The position numbers and the translations under genes were made by a program. 64,000 nucleotides of DNA from Verrucomicrobiia bacterium. Lineage in GTDB: Bacteria > Verrucomicrobiota > Verrucomicrobiia > JADLBR01. The stretch covers positions 139,282 through 203,281 of the forward strand of contig DAOOOX010000002.1 of NCBI GenBank assembly GCA_035387945.1. Reading direction: 5' to 3'. The notes under the pieces were generated by a model, which saw only the letters and a program-made list of their open reading frames with translations, had not been told where the DNA came from and did no database searches. The stretch's first letter is position 1. Each line of letters begins with the position of its first letter. This document shows, in pieces, positions 1-64,000 of this stretch.

Positions 1-123
1 AGTGGGCCAACCCAAGCCCCCCACCCACATTGGGGCGCCAAAGCAGGCTCCGATAACACGCCTGAATGGCCGATATACCATTGAAGAATCGCCGCGGACG
101 GGCGATATTATCGGCCGGGAAGC

Positions 124-927
124 GTGAATCCAACCTTCGCAGCCGAGGGCACGATCTACTATGGGGATCTTTTCACCCTGATGGATGAGGTACAAACCCT
201 ATCCAACGCCAACAAAACCGGATACTTGGAAATCAAGACGGAAGGTCAACCGTCCTATTTGTTTTTCGAGGATGGCCAGATCATCGATGCCGTGCATGGG
301 GAGCGCCGGGGTTCCGAGGCGGTATTCTCGCTGCTGCGGTTGCCGAAGACCGCCACCACGTACACACACGGTTATCGTCACCCCTACCGGACCATCGACC
401 AACCCTCCATCGCATTGCTCATAGAAGCCGCCCGCAGGGCCGACGAGGCTAGCCACGAGACCCCACGCGATGGCGAATCGGTGACCCCGGCGCTCCAGGT
501 ATTTGCCGGCTACCAGACCGCGAGACACTTCCCCCTCGAACGCGAGTTGCTCAAGATAGGCCGCTCCTTGGATAACGACATCGTTATCGCAGACCCCTCG
601 ATCTCGCGCTACCATGCGCGACTCGAAGTCCGCGATTTCGGCGTCATCCTCAGGGACCTCGGTTCCCGAAACGGCACCTGGCTGATGTCCCACCGCATCT
701 GCGACGTCGTCCTTCAACCCGACGACAGCCTCCATTTTGGCCTCGTGTCAGCACGCTTCGTCCACCGGGCATTTGTCGAACTCGGCTGGGAACCAACGAC
801 CGTCCCGGCAGCCGCCTCGGGCACCGCCAGAAAACCCACCCGGTCCATGATCGACGAAGACACGTTTCCCGAGGAAGCGGAGCCCCCCCCCATGGGCGAC
901 GCATACTGGGGACGCAGCGCCGCATAG
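124..927 (+). CDS. FHA-domain protein with an N-terminal DUF4388-like domain
   Basis: The C-terminal half has FHA hallmarks (GRSLDNDIVIADPSISRYHARLEV...GSRNGTW). The N-terminus (GYLEIKTEGQPSYLFFEDGQIIDA) resembles DUF4388. The ORF starts on a GTG. Confidence 0.6.
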   Translation: MNPTFAAEGTIYYGDLFTLMDEVQTLSNANKTGYLEIKTEGQPSYLFFEDGQIIDAVHGERRGSEAVFSLLRLPKTATTYTHGYRHPYRTIDQPSIALLIEAARRADEASHETPRDGESVTPALQVFAGYQTARHFPLERELLKIGRSLDNDIVIADPSISRYHARLEVRDFGVILRDLGSRNGTWLMSHRICDVVLQPDDSLHFGLVSARFVHRAFVELGWEPTTVPAAASGTARKPTRSMIDEDTFPEEAEPPPMGDAYWGRSAA

Positions 928-1012
928 CCATCCCAGATCGGCGATCCAGCGGATCGCAAGAAAGCTCATCCGCCAGCGCGGCCGGACGCCACCGCGGGCG
1001 AGCCGCCAGCCC

Positions 1013-1522
1013 TTACCATCCCTCGGTGATCTTGGACACGATCTTGCGCGCCAGATCTTCTGCCAAGAGACCCATCGCCTGCCGCTCTGCCTCCTGCAAA
1101 TCCTGGCCGATGAAGAACTCCGTCTCGCCCGTGAATTCCTCGCCCTTGAAAATCGCCTCCGCGTCGCCGCGCTTCTTCAACGTGGCCTCGCCCTTCAGTT
1201 CGACACGGTATTCCGCCACCTGCCTCGTGTCGCGCCTCGAAGAGCGCTGAGGGCGCCGCTCGAACTCAATCAGTTTCACGTCGAGCGTGGCATCGGCATT
1301 CGGTTCGCGGACCACGCGCAGGGTCCCGTCCCGATGCAGGTTCTGGATGATCGCATCCGTGACCATGACCGAAATGCTCGGCTCGTATGTCTCGTTCTTG
1401 ACGACCGGCACGTATATCGTCCTGACCCCTCGCAATTCCTCGCCCGCGATGCTTCCAAGCCGATAGGCGCAACCACCCACCGCAACCGCCGCAACACATG
1501 CCACAATTATGCTCTTGCTCAT
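1013..1522 (-). CDS. Small lipoprotein, LptE-like
   Basis: It has a lipoprotein signal peptide with a lipobox (AVAVGGC). Its size and a conserved core (IYVPVVKNET...ATLDVKL) are compatible with the LptE fold. It sits next to a BamD-like TPR lipoprotein. Confidence 0.35.
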   Translation of the reverse strand: MSKSIIVACVAAVAVGGCAYRLGSIAGEELRGVRTIYVPVVKNETYEPSISVMVTDAIIQNLHRDGTLRVVREPNADATLDVKLIEFERRPQRSSRRDTRQVAEYRVELKGEATLKKRGDAEAIFKGEEFTGETEFFIGQDLQEAERQAMGLLAEDLARKIVSKITEGW

Positions 1523-1547
1523 AAAAATCTTCCGGACGTGACTCGGT

Positions 1548-2822
1548 CTACTGCACCGCAGGCTCCGGCAGGACCGGCCCGATCATCTCGTCATCCGCAG
1601 ACGGCGCGGCCGGCGCCGGCACCGGCTTCCGCAGTGCCACATCGGGCGCCAGTGGCCTATTCGCCCGCTCGACCGCAGGCGCCGAGACCGCCTCCGCTTG
1701 CGGCAACGGCTCGGCGTCGTCCATGCGCGGCTTGATCCCGGCAAACTCGGGCCCGTCCGGCACCGCCTCATCCATGGCCTGCGCCGACTTTCCCCGCTCA
1801 CGCGCCATGGCCTCCGCCGCCCGTTCCTGATGGCGCGCCAAATCCTTCGGCATTGGGGGTCCAGACTCGGTCATGGGCGTCAACTCCTCGATCCGCTTCA
1901 GCGCGATCTTGGCCATTTCAGAATCCGGCGCTTTCTGCACCACATCCCGATAGTAAATCACGGCCGCGTCAGGCTTCTTCTGCGTCTCGTAGAACTTCGC
2001 AATGTTGAACGACCCCTGCGTTAGGCGCCCGTGCACGATCGCCAGATTCTCCTTCGCCTGCGCGACTTTGTCGCTGTTCGGAAAACGCGCTATGAACTCC
2101 GTGAATGCCTGGATCGCCTTCTCGGCAGCCCCCTGATCGTAATCCGGCCGCTCGGCCGCCTGAAACCACACGTACCCGATCTGATAAAGCGCGTCATCCG
2201 CGATGTCGTGGCCCGGAAAACGGTCGAGCACCGTTTTGTAAGCCGTGATCGCCTCGCTCCATTTCTTGGTCTTCTCATTGCACAGCCCAATCTTGAACTG
2301 CGACTCTGCCGCATATCGGCCGTAGGGCGCATTCTTGATTATCTGGTCGTACATCTTCGCCGTCTGCTCCCAGGACGGCAGGAGCGGCATCTTCCAGATG
2401 CGCTGGGGCTCGCCCATCAGGAATAGATTCGCGATCTGGTACTGCCTCTCCAGCGCCTTCTCAAAGTACTCGCTCGCCGGATACTTCTCGACGCACTTCT
2501 GGTAGTCCTTAAACGCCCGCGAAAAATCCCCCTGTTGCTCGGAACACCACCCGATCCGGTACTGGGCCTCGCCAGAGTTGAATGAGAACGGCCACTTCCG
2601 CACCAGGGCCAGATACATCGTCTTGGCCTGCTTCCAGTCCTTGGACTCTTCGAGCCTCTTGCCGGCCTCCAGTTGATCTCGGGAGTTCGCCGCGACCGGG
2701 CCCTCTTCCGTCGCGTCCTCATTGACCCACCCTTCGCCGGGACGCCACACCAGGGCCCCCTGGGCCGAGAAGTAGCCCAGCAGCCCAGTGCACACCAGAG
2801 CTGTCCCCAAGATGCGCTGCAT
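1548..2822 (-). CDS. TPR-repeat outer-membrane lipoprotein, BamD/YbgF-like, with a Pro/Ala-rich C-terminal tail
   Basis: A signal peptide is followed by repeated TPR-like W/Y..A...Y helices (e.g. YQIGYVWFQAAERPDY). The C-terminus is low-complexity P/A-rich. Confidence 0.5.
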   Translation of the reverse strand: MQRILGTALVCTGLLGYFSAQGALVWRPGEGWVNEDATEEGPVAANSRDQLEAGKRLEESKDWKQAKTMYLALVRKWPFSFNSGEAQYRIGWCSEQQGDFSRAFKDYQKCVEKYPASEYFEKALERQYQIANLFLMGEPQRIWKMPLLPSWEQTAKMYDQIIKNAPYGRYAAESQFKIGLCNEKTKKWSEAITAYKTVLDRFPGHDIADDALYQIGYVWFQAAERPDYDQGAAEKAIQAFTEFIARFPNSDKVAQAKENLAIVHGRLTQGSFNIAKFYETQKKPDAAVIYYRDVVQKAPDSEMAKIALKRIEELTPMTESGPPMPKDLARHQERAAEAMARERGKSAQAMDEAVPDGPEFAGIKPRMDDAEPLPQAEAVSAPAVERANRPLAPDVALRKPVPAPAAPSADDEMIGPVLPEPAVQ

Positions 2823-2915
2823 GACCCTCTAATATCTGGCCTTCTTGGCCCATTGACAAGCCCCAACTCGGATCTTTACAGGCGGCCGGGCCTCGGGTTT
2901 ATTGGAATTTTCGAT

Positions 2916-4214
2916 ATGCAAACCATCCGCATCGGCATCGCAGGCTTGGGTGTCGTCGGTTCCGGGGTCGTCAAACACCTCTGGGCCAACGCCGATCTCA
3001 TCGCGGAGCGCACCGGCTTCCGGATCGAGGTCGCCCGCGTCGCAGAGCGCGACCCCGCAAGATGCTCGGCCCTCGGCATCGACTCATCCAGGCTGACCGT
3101 GGACCCCCTGGAGCTCGCCCGCGACCCCTCGCTCAAGATCGTCGTGGAACTCATGGGCGGCACCGGCATCGCCCGCCAGTTCATCGACCTTGCGCTGCGC
3201 CAGGGCAAAGGGGTCGTCACCGCAAACAAGGCCCTCCTCGCGGAGGCCGCAGAACCCCTCGTTGGCCTCGCAACCCAGAATCGCCTGCCTCTCTGCTTCG
3301 AGGCAAGCGTCGCCGGGGGCATCCCCATCCTCAAGGCCCTCCGAGAGGGCCTCGTCGCGAACCGCATCATCAGCATCCATGGCATCGTCAACGGGACCTG
3401 CAATTTCATCCTGTCCTCCATGACCCAATCCGGCCAACCATATGCGGAGGCGCTGGCCGAGGCACAGCGGCAGGGCTTTGCCGAGGCGGATCCCACCCTC
3501 GACGTCGGTGGCTTCGATGCGATGCACAAGGCCTGCATCTTGGCGGCACTCGCCTATGGTTTCTGGATCCGACCCTCGGACGTCCACACCCGCGGCATCG
3601 ACGCCGTGACGCCCGAGGATCTCCACTTCGCCAAGGTCCTCGGCTATACGATCAAGCACCTCGCGGTCGTCCGCTGCGACGAAGACGGGGCGGTGGAGGT
3701 GCATGTCGGCCCCACGCTGATCCCCTCCACCAATGTCATGGCATCCGTGGGCGGAGTCTTCAACGCCCTGGCCGTGCGAGGCGACGTCGTGGGCGACACG
3801 CTTTTTTATGGGCGCGGTGCCGGCCCGGATGCCACCGCCAGCGCGGTCATCAGCGATATCGCAGAGGCATCCTCGGCCCTCGCCCAGGGCTATCACTTGC
3901 CCGCCTGCGGAATCCACGGCCTCTACAATCGGTTTCGTCCCTACGGGGAAACCCGCAGCCGCTACTACGTCCGGTTCTCGGTCGCCGACAGGCCCGGCGT
4001 CCTCGCCCAGATCGCAGACGTCTTCGGCAAGCACCAGATAAGCATCGCCTCGGTCTTTCAGCCGAAGGAACATCCCGGGGCGGTCGTGCCCCTCGTGATG
4101 CTGCTCTACCGGGCCCGGGAACAGTATCTCCGCGATGCCCTCGCTGAGATCTCCCGGCTGCCCGTCAATCAGGGCGAATCGGTCGCGCTGCGCGTCGAAG
4201 ACTTCGACACGTGA
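2916..4214 (+). CDS. hom: Homoserine dehydrogenase
   Basis: NAD-binding N-terminus (IRIGIAGLGVVGSGV), the catalytic core motif (GIVNGTCNFIL) and a C-terminal ACT domain are all present. ATG at 2916 was verified in the DNA. The upstream part of track ORF 2673 is rejected as an extension. Confidence 0.9.
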   Translation: MQTIRIGIAGLGVVGSGVVKHLWANADLIAERTGFRIEVARVAERDPARCSALGIDSSRLTVDPLELARDPSLKIVVELMGGTGIARQFIDLALRQGKGVVTANKALLAEAAEPLVGLATQNRLPLCFEASVAGGIPILKALREGLVANRIISIHGIVNGTCNFILSSMTQSGQPYAEALAEAQRQGFAEADPTLDVGGFDAMHKACILAALAYGFWIRPSDVHTRGIDAVTPEDLHFAKVLGYTIKHLAVVRCDEDGAVEVHVGPTLIPSTNVMASVGGVFNALAVRGDVVGDTLFYGRGAGPDATASAVISDIAEASSALAQGYHLPACGIHGLYNRFRPYGETRSRYYVRFSVADRPGVLAQIADVFGKHQISIASVFQPKEHPGAVVPLVMLLYRAREQYLRDALAEISRLPVNQGESVALRVEDFDT

Positions 4215-4240
4215 CCTGGCCCGAGAATTCACATGCCGAA

Positions 4241-4299
4241 TCGTAGGAGCCTGCTTGCAGGCGACCCCATACGCGAATCGCGCGCAAGCGCGCTCCTGC
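4241..4299 (+). repeat. Palindromic extragenic repeat, family R1, copy a (between hom and the sulfatase)
   Basis: GTAGGAGCCTGCTTGCAGGCG...CGAATCGCGCGCAAGCGCGCTCCTGCG is an imperfect inverted repeat (AGGAGCcTGCTTGC / GCAAGCgCGCTCCT). Two more copies lie at 34774-34827 and 47048-47100; extended similarity continues about 20 nt downstream (CATTTTCCCCCCGG). Confidence 0.7.
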
Positions 4300-4420
4300 G
4301 TCTCATTTTCCCCCCGGCGGCGCCCCTGAGTCCGGCCATCTCCCGCCGTTGGGCATCTCACCGTCCCGCCCAAAGATAATGTTCGCGGTGCGCCCCGCAG
4401 TGGCCCGATACTGGGTCGCC

Positions 4421-5821
4421 ATGAGGATACTCCTGCTCCTTCTCGCCGCCTGCTGCACCGCAACCTCCGCACAAATCCCGAATTTCGTCCTCGCGATGGC
4501 CGACGATCAGGGCGCCGGCGACATGGCCTACTGCGGCCATCCCACCCTCCACACCCCAAACTTTGACAGCCTGTCGCGCGAAGGGCTCCGCCTCGACCGC
4601 TTCTACGCCGCCGCGCCCGTCTGCTCGCCCACCCGAGGCAGCGTGATGACGGGCCGCACGCCAAACCGATACGGCTGCTTCAAGTGGGGCTACACGCTCC
4701 GGCCTCAGGAGGTCACTGTCGCCGAAGCCCTCAGGCGCGCCGGTTACACGACGGGACATTTCGGCAAATGGCATCTGGGCTCCCTCCGGCCCGACAGCCC
4801 CACATGCCCCGGCCAGAGCGGTTTCGACACATGGTTCTCCAGCCCCAACTTCTTTGACGTCGACCCCTGGATGGCCCGCGAGGGCAAGTCGATCCACACC
4901 TCCGGCGAAGGCTCCGAGGTCATCGTCGATGCCGCGCTCGAATTCATCCGTGGTGCCGCCAGGGCCGGGCGCCCCTTCCTCGCCGTGGTCTGGTTTGGTT
5001 CGCCCCACTCACCGCACATCGGCACCGAAGCGGACCTCGCGCTCTATAAGGATCAACCCGAAAAAATGCGGCCTTTCCTGGCCGAGATCACCGCCATGGA
5101 CCGCGCCATGGGCAAGCTCCGCAGCGGTCTCCGCGACGCGGGCATCGCCCAGAACACCCTCCTGTGGTACTGCTCCGATAACGGCGCAATCCAAGAGGGC
5201 TCCACCGGCGGCCTCCGCGGCAAGAAAGGCAGCATCTGGGAGGGCGGCCTCCGGGTGCCCGCCCTCATGGAGTGGCCCGTGCGAATCCGCCAGCCCCGCG
5301 CGTGCGACGTCCCATGCGGCACCGTCGATATCTTCCCAACCCTTCTGGAACTGGCCGGCGCGAAAGTCCCCGCGCGCCCGCCCCTCGACGGCATCAGCCT
5401 CGCCTCACTCATCGATGGCACCATGGCCTCCCGCCCCAGCCCCATGGGTTTCTGGGATTACCCCATCCGCGGCCTCCAAACAAAAAGCACGGAACTCCTC
5501 GAGACCCTCGCCCAAGAGCAGGCCTCAGGAAAGGTCCGCCCAGCCGCGGAGGCCGAACCCATCCCCGCCGCCCAACTCCGCACCGACTACCCCACTGACT
5601 CGTTTCCGGGCCACGCCGCCTGGCTCGATAACCCTTGGAAACTCCACCGCATCCAAGAGAAAAACGGCCCCGTCAAATATGAACTCTACAACCTCGCCGC
5701 TGACCCGACCGAATCTCACGACCTCGCCAACACCGAACGCGAGCGCATCCCCCGCATGCAGGCCGGGCTGGAAAACTGGCTGCGCTCTGTCGTCGCCAGC
5801 CTCAACGGCGCGGATTACTGA
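4421..5821 (+). CDS. Formylglycine-dependent sulfatase (arylsulfatase family)
   Basis: Signal peptide MRILLLLLAACCTATSAQ. The sulfatase signature C-S-P-T-R-G-S-V-M-T-G-R (C-x-P-x-R) and GKWHLG are present. ATG 4421 was verified; alternative upstream starts are at 4349 and 4379. Confidence 0.85.
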   Translation: MRILLLLLAACCTATSAQIPNFVLAMADDQGAGDMAYCGHPTLHTPNFDSLSREGLRLDRFYAAAPVCSPTRGSVMTGRTPNRYGCFKWGYTLRPQEVTVAEALRRAGYTTGHFGKWHLGSLRPDSPTCPGQSGFDTWFSSPNFFDVDPWMAREGKSIHTSGEGSEVIVDAALEFIRGAARAGRPFLAVVWFGSPHSPHIGTEADLALYKDQPEKMRPFLAEITAMDRAMGKLRSGLRDAGIAQNTLLWYCSDNGAIQEGSTGGLRGKKGSIWEGGLRVPALMEWPVRIRQPRACDVPCGTVDIFPTLLELAGAKVPARPPLDGISLASLIDGTMASRPSPMGFWDYPIRGLQTKSTELLETLAQEQASGKVRPAAEAEPIPAAQLRTDYPTDSFPGHAAWLDNPWKLHRIQEKNGPVKYELYNLAADPTESHDLANTERERIPRMQAGLENWLRSVVASLNGADY

Positions 5822-5830
5822 CCTGAAAAC

Positions 5831-5903
5831 TCCCGTGGCCGTGAGGCAGGCAATCCTGCCTGCCGCCGCGTGCCTTGGACGCCGTCGCGGGCAGGATTGC
5901 CCG
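5831..5903 (+). repeat. Palindromic extragenic repeat, family R2, copy a (3' of the sulfatase, 5' of the GntR gene)
   Basis: GCCGTGAGGCAGGCAATCCTGCCTGCCGCCGCGTGCCTTGGACGCCGTCGCGGGCAGGATTGCCCGCG has a 12-14 bp stem (GGCAATCCTGCC / GGCAGGATTGCC) around a GC-rich loop of about 30 nt. It is about 90% identical to 28981-29052. Confidence 0.7.
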
Positions 5904-5948
5904 CGTTACGCTCCAGTGGATTTGCACCCCCCGGCGGTGCCTCCCCCC

Positions 5949-5992
5949 TTGACATCCCCTTTTGCCCATGTCATCATCTGATCATATGAGTG
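5949..5992 (+). promoter_or_regulatory. Candidate promoter and near-palindromic operator upstream of or overlapping the GntR gene start
   Basis: TTGACA at 5949-5954 is followed 17 nt later by CATCAT. The segment CATGTCATCATCTGATCATATG has TCATCA / TGATCA half-sites in inverted orientation, as GntR/FadR operators often do. Confidence 0.2.
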
Positions 5993-6687
5993 CTGTCGCT
6001 ACCCATGCGCTGCGCCTTGAACGCCGCGAAACCCTCGTCGAAGCCACCGCCCGCGCCCTCATCCGGTACATCTCGAAACAAGGTCTGGTCGGTGGTGATC
6101 GCCTGCCATCGGAACCCGAACTGATCGACATGGTTGGCGTGAGTCGCCTGCCGCTGCGCGAGGCACTCTCGATCCTGAAAGGCATCGGGATCGTGGAGGC
6201 GCACCACGGCAAGGGCGTCTTCGTCAAAAACCTGGATATCGCCTCGGTCTTCAGCCTGCTCTCCCCGCTCCTGAAGGCACAGGTCAACATAGGTGTGCCG
6301 CAGATCATCGAGGCGCGTCTTCATCTGGAACCTGTCATCGCCTCGCTCGCAGCCGAGCACCGGAGCCATGCTCATTTGGCTGAACTGAAGGAGCAGATCG
6401 CACAGATGAAGGCCCACTTGGAGGATCGCGCGACATTCATCGATGCCGACGTCGCTTTCCACCAGTGCCTCGCACGCGCGGCGGGCAATCCGATCTTCCA
6501 CGTCTTCATGGCCGCCCTGACCGACCTGTTGCGCGAGGTGCAGTATCGCTACCCCGACCAGCTCCAGCACCGCGAGGCCTCCCTGAGATTCCACGAGCGC
6601 ATCAACGCCGCCGTCCAAAGTCGCGATGCCAGTGCGGCATCTTCCGCGATGCGCGAACACATCCAGTACATTGCCGAACGGCTGTGA
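5962..6687 (+). CDS. GntR-family transcriptional regulator (FadR-like C-terminal domain)
   Basis: N-terminal winged HTH (LPSEPELIDMVGVSRLPLREALSILKGIGIVEAHHGKGVFV) with an all-helical C-terminal effector domain. Its stop overlaps the GTG start of the downstream gene (GTGA). Confidence 0.8.
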   Translation: MPMSSSDHMSAVATHALRLERRETLVEATARALIRYISKQGLVGGDRLPSEPELIDMVGVSRLPLREALSILKGIGIVEAHHGKGVFVKNLDIASVFSLLSPLLKAQVNIGVPQIIEARLHLEPVIASLAAEHRSHAHLAELKEQIAQMKAHLEDRATFIDADVAFHQCLARAAGNPIFHVFMAALTDLLREVQYRYPDQLQHREASLRFHERINAAVQSRDASAASSAMREHIQYIAERL

Positions 6688-9600
6688 GAACCATCTCGAT
6701 CGCCATCGTCTTCGCAGCTCTCCTCGGCGAGGTTTCGACCGCCGCCTCTCCCACGTCGTTCGTCTTCACGCTGGTGCCCGATGCGCGCGCCAACGCGGCC
6801 ATCCAAACCGAACTTGAGTACGACACCCGCGAGTGGCACGGCTCCACTTTCTGGACCGGACCCGATTGGACCCGCGTTGGAAAAGACTGGCACCACCCGG
6901 GCCAGAACACAGCCAGCGTTCGCCGCTTCACCTGCCCGCGCGATGGACACATCACGATCGCGGGACGCGTTTTCAAACGACACCTCGCCGGCGACGGAAT
7001 CGTTGCCAGGGTCTTCCACAACAACCGTGAAATCTGGCGCGTCCAGATCGCCGGCGACGACGCCACCGGCAAGTCTCACAAGCTCCCCATAAACGCCCAA
7101 CGGGGCGACACGGTCCGCTTCGTTGTCGAGAAAAACGGCAGCATCGGTTGCGACACAACCGGCTGGGACCCCACCATCGCGTACGACGACGGGACCGCTT
7201 TCACCGCCTCGGCCGCCTTCGCCGCGCACACGCAGGGCGCTTCGGGTTGGCATTACGAAATGGCTCCAGACGGTCAACCCCTGAAACCAACGCCATCGGC
7301 CAGCATTCGCTATTTCGGCCCAGACCTGAGCCTAACAGAAAAATCTCTTCCCGCTCGCCTCACCCAGCAGGACGCCCTCCCGTTCGCCATCATCTCAGCC
7401 ACCCCCAACGACCCGGCCCACGTCGTCGCCTTTGACTCATCCGCTCCATGGGCCCTCTCCGCAGCCCCAATGCCCGACGGCACCGTCCGCCTCGCGGGGG
7501 TATCCGAGAGCTCCGCGCCAGTCTGGCACGCCAAATTCCGAGGCGACTGGGCCAACGGCCTCATCGCCATGGAAGCCGCCATTCGTTCCGGCGATGCACC
7601 GGCCACGCTCCGCAAATGGTTCGACATGACCCTCGCGCGCACCGAAACCACGCTGCCCCTCTGGGCCATGGTCCAGGAAGAATGGATCCGCCAGGACCAG
7701 ATCGATGGCTCGGTCTCCCGTTATCTCGCGGCCACGACCAACCAGACCGCCCGCGCAATGGCGGCGCTCGCCTCACTGGGAGATGCCCCAGGCGCGCCCC
7801 CCCGGCAGACCGCGATCGGGGAACTCTCCCGATTAAGCGCTCGATGCTCAGGGTCGCTCGCGGGCGCCGCCGCCCGCTCCCTCTGGCTGGATGCCCGCAT
7901 TTTGAAGCGCCGCATCCTGCTCGCCCACCCGCTCCTTGATTTCGGCGAGTTGCTCGTCTGCAAGCGCGCCATGCCCTCATGGAGCCACCTTGTCGCCCAA
8001 TACTTTGGATGGCGGCAGCGCCCCGGCGGCGGCCTCTTCGTCGTCACCAGCCCCGGCCACTCCCTCGAAACCCGGGACATACTTCGCTCCCAGCTGCCCC
8101 CCGGCAGCGTGCTCGAGCCCCGCCTCGCGCCGGATGGTCGCCGCATCCTGTTCGCCCACGTTGCCTGTGGCACTGACGCCCCCGAACCCGACCAGCTGCC
8201 CGTCAACGAGCGCGGCGATGGCGACCGCTATTTCCACCTCTACGAGATCAACATCGACGGCTCCGGTCTGCGCCAGATCACCGACGATTCTTATGACGAC
8301 ATGATGGCCGAGTACCTCCCGGGCGGCGATATCGTCTTCTGCTCCACTCGGCGCAAAGGCTATTCACGCTGCTTCGGGCCCGAATACTCCAACCGCTGGC
8401 ACACTTACACCCTCCACCGCATGCGACCCGATGGCTCACACATCCGCACCCTGTCCTTCAACGACGTCTCCGAATGGTTCCCATGCATCGCCCCATCAGG
8501 AGAGGTGCTTTTTGCCCGCTGGGACTACATCGACCGCGATGCCGTCACCCATCAGAACCTCTGGGCTATGCGCCCCGACGGCACCAACCCCACGGCCCTG
8601 TGGGGCAATGCCACCCCAAAGCCCCACTGCACCTTCCAAGCCCGCCCTGTCCCCGGTAGCCGAAAACTTGTCTTCATCGCGTCCGCTCACCACTCCATCA
8701 CCGGCGGACCCGTCTGCCTCCTCGATCCCACCATAGATCCCAACAGCCTCGACGCCGTCACCCGCCTCACGCCCGAGCCTTTCCCCGAGGCAGAGGGCAA
8801 ACCGAAGGAGTGGTATCAGTCGCCATGGCCACTCTCGGAATCCCTCTTCCTCGTCGCCCACAGCCCGTTCCCGCTCCGCTTCCAGGGCGAGCACATCCGC
8901 GAACCCAACCCCGATAATGCTCTTGGCATCTGCCTCCTCGATTCCTCCGGAAACCGCGAATTGCTCTACCGTGACCCAGACATATCCACCACCACCCCAA
9001 TCCCGCTGCGCCCCAGCGGCCAACCCGCCAAGGCCATCGCCACCACCTGCCCATCCACCGAGACCGGTGTCGGTCGCATGCTGGTCGCCGATATTTACCA
9101 AGGACTCGGGGATGTCCCGCGCGGTACGATCAAGGAACTGCGCATCGTCCAGCTCTTTCCAAAATCCACATGGCTCGCCAATAATCCCCGCATGGGTGTG
9201 GCCGGCGAAGAGAACGGTCGCGCAATCATTGGGACCGTGCCCGTCGAGGCCGATGGCTCCGCGTACTTCGAGGTGCCGGCCGGCAGGCAGATCCTCTTTC
9301 AGGCGCTCGACTCCTGCGGCATGGCATACCAGACCATGCGATCATCCACCTATGTCCAGCCCGGCGAGACGACCGCTTGCATCGGTTGCCACGAGCACCG
9401 CATGCTGGCGCCTCCCCCCGCCTGCGGACGACCTCTGGCCACCACCCGCCCGCCATCGCGAATCGACCCGGGAAAGCTGGGGGGCCGCCCCTTCGGCTTC
9501 GTCGAGATGGTGCAGCCCATCTTGGATGCCAAATGCGTGAGCTGCCACGGCGGCGAAAAGACAGACGGGGGCATCGATCTCTCCAGAAAGCCCGAGGCCG

Positions 9601-9941
9601 GCTTTAACCGCGCCTACATCGCCCTCTGCGGAACACCCGATTCATGGAAGGAACGCGGCTTCGTCCCCGCCTTTGCCGAGAAACTTCTCGTCCCCCGCTT
9701 CGTGCAGCGCAACCAGATACAGATGACTCCGCCCGGCGGCGCGTACGGCGCCCGCGGCAGCCGACTCATGCGGCTCCTTCTCAATGGCGACGGCCACGAG
9801 GGCGTCAGACTCTCCGACGACGACATCCGCCGCCTCGCCGCATGGATCGACCTCAACGCCATCTTCTACGGCTCATACGACCCAGAACACCAAGCCGCCC
9901 AGCTCGTCGGCAAACTCGTCCCCATGCCCGCCACCCAGTGA
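6684..9941 (+). CDS. Secreted di-heme-c beta-propeller protein, HzsA-like architecture (paralog A), with an N-terminal beta-sandwich domain
   Basis: GTG 6684 (verified in frame) gives signal peptide MRTISIAIVFAALLGEVSTAASP; the track ORF start at 6465 overlaps the GntR gene and is rejected. PD40/TolB-like propeller repeats (HLYEINIDGSGLRQITDD; ARWDYIDRD...MRPDGTNP). Two CXXCH motifs (CIGCHEHR, CVSCHGGE). C-terminal motif AAWIDLNAIFYGSYD is shared with the three downstream paralogs. Confidence 0.6.
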   Translation: MRTISIAIVFAALLGEVSTAASPTSFVFTLVPDARANAAIQTELEYDTREWHGSTFWTGPDWTRVGKDWHHPGQNTASVRRFTCPRDGHITIAGRVFKRHLAGDGIVARVFHNNREIWRVQIAGDDATGKSHKLPINAQRGDTVRFVVEKNGSIGCDTTGWDPTIAYDDGTAFTASAAFAAHTQGASGWHYEMAPDGQPLKPTPSASIRYFGPDLSLTEKSLPARLTQQDALPFAIISATPNDPAHVVAFDSSAPWALSAAPMPDGTVRLAGVSESSAPVWHAKFRGDWANGLIAMEAAIRSGDAPATLRKWFDMTLARTETTLPLWAMVQEEWIRQDQIDGSVSRYLAATTNQTARAMAALASLGDAPGAPPRQTAIGELSRLSARCSGSLAGAAARSLWLDARILKRRILLAHPLLDFGELLVCKRAMPSWSHLVAQYFGWRQRPGGGLFVVTSPGHSLETRDILRSQLPPGSVLEPRLAPDGRRILFAHVACGTDAPEPDQLPVNERGDGDRYFHLYEINIDGSGLRQITDDSYDDMMAEYLPGGDIVFCSTRRKGYSRCFGPEYSNRWHTYTLHRMRPDGSHIRTLSFNDVSEWFPCIAPSGEVLFARWDYIDRDAVTHQNLWAMRPDGTNPTALWGNATPKPHCTFQARPVPGSRKLVFIASAHHSITGGPVCLLDPTIDPNSLDAVTRLTPEPFPEAEGKPKEWYQSPWPLSESLFLVAHSPFPLRFQGEHIREPNPDNALGICLLDSSGNRELLYRDPDISTTTPIPLRPSGQPAKAIATTCPSTETGVGRMLVADIYQGLGDVPRGTIKELRIVQLFPKSTWLANNPRMGVAGEENGRAIIGTVPVEADGSAYFEVPAGRQILFQALDSCGMAYQTMRSSTYVQPGETTACIGCHEHRMLAPPPACGRPLATTRPPSRIDPGKLGGRPFGFVEMVQPILDAKCVSCHGGEKTDGGIDLSRKPEAGFNRAYIALCGTPDSWKERGFVPAFAEKLLVPRFVQRNQIQMTPPGGAYGARGSRLMRLLLNGDGHEGVRLSDDDIRRLAAWIDLNAIFYGSYDPEHQAAQLVGKLVPMPATQ

Positions 9942-9945
9942 TCTC

Positions 9946-12900
9946 ATGAGCCCGATGGCAGATCAAAACGTGAAAACGACCGCCGCTGGGCCGTCGCCTC
10001 GCCGGAATCCGTCCGCGACCGCGACCCGGCCCGGCGCGGGCATCCTCACCCGCCGTCTCCTCCTGCTCGCCATCGCACTGACCGCAGCGCCCCTGGTCCA
10101 TGCGAGTGAGATGGACGCGTTCACCATCCGGGCAACCGACTTCGACGAAGGCAACGTCCGGATCAGCCTCGCGGGCGAGGCGTATGCCGACGGGCACCCC
10201 TGCATCTGGCACGGCAGCGGCTCGCCAGATCAGGCGGGGTATGTGATCGAGTTTCCCGTCACCGGTGACTACACCCTGTCTGCCTTGTATGCGGCAGCTA
10301 AGTCGCGACCCGTCGAGATCAGTATCGACGGAAGACCAGTTCATACCGGGCTCACGGACGTGACCGGCAGCTGGCAGACGAAGTCGGCAAAGTGGGAAAA
10401 GCAATGCACGTTGCGCATCGAACGTGGCACGCACACGATCACCCTTCAACGCGAAGGCCCACTGCCGCACATCTGCGCTTTGCGGATTGAACCGCCCGCC
10501 CCACTCCCCGCGGGAACGACTCTCGGGCGCCTCAGTCCAGAGGAACGCGCCGAGCGGGCGCGCATCGCCGAGCATCGGGCGGAGATCCAAGCGAAAGTTG
10601 CGGCGCTCAAAAGCATCAACATCCAAGCCGTACGCCTAGCCATCGAAGACATGGAACGGAGTTTTCCGGGACGGTACGACGGGGTGAAACATCGGCGAGC
10701 GTTGGCCGAGTTTGCGCGCATCCACGAATCGCTCGCAGAGGCGCTCGATAAGGGCGAACTGCCTGAAACCGCACCACCGGTCGAAGAATTGCTCGCCGGG
10801 ATACGGACCGCCCTGCTGGAAAATCCCCTGCTCGATTTCGACAGATTGTTGGTGATGCGACGTCGCCCGAGGGACAGCAACGGCTTTGTCCCCGCCAACT
10901 ACCTGTCGCACGCCAGCATAACAGGCCGAACCGGATGGGATAATGAGATCGCGGTGCTCGCTGATCTGCGCGGAAAGGCCACGCTGCAGACTCTCCATCG
11001 GCCGAAGGAGACGCGCATCCTGCGCGACGTGCGCCTAGATTTCGATGCGAATAGGGTCTTGTTCTCCAGCATTGACGATAGGGGCCGATGGGCCGTCTAC
11101 GAAATCCCATCCACCGGCGGCGAACCTCACCAGATCACGCATTCAACGTTCCCGGATGTGGATTTCTTCGACGCCTGTTATCTGCCCGACGGACGGATCA
11201 TCGTGGCCTCGACAGCGAATTATCACGGCGTCCCCTGTCTCGGCGGGCAGCAGCCGGTGGCGACACTCTATCTTTTGGAGCCCGCGGCAGGAAAACTCCG
11301 GCAGCTCACATTCGACCAGGATCACAGTAATGATCCTGCCGTTCTCAACGACGGGCGCGTGCTCTACCAGCGCTGGGAGTACAGTGACATCCCTCACTAC
11401 TTCGCGCGCCGACGAATGACGATGAACCCAGACGGCACCGGGCAACTTGCGTTGCACGGCAGCGGCTCGTGGTTCCCAACGGCGTTCCGCTTTGCCCGAC
11501 CGGTTCCGGATCATCCGACGATGCTGGTCGGGATCATCAGCGGACACCATGATTACGGCGACTGTGGCCGCCTCGCTTTGCTCGACCCGGGACTGGCCGG
11601 CGGCTATCCGTTCCGTTACCGGCCAGCGTCGAAAGAGTGGGGCGTCGAAGGCCAGCACGTCGCCCTCACCCCGGATATCCTGCCCGCAGAAAAGACCGGG
11701 TTCTTGCAGCTGGCGCCGGGCCGCGGCAAACCGGTGGCCGGCACCGTCTGCGACAACATCGTCAGGGGCGTCTATCTCAAGGAGCGGCCGGAGTTGATGA
11801 CGCACCCGCATCCGCTGAGCGGCAAATACTTCCTCGTCGCGATGAAGCCGACGCCCCGGAGCCTCTGGGGCATCTATCTGGTGGACGCTTTCGACAACAT
11901 GACGCTGGTCGTCGAGGAAGAGGGAGCGGCGCTATTCGAGCCGGTCCCGTTGCAGCCAAGAAAACGCCCCCACGTGATCCCCGACAGGGTCGACCTTGGC
12001 AAGAGGACCGCCACGGTGCATATCGGCAATATCTATGCCGGTCCCGGGCTGAAGGGCATACCGGATGGCACGGTCAAGTCGCTGCGCGTTTTCTCCTACC
12101 ATTTCGGGTACCTGGGCAAGGCGAGCTTCGAGATAATTGGCACGCAGGCCGGCTGGGATGTGAAACGCGTCCTCGGCACCGCCAGGGTGGAATCGGACGG
12201 CTCGTCTTTGTTCGTCGTCCCGGCGAACACCCCCATTTCGATCCAACCGCTCGACGGCGAAGGCCGCGCGGTACAACTGATGCGGAGCTGGCTTGTCGGC
12301 ATGCCGGGCGAACGGGTCTCCTGCACCGGTTGCCATGAGAACCGCGCCGAGACGTTGTCGGTCAGACGCACCTTGGCCGACCAGCGCTTGCCGGAACCAT
12401 TGGCGCCGTGGTTCGGGCCGCCGCGACCGTTTGACTTCGCCAACGAGGTGTATCCGGTCCTTCAAAAGCACTGCGGTGGCTGCCACGAAGACAGACCAGC
12501 GGTTGGCCCTCGCGCCAAACCGTCGTTCAGCCAACCTGACGTTGCCTACGACACGCTGCACCCGTACGTCCACCGCCCGGGGCCAGAAGCCGACATGGCA
12601 CCTCTCAACCCCATGGAGTATCACGCCTCCAGCAGCCGACTGATCCAGATGCTTGAGAAGGGACACCACGGTGTCCGGCTCGATAACCTCCCTCGCGAGT
12701 CCCGCGAACGCCTCTACTGCTGGATCGACCTCAACGTGCCCCGGCGCGGTTCGTATGAGCTGCCCGCCGACAAACAGCACATCGCCCAGCGCCGACGCGA
12801 ATTGAACAAGGTGCTGGCGGAGATCGAGCCCGACCCCGAGCAAGAGGCGCGGCAGTTGGCCGAAGCCAGGAAAAATGCACCGCCGGTTGTTTTCGAACCG

Positions 12901-13839
12901 CCCGCGAGACCCGCCGACGAACCACCCGACGTGCTCCAGGTGGATGGCTTTCCCCTCGACGCGGCGGCCGCTGCCGAACGCCTGCGCGGGGCGCCAGGCG
13001 GCGGCATCAAGACGATGGAGTTTGGCCGGGGAGTGCGGCTGGTGCTGCGCTGGATCCCCTCTGGCGAATTTGTCATGGGCAGCCGCGACGGGGCGCGGGA
13101 CGAACGTCCTCGCGCAACGGTCAAGGTCGCACAGCCGTTCTGGATGGCGGAAGCCGAGATCAGCAATGCCCAGTACGCGCTCTTCGATCCCGAGCACGAC
13201 ACGCGCTACATCGACATGCACCACATGGATCGGGTGACCCCCGGCTACATCGCCAATCATCCCGACCAGCCGGTCGCGCGTGTCTCCTGGCAGCAGGCGA
13301 TGGCTTTCTGCGAATGGCTCGGCCTCAAGATCGGCCTGCGGGTGACCCTGCCCACCGAAGCCCAATGGGAATGGGCCGCGCGCGGTGGCACCGACACGCA
13401 ATTCTTCTACGGCACCATGGACACGGATTTCGGACGTTTTGCGAATCTGGCCGATCAGTCGTTGCGCTGGTTCAAGATGGGCTATCCAGGCCCCGGGAAC
13501 CTGCAGCCGCGCCTCCCCTATCCATCGGACAACAACTTCCCGTTGCGTGACGAACGCTTCCGCGACAAGTACCATGTGGTGGACTACGTCGGCCAGACCG
13601 AACCGAATCCGTGGGGCTTGAACGATATGATTGGCAACGTCAGCGAATGGACCCGCTCCAGCTATCGCCCGTATCCGTATGCCGATGACACGCGCAACGA
13701 TGAGAACCCTGGCGAGCGCAAAGTCGCCCGTGGCGGTTCCTGGGCCAACCGGCCCGCTGATGCGGGCTCATCGGTGCGTCGCGCCTACGAATCGTGGCAG
13801 AAAGTGTACGATGTCGGCTTCCGGGTGATCGTTGAATAG
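9946..13839 (+). CDS. Secreted di-heme-c beta-propeller protein (paralog B) with an N-terminal CBM6/35-like domain and a C-terminal FGE-sulfatase-like (DUF323) domain
   Basis: ATG 9946 (verified) lies 4 nt after the paralog A stop. Signal peptide RRLLLLAIALTAAPLVHA. CBM-like beta-sandwich (GYVIEFPVTGDYTLSALYAAAKSRPVEISIDG). Propeller repeats (VYEIPSTGGEPHQITH; YQRWEYSD). CXXCH x2 (CTGCHENR, CGGCHEDR). CWIDLN motif. C-terminal about 290 aa have an FGE-like fold (RWIPSGEFVMGS...ARGGSW...GFRV) but no cysteine pair. Confidence 0.6.
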   Translation: MSPMADQNVKTTAAGPSPRRNPSATATRPGAGILTRRLLLLAIALTAAPLVHASEMDAFTIRATDFDEGNVRISLAGEAYADGHPCIWHGSGSPDQAGYVIEFPVTGDYTLSALYAAAKSRPVEISIDGRPVHTGLTDVTGSWQTKSAKWEKQCTLRIERGTHTITLQREGPLPHICALRIEPPAPLPAGTTLGRLSPEERAERARIAEHRAEIQAKVAALKSINIQAVRLAIEDMERSFPGRYDGVKHRRALAEFARIHESLAEALDKGELPETAPPVEELLAGIRTALLENPLLDFDRLLVMRRRPRDSNGFVPANYLSHASITGRTGWDNEIAVLADLRGKATLQTLHRPKETRILRDVRLDFDANRVLFSSIDDRGRWAVYEIPSTGGEPHQITHSTFPDVDFFDACYLPDGRIIVASTANYHGVPCLGGQQPVATLYLLEPAAGKLRQLTFDQDHSNDPAVLNDGRVLYQRWEYSDIPHYFARRRMTMNPDGTGQLALHGSGSWFPTAFRFARPVPDHPTMLVGIISGHHDYGDCGRLALLDPGLAGGYPFRYRPASKEWGVEGQHVALTPDILPAEKTGFLQLAPGRGKPVAGTVCDNIVRGVYLKERPELMTHPHPLSGKYFLVAMKPTPRSLWGIYLVDAFDNMTLVVEEEGAALFEPVPLQPRKRPHVIPDRVDLGKRTATVHIGNIYAGPGLKGIPDGTVKSLRVFSYHFGYLGKASFEIIGTQAGWDVKRVLGTARVESDGSSLFVVPANTPISIQPLDGEGRAVQLMRSWLVGMPGERVSCTGCHENRAETLSVRRTLADQRLPEPLAPWFGPPRPFDFANEVYPVLQKHCGGCHEDRPAVGPRAKPSFSQPDVAYDTLHPYVHRPGPEADMAPLNPMEYHASSSRLIQMLEKGHHGVRLDNLPRESRERLYCWIDLNVPRRGSYELPADKQHIAQRRRELNKVLAEIEPDPEQEARQLAEARKNAPPVVFEPPARPADEPPDVLQVDGFPLDAAAAAERLRGAPGGGIKTMEFGRGVRLVLRWIPSGEFVMGSRDGARDERPRATVKVAQPFWMAEAEISNAQYALFDPEHDTRYIDMHHMDRVTPGYIANHPDQPVARVSWQQAMAFCEWLGLKIGLRVTLPTEAQWEWAARGGTDTQFFYGTMDTDFGRFANLADQSLRWFKMGYPGPGNLQPRLPYPSDNNFPLRDERFRDKYHVVDYVGQTEPNPWGLNDMIGNVSEWTRSSYRPYPYADDTRNDENPGERKVARGGSWANRPADAGSSVRRAYESWQKVYDVGFRVIVE

Positions 13840-13851
13840 GATTCTTGCGCC

Positions 13852-16800
13852 GTGAAAACGATTCGAACGAATGGGAAACGGTTGGCACACGCAGGTCTAT
13901 GCTGTCTCGTTCTCGCGTCCTTGGCCCCGGGCGTCGGCGGCATGGCCGTGCCCCCCGCCCCTGCCGATGCCGATCAATCGCTCCTCGCCCACTGGACCTT
14001 CAACGAACCCATGGGCGAAACCTGCCGCGACGTGACCGGCCACGGATGCGACGCGGCGTTGCAGGGCACGCCATCGGGCGCAGAGCGAACGACCGGCATC
14101 TCCGATGGTGCACTGGCCTTCAAGGGAAACCATCGCCTGCTATGCGGTCAGAAACCCGCGTTCGGTCCGCTGCCCCAGATCTCCCTCTCGGCATGGGTCC
14201 AGCCAAACGCCTTCGACCGCTACAATGAGATCTTCCGCAAGGAGGATGGCAACAACCGCGTCCTCTTCTCCTTCCAAGAGGATGGCAAGGTCCTCGCCCT
14301 GGGCCTCAATATCGGCGGCTACGTCGAGTGCGATGCCAAGCTAGATCCAAAGCAGGTCCTCGATGGCGCGTGGCACCACTGCGCTGCCACGTTCGACGGC
14401 CAAGTCATGCGCGTCTACCTCGACGGAGTCCAGATTGGCGTCCTCCAACGGCCCGGCACGATCACCGCCGGCGGTCCCGCGCCAGCCGCCATCGGTTCCG
14501 CCAACGGACACGAGTGCTTCCAGGGCGCGATGGATGACCTCCGCATATACGCCACCGCACTCACCCACACCGAAGTTGCCACCCTCCACGCAATCGGCGT
14601 CGAGGCTATCGCCCGATCGAACGCCACCGCCACGAAAACTCTCGAGGCGCTCCTCTCTCCCCGCAACTCGTTCGCCGAAACACTGGCGGCATCGCGCCGC
14701 AACCTCATCGAAAAACAGCTGTCCCTCGACGCCGCCGTCGCCCGCGCCTTCCTCGCCCGACTGCAGGCCCAGTTCCCCGAAGACTGCCGCCAGTTCCGCC
14801 TCTGGACGGGCGCTGATCCCATCGCCTACCTCCGCGCCAAAGGCAACGATTTCCACCTCGCCATCACCGGGCGCCTCATCGGCATGCTCGTCGAATACCG
14901 TCCCTTGACCCAGGCCCAGTGGTCCAGACAGACCGAACAGGACCGGACCCGTTGGCGCGATGCCGACGTGCTCGAAGAGCGATTGGCCGCGCTAAAGGCA
15001 CGCGGCGATGAGATCCAGTTCTCGCCCGAATGGATCGCGCTGATGCAGGAAATCGCATCCCGTATCCAGTGGCGACCCTACGAGTACGAACCCGTCGCAC
15101 CGTTCATCCCACCCTCAACTCCCGAAACGCGAGATCTCACAGCCGACGAAGGCCGCGATGCGCTGGAACGCGACTGGCTCCATCAGGCCAACAACAGGCC
15201 CACTCGCGAGCACGTCGCCAACGAGATCGGCTGGGCCAAAGAGCTGGCCGCGCGCCTCCACAATGTCGATCTCTCGGCGGAACTCGCCTCGTTGTCGAGA
15301 ATCGAGGAAAGGGCGCAGGCCGCCAGCGCGGACATCGCCTCCCTCTATCTGCAGACCCGCACCGTCAAACGCAGCATCATGCTCAAGAATCCTGCGGTGA
15401 ATTTCCGGCGCGTCGTGTTTGTCGATATGCCCCTCCCCAATGGCAAGGAATGGAAACACGAGACCCGACACCGCCTCGGCTACATGGCCGTGCCCGGAGC
15501 ACGACTCCTCGTCCTCGATGGCCTCCGCCCCGACGGCAAGATCGCCCGCCTCATGCCCCGGCCGCCCCTCCACGGCTCTTTCTGGCGGCCCGATGTCTCC
15601 TTCGACGGGCGCAAGATCCTCTTCTGCTTCAAACCCCATAACGAAAAATCATTCCACCTCTACGAGATCGGCGCCGACGGCACCGGACTGCGGCAACTCA
15701 CCGATGGGCCATTCGACGACCTCGACCCCATCTATCTCCCCGACGGCCACATCCTGTTCTCCACAACCCGCGGCCACACCTATGTCCGCTGCATGCCACC
15801 CACCAGCTCCTTCGTCCTCGCCCGCTGCAACGCCGACGGCCGAAATATCTACCTCGTCTCCGCAAACAACGAGCCGGATTACCTGCCGTCGGTCATGGAT
15901 GATGGCCGCGTCGTTTACACGCGGTGGGAATACACCGACAAGCCGCTCTGGCGCGCCCAGAAACTCTGGACGATCAACCCGGACGGCACGCAGGTGCAGA
16001 TGCTCTGGGGCAACCAGAGCGTGTGGCCCGATGTCATGAAGGATGCCCGCTTGATCCCAGGAACCCGCCGCGTGATGTTCACCGGCTGCGGTCACCACGA
16101 CTGGTTTGCCGGCTCGGTCGGAATCGTGGATCCCGATCGCGGGCGAGACTTTCCCGAAGGCCTGACCAAGGTCACCGGGGAAATCCCGTGGCCAGAATGC
16201 GGCAACGGACCCACGGACCCGATCGAGTCGCCCCGCTACCACCCCCACGGCAAGTTCACCGCATATTACTCCCCCTATCCCCTGAACGAACATGACTTCC
16301 TCGTCTCTGCCACCCGAGGGGACAAGTTTGCCCTCTATCTCATGGACGTCGACGGCAACCGCGAACTGATCTACGAGGGAACCCATAACGTATTCCACGC
16401 CATCCCCGTGCGCCCACGGCCGCAGCCCCCGATCATCGTCGATCGCGTCGCGTGGCCGAAGGTCGAAACAGGCTCCCGCGCCAAGGACGGAGTCATTTTC
16501 AGCAACAATGTGTACGATGGCGCCCCCAGGGAACTGCGCGGTAAGGCGAAGTACCTGCGCGTCCTGCACATCGATCCGAAAACATACACCTATTGGTACA
16601 AACGGCCCTACATCTCCACCGGTCCGGTCGTCTCCGGCGTGCAGTCCGAGGGCGTCAAGCGCATCCTCGGCACGGTGCCTATAGAACAAGATGGCTCCGT
16701 CTCATTCCACGTGCCGCCCGGCAAGGCGCTGCACTTCCAGCTTCTCGATGAGAACTTCCGAGCGCTCCAGACGATGCGCAGTTTCGTGGGCGTCATGCCG

Positions 16801-17493
16801 GGCGAATATCGCGGCTGCCTGGGCTGCCACGAGTCACACAGCCGCGCGCCGACCGTCGCCGCCCCCGCCCGCGCGCTGGTGCAATCACCGCGCAACATTA
16901 CGCCCCCGCCCTGGCCCGACGCCACGGTCAGCTATCCCCGATACGTTCGACCCGTTCTGGACAGATACTGCGCCAAGTGCCACGCGGGCGACGGCGAGGG
17001 CCGAAAAACGCTCGACTTGACCGCCAGGCCCGGCTTCCTCGATTTCGACGAGGTCTACTGGCTCCTGATCGGCAAGCCCACGTGGGGCAAAGCCTACGAG
17101 CTGCCCAAGGACTGCCCACCCGGTTTCGGCATCGCCGACACCTTCCTCGTCGAGGGCTATGACAAGGTCGATCCCGTCGCCTACCGCACGCCTCCCCCCA
17201 TGACCCGTCTCTCATACCGCAGCCGATTGATCGATATCGCCTCCAGCGGCAAACACCACGACGTGCGCGTGGACGAAATCAGCCTGCAGCGGCTCATCTG
17301 CTGGGTGGACACGATGTGCCCCTACCGCGGCGACGAAGAAGTCCGCCAGGAACCCGATCCAATCTTTCAGGGCGTCGATTGGCTCGCCGTCCGCCCGCGC
17401 ATCCAAACGGCCCCCATCGTCGATCGCTTTCACATCTCGTCCTACGGGGATTACAATTTCACATCGGCGAGCTCCGTCAAAGAGTCCCCATGA
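13852..17493 (+). CDS. Secreted di-heme-c beta-propeller protein (paralog C) with an N-terminal LamG-like lectin domain
   Basis: Signal peptide LCCLVLASLAPGVGG. LamG/ConA-like domain (LAFKGNHRLL...LSAWVQPNAF...MRVYLDGVQIG...DDLRIYATAL). Propeller repeats (FHLYEIGADGTGLRQLTDG; YTRWEYTDKP). CXXCH x2 (CLGCHESH, CAKCHAGD). CWVDT motif. Confidence 0.6.
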   Translation: MKTIRTNGKRLAHAGLCCLVLASLAPGVGGMAVPPAPADADQSLLAHWTFNEPMGETCRDVTGHGCDAALQGTPSGAERTTGISDGALAFKGNHRLLCGQKPAFGPLPQISLSAWVQPNAFDRYNEIFRKEDGNNRVLFSFQEDGKVLALGLNIGGYVECDAKLDPKQVLDGAWHHCAATFDGQVMRVYLDGVQIGVLQRPGTITAGGPAPAAIGSANGHECFQGAMDDLRIYATALTHTEVATLHAIGVEAIARSNATATKTLEALLSPRNSFAETLAASRRNLIEKQLSLDAAVARAFLARLQAQFPEDCRQFRLWTGADPIAYLRAKGNDFHLAITGRLIGMLVEYRPLTQAQWSRQTEQDRTRWRDADVLEERLAALKARGDEIQFSPEWIALMQEIASRIQWRPYEYEPVAPFIPPSTPETRDLTADEGRDALERDWLHQANNRPTREHVANEIGWAKELAARLHNVDLSAELASLSRIEERAQAASADIASLYLQTRTVKRSIMLKNPAVNFRRVVFVDMPLPNGKEWKHETRHRLGYMAVPGARLLVLDGLRPDGKIARLMPRPPLHGSFWRPDVSFDGRKILFCFKPHNEKSFHLYEIGADGTGLRQLTDGPFDDLDPIYLPDGHILFSTTRGHTYVRCMPPTSSFVLARCNADGRNIYLVSANNEPDYLPSVMDDGRVVYTRWEYTDKPLWRAQKLWTINPDGTQVQMLWGNQSVWPDVMKDARLIPGTRRVMFTGCGHHDWFAGSVGIVDPDRGRDFPEGLTKVTGEIPWPECGNGPTDPIESPRYHPHGKFTAYYSPYPLNEHDFLVSATRGDKFALYLMDVDGNRELIYEGTHNVFHAIPVRPRPQPPIIVDRVAWPKVETGSRAKDGVIFSNNVYDGAPRELRGKAKYLRVLHIDPKTYTYWYKRPYISTGPVVSGVQSEGVKRILGTVPIEQDGSVSFHVPPGKALHFQLLDENFRALQTMRSFVGVMPGEYRGCLGCHESHSRAPTVAAPARALVQSPRNITPPPWPDATVSYPRYVRPVLDRYCAKCHAGDGEGRKTLDLTARPGFLDFDEVYWLLIGKPTWGKAYELPKDCPPGFGIADTFLVEGYDKVDPVAYRTPPPMTRLSYRSRLIDIASSGKHHDVRVDEISLQRLICWVDTMCPYRGDEEVRQEPDPIFQGVDWLAVRPRIQTAPIVDRFHISSYGDYNFTSASSVKESP

Positions 17494-17512
17494 ACAAGCG
17501 CCATATCGCCCT

Positions 17513-20395
17513 ATGAAATCGGACATCCGGACAGACGCGTTCTGGCCGCCACGACGAAGCACGAGTGACACGAAGAGACGGCCCTCTTCGTGCGTCTTGT
17601 GCGCATTCGTGGCCATCCTCGCCGCCATTCCCGCCTCCGCCTCCGAGCCCTTCACCAGCACCTTCGAGGCCCAGCCTGCGCGCTTCATCCGCGTCATCAT
17701 CCGCGCCACCAGCCAAGGCCAGCCGTGCATCGATGAACTCGAACTCTTCGGTCCCGACGGGAAAACAAACCTCGCGCGCGCGTCGCGTGGCGCCAGGGCC
17801 ACCGCCTCCTCCAGCCTGCCCGGCCACGCCATCCACCGCATCGAGCACCTCAACGATGGCCTGTACGGCAACAGCCACAGCTGGATCGCGGCGACCACGG
17901 GCGAGGAATGGGCGCAGATCGAGCTGCCCGAACCCGCCCCCGTCGCAAAGATCGCCATCTCCCGCGACCGTGAGGACCAGTATGCCGACCGCGTGCCAAC
18001 CGCGCTAGACGTCCGGCTCTCCATGGACGGCGCGCACTGGCAGACGGTCGCGCAAATGATGAACCATGCGCCCGCCCGCACCGCGAAACGCCAAGCCCCA
18101 CCCTATAAGCCCCCCGCCGACATGCCCGAACCGATCACGTGGGACGGGCTCCTTCGCTACGCCTTCCTCTGCGAGAAGGCCACGTGGGAACGACTGGACC
18201 GCGAGGACCATCTCTCGCCCCTTAACGTCGAACGCCCCGCCTATCCCGGCGGCCCACCCTATTGGGGCCGCGTCGCCAAGCTTTCCCAAGCCCAACGCAC
18301 GCTGACGCTCCTGGAGGAAATGATCGATCGCCTCGGCAAGAAAGGCGTCGATGTGCTCGCCGAGCGCCAACAGCTCGCCACCCTGCGCGCGCGTCAGACC
18401 GCCGATGGCGACGCCGTGTACTTGGAGGCACGCCTCGCCAAGCGCCAGCTTATCTTCCGCGACCCCGACCTCGCATCACTGCAGCGCGTCCTCTTCGTCA
18501 AACGCCACCCATACCTTTCGTCCCACAACTACAGCGATGTGCTCGACTCGCAGTTCCGCCCCGGAGGCGGCATCTACCTGCTGGAGATTCCCCGCAGCCA
18601 CGGTCGCCTCATTCCCGAGGCCGCCAGACTGACAATCCTCTTCGACGCCACCGATGGCATCGCCCGGGATCCCATGGCGGACTTCGACGGCAAGAAGGTC
18701 TACTTCGCCTTCCGCCCCGATAAAGGCCCGGCCGACGACGCGGCAGCCTACTGGCACCTGTGGTCGGCGAACGCCGACGGGTCAGGCGCCCGGCAGTTGA
18801 CCGACGGTCCCTTCCACGATTACTACCCGTGCCCATTGCCAGACGGTGGACTTGCGTTCATCTCCACCCGCTGCCGCGCGCGCTTCCTCTGCTGGCGGCC
18901 GCAGGCATTTGTCCTGTTCCGCATGGATGCCGATGGTGGCGATATCAGGCCCCTGTCTTACGCCAACCTCAGCGAATGGTCGCCGACGGTGATGCGCGAT
19001 GGGCGCATCCTCTGGACACGCTCGGAATACATCGACAAGGGCGCGGACTTCGGCCACACGCTCTGGGCCATCCGACCCGACGGCACCCACCCCGAGCTGA
19101 TCTTCGGCAACAATACGCCAAACTGCTACATCAACGGCCGCCAGGTGCCCGGCACCCACGAGATCCTCTCCACGATCTTCTCACACGGCGGCGACCACAA
19201 CGGCCCGCTGGGTTTGATCGACCTTGCCAAGGCGAAGGGCCCCTCCGATGTCGATGCCATCACCAACATCACCCCCGACACCAGACCCCATTACAACATG
19301 AACTGGCCGCGGCACGAATGCTGGCGAGACCCCGTGCCGATGACCCGCGACTACTTCCTCGCCAGCCACGCCCCGGCCGACCGGTTCGGACTGTATCTCC
19401 TCGATCGCTTCGGCAACCGCGAACTGCTCTTCCTCGATCCCGCGATCGGCAGCATGTGCCCCTCGCCACTGCGGCCAGAACCAGCCCCCCCCAGGCTCGA
19501 GCATTCGGCGCCCCCGCTCGCGCAGGCGCAGGTCGGCGTGCTAACGGTGGCCGATGTCTACCAGGGCCTGGGGCCCGCCGTGCCCCGAGGCCAGGTGAAG
19601 TTTATCCGAGTGTGCCAAGAGGTCCGCGCCGATCTGCTCCGATTGCCCGACGGCTCGTATCAGAACGACCACAGTCCATTCCAGGATTGGTACGCCACGC
19701 CAATCCATAAAGTCAACGGCCCGAACGGTTGGCCAACCTACGTCGCAAAGGCCTCGCTCGGCCTGGCCCCGGTCGAGACCGATGGATCCGCCTGCTTCTA
19801 CGCGCCCGCAGGCAAGATCCTCTACTTTCAGGCCCTGGACAAAAACCTCAACGAACTTCAGCGGATGCGCAGCGTCGTCCAACTCCAGCCCGGCGAACAG
19901 CGCGGCTGCATCGGTTGCCACGAGGACCGACAAACCGCCGCCCCGGTGCGCCAGACAATGGCGTCGCGACGCCCGCCCAGCACGCTGGATCCACCCCCGT
20001 GGGGCGCCGTTCCATTCGCCTACGAGCGCGTCGTGCAACCCGTCTGGGATGCGAAATGCGTGCGTTGCCATGATGCCTCGCACGAGCGGGGCATCAACCT
20101 GACCGGCGCGCCAGATGCCGATCACGTTCCGACATCCTATCGCACGCTGATCGCCGGTGGGTGGGTCCACTACTTTGACATGACCTACCGTCTCCGCCAC
20201 ACGATGGCCCCGCCGATGTCGTTCGGCACCTTGCAGAGCAAGTTACTTCGGGTCATCGATGCCGGTCACCACGACGTGAAACTCACCCGCGACGAGACCC
20301 ACGCCGTCAAATGCTGGATCGACCTCAACTGTCCCCTCTGGCCCAACTACGAATACCGGCCCGAGCGCACCCCGCTCGCATCGGCCGCCCCATGA
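17513..20395 (+). CDS. Secreted di-heme-c beta-propeller protein (paralog D) with an N-terminal F5/8 type C (discoidin-like) domain
   Basis: Discoidin-like domain (ARFIRVIIRATSQGQPCIDELELFG...WQTV). Propeller repeats (WHLWSANADGSGARQLTDG; WTRSEYIDKG). CXXCH x2 (CIGCHEDR, CVRCHDAS). CWIDLNCP motif. The signal-like stretch VLCAFVAILAAIPASA suggests the true start may be a downstream TTG/GTG. Confidence 0.6.
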   Translation: MKSDIRTDAFWPPRRSTSDTKRRPSSCVLCAFVAILAAIPASASEPFTSTFEAQPARFIRVIIRATSQGQPCIDELELFGPDGKTNLARASRGARATASSSLPGHAIHRIEHLNDGLYGNSHSWIAATTGEEWAQIELPEPAPVAKIAISRDREDQYADRVPTALDVRLSMDGAHWQTVAQMMNHAPARTAKRQAPPYKPPADMPEPITWDGLLRYAFLCEKATWERLDREDHLSPLNVERPAYPGGPPYWGRVAKLSQAQRTLTLLEEMIDRLGKKGVDVLAERQQLATLRARQTADGDAVYLEARLAKRQLIFRDPDLASLQRVLFVKRHPYLSSHNYSDVLDSQFRPGGGIYLLEIPRSHGRLIPEAARLTILFDATDGIARDPMADFDGKKVYFAFRPDKGPADDAAAYWHLWSANADGSGARQLTDGPFHDYYPCPLPDGGLAFISTRCRARFLCWRPQAFVLFRMDADGGDIRPLSYANLSEWSPTVMRDGRILWTRSEYIDKGADFGHTLWAIRPDGTHPELIFGNNTPNCYINGRQVPGTHEILSTIFSHGGDHNGPLGLIDLAKAKGPSDVDAITNITPDTRPHYNMNWPRHECWRDPVPMTRDYFLASHAPADRFGLYLLDRFGNRELLFLDPAIGSMCPSPLRPEPAPPRLEHSAPPLAQAQVGVLTVADVYQGLGPAVPRGQVKFIRVCQEVRADLLRLPDGSYQNDHSPFQDWYATPIHKVNGPNGWPTYVAKASLGLAPVETDGSACFYAPAGKILYFQALDKNLNELQRMRSVVQLQPGEQRGCIGCHEDRQTAAPVRQTMASRRPPSTLDPPPWGAVPFAYERVVQPVWDAKCVRCHDASHERGINLTGAPDADHVPTSYRTLIAGGWVHYFDMTYRLRHTMAPPMSFGTLQSKLLRVIDAGHHDVKLTRDETHAVKCWIDLNCPLWPNYEYRPERTPLASAAP

Positions 20396-20401
20396 CGCCG
20401 C

Positions 20402-23400
20402 CTACTCCTCGAATGTCATGCGCAATCGGAAGAAGTGACGCGGGGCCGTGGCGGGGGAAGCCTCGCGCAAAATGACGGCCTCTCGATCGCCTGGCATCGG
20501 GGAACTCCCGTGCACGACCGACCCGCTCACGCACCATGACAACGGTCCGAGATCACCGCTCTCACAAAGCTCATATGCCACATCGAGGGCGTTGGCGGGG
20601 CGATAGAAGCGAAGCCCCGCATATCGCGCGCCGCCCTGATCGGCCCAAGTGAATGCCACCGGGTCCACATCCTTTACCCACGGGTCGCATCCCAGCGCAT
20701 ACTCCGCCCAGTTCACGCGCCCATCCCCGTCCGGATCGGCATACGGCCCCGATACCAGCGGATCCTCCCGCTCAAGCTCGCTGAAGTGGAAATTGTCCCA
20801 ACCCCGATAGGCCTGCGCCCAATAAGAGTCCCCCGTGCCCGGACTGCCCGACGCCGCCCCGCTGATCGCCCACTTGACGGCGTTGCCGAAGGCGTCGTAG
20901 GCGGTCGATGTCTCACGCAGCACCAGCGATCGGCCAGAACCGTCGGATGCCGGATACCACCCATCCTTGTACTCAAAATCCAGTATGTTCTCGCCAGAGA
21001 CATCGGTCAGCTCCAGCCGCTCTCCGCCGTTGTCCAGTTGGCCCTCGTACGGGCCAAACACGGGCACGCCCGCCGAGGGATAGCGCAGCGCAAATGCGGC
21101 CGGGTTCTTCGCGACGATCAGCCGCTGCCCCGCGCCGAGCGTTGCCGCCGGAAAGGTGAACACGATGCCCTGTGAAAAATACGCGCCCGTGAGCGTCAGG
21201 ATGGTCGCCCCCGTATTCATCAGCTCCAGATACTCGAAATCATCATCCCTCACGCCCACGATCGCCTGCGCTTCCGCCGCCGTTGGATCCGCGGGATGGT
21301 ACTGGATCTCCGTGATGCGCAGCCACCGTTGCGTTGGCAGCGGCGCGCCATCGTACGAATAACTGGCGATCAGGGTGCCCCGGTCATCGCGAAGGTTCAG
21401 CGTCCCGCCGCGCGCCGACAACTGCCCCTGATAGTTGCCCTGCACAAGACGCCGCTGCCCGCCCGTGGGACCGGAAGTCCGGGATCGAAAAGCGTGCGCA
21501 TCCTTCACCAGGTGCAGCAGCCCCTGATAGAAGACGTTCGTCGGCGGCGGGATCACCGTGCCTCCCTTGAAGACATGCCGGACCTCCCCATCCACGGTCC
21601 AATCCGACATGTCCACCGCCTGCGTCGTCATGTTGCGCAAGATCACATACTCCTCCGCCTGCGTGCCGCCCGCGGGCAGGAAATCCAGCGAGTCGAACGT
21701 CACCATGCCGGGGTAATTGACCTGCGGCGTGTTGGGCAGCGGCGTCCCCCTGATCGTCGGCCGCCCGGCCCCTGTGTTGAAAAGATAGGACCGGCGCGGA
21801 CCGACATAGTCGCTGATGACGCGCTCGACCTCCTCGCGCGGCCGGTTCGGAACGAAGTTCGTGTGGAATCCCCACCGCGCGGCGTCCAGATCGCCATCCG
21901 TCCACGGCGAGGGATTCGCCGGATCGGGGTCCACCGACGCGGCGATCGCCCGCATTTGCGTCTCGAAAATCCCGTTGGTCGTGCCCGGCGGCTGCATCAG
22001 CGCATCCATCAGCGTCCGCATGCGCCGCACGTACATCTGCCGCATCTCGAGAGACTCGTACACGACCGAATACAATCTGTTGTAGCCGCGCTCCAGCGTG
22101 TTGTTGGTGACCAGGGTGTCATTGAAATAACCCCCGTTTGTCCCACCGTAATTATGCCCGTGGGAGAGATCCACGTCCCAGATGATGGGCTGCCATTCGC
22201 GGCTGCCATCGCTGTCGCGATAGAGATAGTAGTTCTTGTGGCCGTGGTCGCCGTCGCTGTTCAGCGAGCGAACGGCGAAATAGTTGATCGCCGCAGGTAT
22301 GTCGATGTTGTCATAGGCGTAGGTCTGCCGCACGGACAACGTAATGTTGGTATCGAGGGCGTCATAGAGCGACTGGAGGTCGGTGTTGTCCTCTTCCTCG
22401 CGAGACTTCTTCTCGACGTTCACCACGAAGTTTGTCGAGTAGATCTTGTAGAGCGCCCCGGCCGGATCGAGCCCGTTGCGCTCGAGCATGCCCTCGTCAC
22501 CATTCTCCACCATGTCCAACACGCCATGAAATACGCCGTTCAGATGCACCCGCACCGGAAAGGCGTAATGATACGGCGTTCCCCCCACCAGCCCCACCCA
22601 GTGGGACAACGTGTTCCGCACCTTCGTCTTGTCGGCATAGTTTGACAGCAGGTTCAGGTCCTTCACCCGCTTCTCACCGTCCCGCCAAAGGAACCGGTGG
22701 TTCGAATTGAAATCGAAATCGTAGCTCTTCTTGGGAAACCCGGAGGTGGTCTGGCCGTGGATCTCGTGCCCGATGTTGTCGTAGAACCTGTCCAGATAAT
22801 AACAGGAACCCCTGAACGCGGCGGCGGTCGGGCCATTTGTTGGCGACCCTGACACGAACCACAGGAGCACCGGCAACTGGCTCGACGCTGTTGTGCCATC
22901 AACCGCGACAGTCCCGAAATACTGCGGCGAATCGTTCGTGTTGGCGTAGGTCGGCAGTTTCGTGATGACCCCCTGAGTGTCCTGCGCCTCGAAACGCCAG
23001 CGGAACATCTGGCCCGGCCCCGGACCGACGGTCGGCAGAGATGCCGAAAAGACCCCGTCCCCCGCCACCGCATCCGGCGGAACGCCATCGTCCTGAAGCA
23101 CCTGCGGGGCGGACTCGGCATTCCACATGGTGCGGGTGTATGCCCGGACCACCGCCACCGGATCCTTGGTCTTGATCACACGCACCGTGACGCCCAACGG
23201 CGGACTCGATGCGTTTCCGAGTGGGCGCGGGACGTCGGGATCGGTCGGCGTCGCTCCGAACAGAAGCGGGCCCGCCGTCGCGATCCCATTTGGCGCCCCT
23301 GGAGTCGGCTCGCTGAAATAGCCCGTCAAGGAGGGCGTGTGCGGGGCCTTTCCCACGACCTCGGGCAGCAGCAAAAAATCCGAACTCGTGGTGGCCACGT

Positions 23401-24421
23401 TCAATCCCTGCACGGCCAGCAGATTTGTCCCCGCGACCAGAAGCGCGTTGGATATCCCAAACTCGGTCCAGGTGTTGACGAGCGCCTCGTTCAACGCGAC
23501 ATCGGCCCTCGTATTATAGGCCATCGCGTTCGTGCAGTTGGCACGCGCCACCTCGGCCCCATTGATGTAGGCCACAAAGCCGTCTTCATATTTCATGCGC
23601 AGCTTGAACGAGAGGAATTGCCCTGGCGAAGATACGACGAAGGTTCTTCGGAAACAGAGGGAGGTGTTCGTGTATCGGAAGGCACCCAGGCAGTCCCCCG
23701 ACGGAGACACTCCGATCCAGGGCGTCAAACTGCCCGCCGTGTCATAACCGATTCCGGTCGCGGCGGACCGCCACGAACCGTCGCCATACGATGGGCTCAC
23801 ATTCCAGCCACCGGGCTTGCCGTGCCCGATCTGACCCGACGCGTAATTCGTCCCGAAATACACCGCGTCCCCTTCGGCCGACGAAAGGACCCGGAAACGC
23901 CCGACGTCTCCCGATGCGATAAAGTTCGTCTCCGGTTCGGAGAACGTCCGCCCATACGACACATCCGGCGGCTGAACGGGAAACCCGGGCGCTAGCTCAT
24001 CCACGAGAACTGGCTGACCATTGGTCGGATCCGGCCTGTACAGCCCCAGATACTCGCCATTCTTTGATAGGCTGAAACTCGTGTGCAGGGGCGCTGCGGG
24101 ATTGGTCCGATTCTTGCCCGATGCCCATACAAAAAGCGTCCCCTTGGCCGGCACGCTGACATTGGGCAGGCGCCACTGCGTCTTGTTGTCGACCTTGTCA
24201 GTAAGCCACCAGCCATCGAGGTTTACCGCCCCATCACCCGCGTTGTACAACTCCAACCAATCTTGGCGCGAGCCGTCCTCATCCTCGATGCCGGTCGTAT
24301 TGTCGGCGAGTAGTTCGGATATATAGATGTCCGCCCGCGAACGGTCTGCCCCCCTCCCCATCATCAATAGGGCCAAGACGAAACTTGCTTTGCGGGCTCC
24401 CAGGGCAAATCTGATCCCCAT
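20402..24421 (-). CDS. Secreted CotH-kinase-family protein with two lamin-tail domains (LTD)
   Basis: Signal peptide from the internal M (MGIRFALGARKASFVLALLMM); the track ORF starts at 24472. LTD 1: IYISELLADNT...DWLELYNAGDGAVNLDGWWLTD. CotH core: YHYAFPVRVHLNG...KNYYLYRDSDGSREWQPIIWDVDLSHGHNYG. LTD 2: RITEIQYHPADP...FEYLELMNTGATILTLTGAYF. C-terminus carries a calcium-binding-like DPDGDGRVNWAEY. Confidence 0.7.
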   Translation of the reverse strand: MGIRFALGARKASFVLALLMMGRGADRSRADIYISELLADNTTGIEDEDGSRQDWLELYNAGDGAVNLDGWWLTDKVDNKTQWRLPNVSVPAKGTLFVWASGKNRTNPAAPLHTSFSLSKNGEYLGLYRPDPTNGQPVLVDELAPGFPVQPPDVSYGRTFSEPETNFIASGDVGRFRVLSSAEGDAVYFGTNYASGQIGHGKPGGWNVSPSYGDGSWRSAATGIGYDTAGSLTPWIGVSPSGDCLGAFRYTNTSLCFRRTFVVSSPGQFLSFKLRMKYEDGFVAYINGAEVARANCTNAMAYNTRADVALNEALVNTWTEFGISNALLVAGTNLLAVQGLNVATTSSDFLLLPEVVGKAPHTPSLTGYFSEPTPGAPNGIATAGPLLFGATPTDPDVPRPLGNASSPPLGVTVRVIKTKDPVAVVRAYTRTMWNAESAPQVLQDDGVPPDAVAGDGVFSASLPTVGPGPGQMFRWRFEAQDTQGVITKLPTYANTNDSPQYFGTVAVDGTTASSQLPVLLWFVSGSPTNGPTAAAFRGSCYYLDRFYDNIGHEIHGQTTSGFPKKSYDFDFNSNHRFLWRDGEKRVKDLNLLSNYADKTKVRNTLSHWVGLVGGTPYHYAFPVRVHLNGVFHGVLDMVENGDEGMLERNGLDPAGALYKIYSTNFVVNVEKKSREEEDNTDLQSLYDALDTNITLSVRQTYAYDNIDIPAAINYFAVRSLNSDGDHGHKNYYLYRDSDGSREWQPIIWDVDLSHGHNYGGTNGGYFNDTLVTNNTLERGYNRLYSVVYESLEMRQMYVRRMRTLMDALMQPPGTTNGIFETQMRAIAASVDPDPANPSPWTDGDLDAARWGFHTNFVPNRPREEVERVISDYVGPRRSYLFNTGAGRPTIRGTPLPNTPQVNYPGMVTFDSLDFLPAGGTQAEEYVILRNMTTQAVDMSDWTVDGEVRHVFKGGTVIPPPTNVFYQGLLHLVKDAHAFRSRTSGPTGGQRRLVQGNYQGQLSARGGTLNLRDDRGTLIASYSYDGAPLPTQRWLRITEIQYHPADPTAAEAQAIVGVRDDDFEYLELMNTGATILTLTGAYFSQGIVFTFPAATLGAGQRLIVAKNPAAFALRYPSAGVPVFGPYEGQLDNGGERLELTDVSGENILDFEYKDGWYPASDGSGRSLVLRETSTAYDAFGNAVKWAISGAASGSPGTGDSYWAQAYRGWDNFHFSELEREDPLVSGPYADPDGDGRVNWAEYALGCDPWVKDVDPVAFTWADQGGARYAGLRFYRPANALDVAYELCESGDLGPLSWCVSGSVVHGSSPMPGDREAVILREASPATAPRHFFRLRMTFEE

Positions 24422-24700
24422 GGACCTGCTGCGGACCGCATGTCTGGCTCGGCCCAATGCCACCATATTCATACGTTTTCATAACGCGCGTTCAAAGTCG
24501 AGGAGAAGCATGCCCCGCTGATGGCGAGGATGCTCATAAAGGGCGAGAACCTCGCATTGCAAGACTCCGCCCAAATCGGAACCTCCTGCGCCACAGCAAC
24601 CTCTGTCCCATGGGCCGACCCCCGATCTCGGCTTCACCACCGGATCCCACGACACCGGGTTGCCGTTGCCTCAAGCCTCCCCCTCCGCTATGGGTGAGGC

Positions 24701-26203
24701 ATGGCTTCTTTCTTCATCACTACGGCCATTGACTACGTCAACGGCTTGCCCCATCTCGGGCACGCCTACGAGAAGGTCTTGGCGGACGCCGTGGCTCGCT
24801 GGCACAGGTCCCGCGGCGACGATGTCTTCTTCCTCACCGGCGTCGATGAGCACGGCCAAAAGGTCCAGCAATCCGCCCAAAAACGAGGCATTGAACCCAA
24901 GGCTTTCTGCGACGAGATGAGCGGGCACTTCCGCCGTCTCTGCGAGGGGCTCGGCACCAGCCACGACCGATTCGCCCGGACCACCGAGAATTCGCACAAG
25001 CGCGTCGTCCGACAATTCCTCCAGCAACTCCACGACGCCGGAGACATTTACTTCGAGCAACACGAGGGCTTCTACTCCGTTCGCCAGGAGCAGTTCGTCA
25101 CCGAAAAGGACATGGTCGATGGCCAGTGGCCCGAGATCTTTGGAGAAGTCCTGAGCATGAAAGAGCCCAATTATTTCTTCCGGCTCTCCAAGTATCAGGA
25201 TTGGCTCCGAAAGCACGCGGAAGACCACCCGGACTGGATTTACCCCGCCTTCCGGCGCAACGAGGTCCTCGGGGCACTGGAGAAGCCCCTCGGTGACCTG
25301 TGCATCTCCCGCCCCAAGAGCCGCCTCGCCTGGGGCATACCCCTGCCCTTCGACGAGGACTACGTAACCTACGTCTGGTTCGACGCGCTCGTGAACTACG
25401 TGTCATTCTCGGGCTGGGGAGAACCCGGATGCCGGTGGCCCGCCGACGTCCACACGATCGGGAAAGATATACTAGTGCCCGCCCACGGCATCTACTGGCC
25501 CATCATGCTCAGGGCCCTCGGCATCGAGCAGCCCAAGCACTTCCTGGTGCACGGATGGTGGCACCTCCGCGGCGAGAAGATGAGCAAGACCACCGGCAAC
25601 GTCATCGATCCCCTCGAGCTAGTTGACCGCTACGGCGCCGACGCCTTCCGCTATTACGTCCTCCGCGAAATGACCGTCGGCCAGGACGCCGACTTCTCTC
25701 CAGAGAATTTCGCCACCCGCTACCGAAGCGACCTCGGCAACGATTTCGGCAACCTTGTCAACCGCGCCATCTCCATGATCCGGCGCTACCGCGCTGGCAT
25801 CGTCCCCGCTGCGGCCATCGAACCGGTCGTCAAAGAGGCCATCTCAGAGGCCCGAAACGGTGTCGCCGAGGCCATGGACAATTTCGAGACCCACCGCGCC
25901 CTCGAGCGCATCGCGCGCCTCACCCAGCGCGGCAACCAATTCGTCGACGAGCGTGCCCCATGGAAACTCGCAAAAGACCCGGCGCAGACAGCCGCCCTTG
26001 ACTCCGTGCTCGCCACCCTCGCGGAAACCGTCCGCATCCTCAGCATCCTCGTCGAGCCCTTCCTGCCATCCACCGCCGGACGCATCCAGCAGCAACTCGG
26101 CATGGACCAGCGGGAAACCCGGTTCGACGCGTCAACCCCGGATGGTCTCCTCGCCGGTCGCGCCGTCGGCGAACCCCAGCCCCTCTTTCCTAGGATGGAA
26201 TAG
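24701..26203 (+). CDS. metG: Methionyl-tRNA synthetase (short form, no C-terminal tRNA-binding extension)
   Basis: HIGH motif (LPHLGHAY) and KMSKS motif (KMSKTTGN) are present, with MetRS-like sequence throughout. ATG 24701 verified. Confidence 0.9.
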   Translation: MASFFITTAIDYVNGLPHLGHAYEKVLADAVARWHRSRGDDVFFLTGVDEHGQKVQQSAQKRGIEPKAFCDEMSGHFRRLCEGLGTSHDRFARTTENSHKRVVRQFLQQLHDAGDIYFEQHEGFYSVRQEQFVTEKDMVDGQWPEIFGEVLSMKEPNYFFRLSKYQDWLRKHAEDHPDWIYPAFRRNEVLGALEKPLGDLCISRPKSRLAWGIPLPFDEDYVTYVWFDALVNYVSFSGWGEPGCRWPADVHTIGKDILVPAHGIYWPIMLRALGIEQPKHFLVHGWWHLRGEKMSKTTGNVIDPLELVDRYGADAFRYYVLREMTVGQDADFSPENFATRYRSDLGNDFGNLVNRAISMIRRYRAGIVPAAAIEPVVKEAISEARNGVAEAMDNFETHRALERIARLTQRGNQFVDERAPWKLAKDPAQTAALDSVLATLAETVRILSILVEPFLPSTAGRIQQQLGMDQRETRFDASTPDGLLAGRAVGEPQPLFPRME

Positions 26204-26222
26204 GGGCAACCGCCGATCGCCG

Positions 26223-27146
26223 TCAGCAGGAACGCCGCCGGCGCAGCCACCCCACCAGCAGGCAGCATGCCACAAGCAACGCCGCCGTCGCCCCCGGCTC
26301 CGGAATCAGCCCCAGCGTATAGCCATCGGCCTCGAGGATGGACTGAATCTGCGAAATGTAATTCGGCATGAATGTGTCGTATGTCGCGGGGTAGCCGCCC
26401 ACGTCACCAACCAGATAGTGCGTGCCCAGAAGGGCCAGCGTCGACCCCACCAACGTGAACGAAGGGCTCCCCGAATCGCCCGGTTGCCCGTAGGCCTCCC
26501 CCGTCGCCGGATACTGATCGTACCAGAAAACCGGGTTTCCCAAGAATTCGTCGAAACCCCCGAATACGTTCGTCCCCACGGATATTCCGACGGGAACATT
26601 GATGTTCGTGCCGCCCTCGGGTCGGTAACCGTACACCCGCATGGGAAGACCCACGTAGCTGTTCGTGGACGGCAGGTCCATCACCGCATAGCTCATTATG
26701 TTGCTCGCCGATGGAATGGGCGTCGTCAACTCGCCCACGTATAGATCCGAGTTGGATCCGGTGACGGGATCAGTCAAATAATTGATGGTCGACGACACGC
26801 CAAACGTCATCGTCTCGCCATTCGAGTTCATGAAACTCAGCTGCCCGCTCACCGGGAAGTGAGCCGCCGCCACGAAGTGCGTGGGGCTGATCATCGCCAC
26901 CGACTTCCGCGGGTCGCTGACGTTCCACCCCACCCCAGACCAATCCAACGATGCGAACCAAAAATCCGTGTTGTTGGTCGGCGATGACGGATAGGTCCCC
27001 GGCAGGAACCGGTCATTGATCGTGTTGCTGTAGTTGACGATATCAAGCGCCACGACCGGTCGCGCCAGCGCAAGAACAGCGCCCAAGACCGCAAGCAGGC
27101 GGCACCCGGAATGAGCCCTCACACCCAAGATATCTACCAGATCCAC
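26223..27146 (-). CDS. PEP-CTERM-anchored trypsin-like (S1-family) serine peptidase domain protein
   Basis: An N-terminal signal peptide is present. His motif HFVAAAHF (TAAHC-like) and Ser motif GQPGDSGSPSF (GDSGGP-like). C-terminal PEP-CTERM sorting signal IPEPGATAALLVACCLLVGWLRRRRSC. Confidence 0.6.
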   Translation of the reverse strand: MDLVDILGVRAHSGCRLLAVLGAVLALARPVVALDIVNYSNTINDRFLPGTYPSSPTNNTDFWFASLDWSGVGWNVSDPRKSVAMISPTHFVAAAHFPVSGQLSFMNSNGETMTFGVSSTINYLTDPVTGSNSDLYVGELTTPIPSASNIMSYAVMDLPSTNSYVGLPMRVYGYRPEGGTNINVPVGISVGTNVFGGFDEFLGNPVFWYDQYPATGEAYGQPGDSGSPSFTLVGSTLALLGTHYLVGDVGGYPATYDTFMPNYISQIQSILEADGYTLGLIPEPGATAALLVACCLLVGWLRRRRSC

Positions 27147-27192
27147 CCGGCGCCCGCAACTCCCTCCCGGCGCACCATGCCGTGACCCGGCC

Positions 27193-28884
27193 TCACGCCC
27201 GGAATAATTCGCCCAGGCTGCGGCCCATGAGCCGCGACGCGGCGCAGAGCCCCGCCGCCAGCAACCCCATCGCCAGCACGCCCAGCGCGCACGCCACTGC
27301 CGCAGCCTCCGGTTGCGGCCGCCCGACCAGTTCGTAGATCCCTTTGGTTATCGGCGCGAACCGGAGTTCCATCGCGAGGATCAGGCTGTCGCTGACCTCG
27401 AGCATTGCAAACGAGAAGACCAATATCCCGCCGGCCACGAGATTTGCGGCTATGAGTGGAAGCGTGATCTTGATCAGCGTCTTCCGCGGGCTCGCCCCCA
27501 GGTTCATCGATGCCTCCTCAAACGATGGGGACAATTGTCGGAATCCGGCGTAGGCGGCACGCACGATGAATGGCAAACGTCGCACCGCATAGCTCACCAC
27601 CAGCAATAAAGTCGGGTTCGTCCTCGGATTCAGCCACGGCACGTCGACGTTGAAACTCACCAGATAACCAAACGCCAGCACCAGCCCGGGAAGCGCCAGC
27701 GGCATCATCACCACCGCGTCAAGCGCGACGCGCCCCGGAATGCGACCGCGCGCCAACAGCCATGCGATCGCCACGCCCAGCACCATGTCCAAACCCGCGC
27801 TGCACAACGAATAGACCAGCGAATTGCGCACGCTCGAAACCGTCAGCTCATCCCGGAAAACCTCGGCGTAGAACGCCCCCGTCAGCTCCGTGGGAAACGC
27901 GGTGAAAAACCACTTCCCGGCAATGGAATTCAGCGCCACCCCGGCGTGCGGCAGAAGCGCGACGCCGAGCAGGGCACAGACCGCTGCCGTGACCAGCCAG
28001 CCCCCCAACCCCCGCCACCGGGTCATTGCCACCGCCCCCCCCGCCCGCCCCGACATCTCGCAACTGCCCGCCTCTCCCCACGCTCGCCCCGCAAAAAACA
28101 GGACCATCACGGCCACCAGCGTCAGCATCACCAGCGCGCTCGCTACCGGGCTCGAGGATGCCTCCGACGACGCCAGGAAGATCTGCGTCGGAACCGTCGC
28201 ATTGCAATCGAATATCAGCGGCGTGCCCAGGTCCGTAAACGCGCTGACAAACACGATGCTGCAACCGGCAAACACCCCCGGGGCGAGCAGAGGCAAGGTC
28301 ACTGTGCGAAACGTCCGCCAGGGACCCGCGCCGAGGCCAGCGGCCGCCTCGCGAAGCGACGGATCCACGTTGGCGACCGCCGCCGAGAGCCCGAGATACA
28401 GGATCGGAAAAAGATGCAGCGCCTGCATCAGGATCACACCACCCAGACCGCCGTCCCCGAACCAATCGGGTGGATCCTTGAGAGATATCAGGCCCCATTC
28501 GCCCAACAGGAGGTTGATCGATCCGAAGCGCGCGAAAAAATGCTTGATCCCAATCGCGCCCACGAACGGCGGCAGAATGATCGGGGCAAGCAACGCCACC
28601 TCCAGAGGCCGCCGGCAAGGAAAATCGATCCGTCGGAAAAGCATCACGAGGGGCAGCGCGATGATCAGCGCCCCCGCCGTGGCTCCCAATCCGATCACGA
28701 GGCTGTTCGCAAAACACAGGCGATACAGCTCATTCGCAAATACCAACCGGAAGTACTCCAGCGTGAACACCACACCGTCGGACCCCTGCACCACAAAGGC
28801 GTCCCCCGCCACGCGGAATAACGGATACAGCAGAAAAATGGCCAGGAAGGCCCAGACGCCCACCAGCAGCAACCAGCGCTTCAT
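27193..28884 (-). CDS. ABC transporter permease, fused two-domain (FbpB/ThiP-type)
   Basis: Two tandem MetI-like permease domains, about 12 TM helices. Start taken at the internal M (MKRWLLLVGVW); the track ORF starts at 29001. No ATPase or binding-protein gene is adjacent. Confidence 0.7.
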   Translation of the reverse strand: MKRWLLLVGVWAFLAIFLLYPLFRVAGDAFVVQGSDGVVFTLEYFRLVFANELYRLCFANSLVIGLGATAGALIIALPLVMLFRRIDFPCRRPLEVALLAPIILPPFVGAIGIKHFFARFGSINLLLGEWGLISLKDPPDWFGDGGLGGVILMQALHLFPILYLGLSAAVANVDPSLREAAAGLGAGPWRTFRTVTLPLLAPGVFAGCSIVFVSAFTDLGTPLIFDCNATVPTQIFLASSEASSSPVASALVMLTLVAVMVLFFAGRAWGEAGSCEMSGRAGGAVAMTRWRGLGGWLVTAAVCALLGVALLPHAGVALNSIAGKWFFTAFPTELTGAFYAEVFRDELTVSSVRNSLVYSLCSAGLDMVLGVAIAWLLARGRIPGRVALDAVVMMPLALPGLVLAFGYLVSFNVDVPWLNPRTNPTLLLVVSYAVRRLPFIVRAAYAGFRQLSPSFEEASMNLGASPRKTLIKITLPLIAANLVAGGILVFSFAMLEVSDSLILAMELRFAPITKGIYELVGRPQPEAAAVACALGVLAMGLLAAGLCAASRLMGRSLGELFRA

Positions 28885-28980
28885 CCCCACGACGACGGCA
28901 AGGTTGCCCAGACTGCCCTTGATTGCATCCCAAAAACTCTCCTCTGCCCCCGTGCTGTCCGCAGCCCAGCTCGAGGATCC

Positions 28981-29052
28981 CCATAGCCGTGAGGCAGGCA
29001 ATCCTGCCCGCCGCCGCGTGCCTCGGCCGACGCCGCGGGCAGGAATCGGGCC
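28981..29052 (+). repeat. Palindromic extragenic repeat, family R2, copy b (divergent region between the permease and the GH2-like gene)
   Basis: CCATAGCCGTGAGGCAGGCAATCCTGCCCGCCGCCGCGTGCCTCGGCCGACGCCGCGGGCAGGAATCGGGCC. The same hairpin appears in the six-frame track as the recurring peptide AVRQAILPAAACLGRRRGQ in two unrelated ORFs. Confidence 0.7.
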
Positions 29053-29115
29053 CTGGGAACGTTTGGCCCGTCACACAGGCCATCGCATCGCCGCCCCTTG
29101 CGCGGCCCACGCTGA

Positions 29116-32100
29116 TTGTGCCATGCTGCCAAAGTCGTGAAAATACACCGTCCACCCACGCGGATTATCCAGACCCTTGTCCTCGGCCTCTCGATCGCCA
29201 TCGCCCCCGTGGCCCACGCCACACCCTCAGCCACCAACCTAGTTCGCCACGGCTCCTTTGATCAGGGCCCCGCGGGATGGGCCGCGGATGCCACGAGGCT
29301 GCGTGGCGGCATCACCTTCCCCACCGAAGGAACCAACCGCTGGGCGGTACTCGAGGCGCCCGCCACCTCCCTCTCCCAAAGGATCCACCTTGACCCCGAT
29401 TGGCTCTCGCTCCGGGTTTCCGCGCGCATGCGCGTCACCGGCGTCACCGTCGGAAAAGAATCCTACCAGGACGCCCGCCTCGCCATGGATTTCAAAGACG
29501 CCGACGGAAAACACATGAGCCCATGGCCCAAAGTCTTCCACGCCACGGGCACCAGCGAATGGGTGTCCCACGAGCGCATCTTCAAAATCCCTCAGGGCGC
29601 CGCAACCCTCGACATCAACCCCGCGATATTCGGCCCCTCCGGAAAGGTCGAGTTTGCCGACATCTCGGTCACGATCGCTCGGTCCAAAGGCATGCCCATC
29701 GCCGATGCACCCTTGCCCGATGGGGCGCCCGACACGGACGATCTCTCCCGCGCCTGGTCCCGCTCCTCAGCCACGCGCGCCGAGATCTGTCTCAACGGCC
29801 TCTGGCGATTCCTGCCGCCCGGCACCGGCCCCACCAACTCACCCCCCACGCCCCGCAACGGTTGGGGCTGGCTGAAAGTGCCCGGCGTATGGCCCGCCTC
29901 CGACAGATCGGCGCAGATCGCCATCCTCCCCGAAGACCCCGACGCCGAATCCCCCCACGGCCTCACGCGGGCCTGGTACCGCCGTTCGATCACGATCCCC
30001 GCCGATTGGTCCGGCCGCCGCATCCACCTGGACCTCCGGATGGTCCAAACGCATGCCCGCATCTGGATCGACGCCAAACCAGCGGGAGAGATCTTCTTCC
30101 CCGGTGGACGCGCCGACATCACCGCCGCCGTCAAGCCCGGCGCGCGCCACGACCTCGCGCTCCTCGTCACGGCCAGCCCGCTCGAGCCCGAGTCGAATGT
30201 CTTCATGGCACCCGAGCGCATCATAAAGTCAAAGGCGGTTGTCAAATTGAAAGGCCTCACCGGCGACGTGATGCTGGTCTCGGGGCCGCCCTCCGACGCG
30301 ATCGCGGATGTCCAGGTCCGCACTTCCGTCCGCGACGGCAACATCACCATCGACACCGGCCTCATCGGCCCTGGCGCTGGCAAACGCACCCTCACCGCCG
30401 AGATCCTCGAGGCCGGCCAAACCGTAAAAACTTTCCGGAGCGCCCCTTTCGATGCCACGGCACTCAAGGATGGCCGCCGCGCTTTCTCCTCACCCTGGCC
30501 CGACGCAAAACACTGGGACACCGATTCGCCAAAGAACCTCTACGAGGCAGTCGTCACGCTCGCCGATGAACGCGGCCATGTCCTCGATCGGTCCCTCCCC
30601 GTCCGCTTCGGTTTCCGCGAGTTCACCATCGACGGGCGCAACTTTCTCCTCAACGGGAAACTCATCCACCTCCGCGCGCTCCACAGCAGCAATATCAACG
30701 GCGGCGCCGACGTCGCCTCGATCGAGGGCTGTCGCAACACCTGCCGCCGCCTCGCGCAGCACGGCTTCAATTTCCTGATCACCGGCAACTACAACTTCAG
30801 CCCGGGCGAGGTCTCGTACATGGATGCCCTTTTCGACGCGTGCGACGAATCGGGCATCCTCGCCGCTTTCTCCCTCCCGCACGTAAAAGATTTCGGTTGG
30901 AGACTCGACACCCCCGAGCAGTCGTCGCGCTACCGCGCCCTGTGCGAATGGCTCATCCGTCGGGAGCAGCACCATCCCTCCATCATCCTCTATTCGATGA
31001 ACCACAACGCCACCGGCTATTACGGGGACCAGAACCCACTCCGCATGGACGGCGTGTACGAGCCCAACTTCCCACCCAGGCCCTCCTCGGATCCCAAGGC
31101 CCCACCCAAGCCCGATTCCCGCGCGAGAAATCGCGCGCAGGCGCAGCTCGCGGCCGATATCGCGAAATCCCTCGATCCCACACGCCCCGTCTACCACCAC
31201 CAGTCCGGGAATCTCGGCGACCTCTACACCGTGAACATCTACCTGAACTGGGCCCCGCTCCAGGAGCGCAGCGACTGGCTCGAGCATTGGTCCACCAACG
31301 GCAAAAAGCCCATGTTTTTCGTCGAATGGGGCCTGCCCCATATCTCAAGCTGGTCCTCCTTCCGTGGCCCGCTGTTCATCTGGCGCAACCCCGCGTTCCA
31401 GCAGATCTGGGACAGCGAATTCGCCGCGGCCTATCTTGGCGAACGTGCCTATGAAATGACCGAGACGAAGATCGCATCCATGAAATTAGAGGAGGAGCTC
31501 TGGGCAAAGGGCGAGCCCTTCTATTGGTCCAACCTCATACGCCACCTCAAGTCGCAAGATGAGAATTACACGGAGATCCAGGCGCTCTTCGCCTCAGATA
31601 ACTGGCGCTCTCATCGCACCTGGGGCATCTCCGCCATGCTGCCGTGGGACCAGGAAAACCTCTGGCGCGAAACGCCCGCATTCCCCAGTGCCCCCACGCT
31701 CGCCCCCGAACGCTGGCAGAACCTCCAGTCCCCCGGCATCGTCCCCGATCAGTTGCCGCCGCCATCTCAGTTCATCTACTGCCGCGATGATCGGGCGATG
31801 CGGACCTCCGCACTGGGCGACGAATTCCTCCGATGGAACATGCCCCTCTGCGCTTTCATCGGCGGCGGCCCCGAACGCTTAACCGAGAAATCCCACGTCT
31901 TCCGCCCCGGCGAAACAATCCACAAACAGCTCGTGATGCTCAACGACTCGCGCCGCGAGACCACCTGCCGCTACAACTGGTCGCTGGCGCCCACGGACCT
32001 GAAAGGCAGGGGCGAAGTTCAAATCCCCCCAGGCGACAAGGCCCTCGTTCCTCTCGAAATCACACTGCCCGAAGGACTCACCGAAGTCGGGGCAAGGCTC

Positions 32101-33507
32101 GAGGCCACTTTTGAGTTCGGTGATGGCAAGTTCCAGCACGACAGCCTGCCGATTCAAATCCGGGCCCAGGCCCCCGCCCCAATACCGAAGTCCCGCCTCG
32201 TGCTCTGGGACCCTAAAGGTCTCACTGCCCCGCTCCTGCGGCGCCTGGGCGCGGAATTCACCCCGCCCTCGTCAGCGTCCCACCCTGCAGAGACCGACGT
32301 CTTGGTTATCGGTCGCCAGTCCCTCGCGGTCGACGGGCCGGGCCCCGACCTTTCGCGCGTCCGCGACGGCCTCAGAGTCCTGGTGCTCGAACAGGACCCA
32401 GATGTCCTAGAGCACCGTTTCGGATTCCGCACCAACATTCACGGCTTGCGACAGGCGTTCCCTCGCGCGCCAACGCACCCCGCGCTATCCGGCATCGGCG
32501 CCGAACTCCTCCGCGACTGGCGCGGCGCGGCAACACTCGTCCCGCCCCACCTCGACATCACCGGCCCGGAGACCTCCGACCCGAAGTGGCTGTGGTGCGG
32601 CTTCGAGAACACACGCGTCTGGCGCTGCGGCAACCATGGCTCCGTCGCGACCGTCCTCATTGAGAAACCCGAACGCGGCGACTGGCTACCCATCGTCGAC
32701 GGCGGCTTCGACCTTCAGTACACGCCGCTGCTCGAATGCACCCACGGCAAGGGCCGCATCATCTTCTGCCAGCTCGATGTCACCACCCGGACCAAGGAGG
32801 AACCCGCGGCAATGGCCCTCTGCGCGAATCTCCTGCGATACCTTGGCACCGCCCCACCCGCGACCGCGCGGCCCGTGATCTACAGCGGAAATGTCGAGGC
32901 CCTCGATCTTCTGAAACGCCTCGGGCACGCGCCGGGCCCCTATGATGCCGCGAACGCCACATCGGCAACCCTGCTCGTGCTGGGCCCCGGCCACCAGGCA
33001 CGCAACCTCGACTCAGCCGTCAATGCCGGCGCCAACGTCTTCTGCCTCGGCCTATCTCCCTCCGAACTCGATCGGGCATTCGCGCAACGGATCGAGACAA
33101 AGGAGGGGCCCACCATCTCTCGGCCAATCAAATATTCAAGTCCCGCGACCGCAGGCATCGCCAGCGCCGACCTCCACTGGCGCACCGGGCCCTCGATCGC
33201 CGCGCTGCCAACAGATACCCCATCAGGACCCGCCCTCGCCGTTCTCCCCCGCGGCAAGGGCCAAATCGTCCTCTGCCAAGCCGCCCCATGGATGTTCGAT
33301 TACGAGAAGAAGCCCTACCTCCGCACGACGTACCGTCGCAACGTCTTCCTCGTCTCGCGCCTGCTCGCCAACCTCGGCGCACGCGCCGATTGCCCCATCC
33401 TCGATCGCTTCGCCCAGCCCCCGAAATCGGAAAAACCCTGGCTCGGCGCCCTGTACCTCCAGGACCCCATCGCCGATGATGACCCGTATCGCTATTACCG
33501 CTGGTGA
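29116..33507 (+). CDS. Very large secreted glycoside-hydrolase-like protein (GH2/beta-galactosidase-like TIM-barrel region plus N-terminal galactose-binding-like domain)
   Basis: The TTG at about 29116 is the track start. A more plausible GTG about 21 nt downstream gives signal peptide MKIHRPPTRIIQTLVLGLSIAIAPVAHA. A GH2-like segment is present (RFGFREFTIDGRNFLLNGK). Where GH2 has WSLGNE the sequence reads ILYSMNHNATG, so the catalytic acid assignment is uncertain. Confidence 0.4.
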   Translation: MCHAAKVVKIHRPPTRIIQTLVLGLSIAIAPVAHATPSATNLVRHGSFDQGPAGWAADATRLRGGITFPTEGTNRWAVLEAPATSLSQRIHLDPDWLSLRVSARMRVTGVTVGKESYQDARLAMDFKDADGKHMSPWPKVFHATGTSEWVSHERIFKIPQGAATLDINPAIFGPSGKVEFADISVTIARSKGMPIADAPLPDGAPDTDDLSRAWSRSSATRAEICLNGLWRFLPPGTGPTNSPPTPRNGWGWLKVPGVWPASDRSAQIAILPEDPDAESPHGLTRAWYRRSITIPADWSGRRIHLDLRMVQTHARIWIDAKPAGEIFFPGGRADITAAVKPGARHDLALLVTASPLEPESNVFMAPERIIKSKAVVKLKGLTGDVMLVSGPPSDAIADVQVRTSVRDGNITIDTGLIGPGAGKRTLTAEILEAGQTVKTFRSAPFDATALKDGRRAFSSPWPDAKHWDTDSPKNLYEAVVTLADERGHVLDRSLPVRFGFREFTIDGRNFLLNGKLIHLRALHSSNINGGADVASIEGCRNTCRRLAQHGFNFLITGNYNFSPGEVSYMDALFDACDESGILAAFSLPHVKDFGWRLDTPEQSSRYRALCEWLIRREQHHPSIILYSMNHNATGYYGDQNPLRMDGVYEPNFPPRPSSDPKAPPKPDSRARNRAQAQLAADIAKSLDPTRPVYHHQSGNLGDLYTVNIYLNWAPLQERSDWLEHWSTNGKKPMFFVEWGLPHISSWSSFRGPLFIWRNPAFQQIWDSEFAAAYLGERAYEMTETKIASMKLEEELWAKGEPFYWSNLIRHLKSQDENYTEIQALFASDNWRSHRTWGISAMLPWDQENLWRETPAFPSAPTLAPERWQNLQSPGIVPDQLPPPSQFIYCRDDRAMRTSALGDEFLRWNMPLCAFIGGGPERLTEKSHVFRPGETIHKQLVMLNDSRRETTCRYNWSLAPTDLKGRGEVQIPPGDKALVPLEITLPEGLTEVGARLEATFEFGDGKFQHDSLPIQIRAQAPAPIPKSRLVLWDPKGLTAPLLRRLGAEFTPPSSASHPAETDVLVIGRQSLAVDGPGPDLSRVRDGLRVLVLEQDPDVLEHRFGFRTNIHGLRQAFPRAPTHPALSGIGAELLRDWRGAATLVPPHLDITGPETSDPKWLWCGFENTRVWRCGNHGSVATVLIEKPERGDWLPIVDGGFDLQYTPLLECTHGKGRIIFCQLDVTTRTKEEPAAMALCANLLRYLGTAPPATARPVIYSGNVEALDLLKRLGHAPGPYDAANATSATLLVLGPGHQARNLDSAVNAGANVFCLGLSPSELDRAFAQRIETKEGPTISRPIKYSSPATAGIASADLHWRTGPSIAALPTDTPSGPALAVLPRGKGQIVLCQAAPWMFDYEKKPYLRTTYRRNVFLVSRLLANLGARADCPILDRFAQPPKSEKPWLGALYLQDPIADDDPYRYYRW

Positions 33508-33592
33508 AAACCGTTTTTCTGCCTTTCCCTGCACACCCCCAGCGCGCTAGCTTTTCACCCGTCTCATCAAAACCAGAATAAGGAGCATTACC

Positions 33593-34600
33593 ATGGCACG
33601 TCCCGTCACCCTTTTCACCGGCCAGTGGGCCGACCTCCCCATCGCCACCCTCGCCAAAAAGGCCAAAGCCTTCGGCTATGACGGTCTCGAACTCGCGTGC
33701 TGGGGCGACCACTTCGACGTCGCCCAAGGCGCCAAGGGCAAGGCGTACTGCGACGCAAAGCACGAGCTGCTCGCCAAACACGGCCTCAAGACATGGGCCA
33801 TCTCCAACCACCTCGTCGGCCAGGCTGTCTGCGACAACATCGACGAGCGCCACAAACCCCTCCTCCCCCCCCATGTCTGGGGCGATGGCAAACCCGAAGA
33901 TGTCCGCAAGCGCGCCGCCGAAGAGATGATGAAGACTGCCCACGCCGCCAAAAACCTCGGCGTCAAGGTCGTCAACGGCTTCACCGGCTCCAAGATCTGG
34001 CACTTCCTCTACAGCTTCCCGCCCGTCAGCGCGGCCCAGATCGATGACGGTTTCGAGGACTTCGCCAAGCGCTGGAACCCCATCCTCGACGAGTTCAAGA
34101 AATGCGGCGTCAAGTTCGCCCTCGAGGTGCATCCCACGGAGATCGCCTTCGACGTCGCCAGCGCCGAGCGCGCCGTCGCCGCCGTCAAAGGCCGGCCCGA
34201 ATTCGGTTTCAACTATGACCCCTCGCACCTCGGATATCAGGGCGTCGATTACATCGCCTTTATCCGCAAGTTAGGCAACCGCATCTACCACGTCCACATG
34301 AAGGACGTGTACTGGTCGCCCGTGCCCACGGAAGCTGGCGTCTTCGGCGGCCACACCAACTTCGGTGACGTGCGCCGCTTCTGGGACTTCCGCTCCCTCG
34401 GCCGCGGATGCGTCAAATTCGAGGAGATCATCCGCACCCTGAACCGCGTCGGCTACGATGGCCCGCTATCCGTGGAGTGGGAGGATAGCGGCATGGATCG
34501 CGAGCACGGGGCCGCAGAGGCCGCCGCGTTCGTCAAGCGCGTTGACTTCCCCCCGAGCAAAATCGCGTTCGACTCCGCCTTCGATAAAGAAAACCAGTAG
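33593..34600 (+). CDS. Sugar phosphate isomerase/epimerase (xylose-isomerase-like TIM barrel)
   Basis: N-terminus matches the AP-endonuclease-2/xylose-isomerase-like fold ([24 protein letters not shown]...FALEVHPTE). A strong SD (TAAGGAG) lies 8 nt upstream of the ATG. Confidence 0.8.
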
Positions 34601-34773
34601 CCGATCAGGCGCGCGACGCCGACTCGAAAATTGCGAATCTTGTAGGCCGTCTCTGCGAGACGGCAGCGGCGGATAGGGTGGCGTCTGACACAGACGCCCT
34701 GCAACCCGATTTTCTGCCCCGGTGGTGCCCGCCCGGCGGGGCATGGAATGACTCGAAGACTCCAGGCGCAGGG

Positions 34774-34827
34774 ATAGTAGGAGCCTGCTTGCAGGCGATT
34801 GGAATCGCGCGCAAGCGCGCTCCTACG
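34774..34827 (+). repeat. Palindromic extragenic repeat, family R1, copy b
   Basis: About 90% identical to copy a. It is embedded in a 230-bp intergenic cluster of further hairpins (GGCCGTCTCTGCGAGACGGC, GGCGTCTGACACAGACGCC, GCCCGCCCGGCGGGGC), a REP/BIME-like organisation. Confidence 0.7.
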
Positions 34828-34835
34828 TTCCATCT

Positions 34836-35636
34836 TTATCGGACACGCCCTTGCCCGCGCCACAGCCACCACACCGCCGCAAGCGCCAATAGCACGCACG
34901 CCGTGCCCACCACCTCGTGCATGGCATGATAGTGCCGTTGCCCCGCCCATCCCGAAAGCATGCATATGATCACGATTCGTGCGATGTTCCCAAAAAGTCC
35001 AAGCGCCACCGACGCGCCGCCCTTCGCCACCCGCCGCCACCAGGCTTCCCGCGACGCCCCCGCCAATAACAGGGCCAGCAGACTGCTGCTGCTCAGAAGC
35101 CCAAAGCCATTGCATTCCGCGGCCACCTCAAACACCCGATCCCCCATCACGAGCATCAGGCTCGGCTCAGGCCGCAGCACGACGAATAATTGCACCTGCC
35201 TCCCCAGCATCTCCAGCAGCCAAGCCCCCATGCGGCCCGAAGTAATCCGGAGCGGCCAGTCGAAGAACGGCATGGCCACCACGAAGAACAGATAGAGTCC
35301 AAACACCAGCACCACCCATCGGCTCGCGCGCCTCGCGCGATCCCCAAAAACAAACCGCGCCGCGGCCCCGATCGCAGCGCAAAGCGCCGCCAGCACCAGC
35401 AGCGGCCACCTCAGCCATATCGCCAAACCCACCAGCGCATACGAGGCCACCAGCCCGCGCACCACGGCGGGCCCAAAACGCCAGACCGGACGAAAACCAC
35501 CCCCCTCCAGTGCCAGCAGAATCCCCGCAAATCCAAATATCGCAAAGGCCTGAAGAAGTTGCTGCTGGTCCAACGTCACGCTCAACAACCACCGCAGCGC
35601 CGGCCAGAATATGACAAGCGTGATCCCCCACAGCAT
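34836..35636 (-). CDS. Exosortase (EpsH/XrtA family)
   Basis: Polytopic membrane protein with the conserved exosortase Cys motif (FEVAAECNGFG) and Asn/Arg motif (FGNIARIV). ATG 35636 verified (MLWGITLVIFWPALRWL); the track ORF starts upstream at 35792. Confidence 0.6.
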   Translation of the reverse strand: MLWGITLVIFWPALRWLLSVTLDQQQLLQAFAIFGFAGILLALEGGGFRPVWRFGPAVVRGLVASYALVGLAIWLRWPLLVLAALCAAIGAAARFVFGDRARRASRWVVLVFGLYLFFVVAMPFFDWPLRITSGRMGAWLLEMLGRQVQLFVVLRPEPSLMLVMGDRVFEVAAECNGFGLLSSSSLLALLLAGASREAWWRRVAKGGASVALGLFGNIARIVIICMLSGWAGQRHYHAMHEVVGTACVLLALAAVWWLWRGQGRVR

Positions 35637-35884
35637 GGCCGCCGCCCAGCCGCCGCGAACGTCAATCCTCGGAGCCTGCCGCGCCCCCGCCGCCACATTC
35701 CCCGCGGAAAATTGCCTTTCTCTCTTGATGACCAAAAAATTACCAGAGGAACGAGAAGTTGCGACACGGCCAAACGGCAGGGCCCGAAACATCCCAACTC
35801 AAAACTTCATCGATCTCATCCAGATCCGCTTCTGCCAGCGGGACCGTGCCCACGGTCCGAAAACCTCTGAACGGAAGCATGGAA

Positions 35885-36613
35885 TCACGCGCGCCATGCG
35901 CCCAACTCGATCATCGCCGCCTCGGCCAACTTCGCCCACCCGCGATTCGCCGCGGGATTTGCCGGGCTCGGATGCGGGATTCGCCCCACGTCCAAGTCGA
36001 GCCCCGTGGCCTCCCGCACGGCCAGCGCGCGGGCCTGTGCAAACGCGCCCACGCCAATCACCCACTCGGCCCCCACCGCGCGCACCAGTTGCGCCAGATG
36101 GCGGTCGCAGGCTTCCCACAGAGGCGCGGTCTCGGACGCGCGAAGTTTGTCGGGCGTCAGGTTCTTGCCCGATGCCTCCATGAAAACCAGCGGACAATAG
36201 TTCGCAACGAAATGGTCCGCGAAAAATGCTTCCGCCGCACCAAACCTCGAGCGGAATAATCCCCATAGCCGTGCGCCACTTACCTCGCTCCGGCGACACG
36301 CAAACCCCTCGATCGGCCGAGCCGGATGCTCCGCGGAGGGTCTGCCCACGGGCTCGCACACCCCCACCCAATCCCGCACCGCCGCCACCTCGCCAAACGG
36401 CACGCCCGTCTGCGCCATCCCCCACGGACCGGGATTCATGCCCAGGAAAATGATCCGCTTCGGTGATGCTCCCCAACGCCGCAAATACGCCTCGTGTGGC
36501 CGCCACGCATAATCCAACGGATTGTACACGCACGCGACCGGCTGGCCGAACCGGAGGCCGCCCACCTCTTTTCGGAGCCGCGCCGCCACCGCCACAAGCC
36601 CACCCGCATCCAT
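35885..36613 (-). CDS. SMUG1-family single-strand-selective uracil-DNA glycosylase
   Basis: Motif GMNPGPWGMAQTGVPFG matches the SMUG1 active-site motif, and the C-terminus has the HPSP motif. ATG 36613 verified, 7 nt downstream of the hycG-like stop. Confidence 0.8.
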   Translation of the reverse strand: MDAGGLVAVAARLRKEVGGLRFGQPVACVYNPLDYAWRPHEAYLRRWGASPKRIIFLGMNPGPWGMAQTGVPFGEVAAVRDWVGVCEPVGRPSAEHPARPIEGFACRRSEVSGARLWGLFRSRFGAAEAFFADHFVANYCPLVFMEASGKNLTPDKLRASETAPLWEACDRHLAQLVRAVGAEWVIGVGAFAQARALAVREATGLDLDVGRIPHPSPANPAANRGWAKLAEAAMIELGAWRA

Positions 36614-36620
36614 GCGATCC

Positions 36621-37157
36621 CTAAACCTGATCAAGCTTCTCGTAAACCACAAGCTCCCCCTCGTTCTTCAACTGGCTGGGGTGATATCGCGGGATCGTCA
36701 GCTCGGTCTGTTTGAACTGAACGGGCGCGGTCTTCTTGTCCACCAGCCCAACGGCCACCGCAACACCGTAGATGATGGCCTCCGGCCTCGGCGGACACCC
36801 GGGAATGTAGTAGTTGACGGGAACGATCTTCTCAACTGGCCCGATCACGCTGTAGGAATCGTGCCAGATCCCACCCCCGCACGCGCAGGAGCCAATCGCA
36901 AATACCAGCTTGGGCGCCGGCATCGCGTCGTAGGCCCGCCGCAGGGCCTTGGCCGTGCTCCGCATCGCCGGCCCCTGGCACAGCATGACATCCGCGTGCC
37001 GAGGCGATCCCACCAGTTTGATGCCAAAGCGCTCCACGTCGTAGTACGGCGTGAGGACGTTCAGCACCTCGATGTCGCAACCGTTGCACCCCCCGCTGTT
37101 CGCGTGATAGACCCACAGCGAGCGGCCAAACATCTTCTTGCACAGCTCTCTCAGCAT
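36621..37157 (-). CDS. Group-4 [NiFe]-hydrogenase small subunit (HycG/NuoB-like)
   Basis: NuoB-family proximal-cluster cysteines (GGCNGCDIE...GSCACGGG...GCPP). ATG 37157 verified; the track ORF extends to 37262. Confidence 0.8.
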   Translation of the reverse strand: MLRELCKKMFGRSLWVYHANSGGCNGCDIEVLNVLTPYYDVERFGIKLVGSPRHADVMLCQGPAMRSTAKALRRAYDAMPAPKLVFAIGSCACGGGIWHDSYSVIGPVEKIVPVNYYIPGCPPRPEAIIYGVAVAVGLVDKKTAPVQFKQTELTIPRYHPSQLKNEGELVVYEKLDQV

Positions 37158-37167
37158 CGGCGCCACC

Positions 37168-37692
37168 TCAGTCCATCTCAATCTGGATATCGTCCACGGG
37201 CTTTTCGCCCTCGAGATAGGCCCGCGAACGAAACACCCAACGCTCGTTCTCCGGGTCGTCAAAGCGATAGCCCTTGAGCTTCAGTTGCTCCAGGGCCGAC
37301 GGTTCCTTGAAACATCGCCCGCAGCGCTGGCAAGTGCTCATGAATAACTCCAGTCGCTGCCCCACGTCCCCGATGACGTCGGTGGCATTCTCGTACTCCG
37401 TGCTCATGGTGATCGCCTTCTCAGGGCACACTTCCGCGCAGCGCCCACAATAGGTGCACCGGCGCCCCAGATACTTCAGGATCCGGATCTCCTGGCAGGG
37501 GTCGTACACCAGGATCTCCCGCGCCGGGCAGTTATTCGCGCACCCGGCACATCCGATGCACTTCGCCGCATCAAATATGGGCCGACCACGAAAATTGGGA
37601 GGCACCTCGCGCGGACGTGCCGGGTACGGCAGCGTCACGCGACCCGCCCTCAGGCAGACGATCGCCTCTTTCAGCTTGCTCACAAAAGACAT
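37168..37692 (-). CDS. 2x[4Fe-4S] ferredoxin-type hydrogenase subunit (HycF/NuoI-like)
   Basis: Two CxxCxxCxxxCP motifs (CIGCAGCANNCP, CTYCGRCAEVCP). ATG 37692 verified. Confidence 0.75.
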   Translation of the reverse strand: MSFVSKLKEAIVCLRAGRVTLPYPARPREVPPNFRGRPIFDAAKCIGCAGCANNCPAREILVYDPCQEIRILKYLGRRCTYCGRCAEVCPEKAITMSTEYENATDVIGDVGQRLELFMSTCQRCGRCFKEPSALEQLKLKGYRFDDPENERWVFRSRAYLEGEKPVDDIQIEMD

Positions 37693-37701
37693 CGTTTCAC
37701 C

Positions 37702-38628
37702 TCACATGCCAAGGCTCGCAAGGACCAGCGCGACCATCGACACCCCAAGCAGGCACCCGAAATACCGGATCGCCTGATCGATCCGGTACCGCGCGTGCGT
37801 CGCCGCCACCAGCGTCACCAGCAAAACCAACCCCAGCACCTTCCCCCAGGTCAACAGCGCGCCCAGCGGAAACACCAGCGATGAGCCCCACGGCAGAAAC
37901 AGGGCCACGAACAGCGCGCTGTAGGCCACCAGTTTCACCATCCGCGCATACTTGAACATCGCCAGCTTCGGCCCCGAGTACTCCATCAGCGGCCCCTCCA
38001 TGATCTCCGTCTCAGCCTCGGAGATATCGAACGGCACCCGCGCAACGAACGCCTGGAACGACAGGGCCACGACCCCAAGCATGATCAAACCAGAAACGGG
38101 CACCCCGCCCGCCGCGTACACGGACCCGTCGAGCACGGTCTCCAGCCGGAATGACCCCGTGTGGATTGCACCGATGAGAATCGCCACGGCAAACAGGGGC
38201 TCCAGCGCGACCATCGACATCATCTCGCGGCTCATCCCAACCAGAGAGAATGTGCTGCCCGCCGCCAGGCCGCCCAGCACCGTGCAGACACCGCACAACG
38301 TCATCAGGTAGATGAGGAGGATGGCATCACCGGCGCCTTGCAGCGGCACCCCGACGCCCATCGGCACCATGCACGCCACGGCCACCGCCGCCGCAAATGA
38401 CAGCCTTGCCGCAAACTGTTGCATCCCCGGCACGTCCCCAGACTCGATGTCCTCCTTGCCAAGCAACTTCAACAGATCGAAATAGGGTTGCCAGATCGGC
38501 GGGCCTTGGCGCGACTGGATGCGGGCCGTCACCTTCCGCACCACGCCCTCCAGGAACGGCGCCACCAACAGGACGGCGCCAACGTTGAATATCCCAGCCA
38601 AGACCAACCTGCCCCAGTCCATGGTCAT
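37702..38628 (-). CDS. Hydrogenase membrane subunit (HycD/NuoH-like)
   Basis: About 8 TM helices. N-terminus is typical of HycD/EchB (ARIQSRQGPPIWQPYFDLLKLLGKE). ATG 38628 verified; it overlaps the upstream stop (ATGA). Confidence 0.75.
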   Translation of the reverse strand: MTMDWGRLVLAGIFNVGAVLLVAPFLEGVVRKVTARIQSRQGPPIWQPYFDLLKLLGKEDIESGDVPGMQQFAARLSFAAAVAVACMVPMGVGVPLQGAGDAILLIYLMTLCGVCTVLGGLAAGSTFSLVGMSREMMSMVALEPLFAVAILIGAIHTGSFRLETVLDGSVYAAGGVPVSGLIMLGVVALSFQAFVARVPFDISEAETEIMEGPLMEYSGPKLAMFKYARMVKLVAYSALFVALFLPWGSSLVFPLGALLTWGKVLGLVLLVTLVAATHARYRIDQAIRYFGCLLGVSMVALVLASLGM

Positions 38629-40301
38629 CCCCTCCCCCCCAGCGCGAGGCGCCGCAGATCCTCGCCCGACCAGATTCGCCTGTGGCCCGACCTCACGTCG
38701 ATTGTCTCCATCCGGTCCGTGCACGAAAAACAGGGGTCGATGCTGCCCAGCGCGATCGTCATGTCTGCGAGTTGCTGGTCCTTGATCATCGACGGAATAC
38801 CCTGGAGGTTCTGATAGGTCGGCGCGCGCACCCGCCAGCGCCGCGGGCGGTTGTTCTCGCCCGTCACGACGAAATGATGCGCCTCGCCCCGAGGCGCCTC
38901 CACCGACGAGAGCCCCATGCGACCCACCGGCAACTCGTCCTCGATCTGCGACTGGATCGGCCCGCCCGGCATCTTCTCAAGGCACTGGCGGATGATTCGG
39001 ATCGACTCGAAAACCTCGTTCATCCGCACGACGAGGCGCGACCAGACGTCGCCATCGCGCGCCACGATCACGTCGAAATCCACCCTGTCGTAGGCCGCGT
39101 ACGGGTGGTCGCGACGGCAGTCGATGTCCGCGCCCGATGCCCGCGCCACCGGCCCAACCAGGCCGACATCCTTGACCAGTTGTGCGCTCGCCACGCCCAC
39201 GCCACGCGTGCGCTTTTGGATGTTGCGGTCGCTGCTGACCGCATCCACCACACTCCTCCACTCCTCCTCCAGCTTGTCGAGAACCCCCCGCAGCTCGGCC
39301 GCCATCTCGGATCCGATGTCCCAGCGCACGCCCCCCACGACACAGAGCCCATACGTCTTTCGATTGCCCGTGATCTTTTCCGCCACCCACATGATCGGCT
39401 CGCGGATGCGGAAACTTTGCATGAATAGCGTGTCGAAGCCGACGATGTGGCACGCCAGCCCGACCCAGAGCAGATGGCTGTGCAATCGCTCCACCTCCAG
39501 CATGATCGTGCGAACGAATTCGGCGCGCTCGGGCACCCGCAGCGCCGCGGCGTTCTCGACCGCCTGCACGTAGGTGACGCTATGGACGCACCCGCAGATC
39601 CCGCAAATGCGCTCGGCCATCATCGGGATGTCATTGTAGGAAAGGACCGACTCGGCGAGTTTCTCGATCCCGCGATGCGCCATGAACCCGCGATACTCGC
39701 ACCCGCGCACCACCTCCCCGTCCACGTACAGCCGAAAATGCGCGGGCTCGTCCAGCGTCGGATGAAATGGCCCGAAGGGCACCACCACGCAGCCCTCGGG
39801 CGGATCGTCGAACTTGAACTCCAGTTCACCATCAAAGTTCGCTGGGACGTGATCCCACGAAACATCTTTTCGCAACGGGTGCACGCCCTCCGGCCACCCG
39901 TCCGGAAGGACCAGCCTCTTGGGATACCTGTGCCCGATGGGCTCGATGCCCACGAGATCGCGAAATTCCCGCTCCGCCCAGCTGGCCGCCGGAACGACGT
40001 CCGAAATGCTGTCCAAGGCGGGCCTCTCGGCCGGCAGATATGACAACACCCCGCACAGCAATTTCGCCCGGTCGAACGCAAAGTTGTGCGCCACGAGATA
40101 CTCGCCAGAGAACGGCCGGTCATCCGCCCCGATGCTGATCACATACCGCGCGCCCATGTCGCGAAAGATATGCCCGCACACGGCCTTGATCGCCCTGGGA
40201 TCGACCACCACGAACATGCGCCCCCCGCCGGGCAGATCCGCCCGCCGGATCGACCCGCCGAATTTCTCCTTCAGCTCACCCAGTTTTGTGCGTGCCTCCA
40301 T
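38625..40301 (-). CDS. Group-4 [NiFe]-hydrogenase large subunit with fused N-terminal NuoC-like domain (HycE-like)
   Basis: Both Ni-Fe ligand motifs are present: N-terminal RICGICGCVHS and C-terminal DPCFSCTDR. A NuoC-like domain precedes the NuoD-like domain, about 560 aa in total as in HycE. The track ORF begins on a TTG at 40313, and ATG 40301 (MEARTKLG) sits behind a GAGGG RBS. Confidence 0.85.
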   Translation of the reverse strand: MEARTKLGELKEKFGGSIRRADLPGGGRMFVVVDPRAIKAVCGHIFRDMGARYVISIGADDRPFSGEYLVAHNFAFDRAKLLCGVLSYLPAERPALDSISDVVPAASWAEREFRDLVGIEPIGHRYPKRLVLPDGWPEGVHPLRKDVSWDHVPANFDGELEFKFDDPPEGCVVVPFGPFHPTLDEPAHFRLYVDGEVVRGCEYRGFMAHRGIEKLAESVLSYNDIPMMAERICGICGCVHSVTYVQAVENAAALRVPERAEFVRTIMLEVERLHSHLLWVGLACHIVGFDTLFMQSFRIREPIMWVAEKITGNRKTYGLCVVGGVRWDIGSEMAAELRGVLDKLEEEWRSVVDAVSSDRNIQKRTRGVGVASAQLVKDVGLVGPVARASGADIDCRRDHPYAAYDRVDFDVIVARDGDVWSRLVVRMNEVFESIRIIRQCLEKMPGGPIQSQIEDELPVGRMGLSSVEAPRGEAHHFVVTGENNRPRRWRVRAPTYQNLQGIPSMIKDQQLADMTIALGSIDPCFSCTDRMETIDVRSGHRRIWSGEDLRRLALGGRG

Positions 40302-40309
40302 GCCTGCCC

Positions 40310-42271
40310 TCAATCGTCTCCGCGCCCGCCCGCCGCCAGTTCGCCACTAGGTCTCGCGCGCGATGTTGTGGCACCGTCGCGTGCAGCGCCGGACGCTGTA
40401 CCGCCCATCCACCGGAAATACCGCATCAATTCTCCATAGTACCCTTTTGCCGCATAACGGTGACAGTCTGCCTCCGCCACATAACCGCACAGCCATGGCT
40501 CGGCCTCTCGGGCCCTCGCAGCCCCCAACCTCGACACGAGGCGCGCGACCAAGAACCCCAGGCCCAAAACACACGCGAGCACCACCGGCACCAAGACCGC
40601 ACGCCCTCCAAATACCGCGACCCCAAGTGCGGCCGCGCCCTCCACGGGCCATGCCTCGGCCAGCGCTGCCCCCGACCCTCCTGGGCTGCTGCCCAGCGCG
40701 GCACCGACCAGCTTGAGCCCCAAACCCGGAAGCACGCCCAATACGATGCACGCAACGGCAAGCAGCCATTGCGGCAGACCCATCATCCAGCCCACCTCCA
40801 TCGAGCGCCGACCCGTGGCCCTCTGCTCCACCCATGCGCTGGTCCGAGAGAGGAAGCTCGCACCAAAGAACTTGACGAACGCCGCAAGCGTTAGCGCGCT
40901 GGTAAGAATGGCGATCGCCGCGCACAGGGGAACATACCTCGCCCCCGACGCGCCCTGGATGGCCCCAACGCACAGTCCCCACTTGCTCGCAAAACCATTT
41001 GACAGAGGAACGCCCGATACCGACAGGGCGCCCACGAGTGCCGTCACGCCCGTCAGCGGCATCAGCCGCATCAATCCCCCCAGCCTGTCGAGACTCTGCG
41101 TGCCCGTGGCCCAGACCATCGACCCCGAATTGAGAAACAGCAGGCTCTTGAAGAGGCCGTGATTGATGGTGTGGAAGAGCGCCCCCCCAAGACCCATCGC
41201 CCCCAACGCCACGAGCGCAGGATCCGCCGATGGCAGCAACGAGAGCGCAACGCCAAGCCCAAACAGGATGTACCCGACCTGACCAATGCTCGAAAATGCC
41301 AACAGCCGTTTCGTCTGGTCTTGTTGAAGGGCGGCCACCGTCCCCGTGAACAGCGTGATCGTGCCCAAGATCACGATGGTCAAACCCCACGCTGACATCG
41401 GGCATCCGGCACGAGAACCCTCTGGCACCAACCACAAGAAACAGCGCATCATCCCATAAACACCCGTCTTGATCATCACGCCCGACAGCAGCGCGCTGAC
41501 GGGCGAGGGCGCCGCCGGATGCGCGTCCGGCAGCCAAATCTGACCGAATGGCCACATGCCCGCCTTGATGCCAAAGGCCGCCAGGAACAGCGCGAGCGCC
41601 ACCACCACCACAAACGGCCGCGTCTGCAATAGCACCGATACGTTCCCGGCCAGCGAATCGAACTCATACCTGCCGGCGTGCCCCCCGGCACCCGCCCCAG
41701 TCGGTGCCAGCAGCGCTGCCCCGATCATCGCCAGCGCGCACGCAACCTGCATCATGAGGATGTACTTGTTCGCGGCACGGATGTTCGCAGCCTCCCGGTG
41801 CTCGAATCGAATCAGCAGATAGCTCGGCACGGTCATCATCTGCCAGAAGACCATGAACACCCACATCGTGTCCGTGACCGCCACGATCCCATACATCCCA
41901 GCCACGAACATCAGGAAATTAGGGTAATAGCGCGCAACGCCGTAGCCCGGGTAGTGGTCCATGTACCGGATCGAAAAAAGCGCGGCGATCGGCGCGATCA
42001 TCGCGATGATCGCCACGAAAATCGCGCTCAATCCGTCCACGTAAAATCTCACCGCCAGACCCGGATGCCCGAGGATCAGCCACGCCTGCCCACTCGGCTC
42101 GCCCGAGCCCAGCACCCCGGCCACCGCAACAAGGGCCAGCGCGCTCGAAATGCCCGTGACCGCAAACGCCACCCACCCGGCGGCGGCGCGACTCCGAGCC
42201 ACAGGCAGCGTCAGCGCCGCACCCGCAAGGCAGGTGAATATCGCAAACATGTGTGCCTGGCCCGAAGTCAT
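40310..42271 (-). CDS. Hydrogenase membrane subunit, NuoL/Mrp-antiporter-like (HycC/HyfB-like)
   Basis: Large polytopic protein with NuoL/MnhA-type motifs. ATG 42271 verified (MTSGQAHMFAIF); it overlaps the hycI-like stop (ATGA). The track ORF starts at 42439. Confidence 0.75.
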   Translation of the reverse strand: MTSGQAHMFAIFTCLAGAALTLPVARSRAAAGWVAFAVTGISSALALVAVAGVLGSGEPSGQAWLILGHPGLAVRFYVDGLSAIFVAIIAMIAPIAALFSIRYMDHYPGYGVARYYPNFLMFVAGMYGIVAVTDTMWVFMVFWQMMTVPSYLLIRFEHREAANIRAANKYILMMQVACALAMIGAALLAPTGAGAGGHAGRYEFDSLAGNVSVLLQTRPFVVVVALALFLAAFGIKAGMWPFGQIWLPDAHPAAPSPVSALLSGVMIKTGVYGMMRCFLWLVPEGSRAGCPMSAWGLTIVILGTITLFTGTVAALQQDQTKRLLAFSSIGQVGYILFGLGVALSLLPSADPALVALGAMGLGGALFHTINHGLFKSLLFLNSGSMVWATGTQSLDRLGGLMRLMPLTGVTALVGALSVSGVPLSNGFASKWGLCVGAIQGASGARYVPLCAAIAILTSALTLAAFVKFFGASFLSRTSAWVEQRATGRRSMEVGWMMGLPQWLLAVACIVLGVLPGLGLKLVGAALGSSPGGSGAALAEAWPVEGAAALGVAVFGGRAVLVPVVLACVLGLGFLVARLVSRLGAARAREAEPWLCGYVAEADCHRYAAKGYYGELMRYFRWMGGTASGAARDGATTSRARPSGELAAGGRGDD

Positions 42272-42792
42272 ACGCGGACCGGATCGGTTTGTGTTCGGGC
42301 CAGCGCCGCGACGAACAATTTCACCAACATGTCGACGGTCTGCTGCACGGCCGACGTCAGGGACGCTTCCCCCACAAGGGAATTCGGTTGGACGCCGAGC
42401 AGCCAGACCCGCGTCTTCCCATCGGCCTCGATCGCGCAAGCCAGCGTGCCGAGGCTCACCCTGTGCGTCGAAATCTGGGGAAAACGCTCCGCCATCTGCA
42501 TGGAGTCCAACAACACCACGGATCCCGGCGCGCCACCAAAATCAACCGCGTCCAGAAACAGCACCGTATCGTAACCGCCATCCGCCAGATGCGGGAGAAA
42601 ACGTTCCGGCGCTGGGCCGGCGGCGATGATCTCGGGCGCGTCTCCACCCCCATCGCCGATTCCCGCGGCCGCCCGCAGCGACTCCGCGAGCCTCACTCCC
42701 AGCGCGTCGTCGCCAGAATCTGTATTCCCCACACCCACCAGACAGGACCGCCCCCGGACGCACGCTTCGATCTCCTCGCGCAGGTCACTCAT
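42268..42792 (-). CDS. Hydrogenase maturation endopeptidase (HycI/HyaD family)
   Basis: Motifs LVGVGNTDSGDDALGVRLAE...VLFLDAVDFGGAPGSVVLLD...STHRVSLGTL. ATG 42792 verified (MSDLREE); it overlaps the upstream stop (ATGA). The track ORF extends to 43083. Confidence 0.75.
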   Translation of the reverse strand: MSDLREEIEACVRGRSCLVGVGNTDSGDDALGVRLAESLRAAAGIGDGGGDAPEIIAAGPAPERFLPHLADGGYDTVLFLDAVDFGGAPGSVVLLDSMQMAERFPQISTHRVSLGTLACAIEADGKTRVWLLGVQPNSLVGEASLTSAVQQTVDMLVKLFVAALARTQTDPVRV

Positions 42793-43640
42793 CAGATGTC
42801 CTCCCCGAGCTTCTTGATCTGGCGATATGTGAACACCGGGCCGTCCACGCACACGTAGGCCACCCCAATGCAGCAATGCCCGCACTTTCCGACGCCGCAT
42901 TTCATGTAGCGTTCTAGCGTCGAGACGATGTTCTCCTCCGCGATCCCCATCCCAGACAGATCTCGGATGACAAAACGGAACATCACGGGCGGCCCGCACA
43001 CAAAAGCGACCGTGTTCTCCACCGGCACCCTCACGCCCTCTTTCTTGAAGAGGCTGCCCACTACGCCCACGTTCCCGGTCCACCCATCTTCGCCGCGATC
43101 AACGGTCAGGTGACACTCCACGCCGGCCGCCTCCTCCCACTCGCGCAGGTTGTCCCGGTACATCAGATCCTTGGGCGTCCGCGCCCCCAGGAATATCTGG
43201 ATGCGCCCGTAGCTCTCCCGGTGCGCCAGTGCATACATGATGCACGAGCGGAGCGGGATGAGCCCGATGCCACCCGCCACAAAAACCAGATTCTTCCCGG
43301 AGAAGGCCTCCATCGGAAAGCCGTTGCCGTATGGCCCGCGCACTCCGAACTTCTCGCCCGGCCTTAGGTCATGCAGCGCCGCAGTGCAACTGCCCACCCG
43401 CCGCACCGTGAAAAACGTCTTCCCCTCGGTCGGGCTCGGGGGCAACGACAACGGCATCTCTCCGGCCCCAAAGAGCGACACCTGCACAAACTGGCCGGGC
43501 CTGAAACGCATGAAGGTTTCCTGCTCCCGCGCGTCCTCGAAATGCCAGTGGAATGTCTTCACGTCCTGGATCTCGTCCACGACGCGATCCAGCACGGCGA
43601 TCTTCGGAAGGTAGACGTTGTCAGTCACCGGCGGATCCAT
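42792..43640 (-). CDS. FAD/NAD(P)H-binding [2Fe-2S] oxidoreductase subunit (AsrB/HydG/PyrK-like)
   Basis: FNR-type flavin/NAD fold (RFRPGQFVQVSL...LVFVAGGIGLIPL). C-terminal 2Fe-2S cysteine cluster CGVGKCGHCCIGVAYVC. ATG 43640 verified. Confidence 0.65.
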   Translation of the reverse strand: MDPPVTDNVYLPKIAVLDRVVDEIQDVKTFHWHFEDAREQETFMRFRPGQFVQVSLFGAGEMPLSLPPSPTEGKTFFTVRRVGSCTAALHDLRPGEKFGVRGPYGNGFPMEAFSGKNLVFVAGGIGLIPLRSCIMYALAHRESYGRIQIFLGARTPKDLMYRDNLREWEEAAGVECHLTVDRGEDGWTGNVGVVGSLFKKEGVRVPVENTVAFVCGPPVMFRFVIRDLSGMGIAEENIVSTLERYMKCGVGKCGHCCIGVAYVCVDGPVFTYRQIKKLGEDI

Positions 43641-44754
43641 GCTGTCCTTTCGGTTCCGCCGCCCCCGGCCTCTCGGGCGCGATCTTGTCGTCCTGTGCCG
43701 TCGCGCGGCGAATCATCTCCACGACGCTCGGCATGCCGATGTCACCATGGCAAACCTCCGTGCAGCGACCACAGCCTACGCATGCCATCGACAGCTCGCG
43801 CTGGATGAAATAGTGGGCCAGTTTTCTGAAGAAACGACGGTTTCGGCGATCATGCACCGCCCTGCGCGGGTTGTGTCCCCCGGCCATCCGCGTGAACCCC
43901 CCCAGCGCACACGCATCCCACAGGCGCACCCGCTCCCACTCGCCAGCGCCCACCTCACGGTCCCTGACCGTGAAACAGGTGCAGGCGGGACAGACGTACG
44001 TGCACCCGCCGCATTCCAGGCAGCGGACGCCAATCTCCTCCCACGTCTTATCGAGAATCTTCCCCTGCGAGACATATCGCACGGTCGCCGAAAACCAGCT
44101 TGTCGTGGCCTCCTTGAATTGCTTGCGCACCTCGCCGAGAATCCTGCGGCGCCGGGCGATTTGCTCCGCCGCCCCCCGCTTGAAAATCGGATCCGCGAAC
44201 AGCGCCGCACCCGCGGGCGTGCCGGCCACCGCCATGAACTCGCCCCCCCCAAGATCCATCAGCTGCAGATCAAAGTGGTCGCGCGCCGCCGGACCGGTGT
44301 CGGCGCACACGCAGAAGCAGGACTCATCGATGTCCGAGGTCGGGTCGGTGCACACGACGTTGACCAAAAACAGGCCCCTGCGGTGCCGCTCGTAGTAGAC
44401 GTCGCGGAAATCCCGGCCCAAGAAAAACCTGTCGAGATGCCAGATGCCCGCCACGTCGCACGAGCGGATGCCAAAGATCGCCCGCCGAGTCCCATCATAC
44501 GTCGGCTCGACCCGCGGGTCCCCGCCCCCTCCCCGAATCTTCATGATCCGCTCGATCTGGGGAAACACGTACCGCTTCGGGGGATGATAGGGATTTGCGA
44601 TGTGGATCTGGATCTGGTCGCGGTTCTCGTCCGTCACGATGTCAAAGACACTATCCCGCCCCCGTCCCCGGAACGGCGCGAGAACTTCGTGGTCTTTCCG
44701 CAGAAGATCCACGATCTTCAGAACGTCGTCGCGATGAATGATGCGGGCGCGCAT
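43621..44754 (-). CDS. Fe-S subunit (AsrA/HydB-like, two 4Fe-4S clusters)
   Basis: Ferredoxin-like cysteine clusters (CLECGGCTYVCPACTCF; CVGCGRCTEVCHGD). ATG 44754 verified (MRARIIHRDDV), 2 nt after the fdhF-like stop. The track ORF starts at 44916. Confidence 0.6.
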   Translation of the reverse strand: MRARIIHRDDVLKIVDLLRKDHEVLAPFRGRGRDSVFDIVTDENRDQIQIHIANPYHPPKRYVFPQIERIMKIRGGGGDPRVEPTYDGTRRAIFGIRSCDVAGIWHLDRFFLGRDFRDVYYERHRRGLFLVNVVCTDPTSDIDESCFCVCADTGPAARDHFDLQLMDLGGGEFMAVAGTPAGAALFADPIFKRGAAEQIARRRRILGEVRKQFKEATTSWFSATVRYVSQGKILDKTWEEIGVRCLECGGCTYVCPACTCFTVRDREVGAGEWERVRLWDACALGGFTRMAGGHNPRRAVHDRRNRRFFRKLAHYFIQRELSMACVGCGRCTEVCHGDIGMPSVVEMIRRATAQDDKIAPERPGAAEPKGQHGSAGD

Positions 44755-44756
44755 GT

Positions 44757-46793
44757 TCAGTCCTTGGTGATGCTCACAAACACCGGCTTCCCCTGGTGCC
44801 CTGCCTCGAGCGGGGTCTCCCCCATGATCGCCTTCTCCACCTCCCGCACGAAGAATGGCACAAAGACCGTTCCGTTCCTCACCTCGCCGCTCACCCGCGC
44901 CGTGGTCAGGGCGCAACCCCGCGCCGCGCAGAGCCTGATCCGGTCGCCGTCGCGGATGCCGGCGCGGGCCGCGTCGTCGGTGTTCATCTCGACAAAACCG
45001 TCCGGATAATCCAGCAGCAGGATGCGCAGCTCACGCTTGAGGGTTTCGCTGTGTTTCACCAGCACGTTCTGGTGCCAGTAATAGAGCGAGTGCCCAAAGA
45101 TGAGCGCAAAGGGGTACTCCTGGGGCGGATTGACCTGCGTCGTCGGCCTGGGCACCGGCACGAACTTGAACGGTTTGCCTGAGATGCCGTCCTCGAAAAG
45201 AAACCGGGTGCCCAGGGGCCTGTCTTTCGTGCACGGCCACTGGCGGCCGTATTCACACGAGAGGTTCTCGTAATTCGCGCCGCCGTAGTTGGGCACCGCC
45301 TGCCCGATCTCCGCCATGACATCGGCAGATGTCGCATAACTCCAGCCGGCGCCCAGCGCGCGCGCGACGTCCTCGATCTGCCGCCACGCCGGCCGCAGCC
45401 CCGGCGGTGGATCAAGCACCTGTCCCGCAATTTGAATTCGCCGATCCGTGCTGGTGAACGTGACCTGCTCTTCGCCAAAAGCCACCACCGGAAGGATCAC
45501 GTGGGCGTATCGGGCCGTCGACGTCATGAACAGGTGCTGCAAAACCACCAGATCCAATTCCCGGAGCGTCGCCGCGGCATCGGTGAATGCGGCCGTCGTC
45601 ACCGGATCGTAGCGCGTCAGCCAGACGGCGCGCACCGATCCCCCACCCCGGTCCGTCAAAACCTCCCGCGCCCCCAGCCCCTGCGCTGTGGGCAGGGCGC
45701 CCGCGCCCCACAGCGACTCGAGCCGCCCCCGTGCCACGGGCTCATCCACCGCAAAATAGCCGGGCAGCCGATCGGGCAACATGCCCATGTCGCAGGCGCC
45801 CTGCAGATTGTTGTGCTCGGTCAGCGCGAAAAGCCCCGAGTTCACCTTGCCGATATTGCCGGTCAGCAGCGCCAGGTTCACCATCGCGCGGATGCTGTTC
45901 ATCCCCCGCGCCTCAATGCCAGTCGAGTACAGGAACGCGGCCGAACCAGCCCGCGCCAACGTCAGCGCCGCACCCTCGATGTGTTCCGGCGGCACGCCGC
46001 AGGTGTCGGCGGCCTGGAGCAAGTCATAGTCCTGCACCGCCGCCACCAACCCCTCGTAGTCCCGGCAGTGCCCGCGGACGAAGGCCAGGTCCAGCAGGCC
46101 GTGATCGACGATCACCTTGGCCATCGCCCCGTAAAGCGTGACCCGCGTTCCGGGACGAACCTGGAGCATGAAATCCGCCTGCTCCGCCACCCGGTGCCGG
46201 CGCGCGTCCACGACAATCAACTTCGCGCCACCCAGCTTGGCGCGGATCACGCGGCCAGCGATCGTCGGCATCTGCAACGCCAGATCCACGCCGTCCACGA
46301 GAATGACCTCGCTCCGCGACAACTCGCCGATGGAGTTGGTCGTGGCCGGCACGCCCAGCATGTCCAGCAGGACATTGACGCTGTTGTTGCAGTAAACGCC
46401 CGTCCCGTGATCCACGTTGTTGGTGCCAATGACCGCGCGAGCCAGTTTCTGCAGGAGGTAGCTCTCCTCATTCGAGCAGCGGGGCGAGCTGAAAAACGCC
46501 AGCGCATCCGGCCCGTGGCGCCGCCGTATTTCCTCGAGCCTCCGCACGATGAAGTCGATGGCCTCGTCCCAGCCGACCTCCTGAAAACGCCCGTCCTTCC
46601 TGAGCAAAGGCACCTTCAGTCGCTCGGGGGAACTCGCCACCTCATGCACGTTCCACCCGCGGATGCAGATCCTGCCCTGGTTCGTGGGGTGTGACATGCT
46701 GGGGCAGACGCCCACAATCCGGTTGTCAGCGGTCTCCAGATACAGACCGCAACCCACGCCGCAGAATGTGCAGGTTGTCAGGCTATGCGCCAT
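44757..46793 (-). CDS. Molybdopterin (Mo/W-bisPGD) oxidoreductase catalytic subunit, FdhF-like, with an atypical active site
   Basis: N-terminal [4Fe-4S] motif CTFCGVGCGLYL...C and conserved NNLQGACDMG. Strong collinearity with formate dehydrogenase H. The ORF is continuous, with no in-frame TGA, so there is no selenocysteine. At the U/C-His position it reads GVYCNNS, and at the Arg position LTEH. Confidence 0.8.
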   Translation of the reverse strand: MAHSLTTCTFCGVGCGLYLETADNRIVGVCPSMSHPTNQGRICIRGWNVHEVASSPERLKVPLLRKDGRFQEVGWDEAIDFIVRRLEEIRRRHGPDALAFFSSPRCSNEESYLLQKLARAVIGTNNVDHGTGVYCNNSVNVLLDMLGVPATTNSIGELSRSEVILVDGVDLALQMPTIAGRVIRAKLGGAKLIVVDARRHRVAEQADFMLQVRPGTRVTLYGAMAKVIVDHGLLDLAFVRGHCRDYEGLVAAVQDYDLLQAADTCGVPPEHIEGAALTLARAGSAAFLYSTGIEARGMNSIRAMVNLALLTGNIGKVNSGLFALTEHNNLQGACDMGMLPDRLPGYFAVDEPVARGRLESLWGAGALPTAQGLGAREVLTDRGGGSVRAVWLTRYDPVTTAAFTDAAATLRELDLVVLQHLFMTSTARYAHVILPVVAFGEEQVTFTSTDRRIQIAGQVLDPPPGLRPAWRQIEDVARALGAGWSYATSADVMAEIGQAVPNYGGANYENLSCEYGRQWPCTKDRPLGTRFLFEDGISGKPFKFVPVPRPTTQVNPPQEYPFALIFGHSLYYWHQNVLVKHSETLKRELRILLLDYPDGFVEMNTDDAARAGIRDGDRIRLCAARGCALTTARVSGEVRNGTVFVPFFVREVEKAIMGETPLEAGHQGKPVFVSITKD

Positions 46794-47000
46794 CCCCGAT
46801 GCCCCCGACAGAACCCGGCGGCGCGCCGGCCACCGCCCGCGCGGCGCAAGATCCGATCACTCCTGCAACCATGAGCCAGATTTACAGATCTCGCATCGCT
46901 AGGCAAGACACGCTTATTGGCCCCGATCTTTGCATTCGGCCGTTCTGCCAAGCGCAACCGCGCCGCTTTTGCCAGCAAACGGTATTCTCGAGTCAGACCC

Positions 47001-47031
47001 CATCCGGCGGATGGACCCCATCCGGCGGATG
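47001..47031. promoter_or_regulatory. Two tandem 13-bp perfect palindromes CATCCGGCGGATG (centres 18 bp apart) in the fdhF-like / parB divergent region
   Basis: Exact copies at 47001-47013 and 47019-47031. They lie about 210-240 bp upstream of the fdhF-like start and about 185 bp upstream of the parB ATG. This is a candidate dimeric-regulator operator, inferred only from sequence symmetry. Confidence 0.3.
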
Positions 47032-47047
47032 CCGGACCACCGGGGCA

Positions 47048-47100
47048 GAAAATGGGACGTAGCAGCGCGCTTGCGGGCGATTCGAATCGCCCGCAAGCAG
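47048..47100 (-). repeat. Palindromic extragenic repeat, family R1, copy c (reverse orientation), in the parB / fdhF-like divergent intergenic region
   Basis: The reverse complement matches copies a and b (CAGTAGGAACCTGCTTGCGGGCGATTCGAATCGCCCGCAAGCGCGCTGCTACG). The flanking CATTTTCTGCCCCGGTGG tail is also shared with a segment at 34711-34733. Confidence 0.7.
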
Positions 47101-47179
47101 GTTCCTACTGCCCGGTTTCCGAATTCTCGAGTCAGCAAACGAGAATCCGCGCCCCCCTTTCGGCCCCGAACGCCCACCG

Positions 47180-47208
47180 TTGACGCCGCCCCGGCGCGTT
47201 TCTATCGT
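47180..47208 (+). promoter_or_regulatory. Candidate sigma-70-like promoter for parB (TTGACG-N17-TATCGT); the parB transcript may be leaderless or short-leader
   Basis: TTGACG at 47180-47185, a 17-nt spacer and TATCGT at 47203-47208, only 6 nt before the ATG at 47215. This is a pattern match only. Confidence 0.2.
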
Positions 47209-47214
47209 CCCCCC

Positions 47215-48105
47215 ATGTCTGCGAAACCTCTCGGGCGGGGATTGGATGCGTTACTGGGCTCTCGCGCAACGACCCCATCGACGACCACCGCCCCAGCACC
47301 CGGCGAGACCGTGCGCCGCATCCCCCACGAACAGATCGTCCCCTGCCCCCTCCAGCCCCGCAAGGAGTTCGCCGAGGATTCGCTCCAGGAACTCGCCGAC
47401 AGCATCCGCTCCCGCGGCATCATGCAGCCGCTCCTAGTGCGCGAGCGCGAGGGACGCTTCGAGCTGATCGCCGGCGAGCGCCGCTGGCGCGCGGCGAAAC
47501 TCGCTGGACTTGCCGAGGTGCCGGTCCTCGTGCGATCCGTCTCTGATGTCGAGGCGCTCGAATTCGCGCTCATCGAGAACCTCCAGCGGGCCGACCTCAA
47601 TCCCATCGAGGAGGCCGAGGGCTACGCAAACCTGCAGAATCGCTTCAAGCTCACGCAGGAGGAGATCAGCCGCGTCGTGGGCAAACCGCGCGCCACCGTG
47701 GCCAACGCACTCCGCCTCCTCGACCTCGACCCCACCGTCAAGGCGTTCGTCTCCAAGGGCCAGCTCAGCGCCGGTCACGCGAAAGCCCTCCTGTCCATCA
47801 AAGATGCCGCCCTCCAGCGCGCGCTCGCCGAGCGCACGATCCGCCAGGGCCTGTCTGTCCGCCAGGTCGAAGATGTGGCCGCCGGCGTGGCCCGGGGCGA
47901 TGCCAGAACCGGCCGCCAGAAGAAAGCTGCCCAAAGACCCACCGATGCCGACATAAAGGAACTCCAGAGTCGCCTGCGCCGCCGCTTCGCGACCCAGGTC
48001 AACCTGAAGTATTCGGGCGGCAAGGGGCGCATCGAGGTCGAATTCTACAGCCTCGATGACCTGAACCGCCTCGCCGCGCTCATGGGAATCGACGAGGAAT
48101 CCTGA
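47215..48105 (+). CDS. parB: Chromosome partitioning protein ParB (Spo0J)
   Basis: ParB box (GRGLDALL), HTH and the ParB/Srx N-domain motif (QPLLVRERE...ELIAGERRWRAAKLAGL). ATG 47215 verified; the track ORF starts upstream at 46930. Confidence 0.85.
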   Translation: MSAKPLGRGLDALLGSRATTPSTTTAPAPGETVRRIPHEQIVPCPLQPRKEFAEDSLQELADSIRSRGIMQPLLVREREGRFELIAGERRWRAAKLAGLAEVPVLVRSVSDVEALEFALIENLQRADLNPIEEAEGYANLQNRFKLTQEEISRVVGKPRATVANALRLLDLDPTVKAFVSKGQLSAGHAKALLSIKDAALQRALAERTIRQGLSVRQVEDVAAGVARGDARTGRQKKAAQRPTDADIKELQSRLRRRFATQVNLKYSGGKGRIEVEFYSLDDLNRLAALMGIDEES

Positions 48106-48129
48106 GCCAGCCGAAGGAAAGCGCCCACC

Positions 48130-49938
48130 ATGCCCAGCCGCATCCGGCTCCTTGACGAGGCGGTGGCTAACCAGATCGCCGCGGGCGAGGTGATCGAGCG
48201 CCCGGCATCCGTTGTCAAGGAGCTGATCGAAAACAGCCTCGATGCCGGTGCGACACGCATCGATGTGGAAATCGAACAGGGCGGGCGCAACCTTATCCGG
48301 ATCACAGATGACGGCTGCGGGATGGGGCGCGATGATACCTTGCTCTGTCTCGAGCGACACGCCACCAGCAAGGTGCGCACCGCAGGAGACCTTTTCACCG
48401 TCCGCACCTTCGGTTTCCGGGGGGAGGCGATACCCAGCATCGCGTCGGTATCAGAATTCCGCATCCGCACCGCGGAGGCCGGTGCCGTGGGTGGCACCGA
48501 ACTGCTGGTGCGCGGAGGCCGCGTGGAATCCGTCCGCGACATGGGCCTGCCTCCCGGGACCCAGGTCGAGGCGCGGCGGCTCTTCTTCAACCTCCCCGGC
48601 CGCCGGAAATTCCTGCGGTCCGCCCCGACCGAATACGGTCACATCGAGCATCTGGTGCGCGTCTATGCGGCCGCCCACCCGCGCATCGCCTGGCACCTGC
48701 GCGCCGATGCCAGGCCGGTGCTGGAACTGCCCGCCACGGAATCGCACGAGCGCCGAGTGCGCGACCTGTTTGGCGAACCTTTCGCCGAGGCGCTGATCGC
48801 CGTGTCGGGTGCCGGCACGTGCGCCGTCCGAGGATGGGTGGGCCGCCCCGGTATCCACCGCGCATCCCGGTCGGACGAACTCTGGTTCGTGAATGGCCGG
48901 CCCGTTGACAACCGGACCCTTTACCACGCCATCCGAGAGGTCTACCGCGCATCGCTCCCGCGCGGCCGTCACCCCGTCGCTCTGCTTTTCGTCGATGTCC
49001 CGCCCGATACCGTGGATGTCAACGTCCACCCCGCCAAACGCGAGGTGCGATTCCGCGATTCGGAACCGGTGCGCGCGGCGGTGGTCGCCGCTGTCGGACG
49101 CGCCCTTTACGGCGGCAATGCCCATGCCACCCCACCCGCGCCTTTGTCCCAAGCCCCTCATCCGGACGCCACCGACGCCCCTGCCGCGCAGCCGCATGAG
49201 GCATCGCCGCCCACCCAGTTTCCACCGCCCGGGCCTCTCGTCCTCACAGGCCCGATTGCCCCCCGCCAGATCCCGGTGGAAACCTCACTGCCCCTGAATC
49301 TGGCCGCGCATCCACCCGATGAAACCCCCGATCGGCCCATGCCAGCCGACGCTCGTCCCACGAAACTCAGGATCCTCGGGGTCACCTTGGGCACGCTCAT
49401 CGTCGCCGAATCCGATCAGGGGCTCGTCATCATCGATCAGCGGGCCGCCCACGAGCGAATACTGTTCGAGGACCTCCTGCGGCAACGCATCGGCGGCACC
49501 GTCGCCAGCCAGCAGTTGCTCGCTCCCGAGACCCTCGAACTCGGGCCCCGGGAGGCCGCCTTGCTGCGCAGGCTCTCGCCACAGCTGCGCGCCGCGGGCC
49601 TCGACGTCCACGATTTTGGTAGGAACACTTTCAAGATCGAGGCCGTCCCGCCGTTCATACAGCCGGGGCGCGCGCCAAATCTCGTCCGCGATGTCATCGC
49701 CGACATCGACAAGAGCGGGGCCGCCGGCGCCCGTCGCCATCTGGATGACGACGAGATCCTCCGCACGATCTGCCATCGGACGGTCCACGTCGGCGAGACC
49801 CTGAAGGGCCCCGAGATCGAACGCCTCATCGAGGATCTCCACCGCTGCGACCTTCCCTATACCTGCCCCCGAGGCAGGCCCACGATGATCCTCATCGGCG
49901 CCCGCGAACTCCGCCGCCGCCTCGGACGAACCGGCTGA
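48130..49938 (+). CDS. mutL: DNA mismatch repair protein MutL
   Basis: GHKL ATPase N-terminus (VVKELIENSLDAGATRIDVEIEQGG...ITDDGCGM) and a C-terminal dimerisation domain. ATG 48130 verified. Confidence 0.9.
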   Translation: MPSRIRLLDEAVANQIAAGEVIERPASVVKELIENSLDAGATRIDVEIEQGGRNLIRITDDGCGMGRDDTLLCLERHATSKVRTAGDLFTVRTFGFRGEAIPSIASVSEFRIRTAEAGAVGGTELLVRGGRVESVRDMGLPPGTQVEARRLFFNLPGRRKFLRSAPTEYGHIEHLVRVYAAAHPRIAWHLRADARPVLELPATESHERRVRDLFGEPFAEALIAVSGAGTCAVRGWVGRPGIHRASRSDELWFVNGRPVDNRTLYHAIREVYRASLPRGRHPVALLFVDVPPDTVDVNVHPAKREVRFRDSEPVRAAVVAAVGRALYGGNAHATPPAPLSQAPHPDATDAPAAQPHEASPPTQFPPPGPLVLTGPIAPRQIPVETSLPLNLAAHPPDETPDRPMPADARPTKLRILGVTLGTLIVAESDQGLVIIDQRAAHERILFEDLLRQRIGGTVASQQLLAPETLELGPREAALLRRLSPQLRAAGLDVHDFGRNTFKIEAVPPFIQPGRAPNLVRDVIADIDKSGAAGARRHLDDDEILRTICHRTVHVGETLKGPEIERLIEDLHRCDLPYTCPRGRPTMILIGARELRRRLGRTG

Positions 49939-50080
49939 GCGGCACCGCGCAACCACAGGGGCCCGGGACACCGTGGCCTTCGCGAACGAATCGGTGCGAG
50001 CCCCCGGGGGCCATCCGCCCTTGCGCACCCGGCCCAACCTGCCCTAACCTCCCGCCGTTCAATATGCGATCCAGAATGCC

Positions 50081-50647
50081 ATGAAACCCGAAGCAGTCCT
50101 CGCCGAATTCCGCGCCGCCGGTGCCCTCTTGGAAGGTCACTTCATCCTCCGCTCCGGTCGCCACAGCCGTCAGTTCTTCCAGTGCGCCCTGCTCCTCCAG
50201 TACCCGGATAAAGCCGAACGACTCTGCCAGGCACTTGCCCAACGCCTCGATCCCGCCGCCTTTGACTCCGTCATCTCGCCCGCACTCGGAGGCCTTTTTG
50301 TCGGGCACGAGCTCGCCAAGGCCCTGGGGAAACGCCACATTTTCGCCGAAAAGGAAAACGGCGCCCTCGTGCTCCGGCGCGGTTTCGAGATCTCCCCGGG
50401 CGAGCGATTTCTGGTGGCCGAGGATGTCATCACCAGCGGGGGCCGCGTGGCGGAAACCATAGCGATCGTCCGCGGGGCCGGCGGTGTCCCGGTTGCCGCC
50501 GCCGCACTCGTCCACCGCGGCGATTCCGAGCCCCAGTTCGGTTGCCCCTTCCACAGCCTGCTCCGGTTGCAGGTCGAGAGCTTCGACCCCGCGCAGCTGC
50601 CCCCGGATCTCGCGGCCATCCCAGCCGAGAAACCCGGCAGCCGCTGA
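50081..50647 (+). CDS. pyrE: Orotate phosphoribosyltransferase
   Basis: PRPP-binding motif (FLVAEDVITSGGRV) with PyrE-like flanking sequence. ATG 50081 verified. Confidence 0.85.
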   Translation: MKPEAVLAEFRAAGALLEGHFILRSGRHSRQFFQCALLLQYPDKAERLCQALAQRLDPAAFDSVISPALGGLFVGHELAKALGKRHIFAEKENGALVLRRGFEISPGERFLVAEDVITSGGRVAETIAIVRGAGGVPVAAAALVHRGDSEPQFGCPFHSLLRLQVESFDPAQLPPDLAAIPAEKPGSR

Positions 50648-50661
50648 CCGGAAAGCGGGTT

Positions 50662-51321
50662 TCAGAATCCCAGCACCGAGAACCACCCCGTCACGCTCGC
50701 GTCGCGCCCCGCATCCAGCCGAACTTCTCCACCCCCGCCCCTGAACGATTCCAGATGCATCACCATATCGCGCCCATCCCGTAGATTCTCTGCGCCAGCC
50801 TCCACACAGCGGCGGGCCTCCCCGCCAAACGCCAGCCCCACATCCAAGCGACCCGATGCCAGCAGTCCCACCGCAACGCGCACGCCCTCGGCAGGCAGGT
50901 CCGTCAAGTCTGGATTCGATATCGCCCGGATTTGTATTCGGCGACGGGCACGACCCGGTGCCACGCGGTCCGCCTCACCGGTCTGCCCATCCCACGGTGA
51001 GCCCGTGAAACACAGAAACCGATCCACGGACGCCACGATGTCGGACAAGACACCCAGGCCACAATAGATCGCCGCATCATCGGGCTCTATCCCTCGTCGC
51101 CGGGCCCCAAAGGCACAGCAGAAAAGCCGCAGCCCGCGATCGCGCAATCGCTGGAACGCCGGCTCGTGCACGTGGTGCACCCCATCGTGCAGGAGATACA
51201 GGTACGCCTCGGCCCCGCTGCCCATGGCGCCGGCGCACGCCGACACGGCTCCCCTCGACGCCACGCCCGTCTCACCCGACCCGAGCAGCACCCCTAGGCT
51301 CCCGCGCCTCTCCGCACTCAT
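50662..51321 (-). CDS. DsrE/DsrF-like (YchN-fold) family protein, possibly tandem-domain
   Basis: The N-terminal domain resembles DsrE/TusD (LGVLLGSGE...AYLYLLHDGVHHV...LFCCAFGAR), and the second half looks like a related repeat. ATG 51321 verified, overlapping the Trm112 stop. The assignment is tentative. Confidence 0.3.
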   Translation of the reverse strand: MSAERRGSLGVLLGSGETGVASRGAVSACAGAMGSGAEAYLYLLHDGVHHVHEPAFQRLRDRGLRLFCCAFGARRRGIEPDDAAIYCGLGVLSDIVASVDRFLCFTGSPWDGQTGEADRVAPGRARRRIQIRAISNPDLTDLPAEGVRVAVGLLASGRLDVGLAFGGEARRCVEAGAENLRDGRDMVMHLESFRGGGGEVRLDAGRDASVTGWFSVLGF

Positions 51322-51572
51322 GCCGGTGGCAACGCCAGCGCCTCTTCCGCAAGCATGAATGGGATCCCCTTTCGCACCGGATAGCAAAATGCGCCGTCCC
51401 CGCGCACCAGGGCCGCGTCAATTGGTTCCCGCACCACATTTCCGGCGCGATTCCGGACGCGGCCCGTCGCGATCGCCGCGTTCAGCAGCGCCACTGTCGC
51501 GGCATCCGCCAGGCGCACGCGCTGTCTCGTCTCAGGACAAACCAGTACCGCCAGCAGTTTCGCGTCAACCAT
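51318..51572 (-). CDS. Trm112-family small zinc-ribbon-like protein (UPF0434/YcaR-like)
   Basis: Motifs LLAVLVCPETRQRV...FCYPVRKGIPFMLAEEA are typical of Trm112. ATG 51572 verified. Confidence 0.6.
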   Translation of the reverse strand: MVDAKLLAVLVCPETRQRVRLADAATVALLNAAIATGRVRNRAGNVVREPIDAALVRGDGAFCYPVRKGIPFMLAEEALALPPA

Positions 51573-52503
51573 CGATGTGACCTCCCTCAATCCGAGATTC
51601 CCTCGTGCGACTCCAGCGCCTCCACCTTTTCTTTATCGCCCCCACAAAATCCTCCGGGGCCTCCTTGAATATCCGGGCCCCCAGCTTCTCGGCCCGCCCC
51701 ACGAGATATCTCCGGTGGCGAATCATTGCGCTCCTCACAAGCATACATGAATCAGTGTCCATGTCGCATTCCGGGGCCAACGCCATGAACGCGTCTTCCA
51801 ACATCGCAAGATCGTGCGCCTTGCCGAGGCATGTCTCCAGCCGACTGAGCCGCTTGCGCAGTTTTGACAGGTGCCCCGGCCACGCCTTCTCCACCAACTG
51901 CACCTGAAACATCAGATACTTGGAGAATTTCCGCCACTCGTGGGCGTCTTCGATCAGGCCCGACTCGCCCCATTGCCTCATCAGCCGCCGCGCCTTCCGG
52001 TAGGTCCCCCGCAACCCGCCCTCGAGAACCTGCCAGCCCGATGCCTCCAGCGCCTGCCCCTCGAGCGACCCCACCATGGACCGCAATGTCTCCTCGGCAT
52101 GATGCGTCGCCCTTTTTGCGGCGCCACTGTCTCCATCCGCCGGCAACGCCCTCTCCAGAAACGCCCGCAACCCCTGGAGCGCCTCCCGCAACTCCGGCTT
52201 CCGCGCGTCCTCTCGCATTTCATCGGTAATCTGAAAAATCACGGCACGGTCCCGGAAATCTGCCAGCCCCCGGGCGGAATCGCGGAGTTCCACGGTCTTC
52301 CGATGATAGTAAGCGTCCTCCAGACTCGCCCGAACCATCCGCAAGTAGGCGCGCAGCCTCTTGATCGCCGTGCGCAGCCCATGCACGTGTTCGGGACCTA
52401 CCGCAACATCCGCCCCCCCGATCACATCACCGATCAGGCCCCCAACGACTCGATGTACCCCAACACCAGGCCGTTCCGACCGTTTCAGCGACGGCTTCAC
52501 CAA
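51565..52503 (-). CDS. CHAD-domain protein
   Basis: All-helical protein with a CHAD signature (VHGLRTAIKRLRAYLRMV...). Confidence 0.55.
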   Translation of the reverse strand: MVKPSLKRSERPGVGVHRVVGGLIGDVIGGADVAVGPEHVHGLRTAIKRLRAYLRMVRASLEDAYYHRKTVELRDSARGLADFRDRAVIFQITDEMREDARKPELREALQGLRAFLERALPADGDSGAAKRATHHAEETLRSMVGSLEGQALEASGWQVLEGGLRGTYRKARRLMRQWGESGLIEDAHEWRKFSKYLMFQVQLVEKAWPGHLSKLRKRLSRLETCLGKAHDLAMLEDAFMALAPECDMDTDSCMLVRSAMIRHRRYLVGRAEKLGARIFKEAPEDFVGAIKKRWRRWSRTRESRIEGGHIDG

Positions 52504-52552
52504 CGCAAATATACCCCCAACTCCGCTAACCTGAATCCAAATCGAATCGGGG

Positions 52553-52582
52553 CGGCGGACCCGTCTGTTTGTCGGGCCGCCG
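52553..52582 (-). terminator. GC-rich hairpin between the ridA-like stop and the CHAD gene start (weak terminator candidate, no U-tract)
   Basis: CGGCGGACCCG-TCTGTTTGT-CGGGCCGCCG. The downstream sequence on the transcribed strand is not T-rich, so this may be only an attenuator or processing hairpin. Confidence 0.2.
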
Positions 52583-52623
52583 AGGATTCCCCCTCGACCT
52601 GGAGCCGCGCGGCCTGACCTCGA

Positions 52624-53007
52624 TCAGCGCCTCCAGGCAACCACCTCGATCTCAACCCGAGCGCCCAAAGGCAACGCCGCCACCCCGACCGTGCTCCGCG
52701 CCGGCCTCCACCCTCCAAAAAACTCCGAGTAGATCGCGTTCATCGTCGCAAAATCACCCAGGTCTTTCAGAAACACCGTCGTCTTCACCACATCGCCAAA
52801 TCCCAGCCCCTCGTCCCCCAGCACGGCGGCCACGTTGTCCAGCACCCGCCGCGTCTGCGCCGCTATATCCCCGTCCACCAGTTTTCCGGTCGACGGATCA
52901 ATCGGTATCTGTCCCGACAGAAAGACGAAATCGCCCGTGACGATCCCCTGCGAATAAGGCCCGACCGCCTTTGGCGCTCCAGCCGATTCAATGGCGCGTG
53001 GTTGCAT
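52624..53007 (-). CDS. ridA: RidA family (YjgF/TdcF) reactive-intermediate deaminase
   Basis: Motifs PKAVGPYSQGIVTGDFVFLSGQIP...VKTTVFL...GVAALPLGARVEIE. Confidence 0.8.
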   Translation of the reverse strand: MQPRAIESAGAPKAVGPYSQGIVTGDFVFLSGQIPIDPSTGKLVDGDIAAQTRRVLDNVAAVLGDEGLGFGDVVKTTVFLKDLGDFATMNAIYSEFFGGWRPARSTVGVAALPLGARVEIEVVAWRR

Positions 53008-53138
53008 GTCCGCTTGTATGGGGCCTCCGCTCCCCCAGTCAATAGCCCGTCACCTGCGCCTCACGAAGGCGCCGCCGCACGCACGGTCTCCACCCGCCCA
53101 TTCGGCCCAGCTTGAGAAAACGAAATCCTTGGGGTTTC

Positions 53139-54869
53139 TCATCCCGGGCCTCGTCCCGTCTCCTTTATAAGCCTCGCAAACATCTCGCCCTTTACGCGAA
53201 ACGGCTCAAACCGCTCGAATTCTCCGGTGGCGCAGGGCATCCGGAACGTCCAGTTTCCGCCCCTGGCCACCCCCGGGACGTTGAACCTCCCCTCCAGTCC
53301 GAACACGTCTGTCAGCATCACCAGCGCCAACCAAGACTTGCACCACATCGTCGCCCGCAAGATCCCCTCGTGCAAGGCGGCGGCGAAACCCCTCGGGGGT
53401 TCCTTGCCCCCTAGCGCCGCGAACTCCATCAGCGCGTCAATCTCCCTCCGGGCACGGCGTCCGGCTTCGGACTCCGGGTCCCTCTTGACCGGGCGCCACC
53501 AATCCGCCCACGCGGCCGCCAATGGCGGATGATCGTGCGTGCCGGGCGTCGCCACCGACAGCGGGGGATAGCTGTCCGGATGATGGTAACCCCCGCCCGG
53601 ATGCCGCCGAAACATCGGGATCGCAAAGCCAGGCATGCCCAACTCCGCTAGCGCCCCGGGCACATAATCCGGCACCACACCCAGATCCTCGGCCACCACC
53701 GCCGCATCACCCGCCGCCTCCGCGAGAACGCGCAAGAGCGCAACGCCCTCGTGCCTGTTCGCTTCCTTGTGCTCCGGCGTGTCGTCGGGCCGCGGCCGAA
53801 AACCCGGCAGCCTCCCCCCCGTCAGGGCAACCGCCCCGGCCTCGCCCAAGCCCAGAAACTCATCGTTGCGCTCCGGCACCCAGGGGAATGCATAGACCCG
53901 GAAGAAACCCAGCACGTGATCGATTCGAAAAATGTGGAACACCCGGCACGTGTTCTTCACCCGAAGCCGCCACCATCCAAAATCTCTCTCCCGCATCGCC
54001 CCCCAATCATATAGCGGAATACCCCAGTTCTGCCCCCATTCTGCGGTGAAGCGATCCGCGGCAAACGTCTTTTCCGGCGGCGCACCCCCGCTCCAATCGA
54101 GATCGAAAACTTCCTTCTCACCCCAGACATCCGCGCTGCACCGACCCACTCCAAACGGGATATCCCCCATCAGCCTGACTCCCGCGCGGTCCGCGTGCGC
54201 CCGGACCGCCTCCCATTGGCCATACGCGAGCCATTGGATGTAGCTCAATCGCTCCCGCCGCCGCGCAAATTCCTCGCGCCGCGCGGGTGCCTGCGACGCC
54301 AACCACGATTCGGCTGCCCCAGGATTCCGGTGCGCTGCCGGCCACCCCGTCCACGCCGGACTGCCCCCGTTCTCATCCACCAACAACCGAAACAGGGTAT
54401 ACTTTGGCAGCCAATCGCCGTGCGCCTCACAGAATCCCCTGAACTCCGCAGCCCGCGCCGTCCCCCTCCCCAACTCCCTCGCGACGAAATTCTCGTACGC
54501 CCGCCAGAGCAACTTGCCCTTCAAGGACCTCACGCCACGATAGTCCACCGGCCCCGAACGCAATGACCGCAAGACCTCCGCACCCGCCTCGGCCTCAAAT
54601 TCGGATTTGCTCAGGTCCGGCACGTGGGCCGGATCCACCGCCAGCGTTGTCGGCTCGATCGCCATCGCGCTTATCGCGTTGTACGGGCTGTTATCGTCGC
54701 TGGTCTCGTTGATCGGCAACAACTGCAGCACCCGCGCACCCCTCCGCGCGCACCAGTCAATCATCTCGAGCACCGCGGCCGTGTCCCCGATCCCAAGATC
54801 CCCGTCCCGCCGCAATGAGAAACTCGGCACCAGGACGCCAGCCACTCTCTCCTCAACATTCACGCCCAT
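53139..54869 (-). CDS. malQ: 4-alpha-glucanotransferase (amylomaltase, GH77)
   Basis: N-terminus matches GH77 (GVLVPSFSLRRDGDLGIGD...LLPINETSDDNSPY) and the catalytic-region motifs are conserved. Confidence 0.85.
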   Translation of the reverse strand: MGVNVEERVAGVLVPSFSLRRDGDLGIGDTAAVLEMIDWCARRGARVLQLLPINETSDDNSPYNAISAMAIEPTTLAVDPAHVPDLSKSEFEAEAGAEVLRSLRSGPVDYRGVRSLKGKLLWRAYENFVARELGRGTARAAEFRGFCEAHGDWLPKYTLFRLLVDENGGSPAWTGWPAAHRNPGAAESWLASQAPARREEFARRRERLSYIQWLAYGQWEAVRAHADRAGVRLMGDIPFGVGRCSADVWGEKEVFDLDWSGGAPPEKTFAADRFTAEWGQNWGIPLYDWGAMRERDFGWWRLRVKNTCRVFHIFRIDHVLGFFRVYAFPWVPERNDEFLGLGEAGAVALTGGRLPGFRPRPDDTPEHKEANRHEGVALLRVLAEAAGDAAVVAEDLGVVPDYVPGALAELGMPGFAIPMFRRHPGGGYHHPDSYPPLSVATPGTHDHPPLAAAWADWWRPVKRDPESEAGRRARREIDALMEFAALGGKEPPRGFAAALHEGILRATMWCKSWLALVMLTDVFGLEGRFNVPGVARGGNWTFRMPCATGEFERFEPFRVKGEMFARLIKETGRGPG

Positions 54870-54996
54870 AAATAATTAGACTGCCCGTCCACCGGGAAAA
54901 CACAATCCGACAAACTCGAGAATCCCCGGCACCATCGCCACGCACCACACCTTCCCATCCCGGCCTTTACGCCCCGACCTAAATGGCCCATAATTC

Positions 54997-56592
54997 TTGC
55001 TTGCGATGAATGCGGCGATCCAACTCTACGACACGACTCTGCGCGATGGCGCCCAGGGCCAAGGCGTCAGCCTGTCCGTGAACGACAAGCTGCTGATCGC
55101 CCGCCGCCTCGACCAGCTTGGCGTCGCCATGATCGAGGGCGGATGGCCCGGCTCCAACCCCAAAGACATCGAGTTCTTTCAGGCAGCCGCCCGGCATCCC
55201 TGGCAGAAGGCTCGCGTCGCAGCCTTCGGCAGCACCAGGCGGGTCGGAGTCCGCGCCGAGGGCGATGAGCAGGTCCGACTCCTCATCGACGCCGCCACCC
55301 CCATCGTCACCATCTTCGGCAAGACATGGACCCTCCACATCGAGGAGGTCCTCCGCACCACACGCGCGGAAAACCTCGCCATGATATCCGACACCGTCCG
55401 CCACCTCGTCGCCAACGGACGCGAGGTCGTCTATGACGCCGAGCACTTTTTCGACGGCTGCAAGGCCGATTCGGCCTACGCTCTGGATTGCGTTGCCGCC
55501 GCATCCGAGGCGGGCGCCGCCACCGTCGTCCTCTGCGACACGAACGGCGGCACCCTCCCGCGCGAAATCGCACTGATGACCGCCCAGGTCCTGTCCCGCG
55601 TCCGCTGCCGCGTCGGCATCCACACCCACGACGACAGCGGCCTCGGGGTCGCCAACGCCCTGGCCGCCATCGAGAGCGGCGCCACCCATGTGCAGGGCAC
55701 CATGAACGGCTTCGGCGAGCGCACCGGAAACTGCAACCTCACCACCCTCATCCCCATCCTCCAGCTCAAGATGGGATTGCCCGTCGTCTCCGATGCGGAA
55801 CTTGCCCACCTCAGGGAGGTCTCGCTGTTCATCGATGATGTGGCCAACCAGAACAGCAACCCCCGCGCTCCCTTCGTCGGCGCCTATGCCTTCGCGCACA
55901 AGGGCGGGATGCACGTCAATGCCGTCAACAAGGTCGCAGCCAGCTACGAGCACATCCCGCCCCAGCTTGTCGGCAATAGCCAGCACATCCTCGTCGGGGA
56001 ACTCTCCGGCAGAACCAACGTCTTCATGAAGGCCCGCGACCTCGGGATATCGCTCGATGAGAAGGCGCCCGAGACCCGCGACATCCTCGAGACCATCAAG
56101 GGCATGGAGGCCGCCGGCTACGAGTTTGAGAGCGCCGACGCCTCCTTCGAATTGCTCGTCCGCAAGGCCCTCCAGCACCACAGGCCTTTCTTCGAGACGC
56201 TCGAATACCGCGTGTCCGTCCGGCATAGCGTGGAACGCCGCTACGAGGTGTCCGAGGCCACCGTCAAACTCCGCGTCCGCGACGCCGAATCGTACACCGT
56301 CGCCGACGGCGATGGCCCCGTCAACGCCCTCGACCAGGCCCTCCGCAAGGCGCTCCGCCAATTCCACCCCTCCCTCGACGAGGTCCGACTGACCGACTAC
56401 AAGGTCCGCATCATCGATTCCACCTCCGGCACGGAGGCCAGGACCCGCGTTCTCATCAGTTCCACCGATGGCCGAAGCACATGGAACACCGTCGGGGTCT
56501 CCGACAACATCCTGGACGCCTCGTGGCTGGCGCTCGCCGAGAGCATCGAGTTCTTCCTGCTCCGACGGGAAATGGGCCCGAAAACCGCTTAG
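54997..56592 (+). CDS. cimA: Citramalate synthase / 2-isopropylmalate-synthase-family enzyme with C-terminal LeuA dimerisation/regulatory domain
   Basis: DRE-TIM barrel (YDTTLRDGAQGQGVSLS...HTHDDSGLGVANALAAIESGATHVQGTMNGFGERTGN). The roughly 530 aa length and C-terminal domain are typical of CimA. Specificity cannot be distinguished from sequence alone. Confidence 0.7.
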   Translation: MLAMNAAIQLYDTTLRDGAQGQGVSLSVNDKLLIARRLDQLGVAMIEGGWPGSNPKDIEFFQAAARHPWQKARVAAFGSTRRVGVRAEGDEQVRLLIDAATPIVTIFGKTWTLHIEEVLRTTRAENLAMISDTVRHLVANGREVVYDAEHFFDGCKADSAYALDCVAAASEAGAATVVLCDTNGGTLPREIALMTAQVLSRVRCRVGIHTHDDSGLGVANALAAIESGATHVQGTMNGFGERTGNCNLTTLIPILQLKMGLPVVSDAELAHLREVSLFIDDVANQNSNPRAPFVGAYAFAHKGGMHVNAVNKVAASYEHIPPQLVGNSQHILVGELSGRTNVFMKARDLGISLDEKAPETRDILETIKGMEAAGYEFESADASFELLVRKALQHHRPFFETLEYRVSVRHSVERRYEVSEATVKLRVRDAESYTVADGDGPVNALDQALRKALRQFHPSLDEVRLTDYKVRIIDSTSGTEARTRVLISSTDGRSTWNTVGVSDNILDASWLALAESIEFFLLRREMGPKTA

Positions 56593-56686
56593 CCGCGCGC
56601 CCGGCCATCAACTTCTGACCCGCGCGCGGCCCGAATCCCCTCCGGCCCCGTTTGACATCCGGCCGGGGTTTGACAAAATTTCGTTA

Positions 56687-57187
56687 ATGGAATCACCCCG
56701 GCATATCCTGGAGATGATCCTCGGTACGCTGGGCTTCGTCTTCGAGGTCCACGAGGAGGAGACGTCCGACGGACTCGTTCTTCAGGTGCGCACCCGCGAT
56801 CCCGGCCGCCTCATCGGCCGCGAGGGCCACACCCTCGAGGACCTCCAGTTCCTCGTCAATCGCCTCTCCCACTCGAGCGAGGAAGTCGCACAACGCGTCG
56901 TCGTTGACGTCGAGGGTTACCGCACCAACCAGCGCCGCGAGCTCGTCTCACGGCTCGGCCGCATCGCCCAGCGCGTCCGCCAGACCGGAGAGCCCATCCG
57001 ACTTGAGCCCATGAACAGCTTTGATCGCCGCATCGTCCACAACGTCTTCCAGGACGACCGCGATGTCGAGGCCGTCAGCCCTCCCGGCGAGTCGCGCCTC
57101 AAGCGAATGACTGTGCAGTTGCGCAATCGCCCACGGGCCGAGGGTGCCAACGTCAGCGCCACTCGTGTTTCGGATACCGGCGCCTGA
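56687..57187 (+). CDS. KH/R3H-domain RNA-binding protein (Jag/KhpB-like)
   Basis: A KH-like segment (LVLQVRTRDPGRLIGREGHTLEDLQFLVN) is followed by an R3H segment (IRLEPMNSFDRRIVHNVF). ATG 56687 verified; the track ORF upstream extension is rejected. Confidence 0.6.
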   Translation: MESPRHILEMILGTLGFVFEVHEEETSDGLVLQVRTRDPGRLIGREGHTLEDLQFLVNRLSHSSEEVAQRVVVDVEGYRTNQRRELVSRLGRIAQRVRQTGEPIRLEPMNSFDRRIVHNVFQDDRDVEAVSPPGESRLKRMTVQLRNRPRAEGANVSATRVSDTGA

Positions 57188-59705
57188 GCTCCTGGCGGAT
57201 CTTCGGGTACGTGTCCCGCCAGAATCCTGCCAGATCCTTCGTCGTCTGGACGGGCCTGGAATTCGGCGCGAGGATCTCGACCACGGGCACCGCTCGACCC
57301 CCGCAAAGCGATGGCACTTCGTTCAACCCAAAAAGATCCTGTATGCGCGCCGACAAGACCGGATCCCCGCCCGGCCCGTAGCGGATGCGCCCGCGCCGCC
57401 CGGAGGGCAGTTCCACCCTGTCCGGGGACAACCTTTCGAGCGCCGCAAGCTGCGCGCCGTTCAGCCAGCCTCGGACCACCGGCCAGACGGGACGGTCCCG
57501 CACCTCCTTCTGCGACGAGGCGCCATAACAGATCTGCTCGATCAGCGCCCTTTTCTCCGTGTCGCCTATCGGGGCAATTCCCAGTTCCGGCATGCGGCTC
57601 GCCAGGAAGTTGACTCTCCCTATCCACTGGTCGACGGTCTCGTCCCACTCCCTCGGGGCACATCGCCCCGCGATGACTTCATCCGCCAAGAGCCGCGCTG
57701 CCTCGCCCTCGGGGGCCGGACACTCCGGCCCGCGCCAGATGACCAGATCCCGGAACAGCCTCTCTTGGCGCGCCACGACACGCCGCTGCATGGGATCGAG
57801 CGAAACGTCCGCCCGCACCGAAAAGTCCCCCGGAAAAAGCTCGCGCAACGAATCTTCCGATACCGCCGTGGCCAGCCCGAGGCGAACATCGATGCCCCCG
57901 CCCCCGGACTGGATCTCGCGGATCTCCGCGGCCACAAACATCCGGCTGCGCCTCACCACGCTTTCCCTGTCGAGCGTCCCGCGACGACCGTGCACCACGT
58001 CGCATCGCAGAGTCCCCTCATCCCGACGCACCGCCAGATGATCAGAGAACCCCGCCAATAGGCACATCTCCAGGGCCCCTGGCGACGGTTCGCCCACGTC
58101 CTCCGCCAAACCCTCGCGCCGCGCGATCGCCATGAACTGGTCAAACGCCGCGCCCACTTCCCGCGCCGCTCCAGCATGAATCCCCAACCTGCCACACTCC
58201 TCCACCGAATAACCCGCCGCCCGGGCGTGTTCCCAGGCCCGGATCAACACCAGCAAGTCTGATGCCTCCTCCTCGCCGACGGTCTCCCATCTTCGCGCTT
58301 CGGCCTCCGCTCCCGCCCTGCGGATGAGGATCGGCCGGCCCGAAGTCAGCGCGGCGACGAGCGCCGCCATCCGGAGGCAGCCGTGGGTCGCCCCGGCCAA
58401 TAGCATCCTCGCGTGCCGGGGATGCACGGGGAAAGCGTCCATCTGCCGCCCGATCTCCGTGATGCCCCCTGTTTCCCTGTCCAGGGCTCCCAGGTCGCGA
58501 AGCAGATTCTCCGCGCGCGCCAATGATGATTCCGGCGGCGGCTCGAACCACCGGAATCGCCCAGGCCCCTGCAATCCCGCCACGCTCAACGCCAGCACGG
58601 TCTCCGCAAGATCCAGTCGGCACACCTCGGGCATGTCGAAAGCGGGCCGCTGGCGGTGGTCCGCTTCCGTCCAAAGTCGAATGCACCTCCCCGGCCCCGT
58701 GCGCCCCGCCCGACCGGCGCGCTGGTCGGCCGCCGCACGGCTGATCTTCTCCACCAGCAGCGTGTCGATCCCCCGATGCGGATCATACCGGGGCACCCGG
58801 GCCAAACCGCTGTCCACAACAAGATCGACCCCATCGATCGTCAGCGATGTCTCGGCAACGTTCGTCGAAACGATGATCCGGCCTCCAGACGCCGGCGCGA
58901 CCGCCGCCTGCTGTCGAGCCAAGGGCAGGTCGCCGTGAAGCGGCAGCAATTCGAACCGCCTGCCAAGACCTTCCGCCTCCAGCGCGCGCAGCGTCCGCCC
59001 GATCTCCCAAGCCCCGGGCATGAAAACGAGCGCACCGCCAGACCAGCCCTCCCGCGCCAGTTTCCCCACCTCGCGCGCCGCCGCGTCCCAGGGCGCATCG
59101 CCCACCGGCCTCGTCAGATACCCGATGTCCACCGGATGGGTCCTCCCCTCCGCCGCTATGACCTCGCAAGGCGACATGAATGACGCCAGTGGCGCGGCAT
59201 CCAGCGTGGCGGACATGACGACCAGTTTCAGGTCCGGGCGCAACGTCTCCTGAAGCTCAAGCATCCGGCCTAACGTCACATCGGTGTGTATGTGGCGCTC
59301 GTGGAATTCGTCGAGCACCACGGCGCCCACCCCCTCCAAAGCAGGATCCCTCGCAATGCGCCGGATCAGTATCCCCTCGGTCACGAATTGGATCCGCGTC
59401 GCCACCGACGAGACGTCCTCAAACCGGATCTGATAACCCACCTCGTCCCCAGGCCGCGAACCTCGCTCCGATGCCACCCGCAGCGCCAGCAGACGCGCAG
59501 CCAGCCGCCGGGGTTGCAGGATGATCACCCTCCCCCGCACAACCCCGGAATCCACCAGTATTTGCGGCAGGCGCGTCGACTTGCCCGATCCCGTCGGCGC
59601 CGTCAGCACCAACCGCTCGCATCCCGACAACGCCCCCGCGATCTTCACCCCCAGGGCACTGACCGGAAGCTCGCCCATATCAGCCGGTTGCCTCGTCGCG
59701 CTCAA
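57153..59705 (-). CDS. hrpB: ATP-dependent RNA helicase HrpB (DEAH-box)
   Basis: Walker A (TAPTGSGKST), DEFH box (VVLDEFHERH), a helicase C domain and an HrpB C-terminal domain. Confidence 0.85.
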   Translation of the reverse strand: MSATRQPADMGELPVSALGVKIAGALSGCERLVLTAPTGSGKSTRLPQILVDSGVVRGRVIILQPRRLAARLLALRVASERGSRPGDEVGYQIRFEDVSSVATRIQFVTEGILIRRIARDPALEGVGAVVLDEFHERHIHTDVTLGRMLELQETLRPDLKLVVMSATLDAAPLASFMSPCEVIAAEGRTHPVDIGYLTRPVGDAPWDAAAREVGKLAREGWSGGALVFMPGAWEIGRTLRALEAEGLGRRFELLPLHGDLPLARQQAAVAPASGGRIIVSTNVAETSLTIDGVDLVVDSGLARVPRYDPHRGIDTLLVEKISRAAADQRAGRAGRTGPGRCIRLWTEADHRQRPAFDMPEVCRLDLAETVLALSVAGLQGPGRFRWFEPPPESSLARAENLLRDLGALDRETGGITEIGRQMDAFPVHPRHARMLLAGATHGCLRMAALVAALTSGRPILIRRAGAEAEARRWETVGEEEASDLLVLIRAWEHARAAGYSVEECGRLGIHAGAAREVGAAFDQFMAIARREGLAEDVGEPSPGALEMCLLAGFSDHLAVRRDEGTLRCDVVHGRRGTLDRESVVRRSRMFVAAEIREIQSGGGGIDVRLGLATAVSEDSLRELFPGDFSVRADVSLDPMQRRVVARQERLFRDLVIWRGPECPAPEGEAARLLADEVIAGRCAPREWDETVDQWIGRVNFLASRMPELGIAPIGDTEKRALIEQICYGASSQKEVRDRPVWPVVRGWLNGAQLAALERLSPDRVELPSGRRGRIRYGPGGDPVLSARIQDLFGLNEVPSLCGGRAVPVVEILAPNSRPVQTTKDLAGFWRDTYPKIRQELRRRYPKHEWR

Positions 59706-59811
59706 ACCACGACCCCGGCTTGTGAAGAAGGGAATGAGTCAGCCCCGGCACTGGCGCACGGCGATGTTCCCGGGAACGCCCTCACGCCCCACGCAGCCAT
59801 TGCGCCGGCCG

Positions 59812-60804
59812 TCATCCGTCCGACAGGCAGCGATCCTTCCTGTCGATCGCCCGCCTCAGCTTCCGCAGCCCGATGTTCTGCAACTGCCGGATCCGTTCCC
59901 GGGTCACCTTGAATCGCTCGCCCACTTCCTCCAGGGTCATGGCATCGCCACCATCCAGGCCATAACGCATCTTCAGGATAATCCTCTCGCGCTCATCGAG
60001 CACCCCCAGCAGCCGCAGCATCTCGTTGGTGATGTCATTCGTCTGCACCCACTCCGACGGCGTGAATGCCGCCTCGTCACCCACGAGTTCGCCCAGCTCC
60101 GAGCCATCGGTGTCCCCGATGGTCGAATTCAGCGATGCCGGCCGCACCGAGGCGCTTCTGAGTTGAGAGACCTTCGTCGTCGAGATGCCCAGTTCCTCCG
60201 CCAATTCCTCATCGGTCGGATCACGCCCAAATTCTTCACTGAGCTGCGATGCGATTCGGCGCATGCGCGAGATCTTGTCGGCCATGTGCACCGGCAGTCG
60301 GATCGTCTTGCCCTGATTCGCCAGCGCCCTCTTCACCGCCTGCTTGATCCACCAGGCCGCATAGGTGCTCAACTTCGCCCCTTTTCGCGGCTCGAACCTC
60401 TCCACCGCCTTCATCAGGCCGATGTTGCCCTCCGATATCAGATCCAGCAGGGGCAGCCCGTAATTTGCGTAGTCTTGGGCGATCTTCACCACCAGGCGAA
60501 GATTCGCTTTGATCATCCGTTGGCGCGCATCGTTCCCGCGCTCCACGTCATCCGTCAGCGCCTTGACGCGCACGGCCCCGGCGCGCCCCTTGGCGGCCTT
60601 GCCCCCTCCACCGCGAAGCCGGATCTTCTTCAGCTCGATCTCCGCCCGGATCCCTCGCTGGATTTGGTTGGCCAGCCGGACTTCCTCGCTCGGGCTGATG
60701 AGCGATACTTCCCCAATCTCGCGAAGATAGATCTTAATGGGACTCTCGGTTTCCCGTGAGCCCGAATCACCCGTCGCCATGCGGACCCTCCTCCGGCCGG
60801 ACAC
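59812..60804 (-). CDS. RNA polymerase sigma-70-family factor (RpoD/SigA-like, compact)
   Basis: Regions 1.2 to 4 are recognisable: region 2 (LRLVVKIAQDY...DLISEGNIGLMKAVERFEPRKGAKLSTYAAWWIKQA) and the region 4 HTH (LEEVGERFKVTRERIRQLQNIGLRKLR). Confidence 0.85.
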   Translation of the reverse strand: MSGRRRVRMATGDSGSRETESPIKIYLREIGEVSLISPSEEVRLANQIQRGIRAEIELKKIRLRGGGGKAAKGRAGAVRVKALTDDVERGNDARQRMIKANLRLVVKIAQDYANYGLPLLDLISEGNIGLMKAVERFEPRKGAKLSTYAAWWIKQAVKRALANQGKTIRLPVHMADKISRMRRIASQLSEEFGRDPTDEELAEELGISTTKVSQLRSASVRPASLNSTIGDTDGSELGELVGDEAAFTPSEWVQTNDITNEMLRLLGVLDERERIILKMRYGLDGGDAMTLEEVGERFKVTRERIRQLQNIGLRKLRRAIDRKDRCLSDG

Positions 60805-60924
60805 CCCCGCGCCACTTGCGCGCTAAGCCTTCTTTCCGAGTGCCCTCTCTCCTCACCACACTGGCGAATTCTTGGAGCAGTTTCCCCAGTTAGCAAATGA
60901 TTTCTGCGGAAAGAACGCCGCCGA

Positions 60925-63900
60925 TCAGGCGCCGGTCTCCCCCTGCGCCGACCCCGCCTCGGTTCCATCGGTCGCGGTGTCCACCACGCCCTCGCCCTCG
61001 TCGCCCCGCGTACGGAACCGCACGGACACCACCTTGGATACGCCACTCTCCTCCATCGTGACACCGTACAGCGCATCCGCCATGCCAATGGTCCGCTTGT
61101 TGTGCGTGATCAGCAGGAATTGCGACTGCAGCACGAATCTCTTGAGCATGTCGATGAACCGATTGATGTTGGACTCGTCCAGCGGCGCGTCCATCTCATC
61201 GAGGATGCAAAAGGGACTCGGGCGAACCATGTAGATGGCGAACAGCAGCGCGACCGCCGTCATCGTCCGCTCGCCACCCGAGAGCAGCGTGATGTGCGCC
61301 AACTGCTTGCCGGGCGGTTTTGCCGAAATGTCGATGCCCGACTCCAGTGGATCTGCCTCGTCCATCAGAGACAGGGTCGCCTTGCCCCCGCCGAAAAGTT
61401 CCGAGAACGTTTGCTGGAAATTCACCGCCACCTTCTCGAAGGTCTCCGCGAAGAGTTGCCGCGACGTCCGGTTGATGCGCGCGATCGCCTGCATTAGCTG
61501 TTCTTTGGAGTTGAGAAGATCCCGCTGCTGTTCCTCCAGAAAGCGGTGCCGTGCCTCGAGTTCGTCGTACTCCGTGATCGCCTCGAGATTCACCGGACCC
61601 ATGGAATCCAGCCGTTCGCGCAACTGCCCGGCCTCGACCTCGAGCTGCGCCCAGTCTGGCTCGGGAGCCGCCTCCTCCGCGACGCCTCCCTCGGCCGCCT
61701 CAAGCTCGGGTGCCGCGGGCGCCTCGCCTTTCCCGGGCTCCGGTGGCTCTGCCCCCGCAACGGCAGGCGCGGGCGCCCCCGCCGCGTACTCCGCAAGCTC
61801 CACCCGGTAAGCCCTGTGGATTCGCAGGACCAGCGCCTCAAGATCCATCCGTATCCGCGCCAGCTCCACGTCGATCCGGCCCCGCTCTTCCTGCTTCTCG
61901 TGCTGCTGGCGCCGTCGCCCCTTCAGATCCTCTTCCCTCGACCTGATGGCCTCTAGCGCGGCCGTTCGCTGCGCCTGTAGCGCCTTGAGGTATTCCTCCA
62001 GCTGCGCGATCTGCCCCCGGCCCTCCTCCACCTGCTTGGCCAGCCTCTCGTTCTCCTCCAGGAACTGGGCGCGCCGAGCGGCGTTCGCCTCAATGACCGC
62101 CCGCCGAAGCCTGCAGGTCTCCTCCAGATCGGCCACGAGCGCCGCGAGCGGGGCCCTCCGGGCCCTGAGCCCCACCTCTTTCTCTTCCAGCGCCGCGCCG
62201 CTCACCCGCAGTTCGAGCACGCGCGCGTTCAGCTCCGACTCGCGCCCCAGCAGCGCGGGTAATTCGGCCTCTGCGCCCTTGAGCTCCAATCTGAACGTCT
62301 CCACCACTTGGCTGAACTCATCGCGCCGCCGCATCTGCGCGCGCTCGTGCTCGTCCATCTCATCGCCACTGGTGCCGATGTGGCGGATCTCCGCCTCAAT
62401 GCCAGCGATCCGCTGCTGGAGATCCTCCCGCCGCTTCTCCCAGACATGCCATTCGCGCTCCGCGATCCGCATCGCCTCGTCCGTGGCCATCAGGTCCGCA
62501 GCAACCTGTTCCACCCTCTTGTCGGCCTCGTCCCGCTGGATGCGCACGGCTTCTTCCTGCGAGATCGCCTCGTCCAACTCCTCGCTCGCCTTGGCGAGTT
62601 TCGCCTCCAGATCGGACATCTCGCGCCGCCGGGTCAGCAATCCACCGCGCGCGACGTCTTCCCCCACTCCCGAGACGATGATCCCCTCCGGCGTGATGAG
62701 ATGCCCGTCTTTGGTTGCAATGATCGCGTGCGGCAACTCGGCCTTAAGCTTCAGCGCCCGCTCGATATCCTCCGCCACATAAGCGTGGCCCAGGAGCACC
62801 TCCAGTAGCCGGCGCGCGGCCCCTCCCGCGGTCACGAGCTTTAGGGCGGACTCCTCCCTCGCCGGCGCCTTCCACCGCACCCGGGGGAAGATCGATGGCG
62901 CCAAGATGAGCCGACCGCTCCCCGATGATTTGAGGAAGGCCAGGATCTTCCGCACCGCCCTCGTGTCCTCGAGAAGGAGCGCCCCCACCCGATCACCCAA
63001 CAAGACCCCTATCGCAGCCTCTGCCCCCGGTTCGATCTTGATCGCGTCCGCCAGCGCCTCCCGCACTTCGACGCCCTCGAGCGCCCCCTTCCCCGATGCC
63101 GCAATGACCGCCTGCGCCGCCGACCCGATGCCCTCGTGCGACGCCGCCATCCGCTTCAGCAAATCCAGCTGGCTCTTGATGCCCGCCAGACGCTGTTCGA
63201 CCTCAGCGCGCCTCCGCGACCGGACCTCCAGGCTTTCGGCCACGTCCCGAAGTCGGACCTTCCGCGCCGCAACTTCGTCCCCCGCCTCGGTTCGGCGCAC
63301 GCGCGCCGCAGCGAGCTCCGCCTCCACCCCGGCATTGGTCTCCCGCTCCTGCTCCAGCTGGGCCTTCGCCCGCTCCAGTTCCTTGTTGGCCGCCTCGACG
63401 CGCAAGACGTGCGTCCGCTTCTGCACGTCCCAGCCCCCTATCTGCGCAACAAGGGACTGCAGCTCTTGCTCGGCAGCCGTGAGCCGCTCGCGCCGCCCCC
63501 CGATCTCCGATTGCCGCTTGCCCGTCATCTCCGTGCAGTCCCCCAGCTGCCGCACCGCCTGCGCCAGATGATCCCGGCATGCCCGCAACTCGGCGGCCAC
63601 GGCGTCGACATCCCCGTCGATCGCCCCGAGATCCTTTTTCTGGATCGCCGCCCGTTCCTCCGCCGACGCGATGTCCGCGGTCGCCGACGCGTCAGACTTG
63701 TCGAGGTCGGCCAGGCGCTCGACGTTCAGCGAGCGCTGGCCCTCGGCGCGCTCCACCGCGGCCGTCGCGTTGGCCCGCTCCTGCCTCGAATTCTCGAGGG
63801 CCGTTTCGATCTCCGCGCCGTGCGCCCGCCACTGCTCCAGCTCCACCTCCTCGGTGGAAACCTTCTCGCCCATCTCGGCGATGGCCCGATCCAGTTCGGC

Positions 63901-64000
63901 GATCGCCGTCTCCAGCGCCCCAACGCGGGTCGAAAAATCGCGGTATGCCCTGGCCCCGATCCGCAGTTCGATGTCCCGAAGGCGGTCGTGGATCTCCTTG
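60925..64000 (-). CDS. smc: Chromosome segregation protein SMC (C-terminal about 1000 aa; the 5' end lies beyond the window)
   Basis: Long coiled-coil, a hinge region, the C-terminal ABC signature (LSGGERTMTAVALLFAIY) and Walker B (FCILDEMDAPLD). The reading frame stays open to the window edge. Confidence 0.85.
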   Translation of the reverse strand, partial: KEIHDRLRDIELRIGARAYRDFSTRVGALETAIAELDRAIAEMGEKVSTEEVELEQWRAHGAEIETALENSRQERANATAAVERAEGQRSLNVERLADLDKSDASATADIASAEERAAIQKKDLGAIDGDVDAVAAELRACRDHLAQAVRQLGDCTEMTGKRQSEIGGRRERLTAAEQELQSLVAQIGGWDVQKRTHVLRVEAANKELERAKAQLEQERETNAGVEAELAAARVRRTEAGDEVAARKVRLRDVAESLEVRSRRRAEVEQRLAGIKSQLDLLKRMAASHEGIGSAAQAVIAASGKGALEGVEVREALADAIKIEPGAEAAIGVLLGDRVGALLLEDTRAVRKILAFLKSSGSGRLILAPSIFPRVRWKAPAREESALKLVTAGGAARRLLEVLLGHAYVAEDIERALKLKAELPHAIIATKDGHLITPEGIIVSGVGEDVARGGLLTRRREMSDLEAKLAKASEELDEAISQEEAVRIQRDEADKRVEQVAADLMATDEAMRIAEREWHVWEKRREDLQQRIAGIEAEIRHIGTSGDEMDEHERAQMRRRDEFSQVVETFRLELKGAEAELPALLGRESELNARVLELRVSGAALEEKEVGLRARRAPLAALVADLEETCRLRRAVIEANAARRAQFLEENERLAKQVEEGRGQIAQLEEYLKALQAQRTAALEAIRSREEDLKGRRRQQHEKQEERGRIDVELARIRMDLEALVLRIHRAYRVELAEYAAGAPAPAVAGAEPPEPGKGEAPAAPELEAAEGGVAEEAAPEPDWAQLEVEAGQLRERLDSMGPVNLEAITEYDELEARHRFLEEQQRDLLNSKEQLMQAIARINRTSRQLFAETFEKVAVNFQQTFSELFGGGKATLSLMDEADPLESGIDISAKPPGKQLAHITLLSGGERTMTAVALLFAIYMVRPSPFCILDEMDAPLDESNINRFIDMLKRFVLQSQFLLITHNKRTIGMADALYGVTMEESGVSKVVSVRFRTRGDEGEGVVDTATDGTEAGSAQGETGA

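What the first reader, a model, noticed from the sequence alone, without database searches (positions are those of the whole stretch)
5962..20395. GntR-led operon of four paralogous secreted di-heme-c beta-propeller proteins (HzsA-like architecture) with swapped glycan-binding accessory domains
Four consecutive same-strand genes (6684-9941, 9946-13839, 13852-17493, 17513-20395) encode proteins of about 0.96-1.35 kaa that share one core. The core is a helical linker (consensus LL.NP.LDF..LL.VKR), PD40/TolB-like propeller blades (H/W-LYEI..DGSG.RQLTD; W-[ED]-Y-[IST]-D), then a C-terminal region with two CXXCH heme-c motifs in conserved contexts (FQ.LD....Q.MRS...PGE...C.GCHE; V.P[IV]LD..C..CH) and a terminal C-W-[IV]-D-[LT] motif. 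A propeller followed by a di-heme C-terminal domain is the arrangement of the anammox hydrazine synthase alpha subunit, but this genome shows no anammox context. Each paralog carries a different N-terminal beta-sandwich: unassigned, CBM6/35-like, LamG-like or discoidin-like, and B additionally has a C-terminal FGE-like domain. This suggests a family retargeted to different, probably sulfated or complex, glycans. The array is translationally coupled to a GntR regulator (GTGA overlap) and lies directly downstream of a sulfatase, inside a glycan-utilisation neighbourhood with the GH2-like protein, an isomerase and an orphan permease. A secreted heme-dependent enzyme family paired with carbohydrate-binding modules has, to my knowledge, no assigned biochemical function. 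The hypothesis is oxidative or redox chemistry on polysaccharides or their sulfated or uronic components, with the GntR sensing a product.
Basis: partly seen in the sequence, partly recalled or inferred. Interest (0 to 1): 0.85.

Follow-up and report, generated by a model that had tools for sequence, protein, structure and literature searches.

The report
Non-anammox hydrazine-synthase-alpha-like heme protein operon
Four neighbouring genes behind a GntR regulator encode exported two-heme proteins that are true but catalytically different relatives of the anammox hydrazine synthase alpha subunit, each with its own lectin-like module; they belong to a very large, cross-phylum family whose function is still unknown.

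Summary
A GntR/FCD regulator (5962-6687) is followed on the same strand by four tightly packed genes. Each encodes a signal peptide, a variable N-terminal beta-sandwich, a helical linker and a TolB-like propeller. Each also has a Pfam HZS_alpha middle domain and two invariant CXXCH motifs. Homology to hydrazine synthase alpha (HzsA, PDB 5c2v_A) holds by sequence profile (E 4e-30) and by fold (Foldseek E 1.6e-27). They are not hydrazine synthases. The HzsA equivalog model scores 26-52 bits against a cut-off of 800. The Tyr591 and Cys303 features of heme alpha-I are absent. No beta/gamma subunit lies in the window. The local "domain swapping" reading needs correcting: A, B, C and D each have full-length orthologs (50-80% identity) in several phyla. 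B-D and C-D adjacency recurs in other genomes. In some relatives the D type sits directly before a fused HzsB-HzsC homolog. The family has at least 2,949 clusters at 50% identity. About half of sampled members carry an FGE-like domain that lacks the FGE cysteine pair. The sulfatase link looks incidental. HZS-like homologs outside anammox are already published, but no function is known. A carbohydrate-targeted redox role is plausible and unproven.

The parts
5840..5910 (+). Imperfect inverted repeat (32-nt arms) between the sulfatase stop (5821) and the GntR gene. It probably acts as a terminator or insulator, or as an operator.
   Evidence: arms 78% complementary. RNA fold -65.5 kcal/mol, z -5.2, 0 of 200 shuffles fold as well.
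5949..5977 (+). Sigma-70-like promoter match (TTGACA, 17 nt, CATCAT, with TG). If it is used, the GntR start would be the ATG at 5986.
   Evidence: 10 of 12 matches. The scan found 3 sites against 1.9 expected, so this is weak. Sequence shown.
5962..6687 (+). GntR-family regulator of the FadR/FCD subfamily. The start codon is uncertain (5962, 5968 or 5986).
   Evidence: GntR HTH E 1e-14, FCD E 4e-26; best NCBIfam hit is NanR-like at 138 bits, below the 260 cut-off.
6684..9941 (+). Paralog A (1085 aa): signal peptide, N-terminal beta-sandwich region (weakly CBM51/GH36-N-like), helical linker, propeller, HZS_alpha middle domain and C-terminal heme domain. CXXCH motifs at 9378-9392 and 9534-9548.
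   Evidence: Orthologs are 50-60% identical.
9946..13839 (+). Paralog B (1297 aa, start uncertain): signal peptide, CBM6-like module (about 10237-10458), core with CXXCH at 12322-12336 and 12472-12486, and a C-terminal FGE-like domain (13051-13830) lacking the FGE Cys pair.
   Evidence: Orthologs are 65-80% identical in Kiritimatiellae and Verrucomicrobia MAGs.
13852..17493 (+). Paralog C (1213 aa): signal peptide, Laminin_G_3 module (14176-14580), long helical linker, and core with CXXCH at 16816-16830 and 16969-16983.
   Evidence: Orthologs are 60-79% identical in Verrucomicrobiia, Lentisphaerae and Pirellulaceae.
17513..20395 (+). Paralog D (960 aa): signal peptide, discoidin (F5/8 type C) module (17798-18070), helical linker, TolB-like propeller, HZS_alpha middle domain (19589-19924), and CXXCH at 19907-19921 and 20057-20071.
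   Evidence: 120 top orthologs, 64-98% identical over the core, nearly all with the same architecture. AF2 pLDDT 80.9; 5c2v_A E 1.6e-27, TM 0.61.
4349..5821 (+). Sulfatase upstream of the array. It is probably a separate transcription unit and is not counted as part of the system.
   Evidence: Sulfatase E 2.5e-50. (intervening hairpin). (no positional linkage in related loci).

Best explanation
**What it is.** This is a substrate-inducible operon: a GntR/FCD regulator plus four exported paralogs. It encodes non-anammox members of the hydrazine-synthase-alpha (HZS_alpha) superfamily.

**Domain layout of each protein.**
- A TolB-like beta-propeller.
- A middle domain carrying c-type heme I on a canonical CXXCH.
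- A class-I-cytochrome-like C-terminal domain carrying heme II, probably bis-His ligated.
- Ahead of these, a helical linker and a subfamily-specific lectin-like beta-sandwich: CBM51-like in A, CBM6-like in B, LamG in C and discoidin in D.
- B adds a non-catalytic FGE-fold (C-type-lectin-like) domain.

**What is shown.** Homology, architecture, heme-motif conservation, export signals, and the conservation of subfamilies and of their synteny are shown here. The proteins are not hydrazine synthases.

**What is inferred.** They act outside the cytoplasm as heme-dependent redox or Lewis-acid enzymes, possibly as hetero-oligomers of paralogs. The propeller face plus heme I would form the active site. 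The lectin-like modules would hold the enzyme on a carbohydrate-containing substrate or partner. GntR would respond to a small acidic metabolite released from that substrate.

**Confidence split.** About 0.9 for the shown part and about 0.35-0.4 for the inferred carbohydrate-directed enzymatic role. The overall figure is a compromise between the two.
For: **Homology to HzsA.**
- PF18582 is present in all four.
- The core profile matches 5c2v_A colinearly over propeller, middle and C-terminal domains, E 4e-30.
- The AF2 model of D has 5c2v_A as top PDB match, E 1.6e-27 over 811 columns, with TolB next.

**Hemes.**
- Two CXXCH motifs are invariant in the paralogs and in 136/138 and 120/120 relatives.
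- The His aligned at or next to HzsA His772 is invariant.

**Export.** Signal-peptide-like N-termini are present.

**Not HZS.**
- NF052339 scores 26-52 bits against a cut-off of 800.
- Tyr591 and Cys303 have no equivalent.
- No beta/gamma homolog lies in the window.

**Carbohydrate link.**
- Family-wide fusions were seen in 39 sampled representatives: discoidin in 9, NPCBM in 2, LamG in 2, and malectin and CBM6 in 1 each.
- Regulators of sugar-acid type are adjacent: GntR/FCD here and in L076, IclR-AraC in 5 loci at gaps of 0-57 nt.
- In L088 a C-type gene overlaps the stop of an aldehyde dehydrogenase, which follows a deoxy-sugar-acid-type FAH hydrolase.

**Possible hetero-oligomers.** B-D and C-D adjacency recurs across phyla.
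Against: - No experimental function exists for any family member (PMC12758564).
- Lectin-like folds also mediate protein-protein or envelope binding.
- The D-type module is 65-79% conserved across phyla. That fits a fixed partner or ligand better than variable glycans.
- Glycan-related neighbours (Gfo/Idh/MocA, sulfatase, enolase-type, GH) show no positional linkage and are abundant in these phyla anyway.
[quoted passage not shown] Intramolecular electron relay therefore cannot be assumed.
- A nearly invariant Met (MRS motif) could be a sixth ligand to heme I. That would make heme I a pure electron-transfer heme.
- No coordinates were available to test the geometry.
Confidence: 0.55

Rival explanations
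1. The four proteins are alpha-type subunits of an HZS-like alpha/beta-gamma multi-heme complex. It would act on small molecules such as NO, hydroxylamine or peroxide, for detoxification or as an electron sink. The fused HzsB-HzsC-like partner would be encoded elsewhere in this genome.
For: - In relatives the D-type gene is directly followed (gaps 0-171 nt, same strand in 7 of 8) by a 613-631 aa protein. That protein matches HzsB (E 2e-36) and HzsC (E 1e-25).
- One Kiritimatiellae locus also carries AhbABCD heme-synthesis genes immediately downstream.
- Published work finds co-located alpha and beta-gamma homologs in several phyla (PMC12758564, PMC10732223).
Against: - No beta-gamma homolog lies within 64 kb here.
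- Only 8 of 45 loci of at least 15 kb have one within 10 kb.
- The HzsA catalytic features are absent.
- No nitrogen-cycle genes are nearby.
- The regulators are of catabolic sugar-acid type.
- The lectin-like modules would have no explanation.
Confidence: 0.25
2. They are non-catalytic periplasmic di-heme electron carriers. They would link periplasmic sugar oxidoreductases (Gfo/Idh/MocA, SDR and similar) to the respiratory chain or another sink. The propeller and lectin modules would serve only as docking platforms.
For: - Gfo/Idh/MocA genes occur in 18 of about 84 related loci and SDRs in 8.
- The heme II domain is cytochrome-c-like with probable bis-His ligation.
- A nearly invariant Met near heme I could give His/Met ligation.
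Against: - Those neighbours are scattered over 0-9 kb on either strand, as expected for abundant gene families.
- A 650-aa conserved core with family-wide invariant propeller residues (Cys460, Arg503, Tyr506, His558 in D numbering) is far more than a carrier needs.
Confidence: 0.12
3. They are structural or adhesive envelope proteins in which the heme motifs are vestigial.
For: - They have lectin-like and TolB-like modules.
- The closest solved relatives of the FGE-like domain include the structural PorK/GldK.
Against: - The CXXCH pair and the distal His are invariant across thousands of diverged sequences.
- Linkage to heme biosynthesis genes and to a di-heme partner is seen in relatives.
Confidence: 0.03

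Closest known systems
Hydrazine synthase alpha subunit (HzsA, Kuenenia stuttgartiensis, PDB 5C2V chain A)
   Same: - The order of domains is the same: TolB-like propeller, HZS_alpha middle domain with heme I, and C-terminal cytochrome-c-like domain with heme II.
- Shared motifs include DGSGLRQ-TD, Q-LD, DGS, the two CXXCH motifs and W-I-D-L.
- It is the top hit by sequence and by fold.
   Different: - Only 26-52 bits on the HzsA equivalog model, against a cut-off of 800.
- No Tyr591 heme ligand and no Cys303 zinc site.
- No beta or gamma gene nearby and no anammox genes.
- Extra N-terminal lectin-like modules and helical linker, and in B a C-terminal FGE-like domain.
- Four tandem paralogs rather than one gene.
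Published non-anammox HZS-like homologs (clades I-IV of Hagglund et al. 2025, PMC12758564; hzs-like genes of Dalcin Martins et al. 2023, PMC10732223)
   Same: - They are distant HzsA homologs in Planctomycetota, Verrucomicrobiota and other phyla.
- Heme alpha-I is canonical.
- HzsA key residues are missing.
- Function is unknown. One paper already suggests a broad family with alternative substrates.
   Different: - Those studies selected alpha genes co-located with fused beta-gamma genes, with FG-GAP/CRTAC1 and ABC genes in clades I-III, and described alpha homologs as few.
- The alpha-only tandem array found here is not mentioned in those texts.
- Neither are the lectin-like and FGE-like fusions, the probable retention of the heme II distal His, or the size of the family (at least 2,949 clusters at 50% identity).
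- I could not place A-D in their clades.
Cbp2D/Cbp2E-type secreted CBM-linked c-type cytochromes (Cellvibrio japonicus, Teredinibacter turnerae; PMC8981238, PMC12542752, PMC10916295)
   Same: - They are secreted proteins joining carbohydrate-binding modules to c-type heme domains.
- They have a proposed extracellular redox role in polysaccharide breakdown.
- This is a functional analogy for the glycan-redox reading.
   Different: - They are not homologous. No Pfam or PDB match appeared.
- They are small single-heme electron-donor domains with no propeller and no HZS_alpha domain.
Formylglycine-generating enzyme / PorK-GldK / ToxD FGE-fold proteins (for the B C-terminal domain)
   Same: PF03781 matches at E 3e-42. 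The closest solved relatives are ToxD, PorK/GldK and FGE.
   Different: The Cu-binding cysteine pair of FGE is absent in B and in 30 of 33 family tails examined. The domain is therefore likely a binding or scaffold domain, not a sulfatase-maturing enzyme.

Membership tests
Hydrazine synthase alpha subunit (HzsA, NCBIfam NF052339 equivalog) | Full-length score at or above the curated equivalog cut-off (800 bits) | tested here: not met
   A 50.3, B 26.7, C 44.6 and D 52.1 bits.
Hydrazine synthase alpha subunit (HzsA) | Propeller, then heme-I middle domain, then heme-II C-terminal domain, colinear with 5C2V chain A | tested here: met
   (E 4e-30, six colinear segments). (Foldseek E 1.6e-27, TM 0.61 normalised to the target).
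Hydrazine synthase alpha subunit (HzsA) | Heme alpha-I with a Tyr591 proximal ligand, and the CXXCH His587 diverted to a Zn site shared with Cys303 | tested here: not met
   HzsA reads CSGCHYGSYR, while A-D read C-x-G-C-H-E-x-R with no Tyr. HzsA Cys303 (IYGNCDGE) aligns with G-N/S-[AGQN]-[ST]. Residue roles are taken from PMC12758564 and PMC12607021.
Hydrazine synthase alpha subunit (HzsA) | Bis-His heme alpha-II (CXXCH plus distal His772) | tested here: inconclusive
   HzsA His772 aligns with the second His of the D motif GHHDV. The family-wide invariant His is the adjacent one. A one-residue register shift cannot be resolved without coordinates.
Hydrazine synthase alpha subunit (HzsA) | Co-encoded beta and gamma subunits, and an anammox gene set (HDH, HAO and others) | tested here: not met
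   Pfam on all large ORFs of the window. tblastn of a beta-gamma homolog against the window gave nothing below E 0.25. The rest of the genome is not available.
HZS_alpha domain-containing proteins (Pfam PF18582; non-anammox HZS-like superfamily) | PF18582 above the gathering score (26.6 bits), together with two CXXCH motifs | tested here: met
   (71.8-102.6 bits)..
Formylglycine-generating enzyme (B C-terminal domain) | FGE fold (PF03781) | tested here: met
   (145.6 bits)..
Formylglycine-generating enzyme (B C-terminal domain) | Catalytic Cu-binding cysteine pair after the GGS[YF] motif (human C336/C341; from my own knowledge of FGE) | tested here: not met
   B reads RGGSWANRPADAGSSVRRAYESWQKVYDVGFRV, with no Cys.
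PQQ / quinohemoprotein dehydrogenases | PQQ-type eight-bladed propeller domains | tested here: not met
   One search gave no PQQ family hits. The propeller resembles TolB and PD40.
GntR family, FadR (FCD) subfamily regulator | N-terminal GntR winged HTH plus a C-terminal FCD domain | tested here: met
   (53.9 and 92.3 bits). No equivalog reached its cut-off, so the effector is unknown.
CBM-linked secreted c-type cytochromes (Cbp2D/Cbp2E type) | Homology of the heme domain to the X183-type cytochrome domain | not tested
   These sequences were not compared directly. None of the profile or PDB searches returned them. The comparison is treated as an analogy only.

The most novel reading that the evidence does not exclude
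The HZS_alpha superfamily outside anammox would be a large class of lectin-targeted, exported heme enzymes, numbering thousands of clusters. They would carry out redox or condensation chemistry directly on complex glycans or glycoconjugates in PVC-type polymer degraders, often in anaerobes. This would be a heme-based counterpart to copper LPMOs. Tandem paralogs would form hetero-oligomers with combined specificities, and anammox hydrazine synthase would be a specialised offshoot of this family.
Probability: 0.15. Interest if true: 0.85.

Novelty: new variant of a known kind. Interest (0 to 1): 0.55.

Why it matters
Hydrazine synthase was long treated as an enzyme without relatives. Recent papers found distant homologs but described the alpha-type ones as few, and left them without a function.

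This locus and its relatives show several things about the alpha-type scaffold:
- It is abundant across Verrucomicrobiota, Planctomycetota, Kiritimatiellia, Lentisphaerae, Armatimonadota and other phyla.
- It is modular, being fused to lectin-like and FGE-fold domains.
- It is organised in conserved multi-paralog clusters under catabolic-type regulators.

If a function can be assigned, it would explain thousands of large, conserved, exported heme proteins in environmentally dominant polymer degraders. It would also show what hydrazine synthase evolved from. For annotation, these genes should not be read as anammox markers, nor the FGE-like domain as a sulfatase maturase.

Tried and rejected
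**Readings considered and rejected**
- **True HzsA or cryptic anammox.** Rejected on the equivalog score, the missing Tyr591/Cys303 and the absence of beta/gamma or other anammox genes.
- **PQQ or quinohemoprotein dehydrogenase.** Rejected because there are no PQQ domains and the propeller is TolB-like.
- **Functional FGE in B, implying sulfated substrates.** Rejected because the Cys pair is absent.
- **Specific linkage to sulfatases or Gfo/Idh/MocA.** The distance and strand distribution looks like background. A proper genome-wide background could not be computed.
- **Recent local duplication with domain swapping.** Rejected because the paralogs are only about 30% identical and each has 50-80% identical full-length orthologs elsewhere.

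**Attempts that gave little or failed**
- The first Pfam survey exceeded the residue limit and was repeated with 39 members.
- The literature held no study linking HZS_alpha proteins to polysaccharide use.
- Heme-ligand geometry and heme-heme distance could not be examined, because model coordinates are not exposed.

Full report

Yes. The ORF list and translations show five same-strand genes:
- a regulator at 5962-6687;
- A at 6684-9941;
- B at 9946-13839;
- C at 13852-17493;
- D at 17513-20395.

The regulator's TGA overlaps the GTG start of A. The other gaps are 4, 12 and 19 nt. Choosing GTG 6684 for A puts a signal-peptide-like segment at the N-terminus. B, C and D also begin with basic and then hydrophobic segments ending in small residues. 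This was judged by eye, since no predictor was available. B's start is uncertain, because orthologs align only from residue 32-57 onward.

The four proteins share 29-34% identity overall and 30-38% over a core of about 650 aa.

Pfam confirms:
- a GntR HTH plus FCD domain in the regulator;
- the HZS_alpha middle domain (PF18582) in all four, at 72-103 bits against a cut-off of 26.6;
- FGE-sulfatase at the C-terminus of B;
- Laminin_G_3 in C;
- F5/8 type C in D.

**2. What is it?**

The resemblance to hydrazine synthase alpha is true homology.
- Protein C alone aligns colinearly with 5c2v_A.
- A profile of the four cores hits 5c2v_A at E 4e-30 in six colinear segments. These span the propeller, the middle domain and the C-terminal heme domain.
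- An AF2 model of D (pLDDT 80.9, pTM 0.73) has 5c2v_A as its best PDB match: Foldseek E 1.6e-27, 811 columns, TM 0.61. TolB propellers follow at about 1e-11.

The proteins are nonetheless not hydrazine synthases.
- The curated HzsA equivalog model gives 26-52 bits against a cut-off of 800.
- In HzsA the CXXCH His587 binds zinc together with Cys303, and Tyr591 ligates the heme iron (PMC12758564, PMC12607021).
- Here the motif reads C-x-G-C-H-E-x-R with no Tyr, and the Cys303 position holds A, G, Q or N. Heme I is therefore presumably His-ligated in the canonical way.
- The distal His of heme alpha-II (His772) aligns with, or next to, an invariant His. Heme II is therefore probably bis-His, as in HzsA.
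- No beta or gamma subunit homolog, and no other anammox gene, occurs in the 64-kb window.

**3. The family and its context**

*Orthologs of D.* A search with the D core returned more than 3,362 hits. The top 120 are 64-98% identical over the core, and nearly all show the same discoidin plus HZS_alpha architecture. They come from MAGs named Verrucomicrobiia, Kiritimatiellae, Thermoguttaceae and Sumerlaeota.

*Size of the family.* An exhaustive profile search found 2,949 clusters (at 50% identity) with E <= 1e-30. The core sits anywhere from residue 1 to residue 1,200 of the host protein. It added Lentisphaerae, Phycisphaerae, Armatimonadota, Anaerolineales, Hydrogenedentes and one complete planctomycete genome.

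*Heme motifs.* The two CXXCH motifs are present in 136 of 138 full-core representatives. The other two carry extra CXXCH motifs. They are also present in 120 of 120 D orthologs.

*Accessory domains.* Among 39 diverse representatives:
- all have HZS_alpha;
- 18 carry an FGE-sulfatase domain;
- 9 carry discoidin;
- a few carry NPCBM, LamG, malectin, CBM6 or HEAT.

*Subfamilies.* Each window paralog has its own full-length orthologs elsewhere:
- B is 80% identical to a Kiritimatiellae protein and 77% to a Verrucomicrobia protein;
- C is 79% (Verrucomicrobiia), 68% (Lentisphaerae) and 60% (Pirellulaceae);
- A is 50-60%.

The accessory modules therefore define old subfamilies. They are not a local swap.

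*Gene order.* Order recurs across genomes:
- B then D in four genomes;
- C then D, or C-x-D, in two more;
- GntR-x-D in a Rhodopirellula MAG.

*Neighbours.* Clustering all neighbouring ORFs in about 84 loci, and measuring their distance to the nearest family gene, gave only two tightly linked partners.
- One is a fused HzsB-HzsC homolog, found in 8 loci at gaps of 0-171 nt. It matches 5c2v_B at E 2e-36 and 5c2v_C at E 1e-25.
- The other is an IclR-AraC regulator, found in 5 loci at gaps of 0-57 nt.

Gfo/Idh/MocA, SDR, sulfatase, enolase-type, GH and xylose-isomerase-like genes are scattered over 0-9 kb on either strand. That is what abundant PVC gene families would give by chance.

*The sulfatase in the window.* A hairpin with 32-nt arms (-65.5 kcal/mol, z -5.2) separates the sulfatase from GntR. 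A promoter-like site follows it. Homoserine dehydrogenase, a CotH-like protein and MetRS interrupt the supposed glycan neighbourhood.

*The FGE-like domain.* In B, and in 30 of 33 family tails examined, it lacks the cysteine pair that binds copper in FGE. The role of that pair is from my own knowledge. The nearest solved relatives include ToxD and the structural PorK/GldK. The domain is probably a binding or scaffold domain.

**4. How it most likely works**

*Shown:*
- exported proteins with two conserved c-heme attachment sites on an HzsA scaffold;
- lectin-like modules specific to each subfamily;
- conserved multi-paralog clusters;
- regulators of catabolic type.

*Inferred:* heme I, together with the propeller face, forms a catalytic site. 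Four polar residues are invariant across the family on the propeller. They appear to sit at equivalent positions of successive blades, judged from the sequence pattern. In D numbering they are Cys460, Arg503, Tyr506 and His558, and they are not shared with HzsA. They are the obvious pocket candidates.

Heme II sits in a class-I cytochrome fold and is surface-exposed in HZS. It is a candidate electron entry or exit point. In HZS itself, however, it is not within efficient transfer distance of other hemes (PMC12607021), so an internal relay is only a hypothesis.

The lectin-like modules plausibly tether the enzyme to a carbohydrate-bearing substrate or partner. Support comes from the range of CBM-type fusions. 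It also comes from the regulators and from one locus where a C-type gene is translationally coupled to deoxy-sugar-acid-type catabolic genes.

I put about 0.9 on [quoted passage not shown]. I put about 0.35-0.4 on "redox enzyme acting on carbohydrate-derived substrates".

*Rivals:*
- **Alpha subunits of an HZS-like alpha/beta-gamma complex** for small N- or O-species, with the partner encoded elsewhere (0.25). This is favoured by the tight D to beta-gamma linkage in relatives and by adjacent Ahb heme-synthesis genes in one Kiritimatiellae locus.
- **Pure electron carriers** (0.12).
- **Structural proteins** (0.03).

**5. Comparison with what is known, and novelty**

Distant HZS homologs outside anammox bacteria are already published.
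- Dalcin Martins et al. 2023 (PMC10732223) proposed that HZS-like enzymes form a broad family with alternative substrates.
- Hagglund et al. 2025 (PMC12758564) mapped co-located alpha and fused beta-gamma homologs. They noted more than 600 AlphaFold-database "HZS_alpha domain-containing" hits, showed that key residues are missing, and found no protein with a confirmed other function.

The kind is therefore known and remains uncharacterised.

The following do not appear in those texts:
- the alpha-only four-paralog operon;
- the systematic fusion to lectin-like and FGE-fold modules;
- the four cross-phylum subfamilies with conserved adjacency;
- the size of the family.

Those are analogous, not homologous.

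**6. Verdict**

I file this as a new variant of a known, functionally uncharacterised kind, with interest 0.55. Its main value is as a well-defined entry point, with cultured carriers and clear assays, into a very large unexplained family of exported heme proteins related to hydrazine synthase.

Noticed in passing
window 5840-5910: Inverted repeat with 32-nt arms between the sulfatase stop and the GntR gene. As RNA it folds at -65.5 kcal/mol (z -5.2). It has no T-run, so it may be a terminator-like insulator or a regulatory site.
   Followed up: partly
window 37702-46793 (- strand): A formate-hydrogenlyase/Hyf-like gene set. It includes a NuoH-like subunit, a fused 30kDa+49kDa NiFe-hydrogenase-like large subunit, an antiporter-like subunit, an NAD-binding/Fe-S protein and a molybdopterin oxidoreductase. 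This suggests a fermentative or anaerobic capacity for the host.
   Followed up: no
window 20402-24472 (- strand): A 1356-aa protein with a CotH kinase domain and three lamin-tail domains, convergent with gene D. The same neighbour occurs in the near-identical contigs L086, L089 and L090.
   Followed up: no
window 29116-33507 and 34836-35792: A 1463-aa protein with only a weak GH2 TIM-barrel match (E 9e-7), and an exosortase EpsH gene that points to a PEP-CTERM system.
   Followed up: no
L003 15145-19648 (Kiritimatiellae MAG JAQUPZ010000006.1): Siroheme-dependent heme synthesis genes lie directly downstream of the HZS-like cluster (B-like, D-like, fused beta-gamma), on the same strand. AhbC scores 662 bits (at or above its cut-off). 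AhbD-like and a fused AhbA/B are also present. This hints that heme supply is tied to these proteins in a fermentative lineage.
   Followed up: partly
L088 1-6042 (Verrucomicrobiia MAG JAPKHT010000013.1): The start of a C-type paralog overlaps the stop of an aldehyde dehydrogenase. Upstream are an FAH-family hydrolase and a 2-hydroxyacid dehydrogenase. The hydrolase best matches 2,4-didehydro-3-deoxy-L-rhamnonate hydrolase (below cut-off). This is a possible link to deoxy-sugar acid catabolism.
   Followed up: partly
D-type and B-type orthologs (P0002-P0120; L003, L010): The D core is 65-79% identical, and B up to 80% identical, between MAGs assigned to different phyla. This is unusually high for large exported proteins. 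It could reflect extreme constraint or recent horizontal transfer, and remains unexplained.
   Followed up: partly
window, whole length: GC skew is negative in every 2-kb bin (-0.04 to -0.25) at 61-69% GC, although genes lie on both strands.
   Followed up: no
Family alignment A5 (D residues Cys460, Arg503, Tyr506, His558): These propeller residues are invariant across 39 diverse family members but are not shared with HzsA. A lone invariant Cys in an exported heme protein could be a heme ligand, a crosslink or a metal ligand.
   Followed up: no

Follow-up and report, generated by a model that had tools for sequence, protein, structure and literature searches.

An FGE-fold domain without the catalytic cysteine pair at the C terminus of an exported hydrazine synthase alpha-like two-haem protein from Verrucomicrobiia

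The locus and the architecture of paralogue B

We analysed a 64-kb stretch of Verrucomicrobiia DNA (the window) and found four paralogues, A to D, lying one after the other on the forward strand, as do all the features described here. Each carries an HZS_alpha domain and two CxxCH motifs. Paralogue A (6684..9941, 1085 aa, start taken from the public gene call) has an N-terminal region without a Pfam match, while paralogue C (13852..17493) has a Laminin_G_3 domain and paralogue D (17513..20395) an F5/8 type C domain, both assigned by Pfam. Paralogue B (9946..13839) encodes an exported protein of 1297 aa and was delimited from Pfam matches, structural models and a public gene call with the same start. 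Its open reading frame opens at 9784; since a start at 9946 follows the stop of paralogue A, yields a signal peptide and matches the public gene call, 9946 is most likely the start of the gene. A GntR/FCD-family regulator (5962..6687; Pfam FCD 4.1e-26, GntR 1.4e-14), whose end overlaps the start of paralogue A, probably controls the A-D operon. An exported S1 (formylglycine-type) sulfatase was identified at 4421..5821 (Pfam PF00884, E 2.5e-50), and its CSPTR motif agrees with the C-x-P-x-R signature that the original prediction had read there. The window also holds formate-hydrogenlyase-like genes, a hint that the host is anaerobic.

Paralogue B consists, in order, of a signal peptide (9946-10107), a CBM6-like module (10105-10500), a helical linker, a TolB/PD40-like six-bladed propeller, the HZS_alpha middle domain, a two-haem c region, an ordered linker and an FGE fold. 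The HZS_alpha domain (PF18582, E 2e-29) spans aa 762-852 of ORF 9784-13839 (12067..12339) and is closed by the first haem motif, CTGCH (12322-12336). The second haem c motif, CGGCH (12472..12486), was identified from the sequence and is invariant both in the paralogue B family and in paralogues A-D. A model of 1113 residues had a pTM of 0.88, and in it the linker into the FGE-fold domain was ordered (pLDDT 81-94). When the AlphaFold model of paralogue B was compared with the PDB by Foldseek, the best match was the alpha subunit of hydrazine synthase from Kuenenia stuttgartiensis (5c2v_A, E 4.6e-24), with a TM-score of 0.59 on the target over 825 aligned columns at 15% identity. Together with the CTGCH and CGGCH motifs, this match confirmed the earlier description of the protein as a di-haem propeller.

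The core that paralogue B shares with HZS-alpha comprises the six-bladed propeller, a PF18582 domain ending in CxxCH and a second haem c domain, and to this core paralogue B adds the CBM6-like and FGE-fold modules. The likeness has limits. Paralogue B scored 26.7 bits with the HZS-alpha family model NF052339, against a cut-off of 800. In haem alpha-I of HZS-alpha a Tyr four residues past the CxxCH serves as ligand and the His is diverted to zinc, whereas paralogue B reads CTGCHENRA and has no Tyr at that position, so that a canonical His-ligated haem would be expected. Such a haem has been reported for the non-anammox HZS-alpha homologues analysed in one study (PMC12758564). Neither a beta-gamma-like nor a cytochrome c peroxidase-like gene turned up in the 64-kb window. 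Thus, of the features by which a functional hydrazine synthase would be recognised, paralogue B has PF18582, the propeller and the two haem c sites, and it lacks a score above the NF052339 cut-off, the Tyr-ligated haem and a beta-gamma partner gene. According to that study on the non-anammox homologues, none of the best structural matches to HZS-alpha has a function confirmed by experiment, and a term search showed that sulfatase/FGE-type domains go unmentioned in it (PMC12758564).

The FGE-fold domain and its missing cysteine pair

The C terminus of paralogue B matched the Pfam FGE-sulfatase family PF03781 at aa 1090-1349 of ORF 9784-13839 (13051..13830) with an E-value of 2.8e-42. The score of 145.6 bits lies far above the gathering cut-off of 23.3 and the match covers model positions 7-254 of 255, which places the domain in this superfamily at the level of the fold. 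The sequence strings on which the FGE-fold assignment had originally been based, RGGSWANRPADAG among them, were all found. The domain shares its fold and Pfam family with FGE (human SUMF1, 1y1e; bacterial 2q17, 6muj, 5nxl and 6s07), retains the LPTEAEWE, GNxxEWT and RGGS[WY] motifs, and matched FGE structures in Foldseek with E-values of ~1e-12 at 22-26% identity. FGE is a stand-alone protein, whereas the domain described here is joined to a haem-propeller protein of 1000 aa.

To compare the catalytic residues, the core of human SUMF1 (100% identical to PDB 1y1e) was aligned with the domain both by HMM and by MAFFT L-INS-i. In both alignments Cys336 was replaced by Asn and Cys341 fell inside a three-residue deletion. 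The loop RGGSWANRPADAG (13729..13767) thereby stands in place of the copper-binding loop GGSYMC336HRSYC341 of FGE. The position of Cys336 is occupied by Asp in 102 of 108 homologues, and a second Asp lies four residues further on in 98 of the 108. Only a single Cys (AFCEW) is present in the last 284 aa of paralogue B, so that no indel could conceal a cysteine pair, and a C-x(3-6)-C pair after GGSW is absent from all 107 family members tested. A hidden or indel-displaced pair was thus ruled out, and the predicted absence of the Cys-x(4)-Cys copper pair was borne out in paralogue B and its 107 relatives alike. Judged by these residues, the domain is not a copper-dependent, cysteine-type FGE.

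The substrate groove differs as well. Trp299 of human FGE, which we take from human FGE-peptide structures to be a groove residue, is replaced by Ser in paralogue B and in 95 of the 108 sequences; this and the fate of the two cysteines were the outcome of the SUMF1 alignment that had been proposed as a check. The FGE segment with Asp154 and Ser155, presumably the Arg-recognition pocket for CxPxR, lies opposite gaps where the family has a short loop of its own, and this part of the alignment is uncertain. The groove of Trp299 and the Asp154/Ser155 pocket is thus not found in paralogue B, with that uncertainty attached to the pocket segment. The loop that replaces this part of FGE (the 140-190 subdomain) is rich in His and Asp (DPEHDTRYIDMHHMD, 13186..13230, from the family alignment); H1084 (paralogue B numbering) is invariant, D1085 is kept in 107 of 108 sequences and H1092 in 103 of 108. 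Its pLDDT was 56-63 when the domain was modelled in isolation, and 77-81 in the long model. The domain also has an additional family-specific insertion of ~26 residues that FGE lacks. On the other hand, the equivalents of the calcium ligands Asn259, Asn293 and Glu300 (N, D and E in paralogue B) are invariant in 108 sequences, and from these aligned residues both structural Ca2+ sites of FGE are predicted to be kept.

The structures nearest to the domain were fold members other than FGE, namely PvdO, TvpA and PorK. PvdO of Pseudomonas aeruginosa (5hha), the closest, is a periplasmic FGE-fold protein without which the pyoverdine chromophore does not undergo its last oxidation. It is a stand-alone protein of ~280 aa, whereas the paralogue B domain is fused; with the PvdO family model NF051459 paralogue B scored 56.4 bits against a cut-off of 500, and no pyoverdine (pvd) genes were found in the window. 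TvpA (2y3c), PorK/GldK (9mzu), pFGE/SUMF2 (1y4j) and the T6SS immunity protein Tsi3 are FGE/FGS-fold proteins with binding or structural roles. Paralogue B scored 90.7 bits with the PorK/GldK model (TIGR03525; cut-off 350), and no T9SS or T6SS genes were found in the window. In contrast to the variable proteins of diversity-generating retroelements (DGRs) of the TvpA/Mtd type, the domain shows no hypervariability and is not accompanied by a DGR, which sets it apart from that class. The original reading of the domain as a module other than FGE is therefore supported by the absent cysteine pair, the replaced Trp299, the Arg-pocket segment without a counterpart and the non-FGE nearest structures. 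Its EgtB-like variant did not hold up, since no DinB_2 domain is present and the score lies far below the EgtB cut-off.

Distribution of the fusion and the question of the sulfatase

The fusion of an FGE fold to a di-haem propeller had been considered unusual, and this was contradicted by the number of proteins that share it. The combination of PF18582 and PF03781 occurs in more than 100 clusters (90% identity clustering) that are 43-97% identical to paralogue B. Their hosts are metagenome-assembled genomes of Verrucomicrobiota, Kiritimatiellia, Lentisphaerae, Planctomycetota and Armatimonadota, and also the cultured strict anaerobe Pontiella sulfatireligans (F21). In an exhaustive HMMER search for relatives at 47-60% domain identity, eight of eight sampled long proteins carried HZS_alpha. 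Two sampled proteins of ~330-420 aa that had looked like stand-alone relatives turned out to be 5'-truncated gene fragments, beginning in the haem domain or in the linker before the FGE fold. All the sampled close relatives of the domain thus sit on HZS-alpha-like cores. Mean identity across the family was 72% in the FGE-fold domain, 68-69% in the propeller and haem regions, falling to 37-46% in the linkers, so that the FGE-fold domain is the best-conserved part of the protein. Automatic annotation calls these proteins 'SUMF1/EgtB/PvdO family nonheme iron enzyme' or 'formylglycine-generating enzyme required for sulfatase activity', and literature searches (including related terms) found no published work on a hydrazine synthase and FGE-sulfatase fusion. 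The family is large, conserved and wholly uncharacterised.

In Verrucomicrobiota, Kiritimatiellia, Lentisphaerae and Planctomycetota, HZS-alpha-like proteins of this kind are encoded in tandem arrays close to carbohydrate-related genes; in other genomes the neighbours include sugar transporters, GH3, BNR and IclR/GntR regulators. This carbohydrate context is circumstantial, these genomes being rich in such genes. A D-type paralogue lies immediately 3' of the B orthologue in six of 11 related loci. The D orthologues that adjoin B downstream in loci L001, L003, L004, L006 and L008 are 65-74% identical by tblastn, and in L017 the end of the B gene call and the start of the D-type gene share one base, 13732. 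A sulfatase, by comparison, was found within 10 kb in five of the 11 loci and adjacent in none, and there was none near the Pontiella homologue of paralogue B, whose locus in strain F21 is at ~2.511-2.525 Mb of NZ_CAAHFH010000001.1. The link between paralogue B and the sulfatase that the original prediction had implied is therefore not backed by synteny, and their proximity in this window looks like coincidence. Searches of the 64 kb (Pfam on large ORFs of both strands, and a six-frame search with the family HMM and human FGE) detected neither a second FGE-like domain nor a radical-SAM enzyme or anSME. Of the CX3CX2C matches in the window, those outside a ferredoxin-like ORF fell in ORF fragments unlikely to be genes. 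Maturation of the sulfatase would fall to an enzyme encoded elsewhere, likely an anSME if the host is anaerobic.

Possible roles of the domain and their significance

We consider that the terminal domain of paralogue B is, with better than even probability, an intact FGE-fold (C-type-lectin-like) module devoid of formylglycine-generation chemistry that works as a Ca2+-stabilised binding or docking module for the haem-propeller core and not as a sulfatase maturase. The module is permanently fused to the C terminus in a single clade of exported HZS-alpha-like proteins, where it would be rigidly attached and would bind a ligand, a substrate or a partner. The D/N-R-P-x-D loop that replaces the cysteine pair and the invariant His/Asp loop would together form a putative binding surface, which may act on behalf of the haem-propeller core or offer a docking site to the D-type paralogue encoded alongside. 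As the fusion occurs in the strict anaerobe Pontiella sulfatireligans, an O2-dependent FGE is implausible there. The lectin-like modules of the sister paralogues (Laminin_G_3 in C, F5/8 type C in D) and the CBM6-like module of B were counted for a binding role. As a counterpoint, the domain surpasses the presumed catalytic core in conservation, and some of its His and Asp residues are invariant, a pattern that would equally fit a catalytic or metal-binding domain.

A pure binding module is also opposed by PvdO, the closest structure, because PvdO is genetically required in an oxidation step. The domain could be catalytic in a new way, performing a PvdO-like oxidation in which the Asp/Asn-x3-Asp loop and the invariant His/Asp loop form a hard-metal or acid-base site and electrons leave through the two c-type haems and not to O2. 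We regard this as possible yet unlikely, at something like one chance in four: the activity of PvdO has never been shown in vitro (10.1101/2021.05.21.445229), the score with the PvdO model is 56 bits where 500 would be needed, the first loop Asp is an Asn in paralogue B itself, and the same haem-propeller core occurs without any FGE fold in paralogues A, C and D, which indicates that the core has a function of its own. More doubtful still is the wider proposal of a redox FGE fold, in which the Asp/His site would replace Cu-Cys2 and a bound glycan or small molecule, perhaps even a protein side chain like the sulfatase cysteine, would be oxidised by way of the two c-type haems instead of O2.

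The same fold, the signal peptides on both proteins, the Cys-type sulfatase encoded 4 kb upstream on the same strand and a window without FGE or anSME would suit a non-canonical periplasmic maturase, one that binds the CxPxR of exported sulfatases such as that at 4421-5821 and oxidises its Cys to formylglycine, passing the electrons to the haems and needing neither O2 nor copper; PF03781 genes with no assigned role are indeed numerous in sulfatase-rich strict anaerobes (PMC6388578). This is nevertheless very improbable, since both catalytic cysteines are gone family-wide, Trp299 is replaced, the Arg-pocket segment (Asp154/Ser155, presumed from human FGE-peptide structures) is missing from the alignment, sulfatases are not conserved neighbours (five of 11 loci within 10 kb, none adjacent, none in Pontiella) and Pontiella has an anSME able to account for maturation. 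We give next to no credence to a sulfoxide synthase domain of the EgtB/OvoA type or to a DGR-diversified, TvpA-like hypervariable binding domain. An EgtB, OvoA or SenA identity was rejected in the absence of a Pfam DinB_2 domain and on scores of 52.5 bits for EgtB (cut-off 360), 60.6 for SenA (420) and 24.6 for OvoA (400). A DGR target was rejected as well: the C-terminal stretch is near-invariant in 108 homologues, the opposite of hypervariable, the last 300 nt have no template-repeat counterpart in the window, and Pfam scans of the window found no reverse transcriptase.

These findings have consequences for annotation. The FGE and nonheme-iron-enzyme labels given to the paralogue B family are unsupported, and where PF03781 matches are counted as sulfatase maturases the FGE complement of PVC bacteria is overstated. 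Such counting also gives rise to the reported paradox that strict anaerobes have many 'FGE' genes (PMC6388578), of which the HZS-alpha/FGE-fold fusion explains at least one in Pontiella sulfatireligans F21; as a cultured host, this strain opens the family to experiment. The family unites an HZS-alpha-like two-haem propeller with lectin-like modules in sugar-utilisation neighbourhoods, and it bears on the debate over the function of non-anammox hydrazine synthase relatives (PMC12758564). If a redox FGE fold proved true, it would be an O2-independent periplasmic counterpart of FGE/PvdO chemistry and would account for the retention of many 'FGE' genes by strictly anaerobic, sulfatase-rich PVC bacteria.

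Domain architecture of B and its active-site positions

We searched the open reading frame at 9784-13839 (+) against Pfam and identified an FGE-sulfatase domain (PF03781) spanning residues 1090-1349 (nt 13051-13830), with E 2.8e-42 and 145.6 bits (cut-off 23.3), and the hydrazine synthase alpha middle domain (PF18582, HZS_alpha) at residues 762-852 (E 2e-29). This confirmed the formylglycine-generating enzyme (FGE) fold that the original prediction had placed at the C-terminus of paralogue B, and the sequence strings quoted for it were present. The true start of B is almost certainly the ATG at 9946, since this codon lies five bases past the stop of the upstream paralogue A, gives B a signal peptide (…RRLLLLAIALTAAPLVHA) and agrees with the start that public gene calls give to an identical protein of 1297 aa. 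The frame runs 54 codons further upstream (9784-9945) as a Ser/Thr/Pro-rich, low-complexity stretch overlapping the end of A. This stretch most probably forms no part of the protein and reflects non-coding read-through where GC-rich DNA leaves a frame open. The identical 1297-aa B was present on seven metagenomic contigs (loci L020-L022 among them) of up to 0.2-1 Mb, drawn from several metagenome samples in ENA and JGI, indicating that the source organism is recurrent.

From its N-terminus, B consists of the signal peptide, a CBM6-like module, a helical linker, a six-bladed propeller, the HZS_alpha middle domain with haem 1, a haem 2 domain, an ordered linker and the FGE fold, and it has two CxxCH motifs. 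The CBM6-like module scored just below the cut-off (27 bits against 28.9), and PF03422 is on record for several B homologues. An AlphaFold2 model of residues 185-1297, with 108 homologues as input, had a pLDDT of 90.0 and a pTM of 0.88. The linker leading to the FGE fold was ordered (pLDDT 81-94), and the predicted structure shows the domain rigidly joined to the rest of B. The best PDB match of the model was hydrazine synthase alpha (5c2v_A; E 4.6e-24, TM 0.59 on target, 825 columns, 15% identity), with FGEs, PvdO and TvpA (C-terminal domain) and TolB (propeller) ranking lower.

As reference we used the human SUMF1 core, which agrees with PDB 1y1e at every one of 286 residues (100% identity) and fixes Cys336 and Cys341. 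When human FGE was compared with a profile of 107 family domains, the match reached GGSY-M and ended immediately before Cys336. In a MAFFT L-INS-i alignment with B, Cys336 stood opposite an Asn and Cys341 fell within a three-residue deletion; Trp299 was paired with Ser, and the RCAAR motif with GSSVR. A plain count, which needs no alignment, gave a single Cys in the C-terminal 284 residues of B, in AFCEW, so no indel can conceal a Cys pair. No C-x(3-6)-C pattern occurred within 30 residues past GGSW in any of the 107 homologues, and 103 of them had no Cys whatever in that stretch. The domain is thus unable to be a copper/cysteine FGE, as its missing Cys pair had led the original prediction to propose. 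At the position equivalent to Cys336, 102 of 108 sequences have Asp and the window's B has Asn; a second Asp follows four residues further on in 98 of 108. The FGE fold is kept, and so are the positions matching the Ca2+ sites: human Asn259, Asn293 and Glu300, ligands of two structural Ca2+ sites, have N, D and E as their aligned counterparts, each invariant in the 108 sequences.

The substrate groove also differed. The FGE segment bearing Asp154 and Ser155, the pocket for the Arg of CxPxR in human FGE-peptide complexes, had no counterpart in B in the alignment. In its stead was the short loop DPEHDTRYIDMHHMD (13186-13230), in which one His is invariant, an Asp nearly so and another His present in 103 of 108 sequences. 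Judged from sequence, this loop and RGGSWANRPADAG (13729-13767) could form a new candidate metal or polar ligand site at the former copper site. When the domain was modelled in isolation the His/Asp loop had a pLDDT of 56-63, against 77-81 as part of the long model; this rise suggests that the loop packs against another domain.

Occurrence and conservation of the fusion

The fusion had been called unusual, a view that the database search did not sustain. Among 5.8 billion proteins, B gave 1356 matches at E ≤ 1e-5, and 117 of the 120 matches listed carried PF18582 and PF03781 together. The listed fusion proteins were mostly 1100-1450 aa long and 43-97% identical to B. The names of the source MAGs among the matches listed included Verrucomicrobia, Kiritimatiellae, Planctomycetota, Pirellulaceae and Armatimonadetes, and the database labels read 'SUMF1/EgtB/PvdO family nonheme iron enzyme' or 'formylglycine-generating enzyme required for sulfatase activity'. 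Further hosts in the genome collection were Fuerstiella, a MAG labelled Lentisphaerae, and Pontiella sulfatireligans F21, a strict anaerobe that is in culture. An exhaustive HMMER search with the FGE-fold domain alone returned 141,380 representatives at E ≤ 1e-3, a figure that gauges the size of the superfamily.

Ten relatives were sampled among those matching the domain in one stretch (47-60% identity). HZS_alpha was present in all eight long ones, with extras such as Laminin_G_3, SASA esterase and Mala_s_1-like domains; the apparently stand-alone relatives (330-420 aa) were really gene fragments starting inside the haem domain or the subsequent linker. The B-type FGE subfamily therefore seems tied to HZS-alpha-like cores as an obligate C-terminal partner. 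Its members are common across PVC bacteria and databased under misleading names, and every sampled close relative was fused to an HZS-alpha-like two-haem propeller. Literature searches found no description of such a fusion. The FGE-fold domain was the most conserved region of B and under stronger constraint than elsewhere in the protein, with a mean identity to the window sequence of 72% (propeller, 68%; middle and haem part, 69%; linkers, 37-46%).

Gene neighbourhood and the sulfatase

B lies in a single plus-strand array (6684-20395) with A (6684-9941), C (13852-17493) and D (17513-20395), which share its propeller and two-haem core. The cores, each with two CxxCH motifs, were 28-33% identical to that of B, the N-termini were all signal-like, and the intergenic gaps were 4-19 nt. 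A has no recognised accessory module, C has Laminin_G_3 and D an F5/8 type C module. A GntR/FCD regulator (5962-6687, +) precedes the array, its end overlapping the start of A. In 6 of 11 related loci carrying B homologues in other genomes or contigs (L001, L003, L004, L006, L008 and L017), a D orthologue (65-74% identity) lay immediately downstream of the B homologue, and in L017 the two gene calls have one base in common; this suggests that B and D function as a pair or heteromer. C sits between them in the window. Tandem HZS-alpha-like arrays were common among the related loci (five genes in L008), and other neighbours were sugar transporters, GH3, a BNR protein, IclR/GntR regulators, URO-D-like genes, AP_endonuc_2 and GSDH.

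Several features of the surroundings were also observed. A 1356-aa protein with three lamin-tail domains and a CotH kinase domain (20402-24472, -) is convergent with the end of the array. Further on lie a 1463-aa protein with a weak GH2 TIM-barrel match (within 29116-35792), a xylose-isomerase-like TIM barrel (AP_endonuc_2; 33593-34600) and an exosortase EpsH homologue (34836-35792, -); in L019 an AP_endonuc_2 gene is immediately upstream of the B homologue. GC content was 61-69% throughout, and GC skew was negative in all 2-kb bins (cumulative -5.2 across 64 kb) with no switch, despite the presence of parB (46930-48105).

The sulfatase at 4421-5821 (PF00884, E 2.5e-50; signal peptide) carried the expected C-x-P-x-R motif, as CSPTR. 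Its supposed link to the domain did not hold up in synteny: with the window sulfatase as query and a 10-kb range, a sulfatase was found near the B homologue, in varying orientation, in 5 of 11 related loci with useful flanks (L001, L002, L006, L007 and L017), directly adjoining it in 0 of 11, and not within 10 kb in Pontiella (L010). Such proximity is the chance expectation in genomes with hundreds of sulfatases. Neither another FGE-like domain (all six frames) nor a radical-SAM enzyme was found in the 64-kb window. A formate-hydrogenlyase-like or group-4 NiFe hydrogenase-like gene set (37702-46793, -) encodes NuoH/HycD-like, fused 30 kDa and 49 kDa NiFe large-subunit-like and antiporter-like subunits, an NAD-binding/Fe-S protein, a Fer4_22 protein, a molybdopterin oxidoreductase and ferredoxin-like proteins. 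The set hints at an anaerobic, facultative or fermentative lifestyle, which makes an anaerobic radical-SAM maturase (anSME) encoded elsewhere the more likely maturase of the sulfatase.

Proposed role of the domain

We have little doubt that the domain is not an FGE, and a role as a non-canonical periplasmic sulfatase maturase is highly improbable. In the comparison with known families the nearest structures were PvdO (26.7), TvpA (25.7) and PorK (23.6), followed by pFGE/SUMF2 (22.2), CalU17 (21.5), ToxD (20.9) and EgtB (20.6). All NCBIfam equivalog models scored B far under their cut-offs: GldK (90.7 bits against 350), SenA (60.6 against 420), PvdO (56.4 against 500), EgtB (52.5 against 360) and HZS-alpha (26.7 against 800). 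The EgtB-like character once proposed was not supported by this score, and an EgtB-type iron site was excluded because B has no DinB_2 domain in Pfam. A DGR target was ruled out by the conserved C-terminus and the absence of a template repeat.

On balance we lean towards a binding or docking module. The domain would act in a C-type-lectin-like manner, its working surface probably being the polar D/N-R-P-x-D loop that replaces the Cys pair and the invariant His/Asp loop. Precedents for such use of the fold are pFGE, PorK and TvpA, the T6SS immunity protein Tsi3 (10.1101/2021.05.21.445229) and FGS domains in conflict systems (PMC7159879). Since the sister paralogues bear other lectin-like modules, a modular family acting on glycans fits. 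The main rival, a redox role like that of PvdO but coupled to the haems, draws on the high conservation of the domain and its invariant His and Asp residues; we regard it as rather unlikely. In hydrazine synthase a Tyr ligates haem alpha-I, whereas the first haem motif of B, CTGCHENRA, is without that Tyr, in agreement with the lack of key residues in the non-anammox HZS-alpha homologues analysed previously (PMC12758564). That study found no experimentally confirmed function for any of the top structural matches to HZS-alpha, and a term search of its text gave no mention of sulfatase or FGE-type domains (PMC12758564).

In Pontiella strains, 11-20 PF03781 genes accompany a single anSME; the authors who described this surplus found it paradoxical and speculated that the genes are inactive or serve another function (PMC6388578). 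The F21 locus (L010; NZ_CAAHFH010000001.1 2511558-2534431) holds an IclR/AraC-type regulator, two HZS_alpha-like genes, an iron alcohol dehydrogenase and the HZS_alpha and FGE-fold fusion, and adjoins cell-wall synthesis genes. The present family is a concrete instance of that surplus, as at least one PF03781 gene of F21 encodes a cysteine-less module on an HZS-alpha-like cytochrome, and Pontiella sulfatireligans F21 offers a cultured, tractable host for this large and conserved family.
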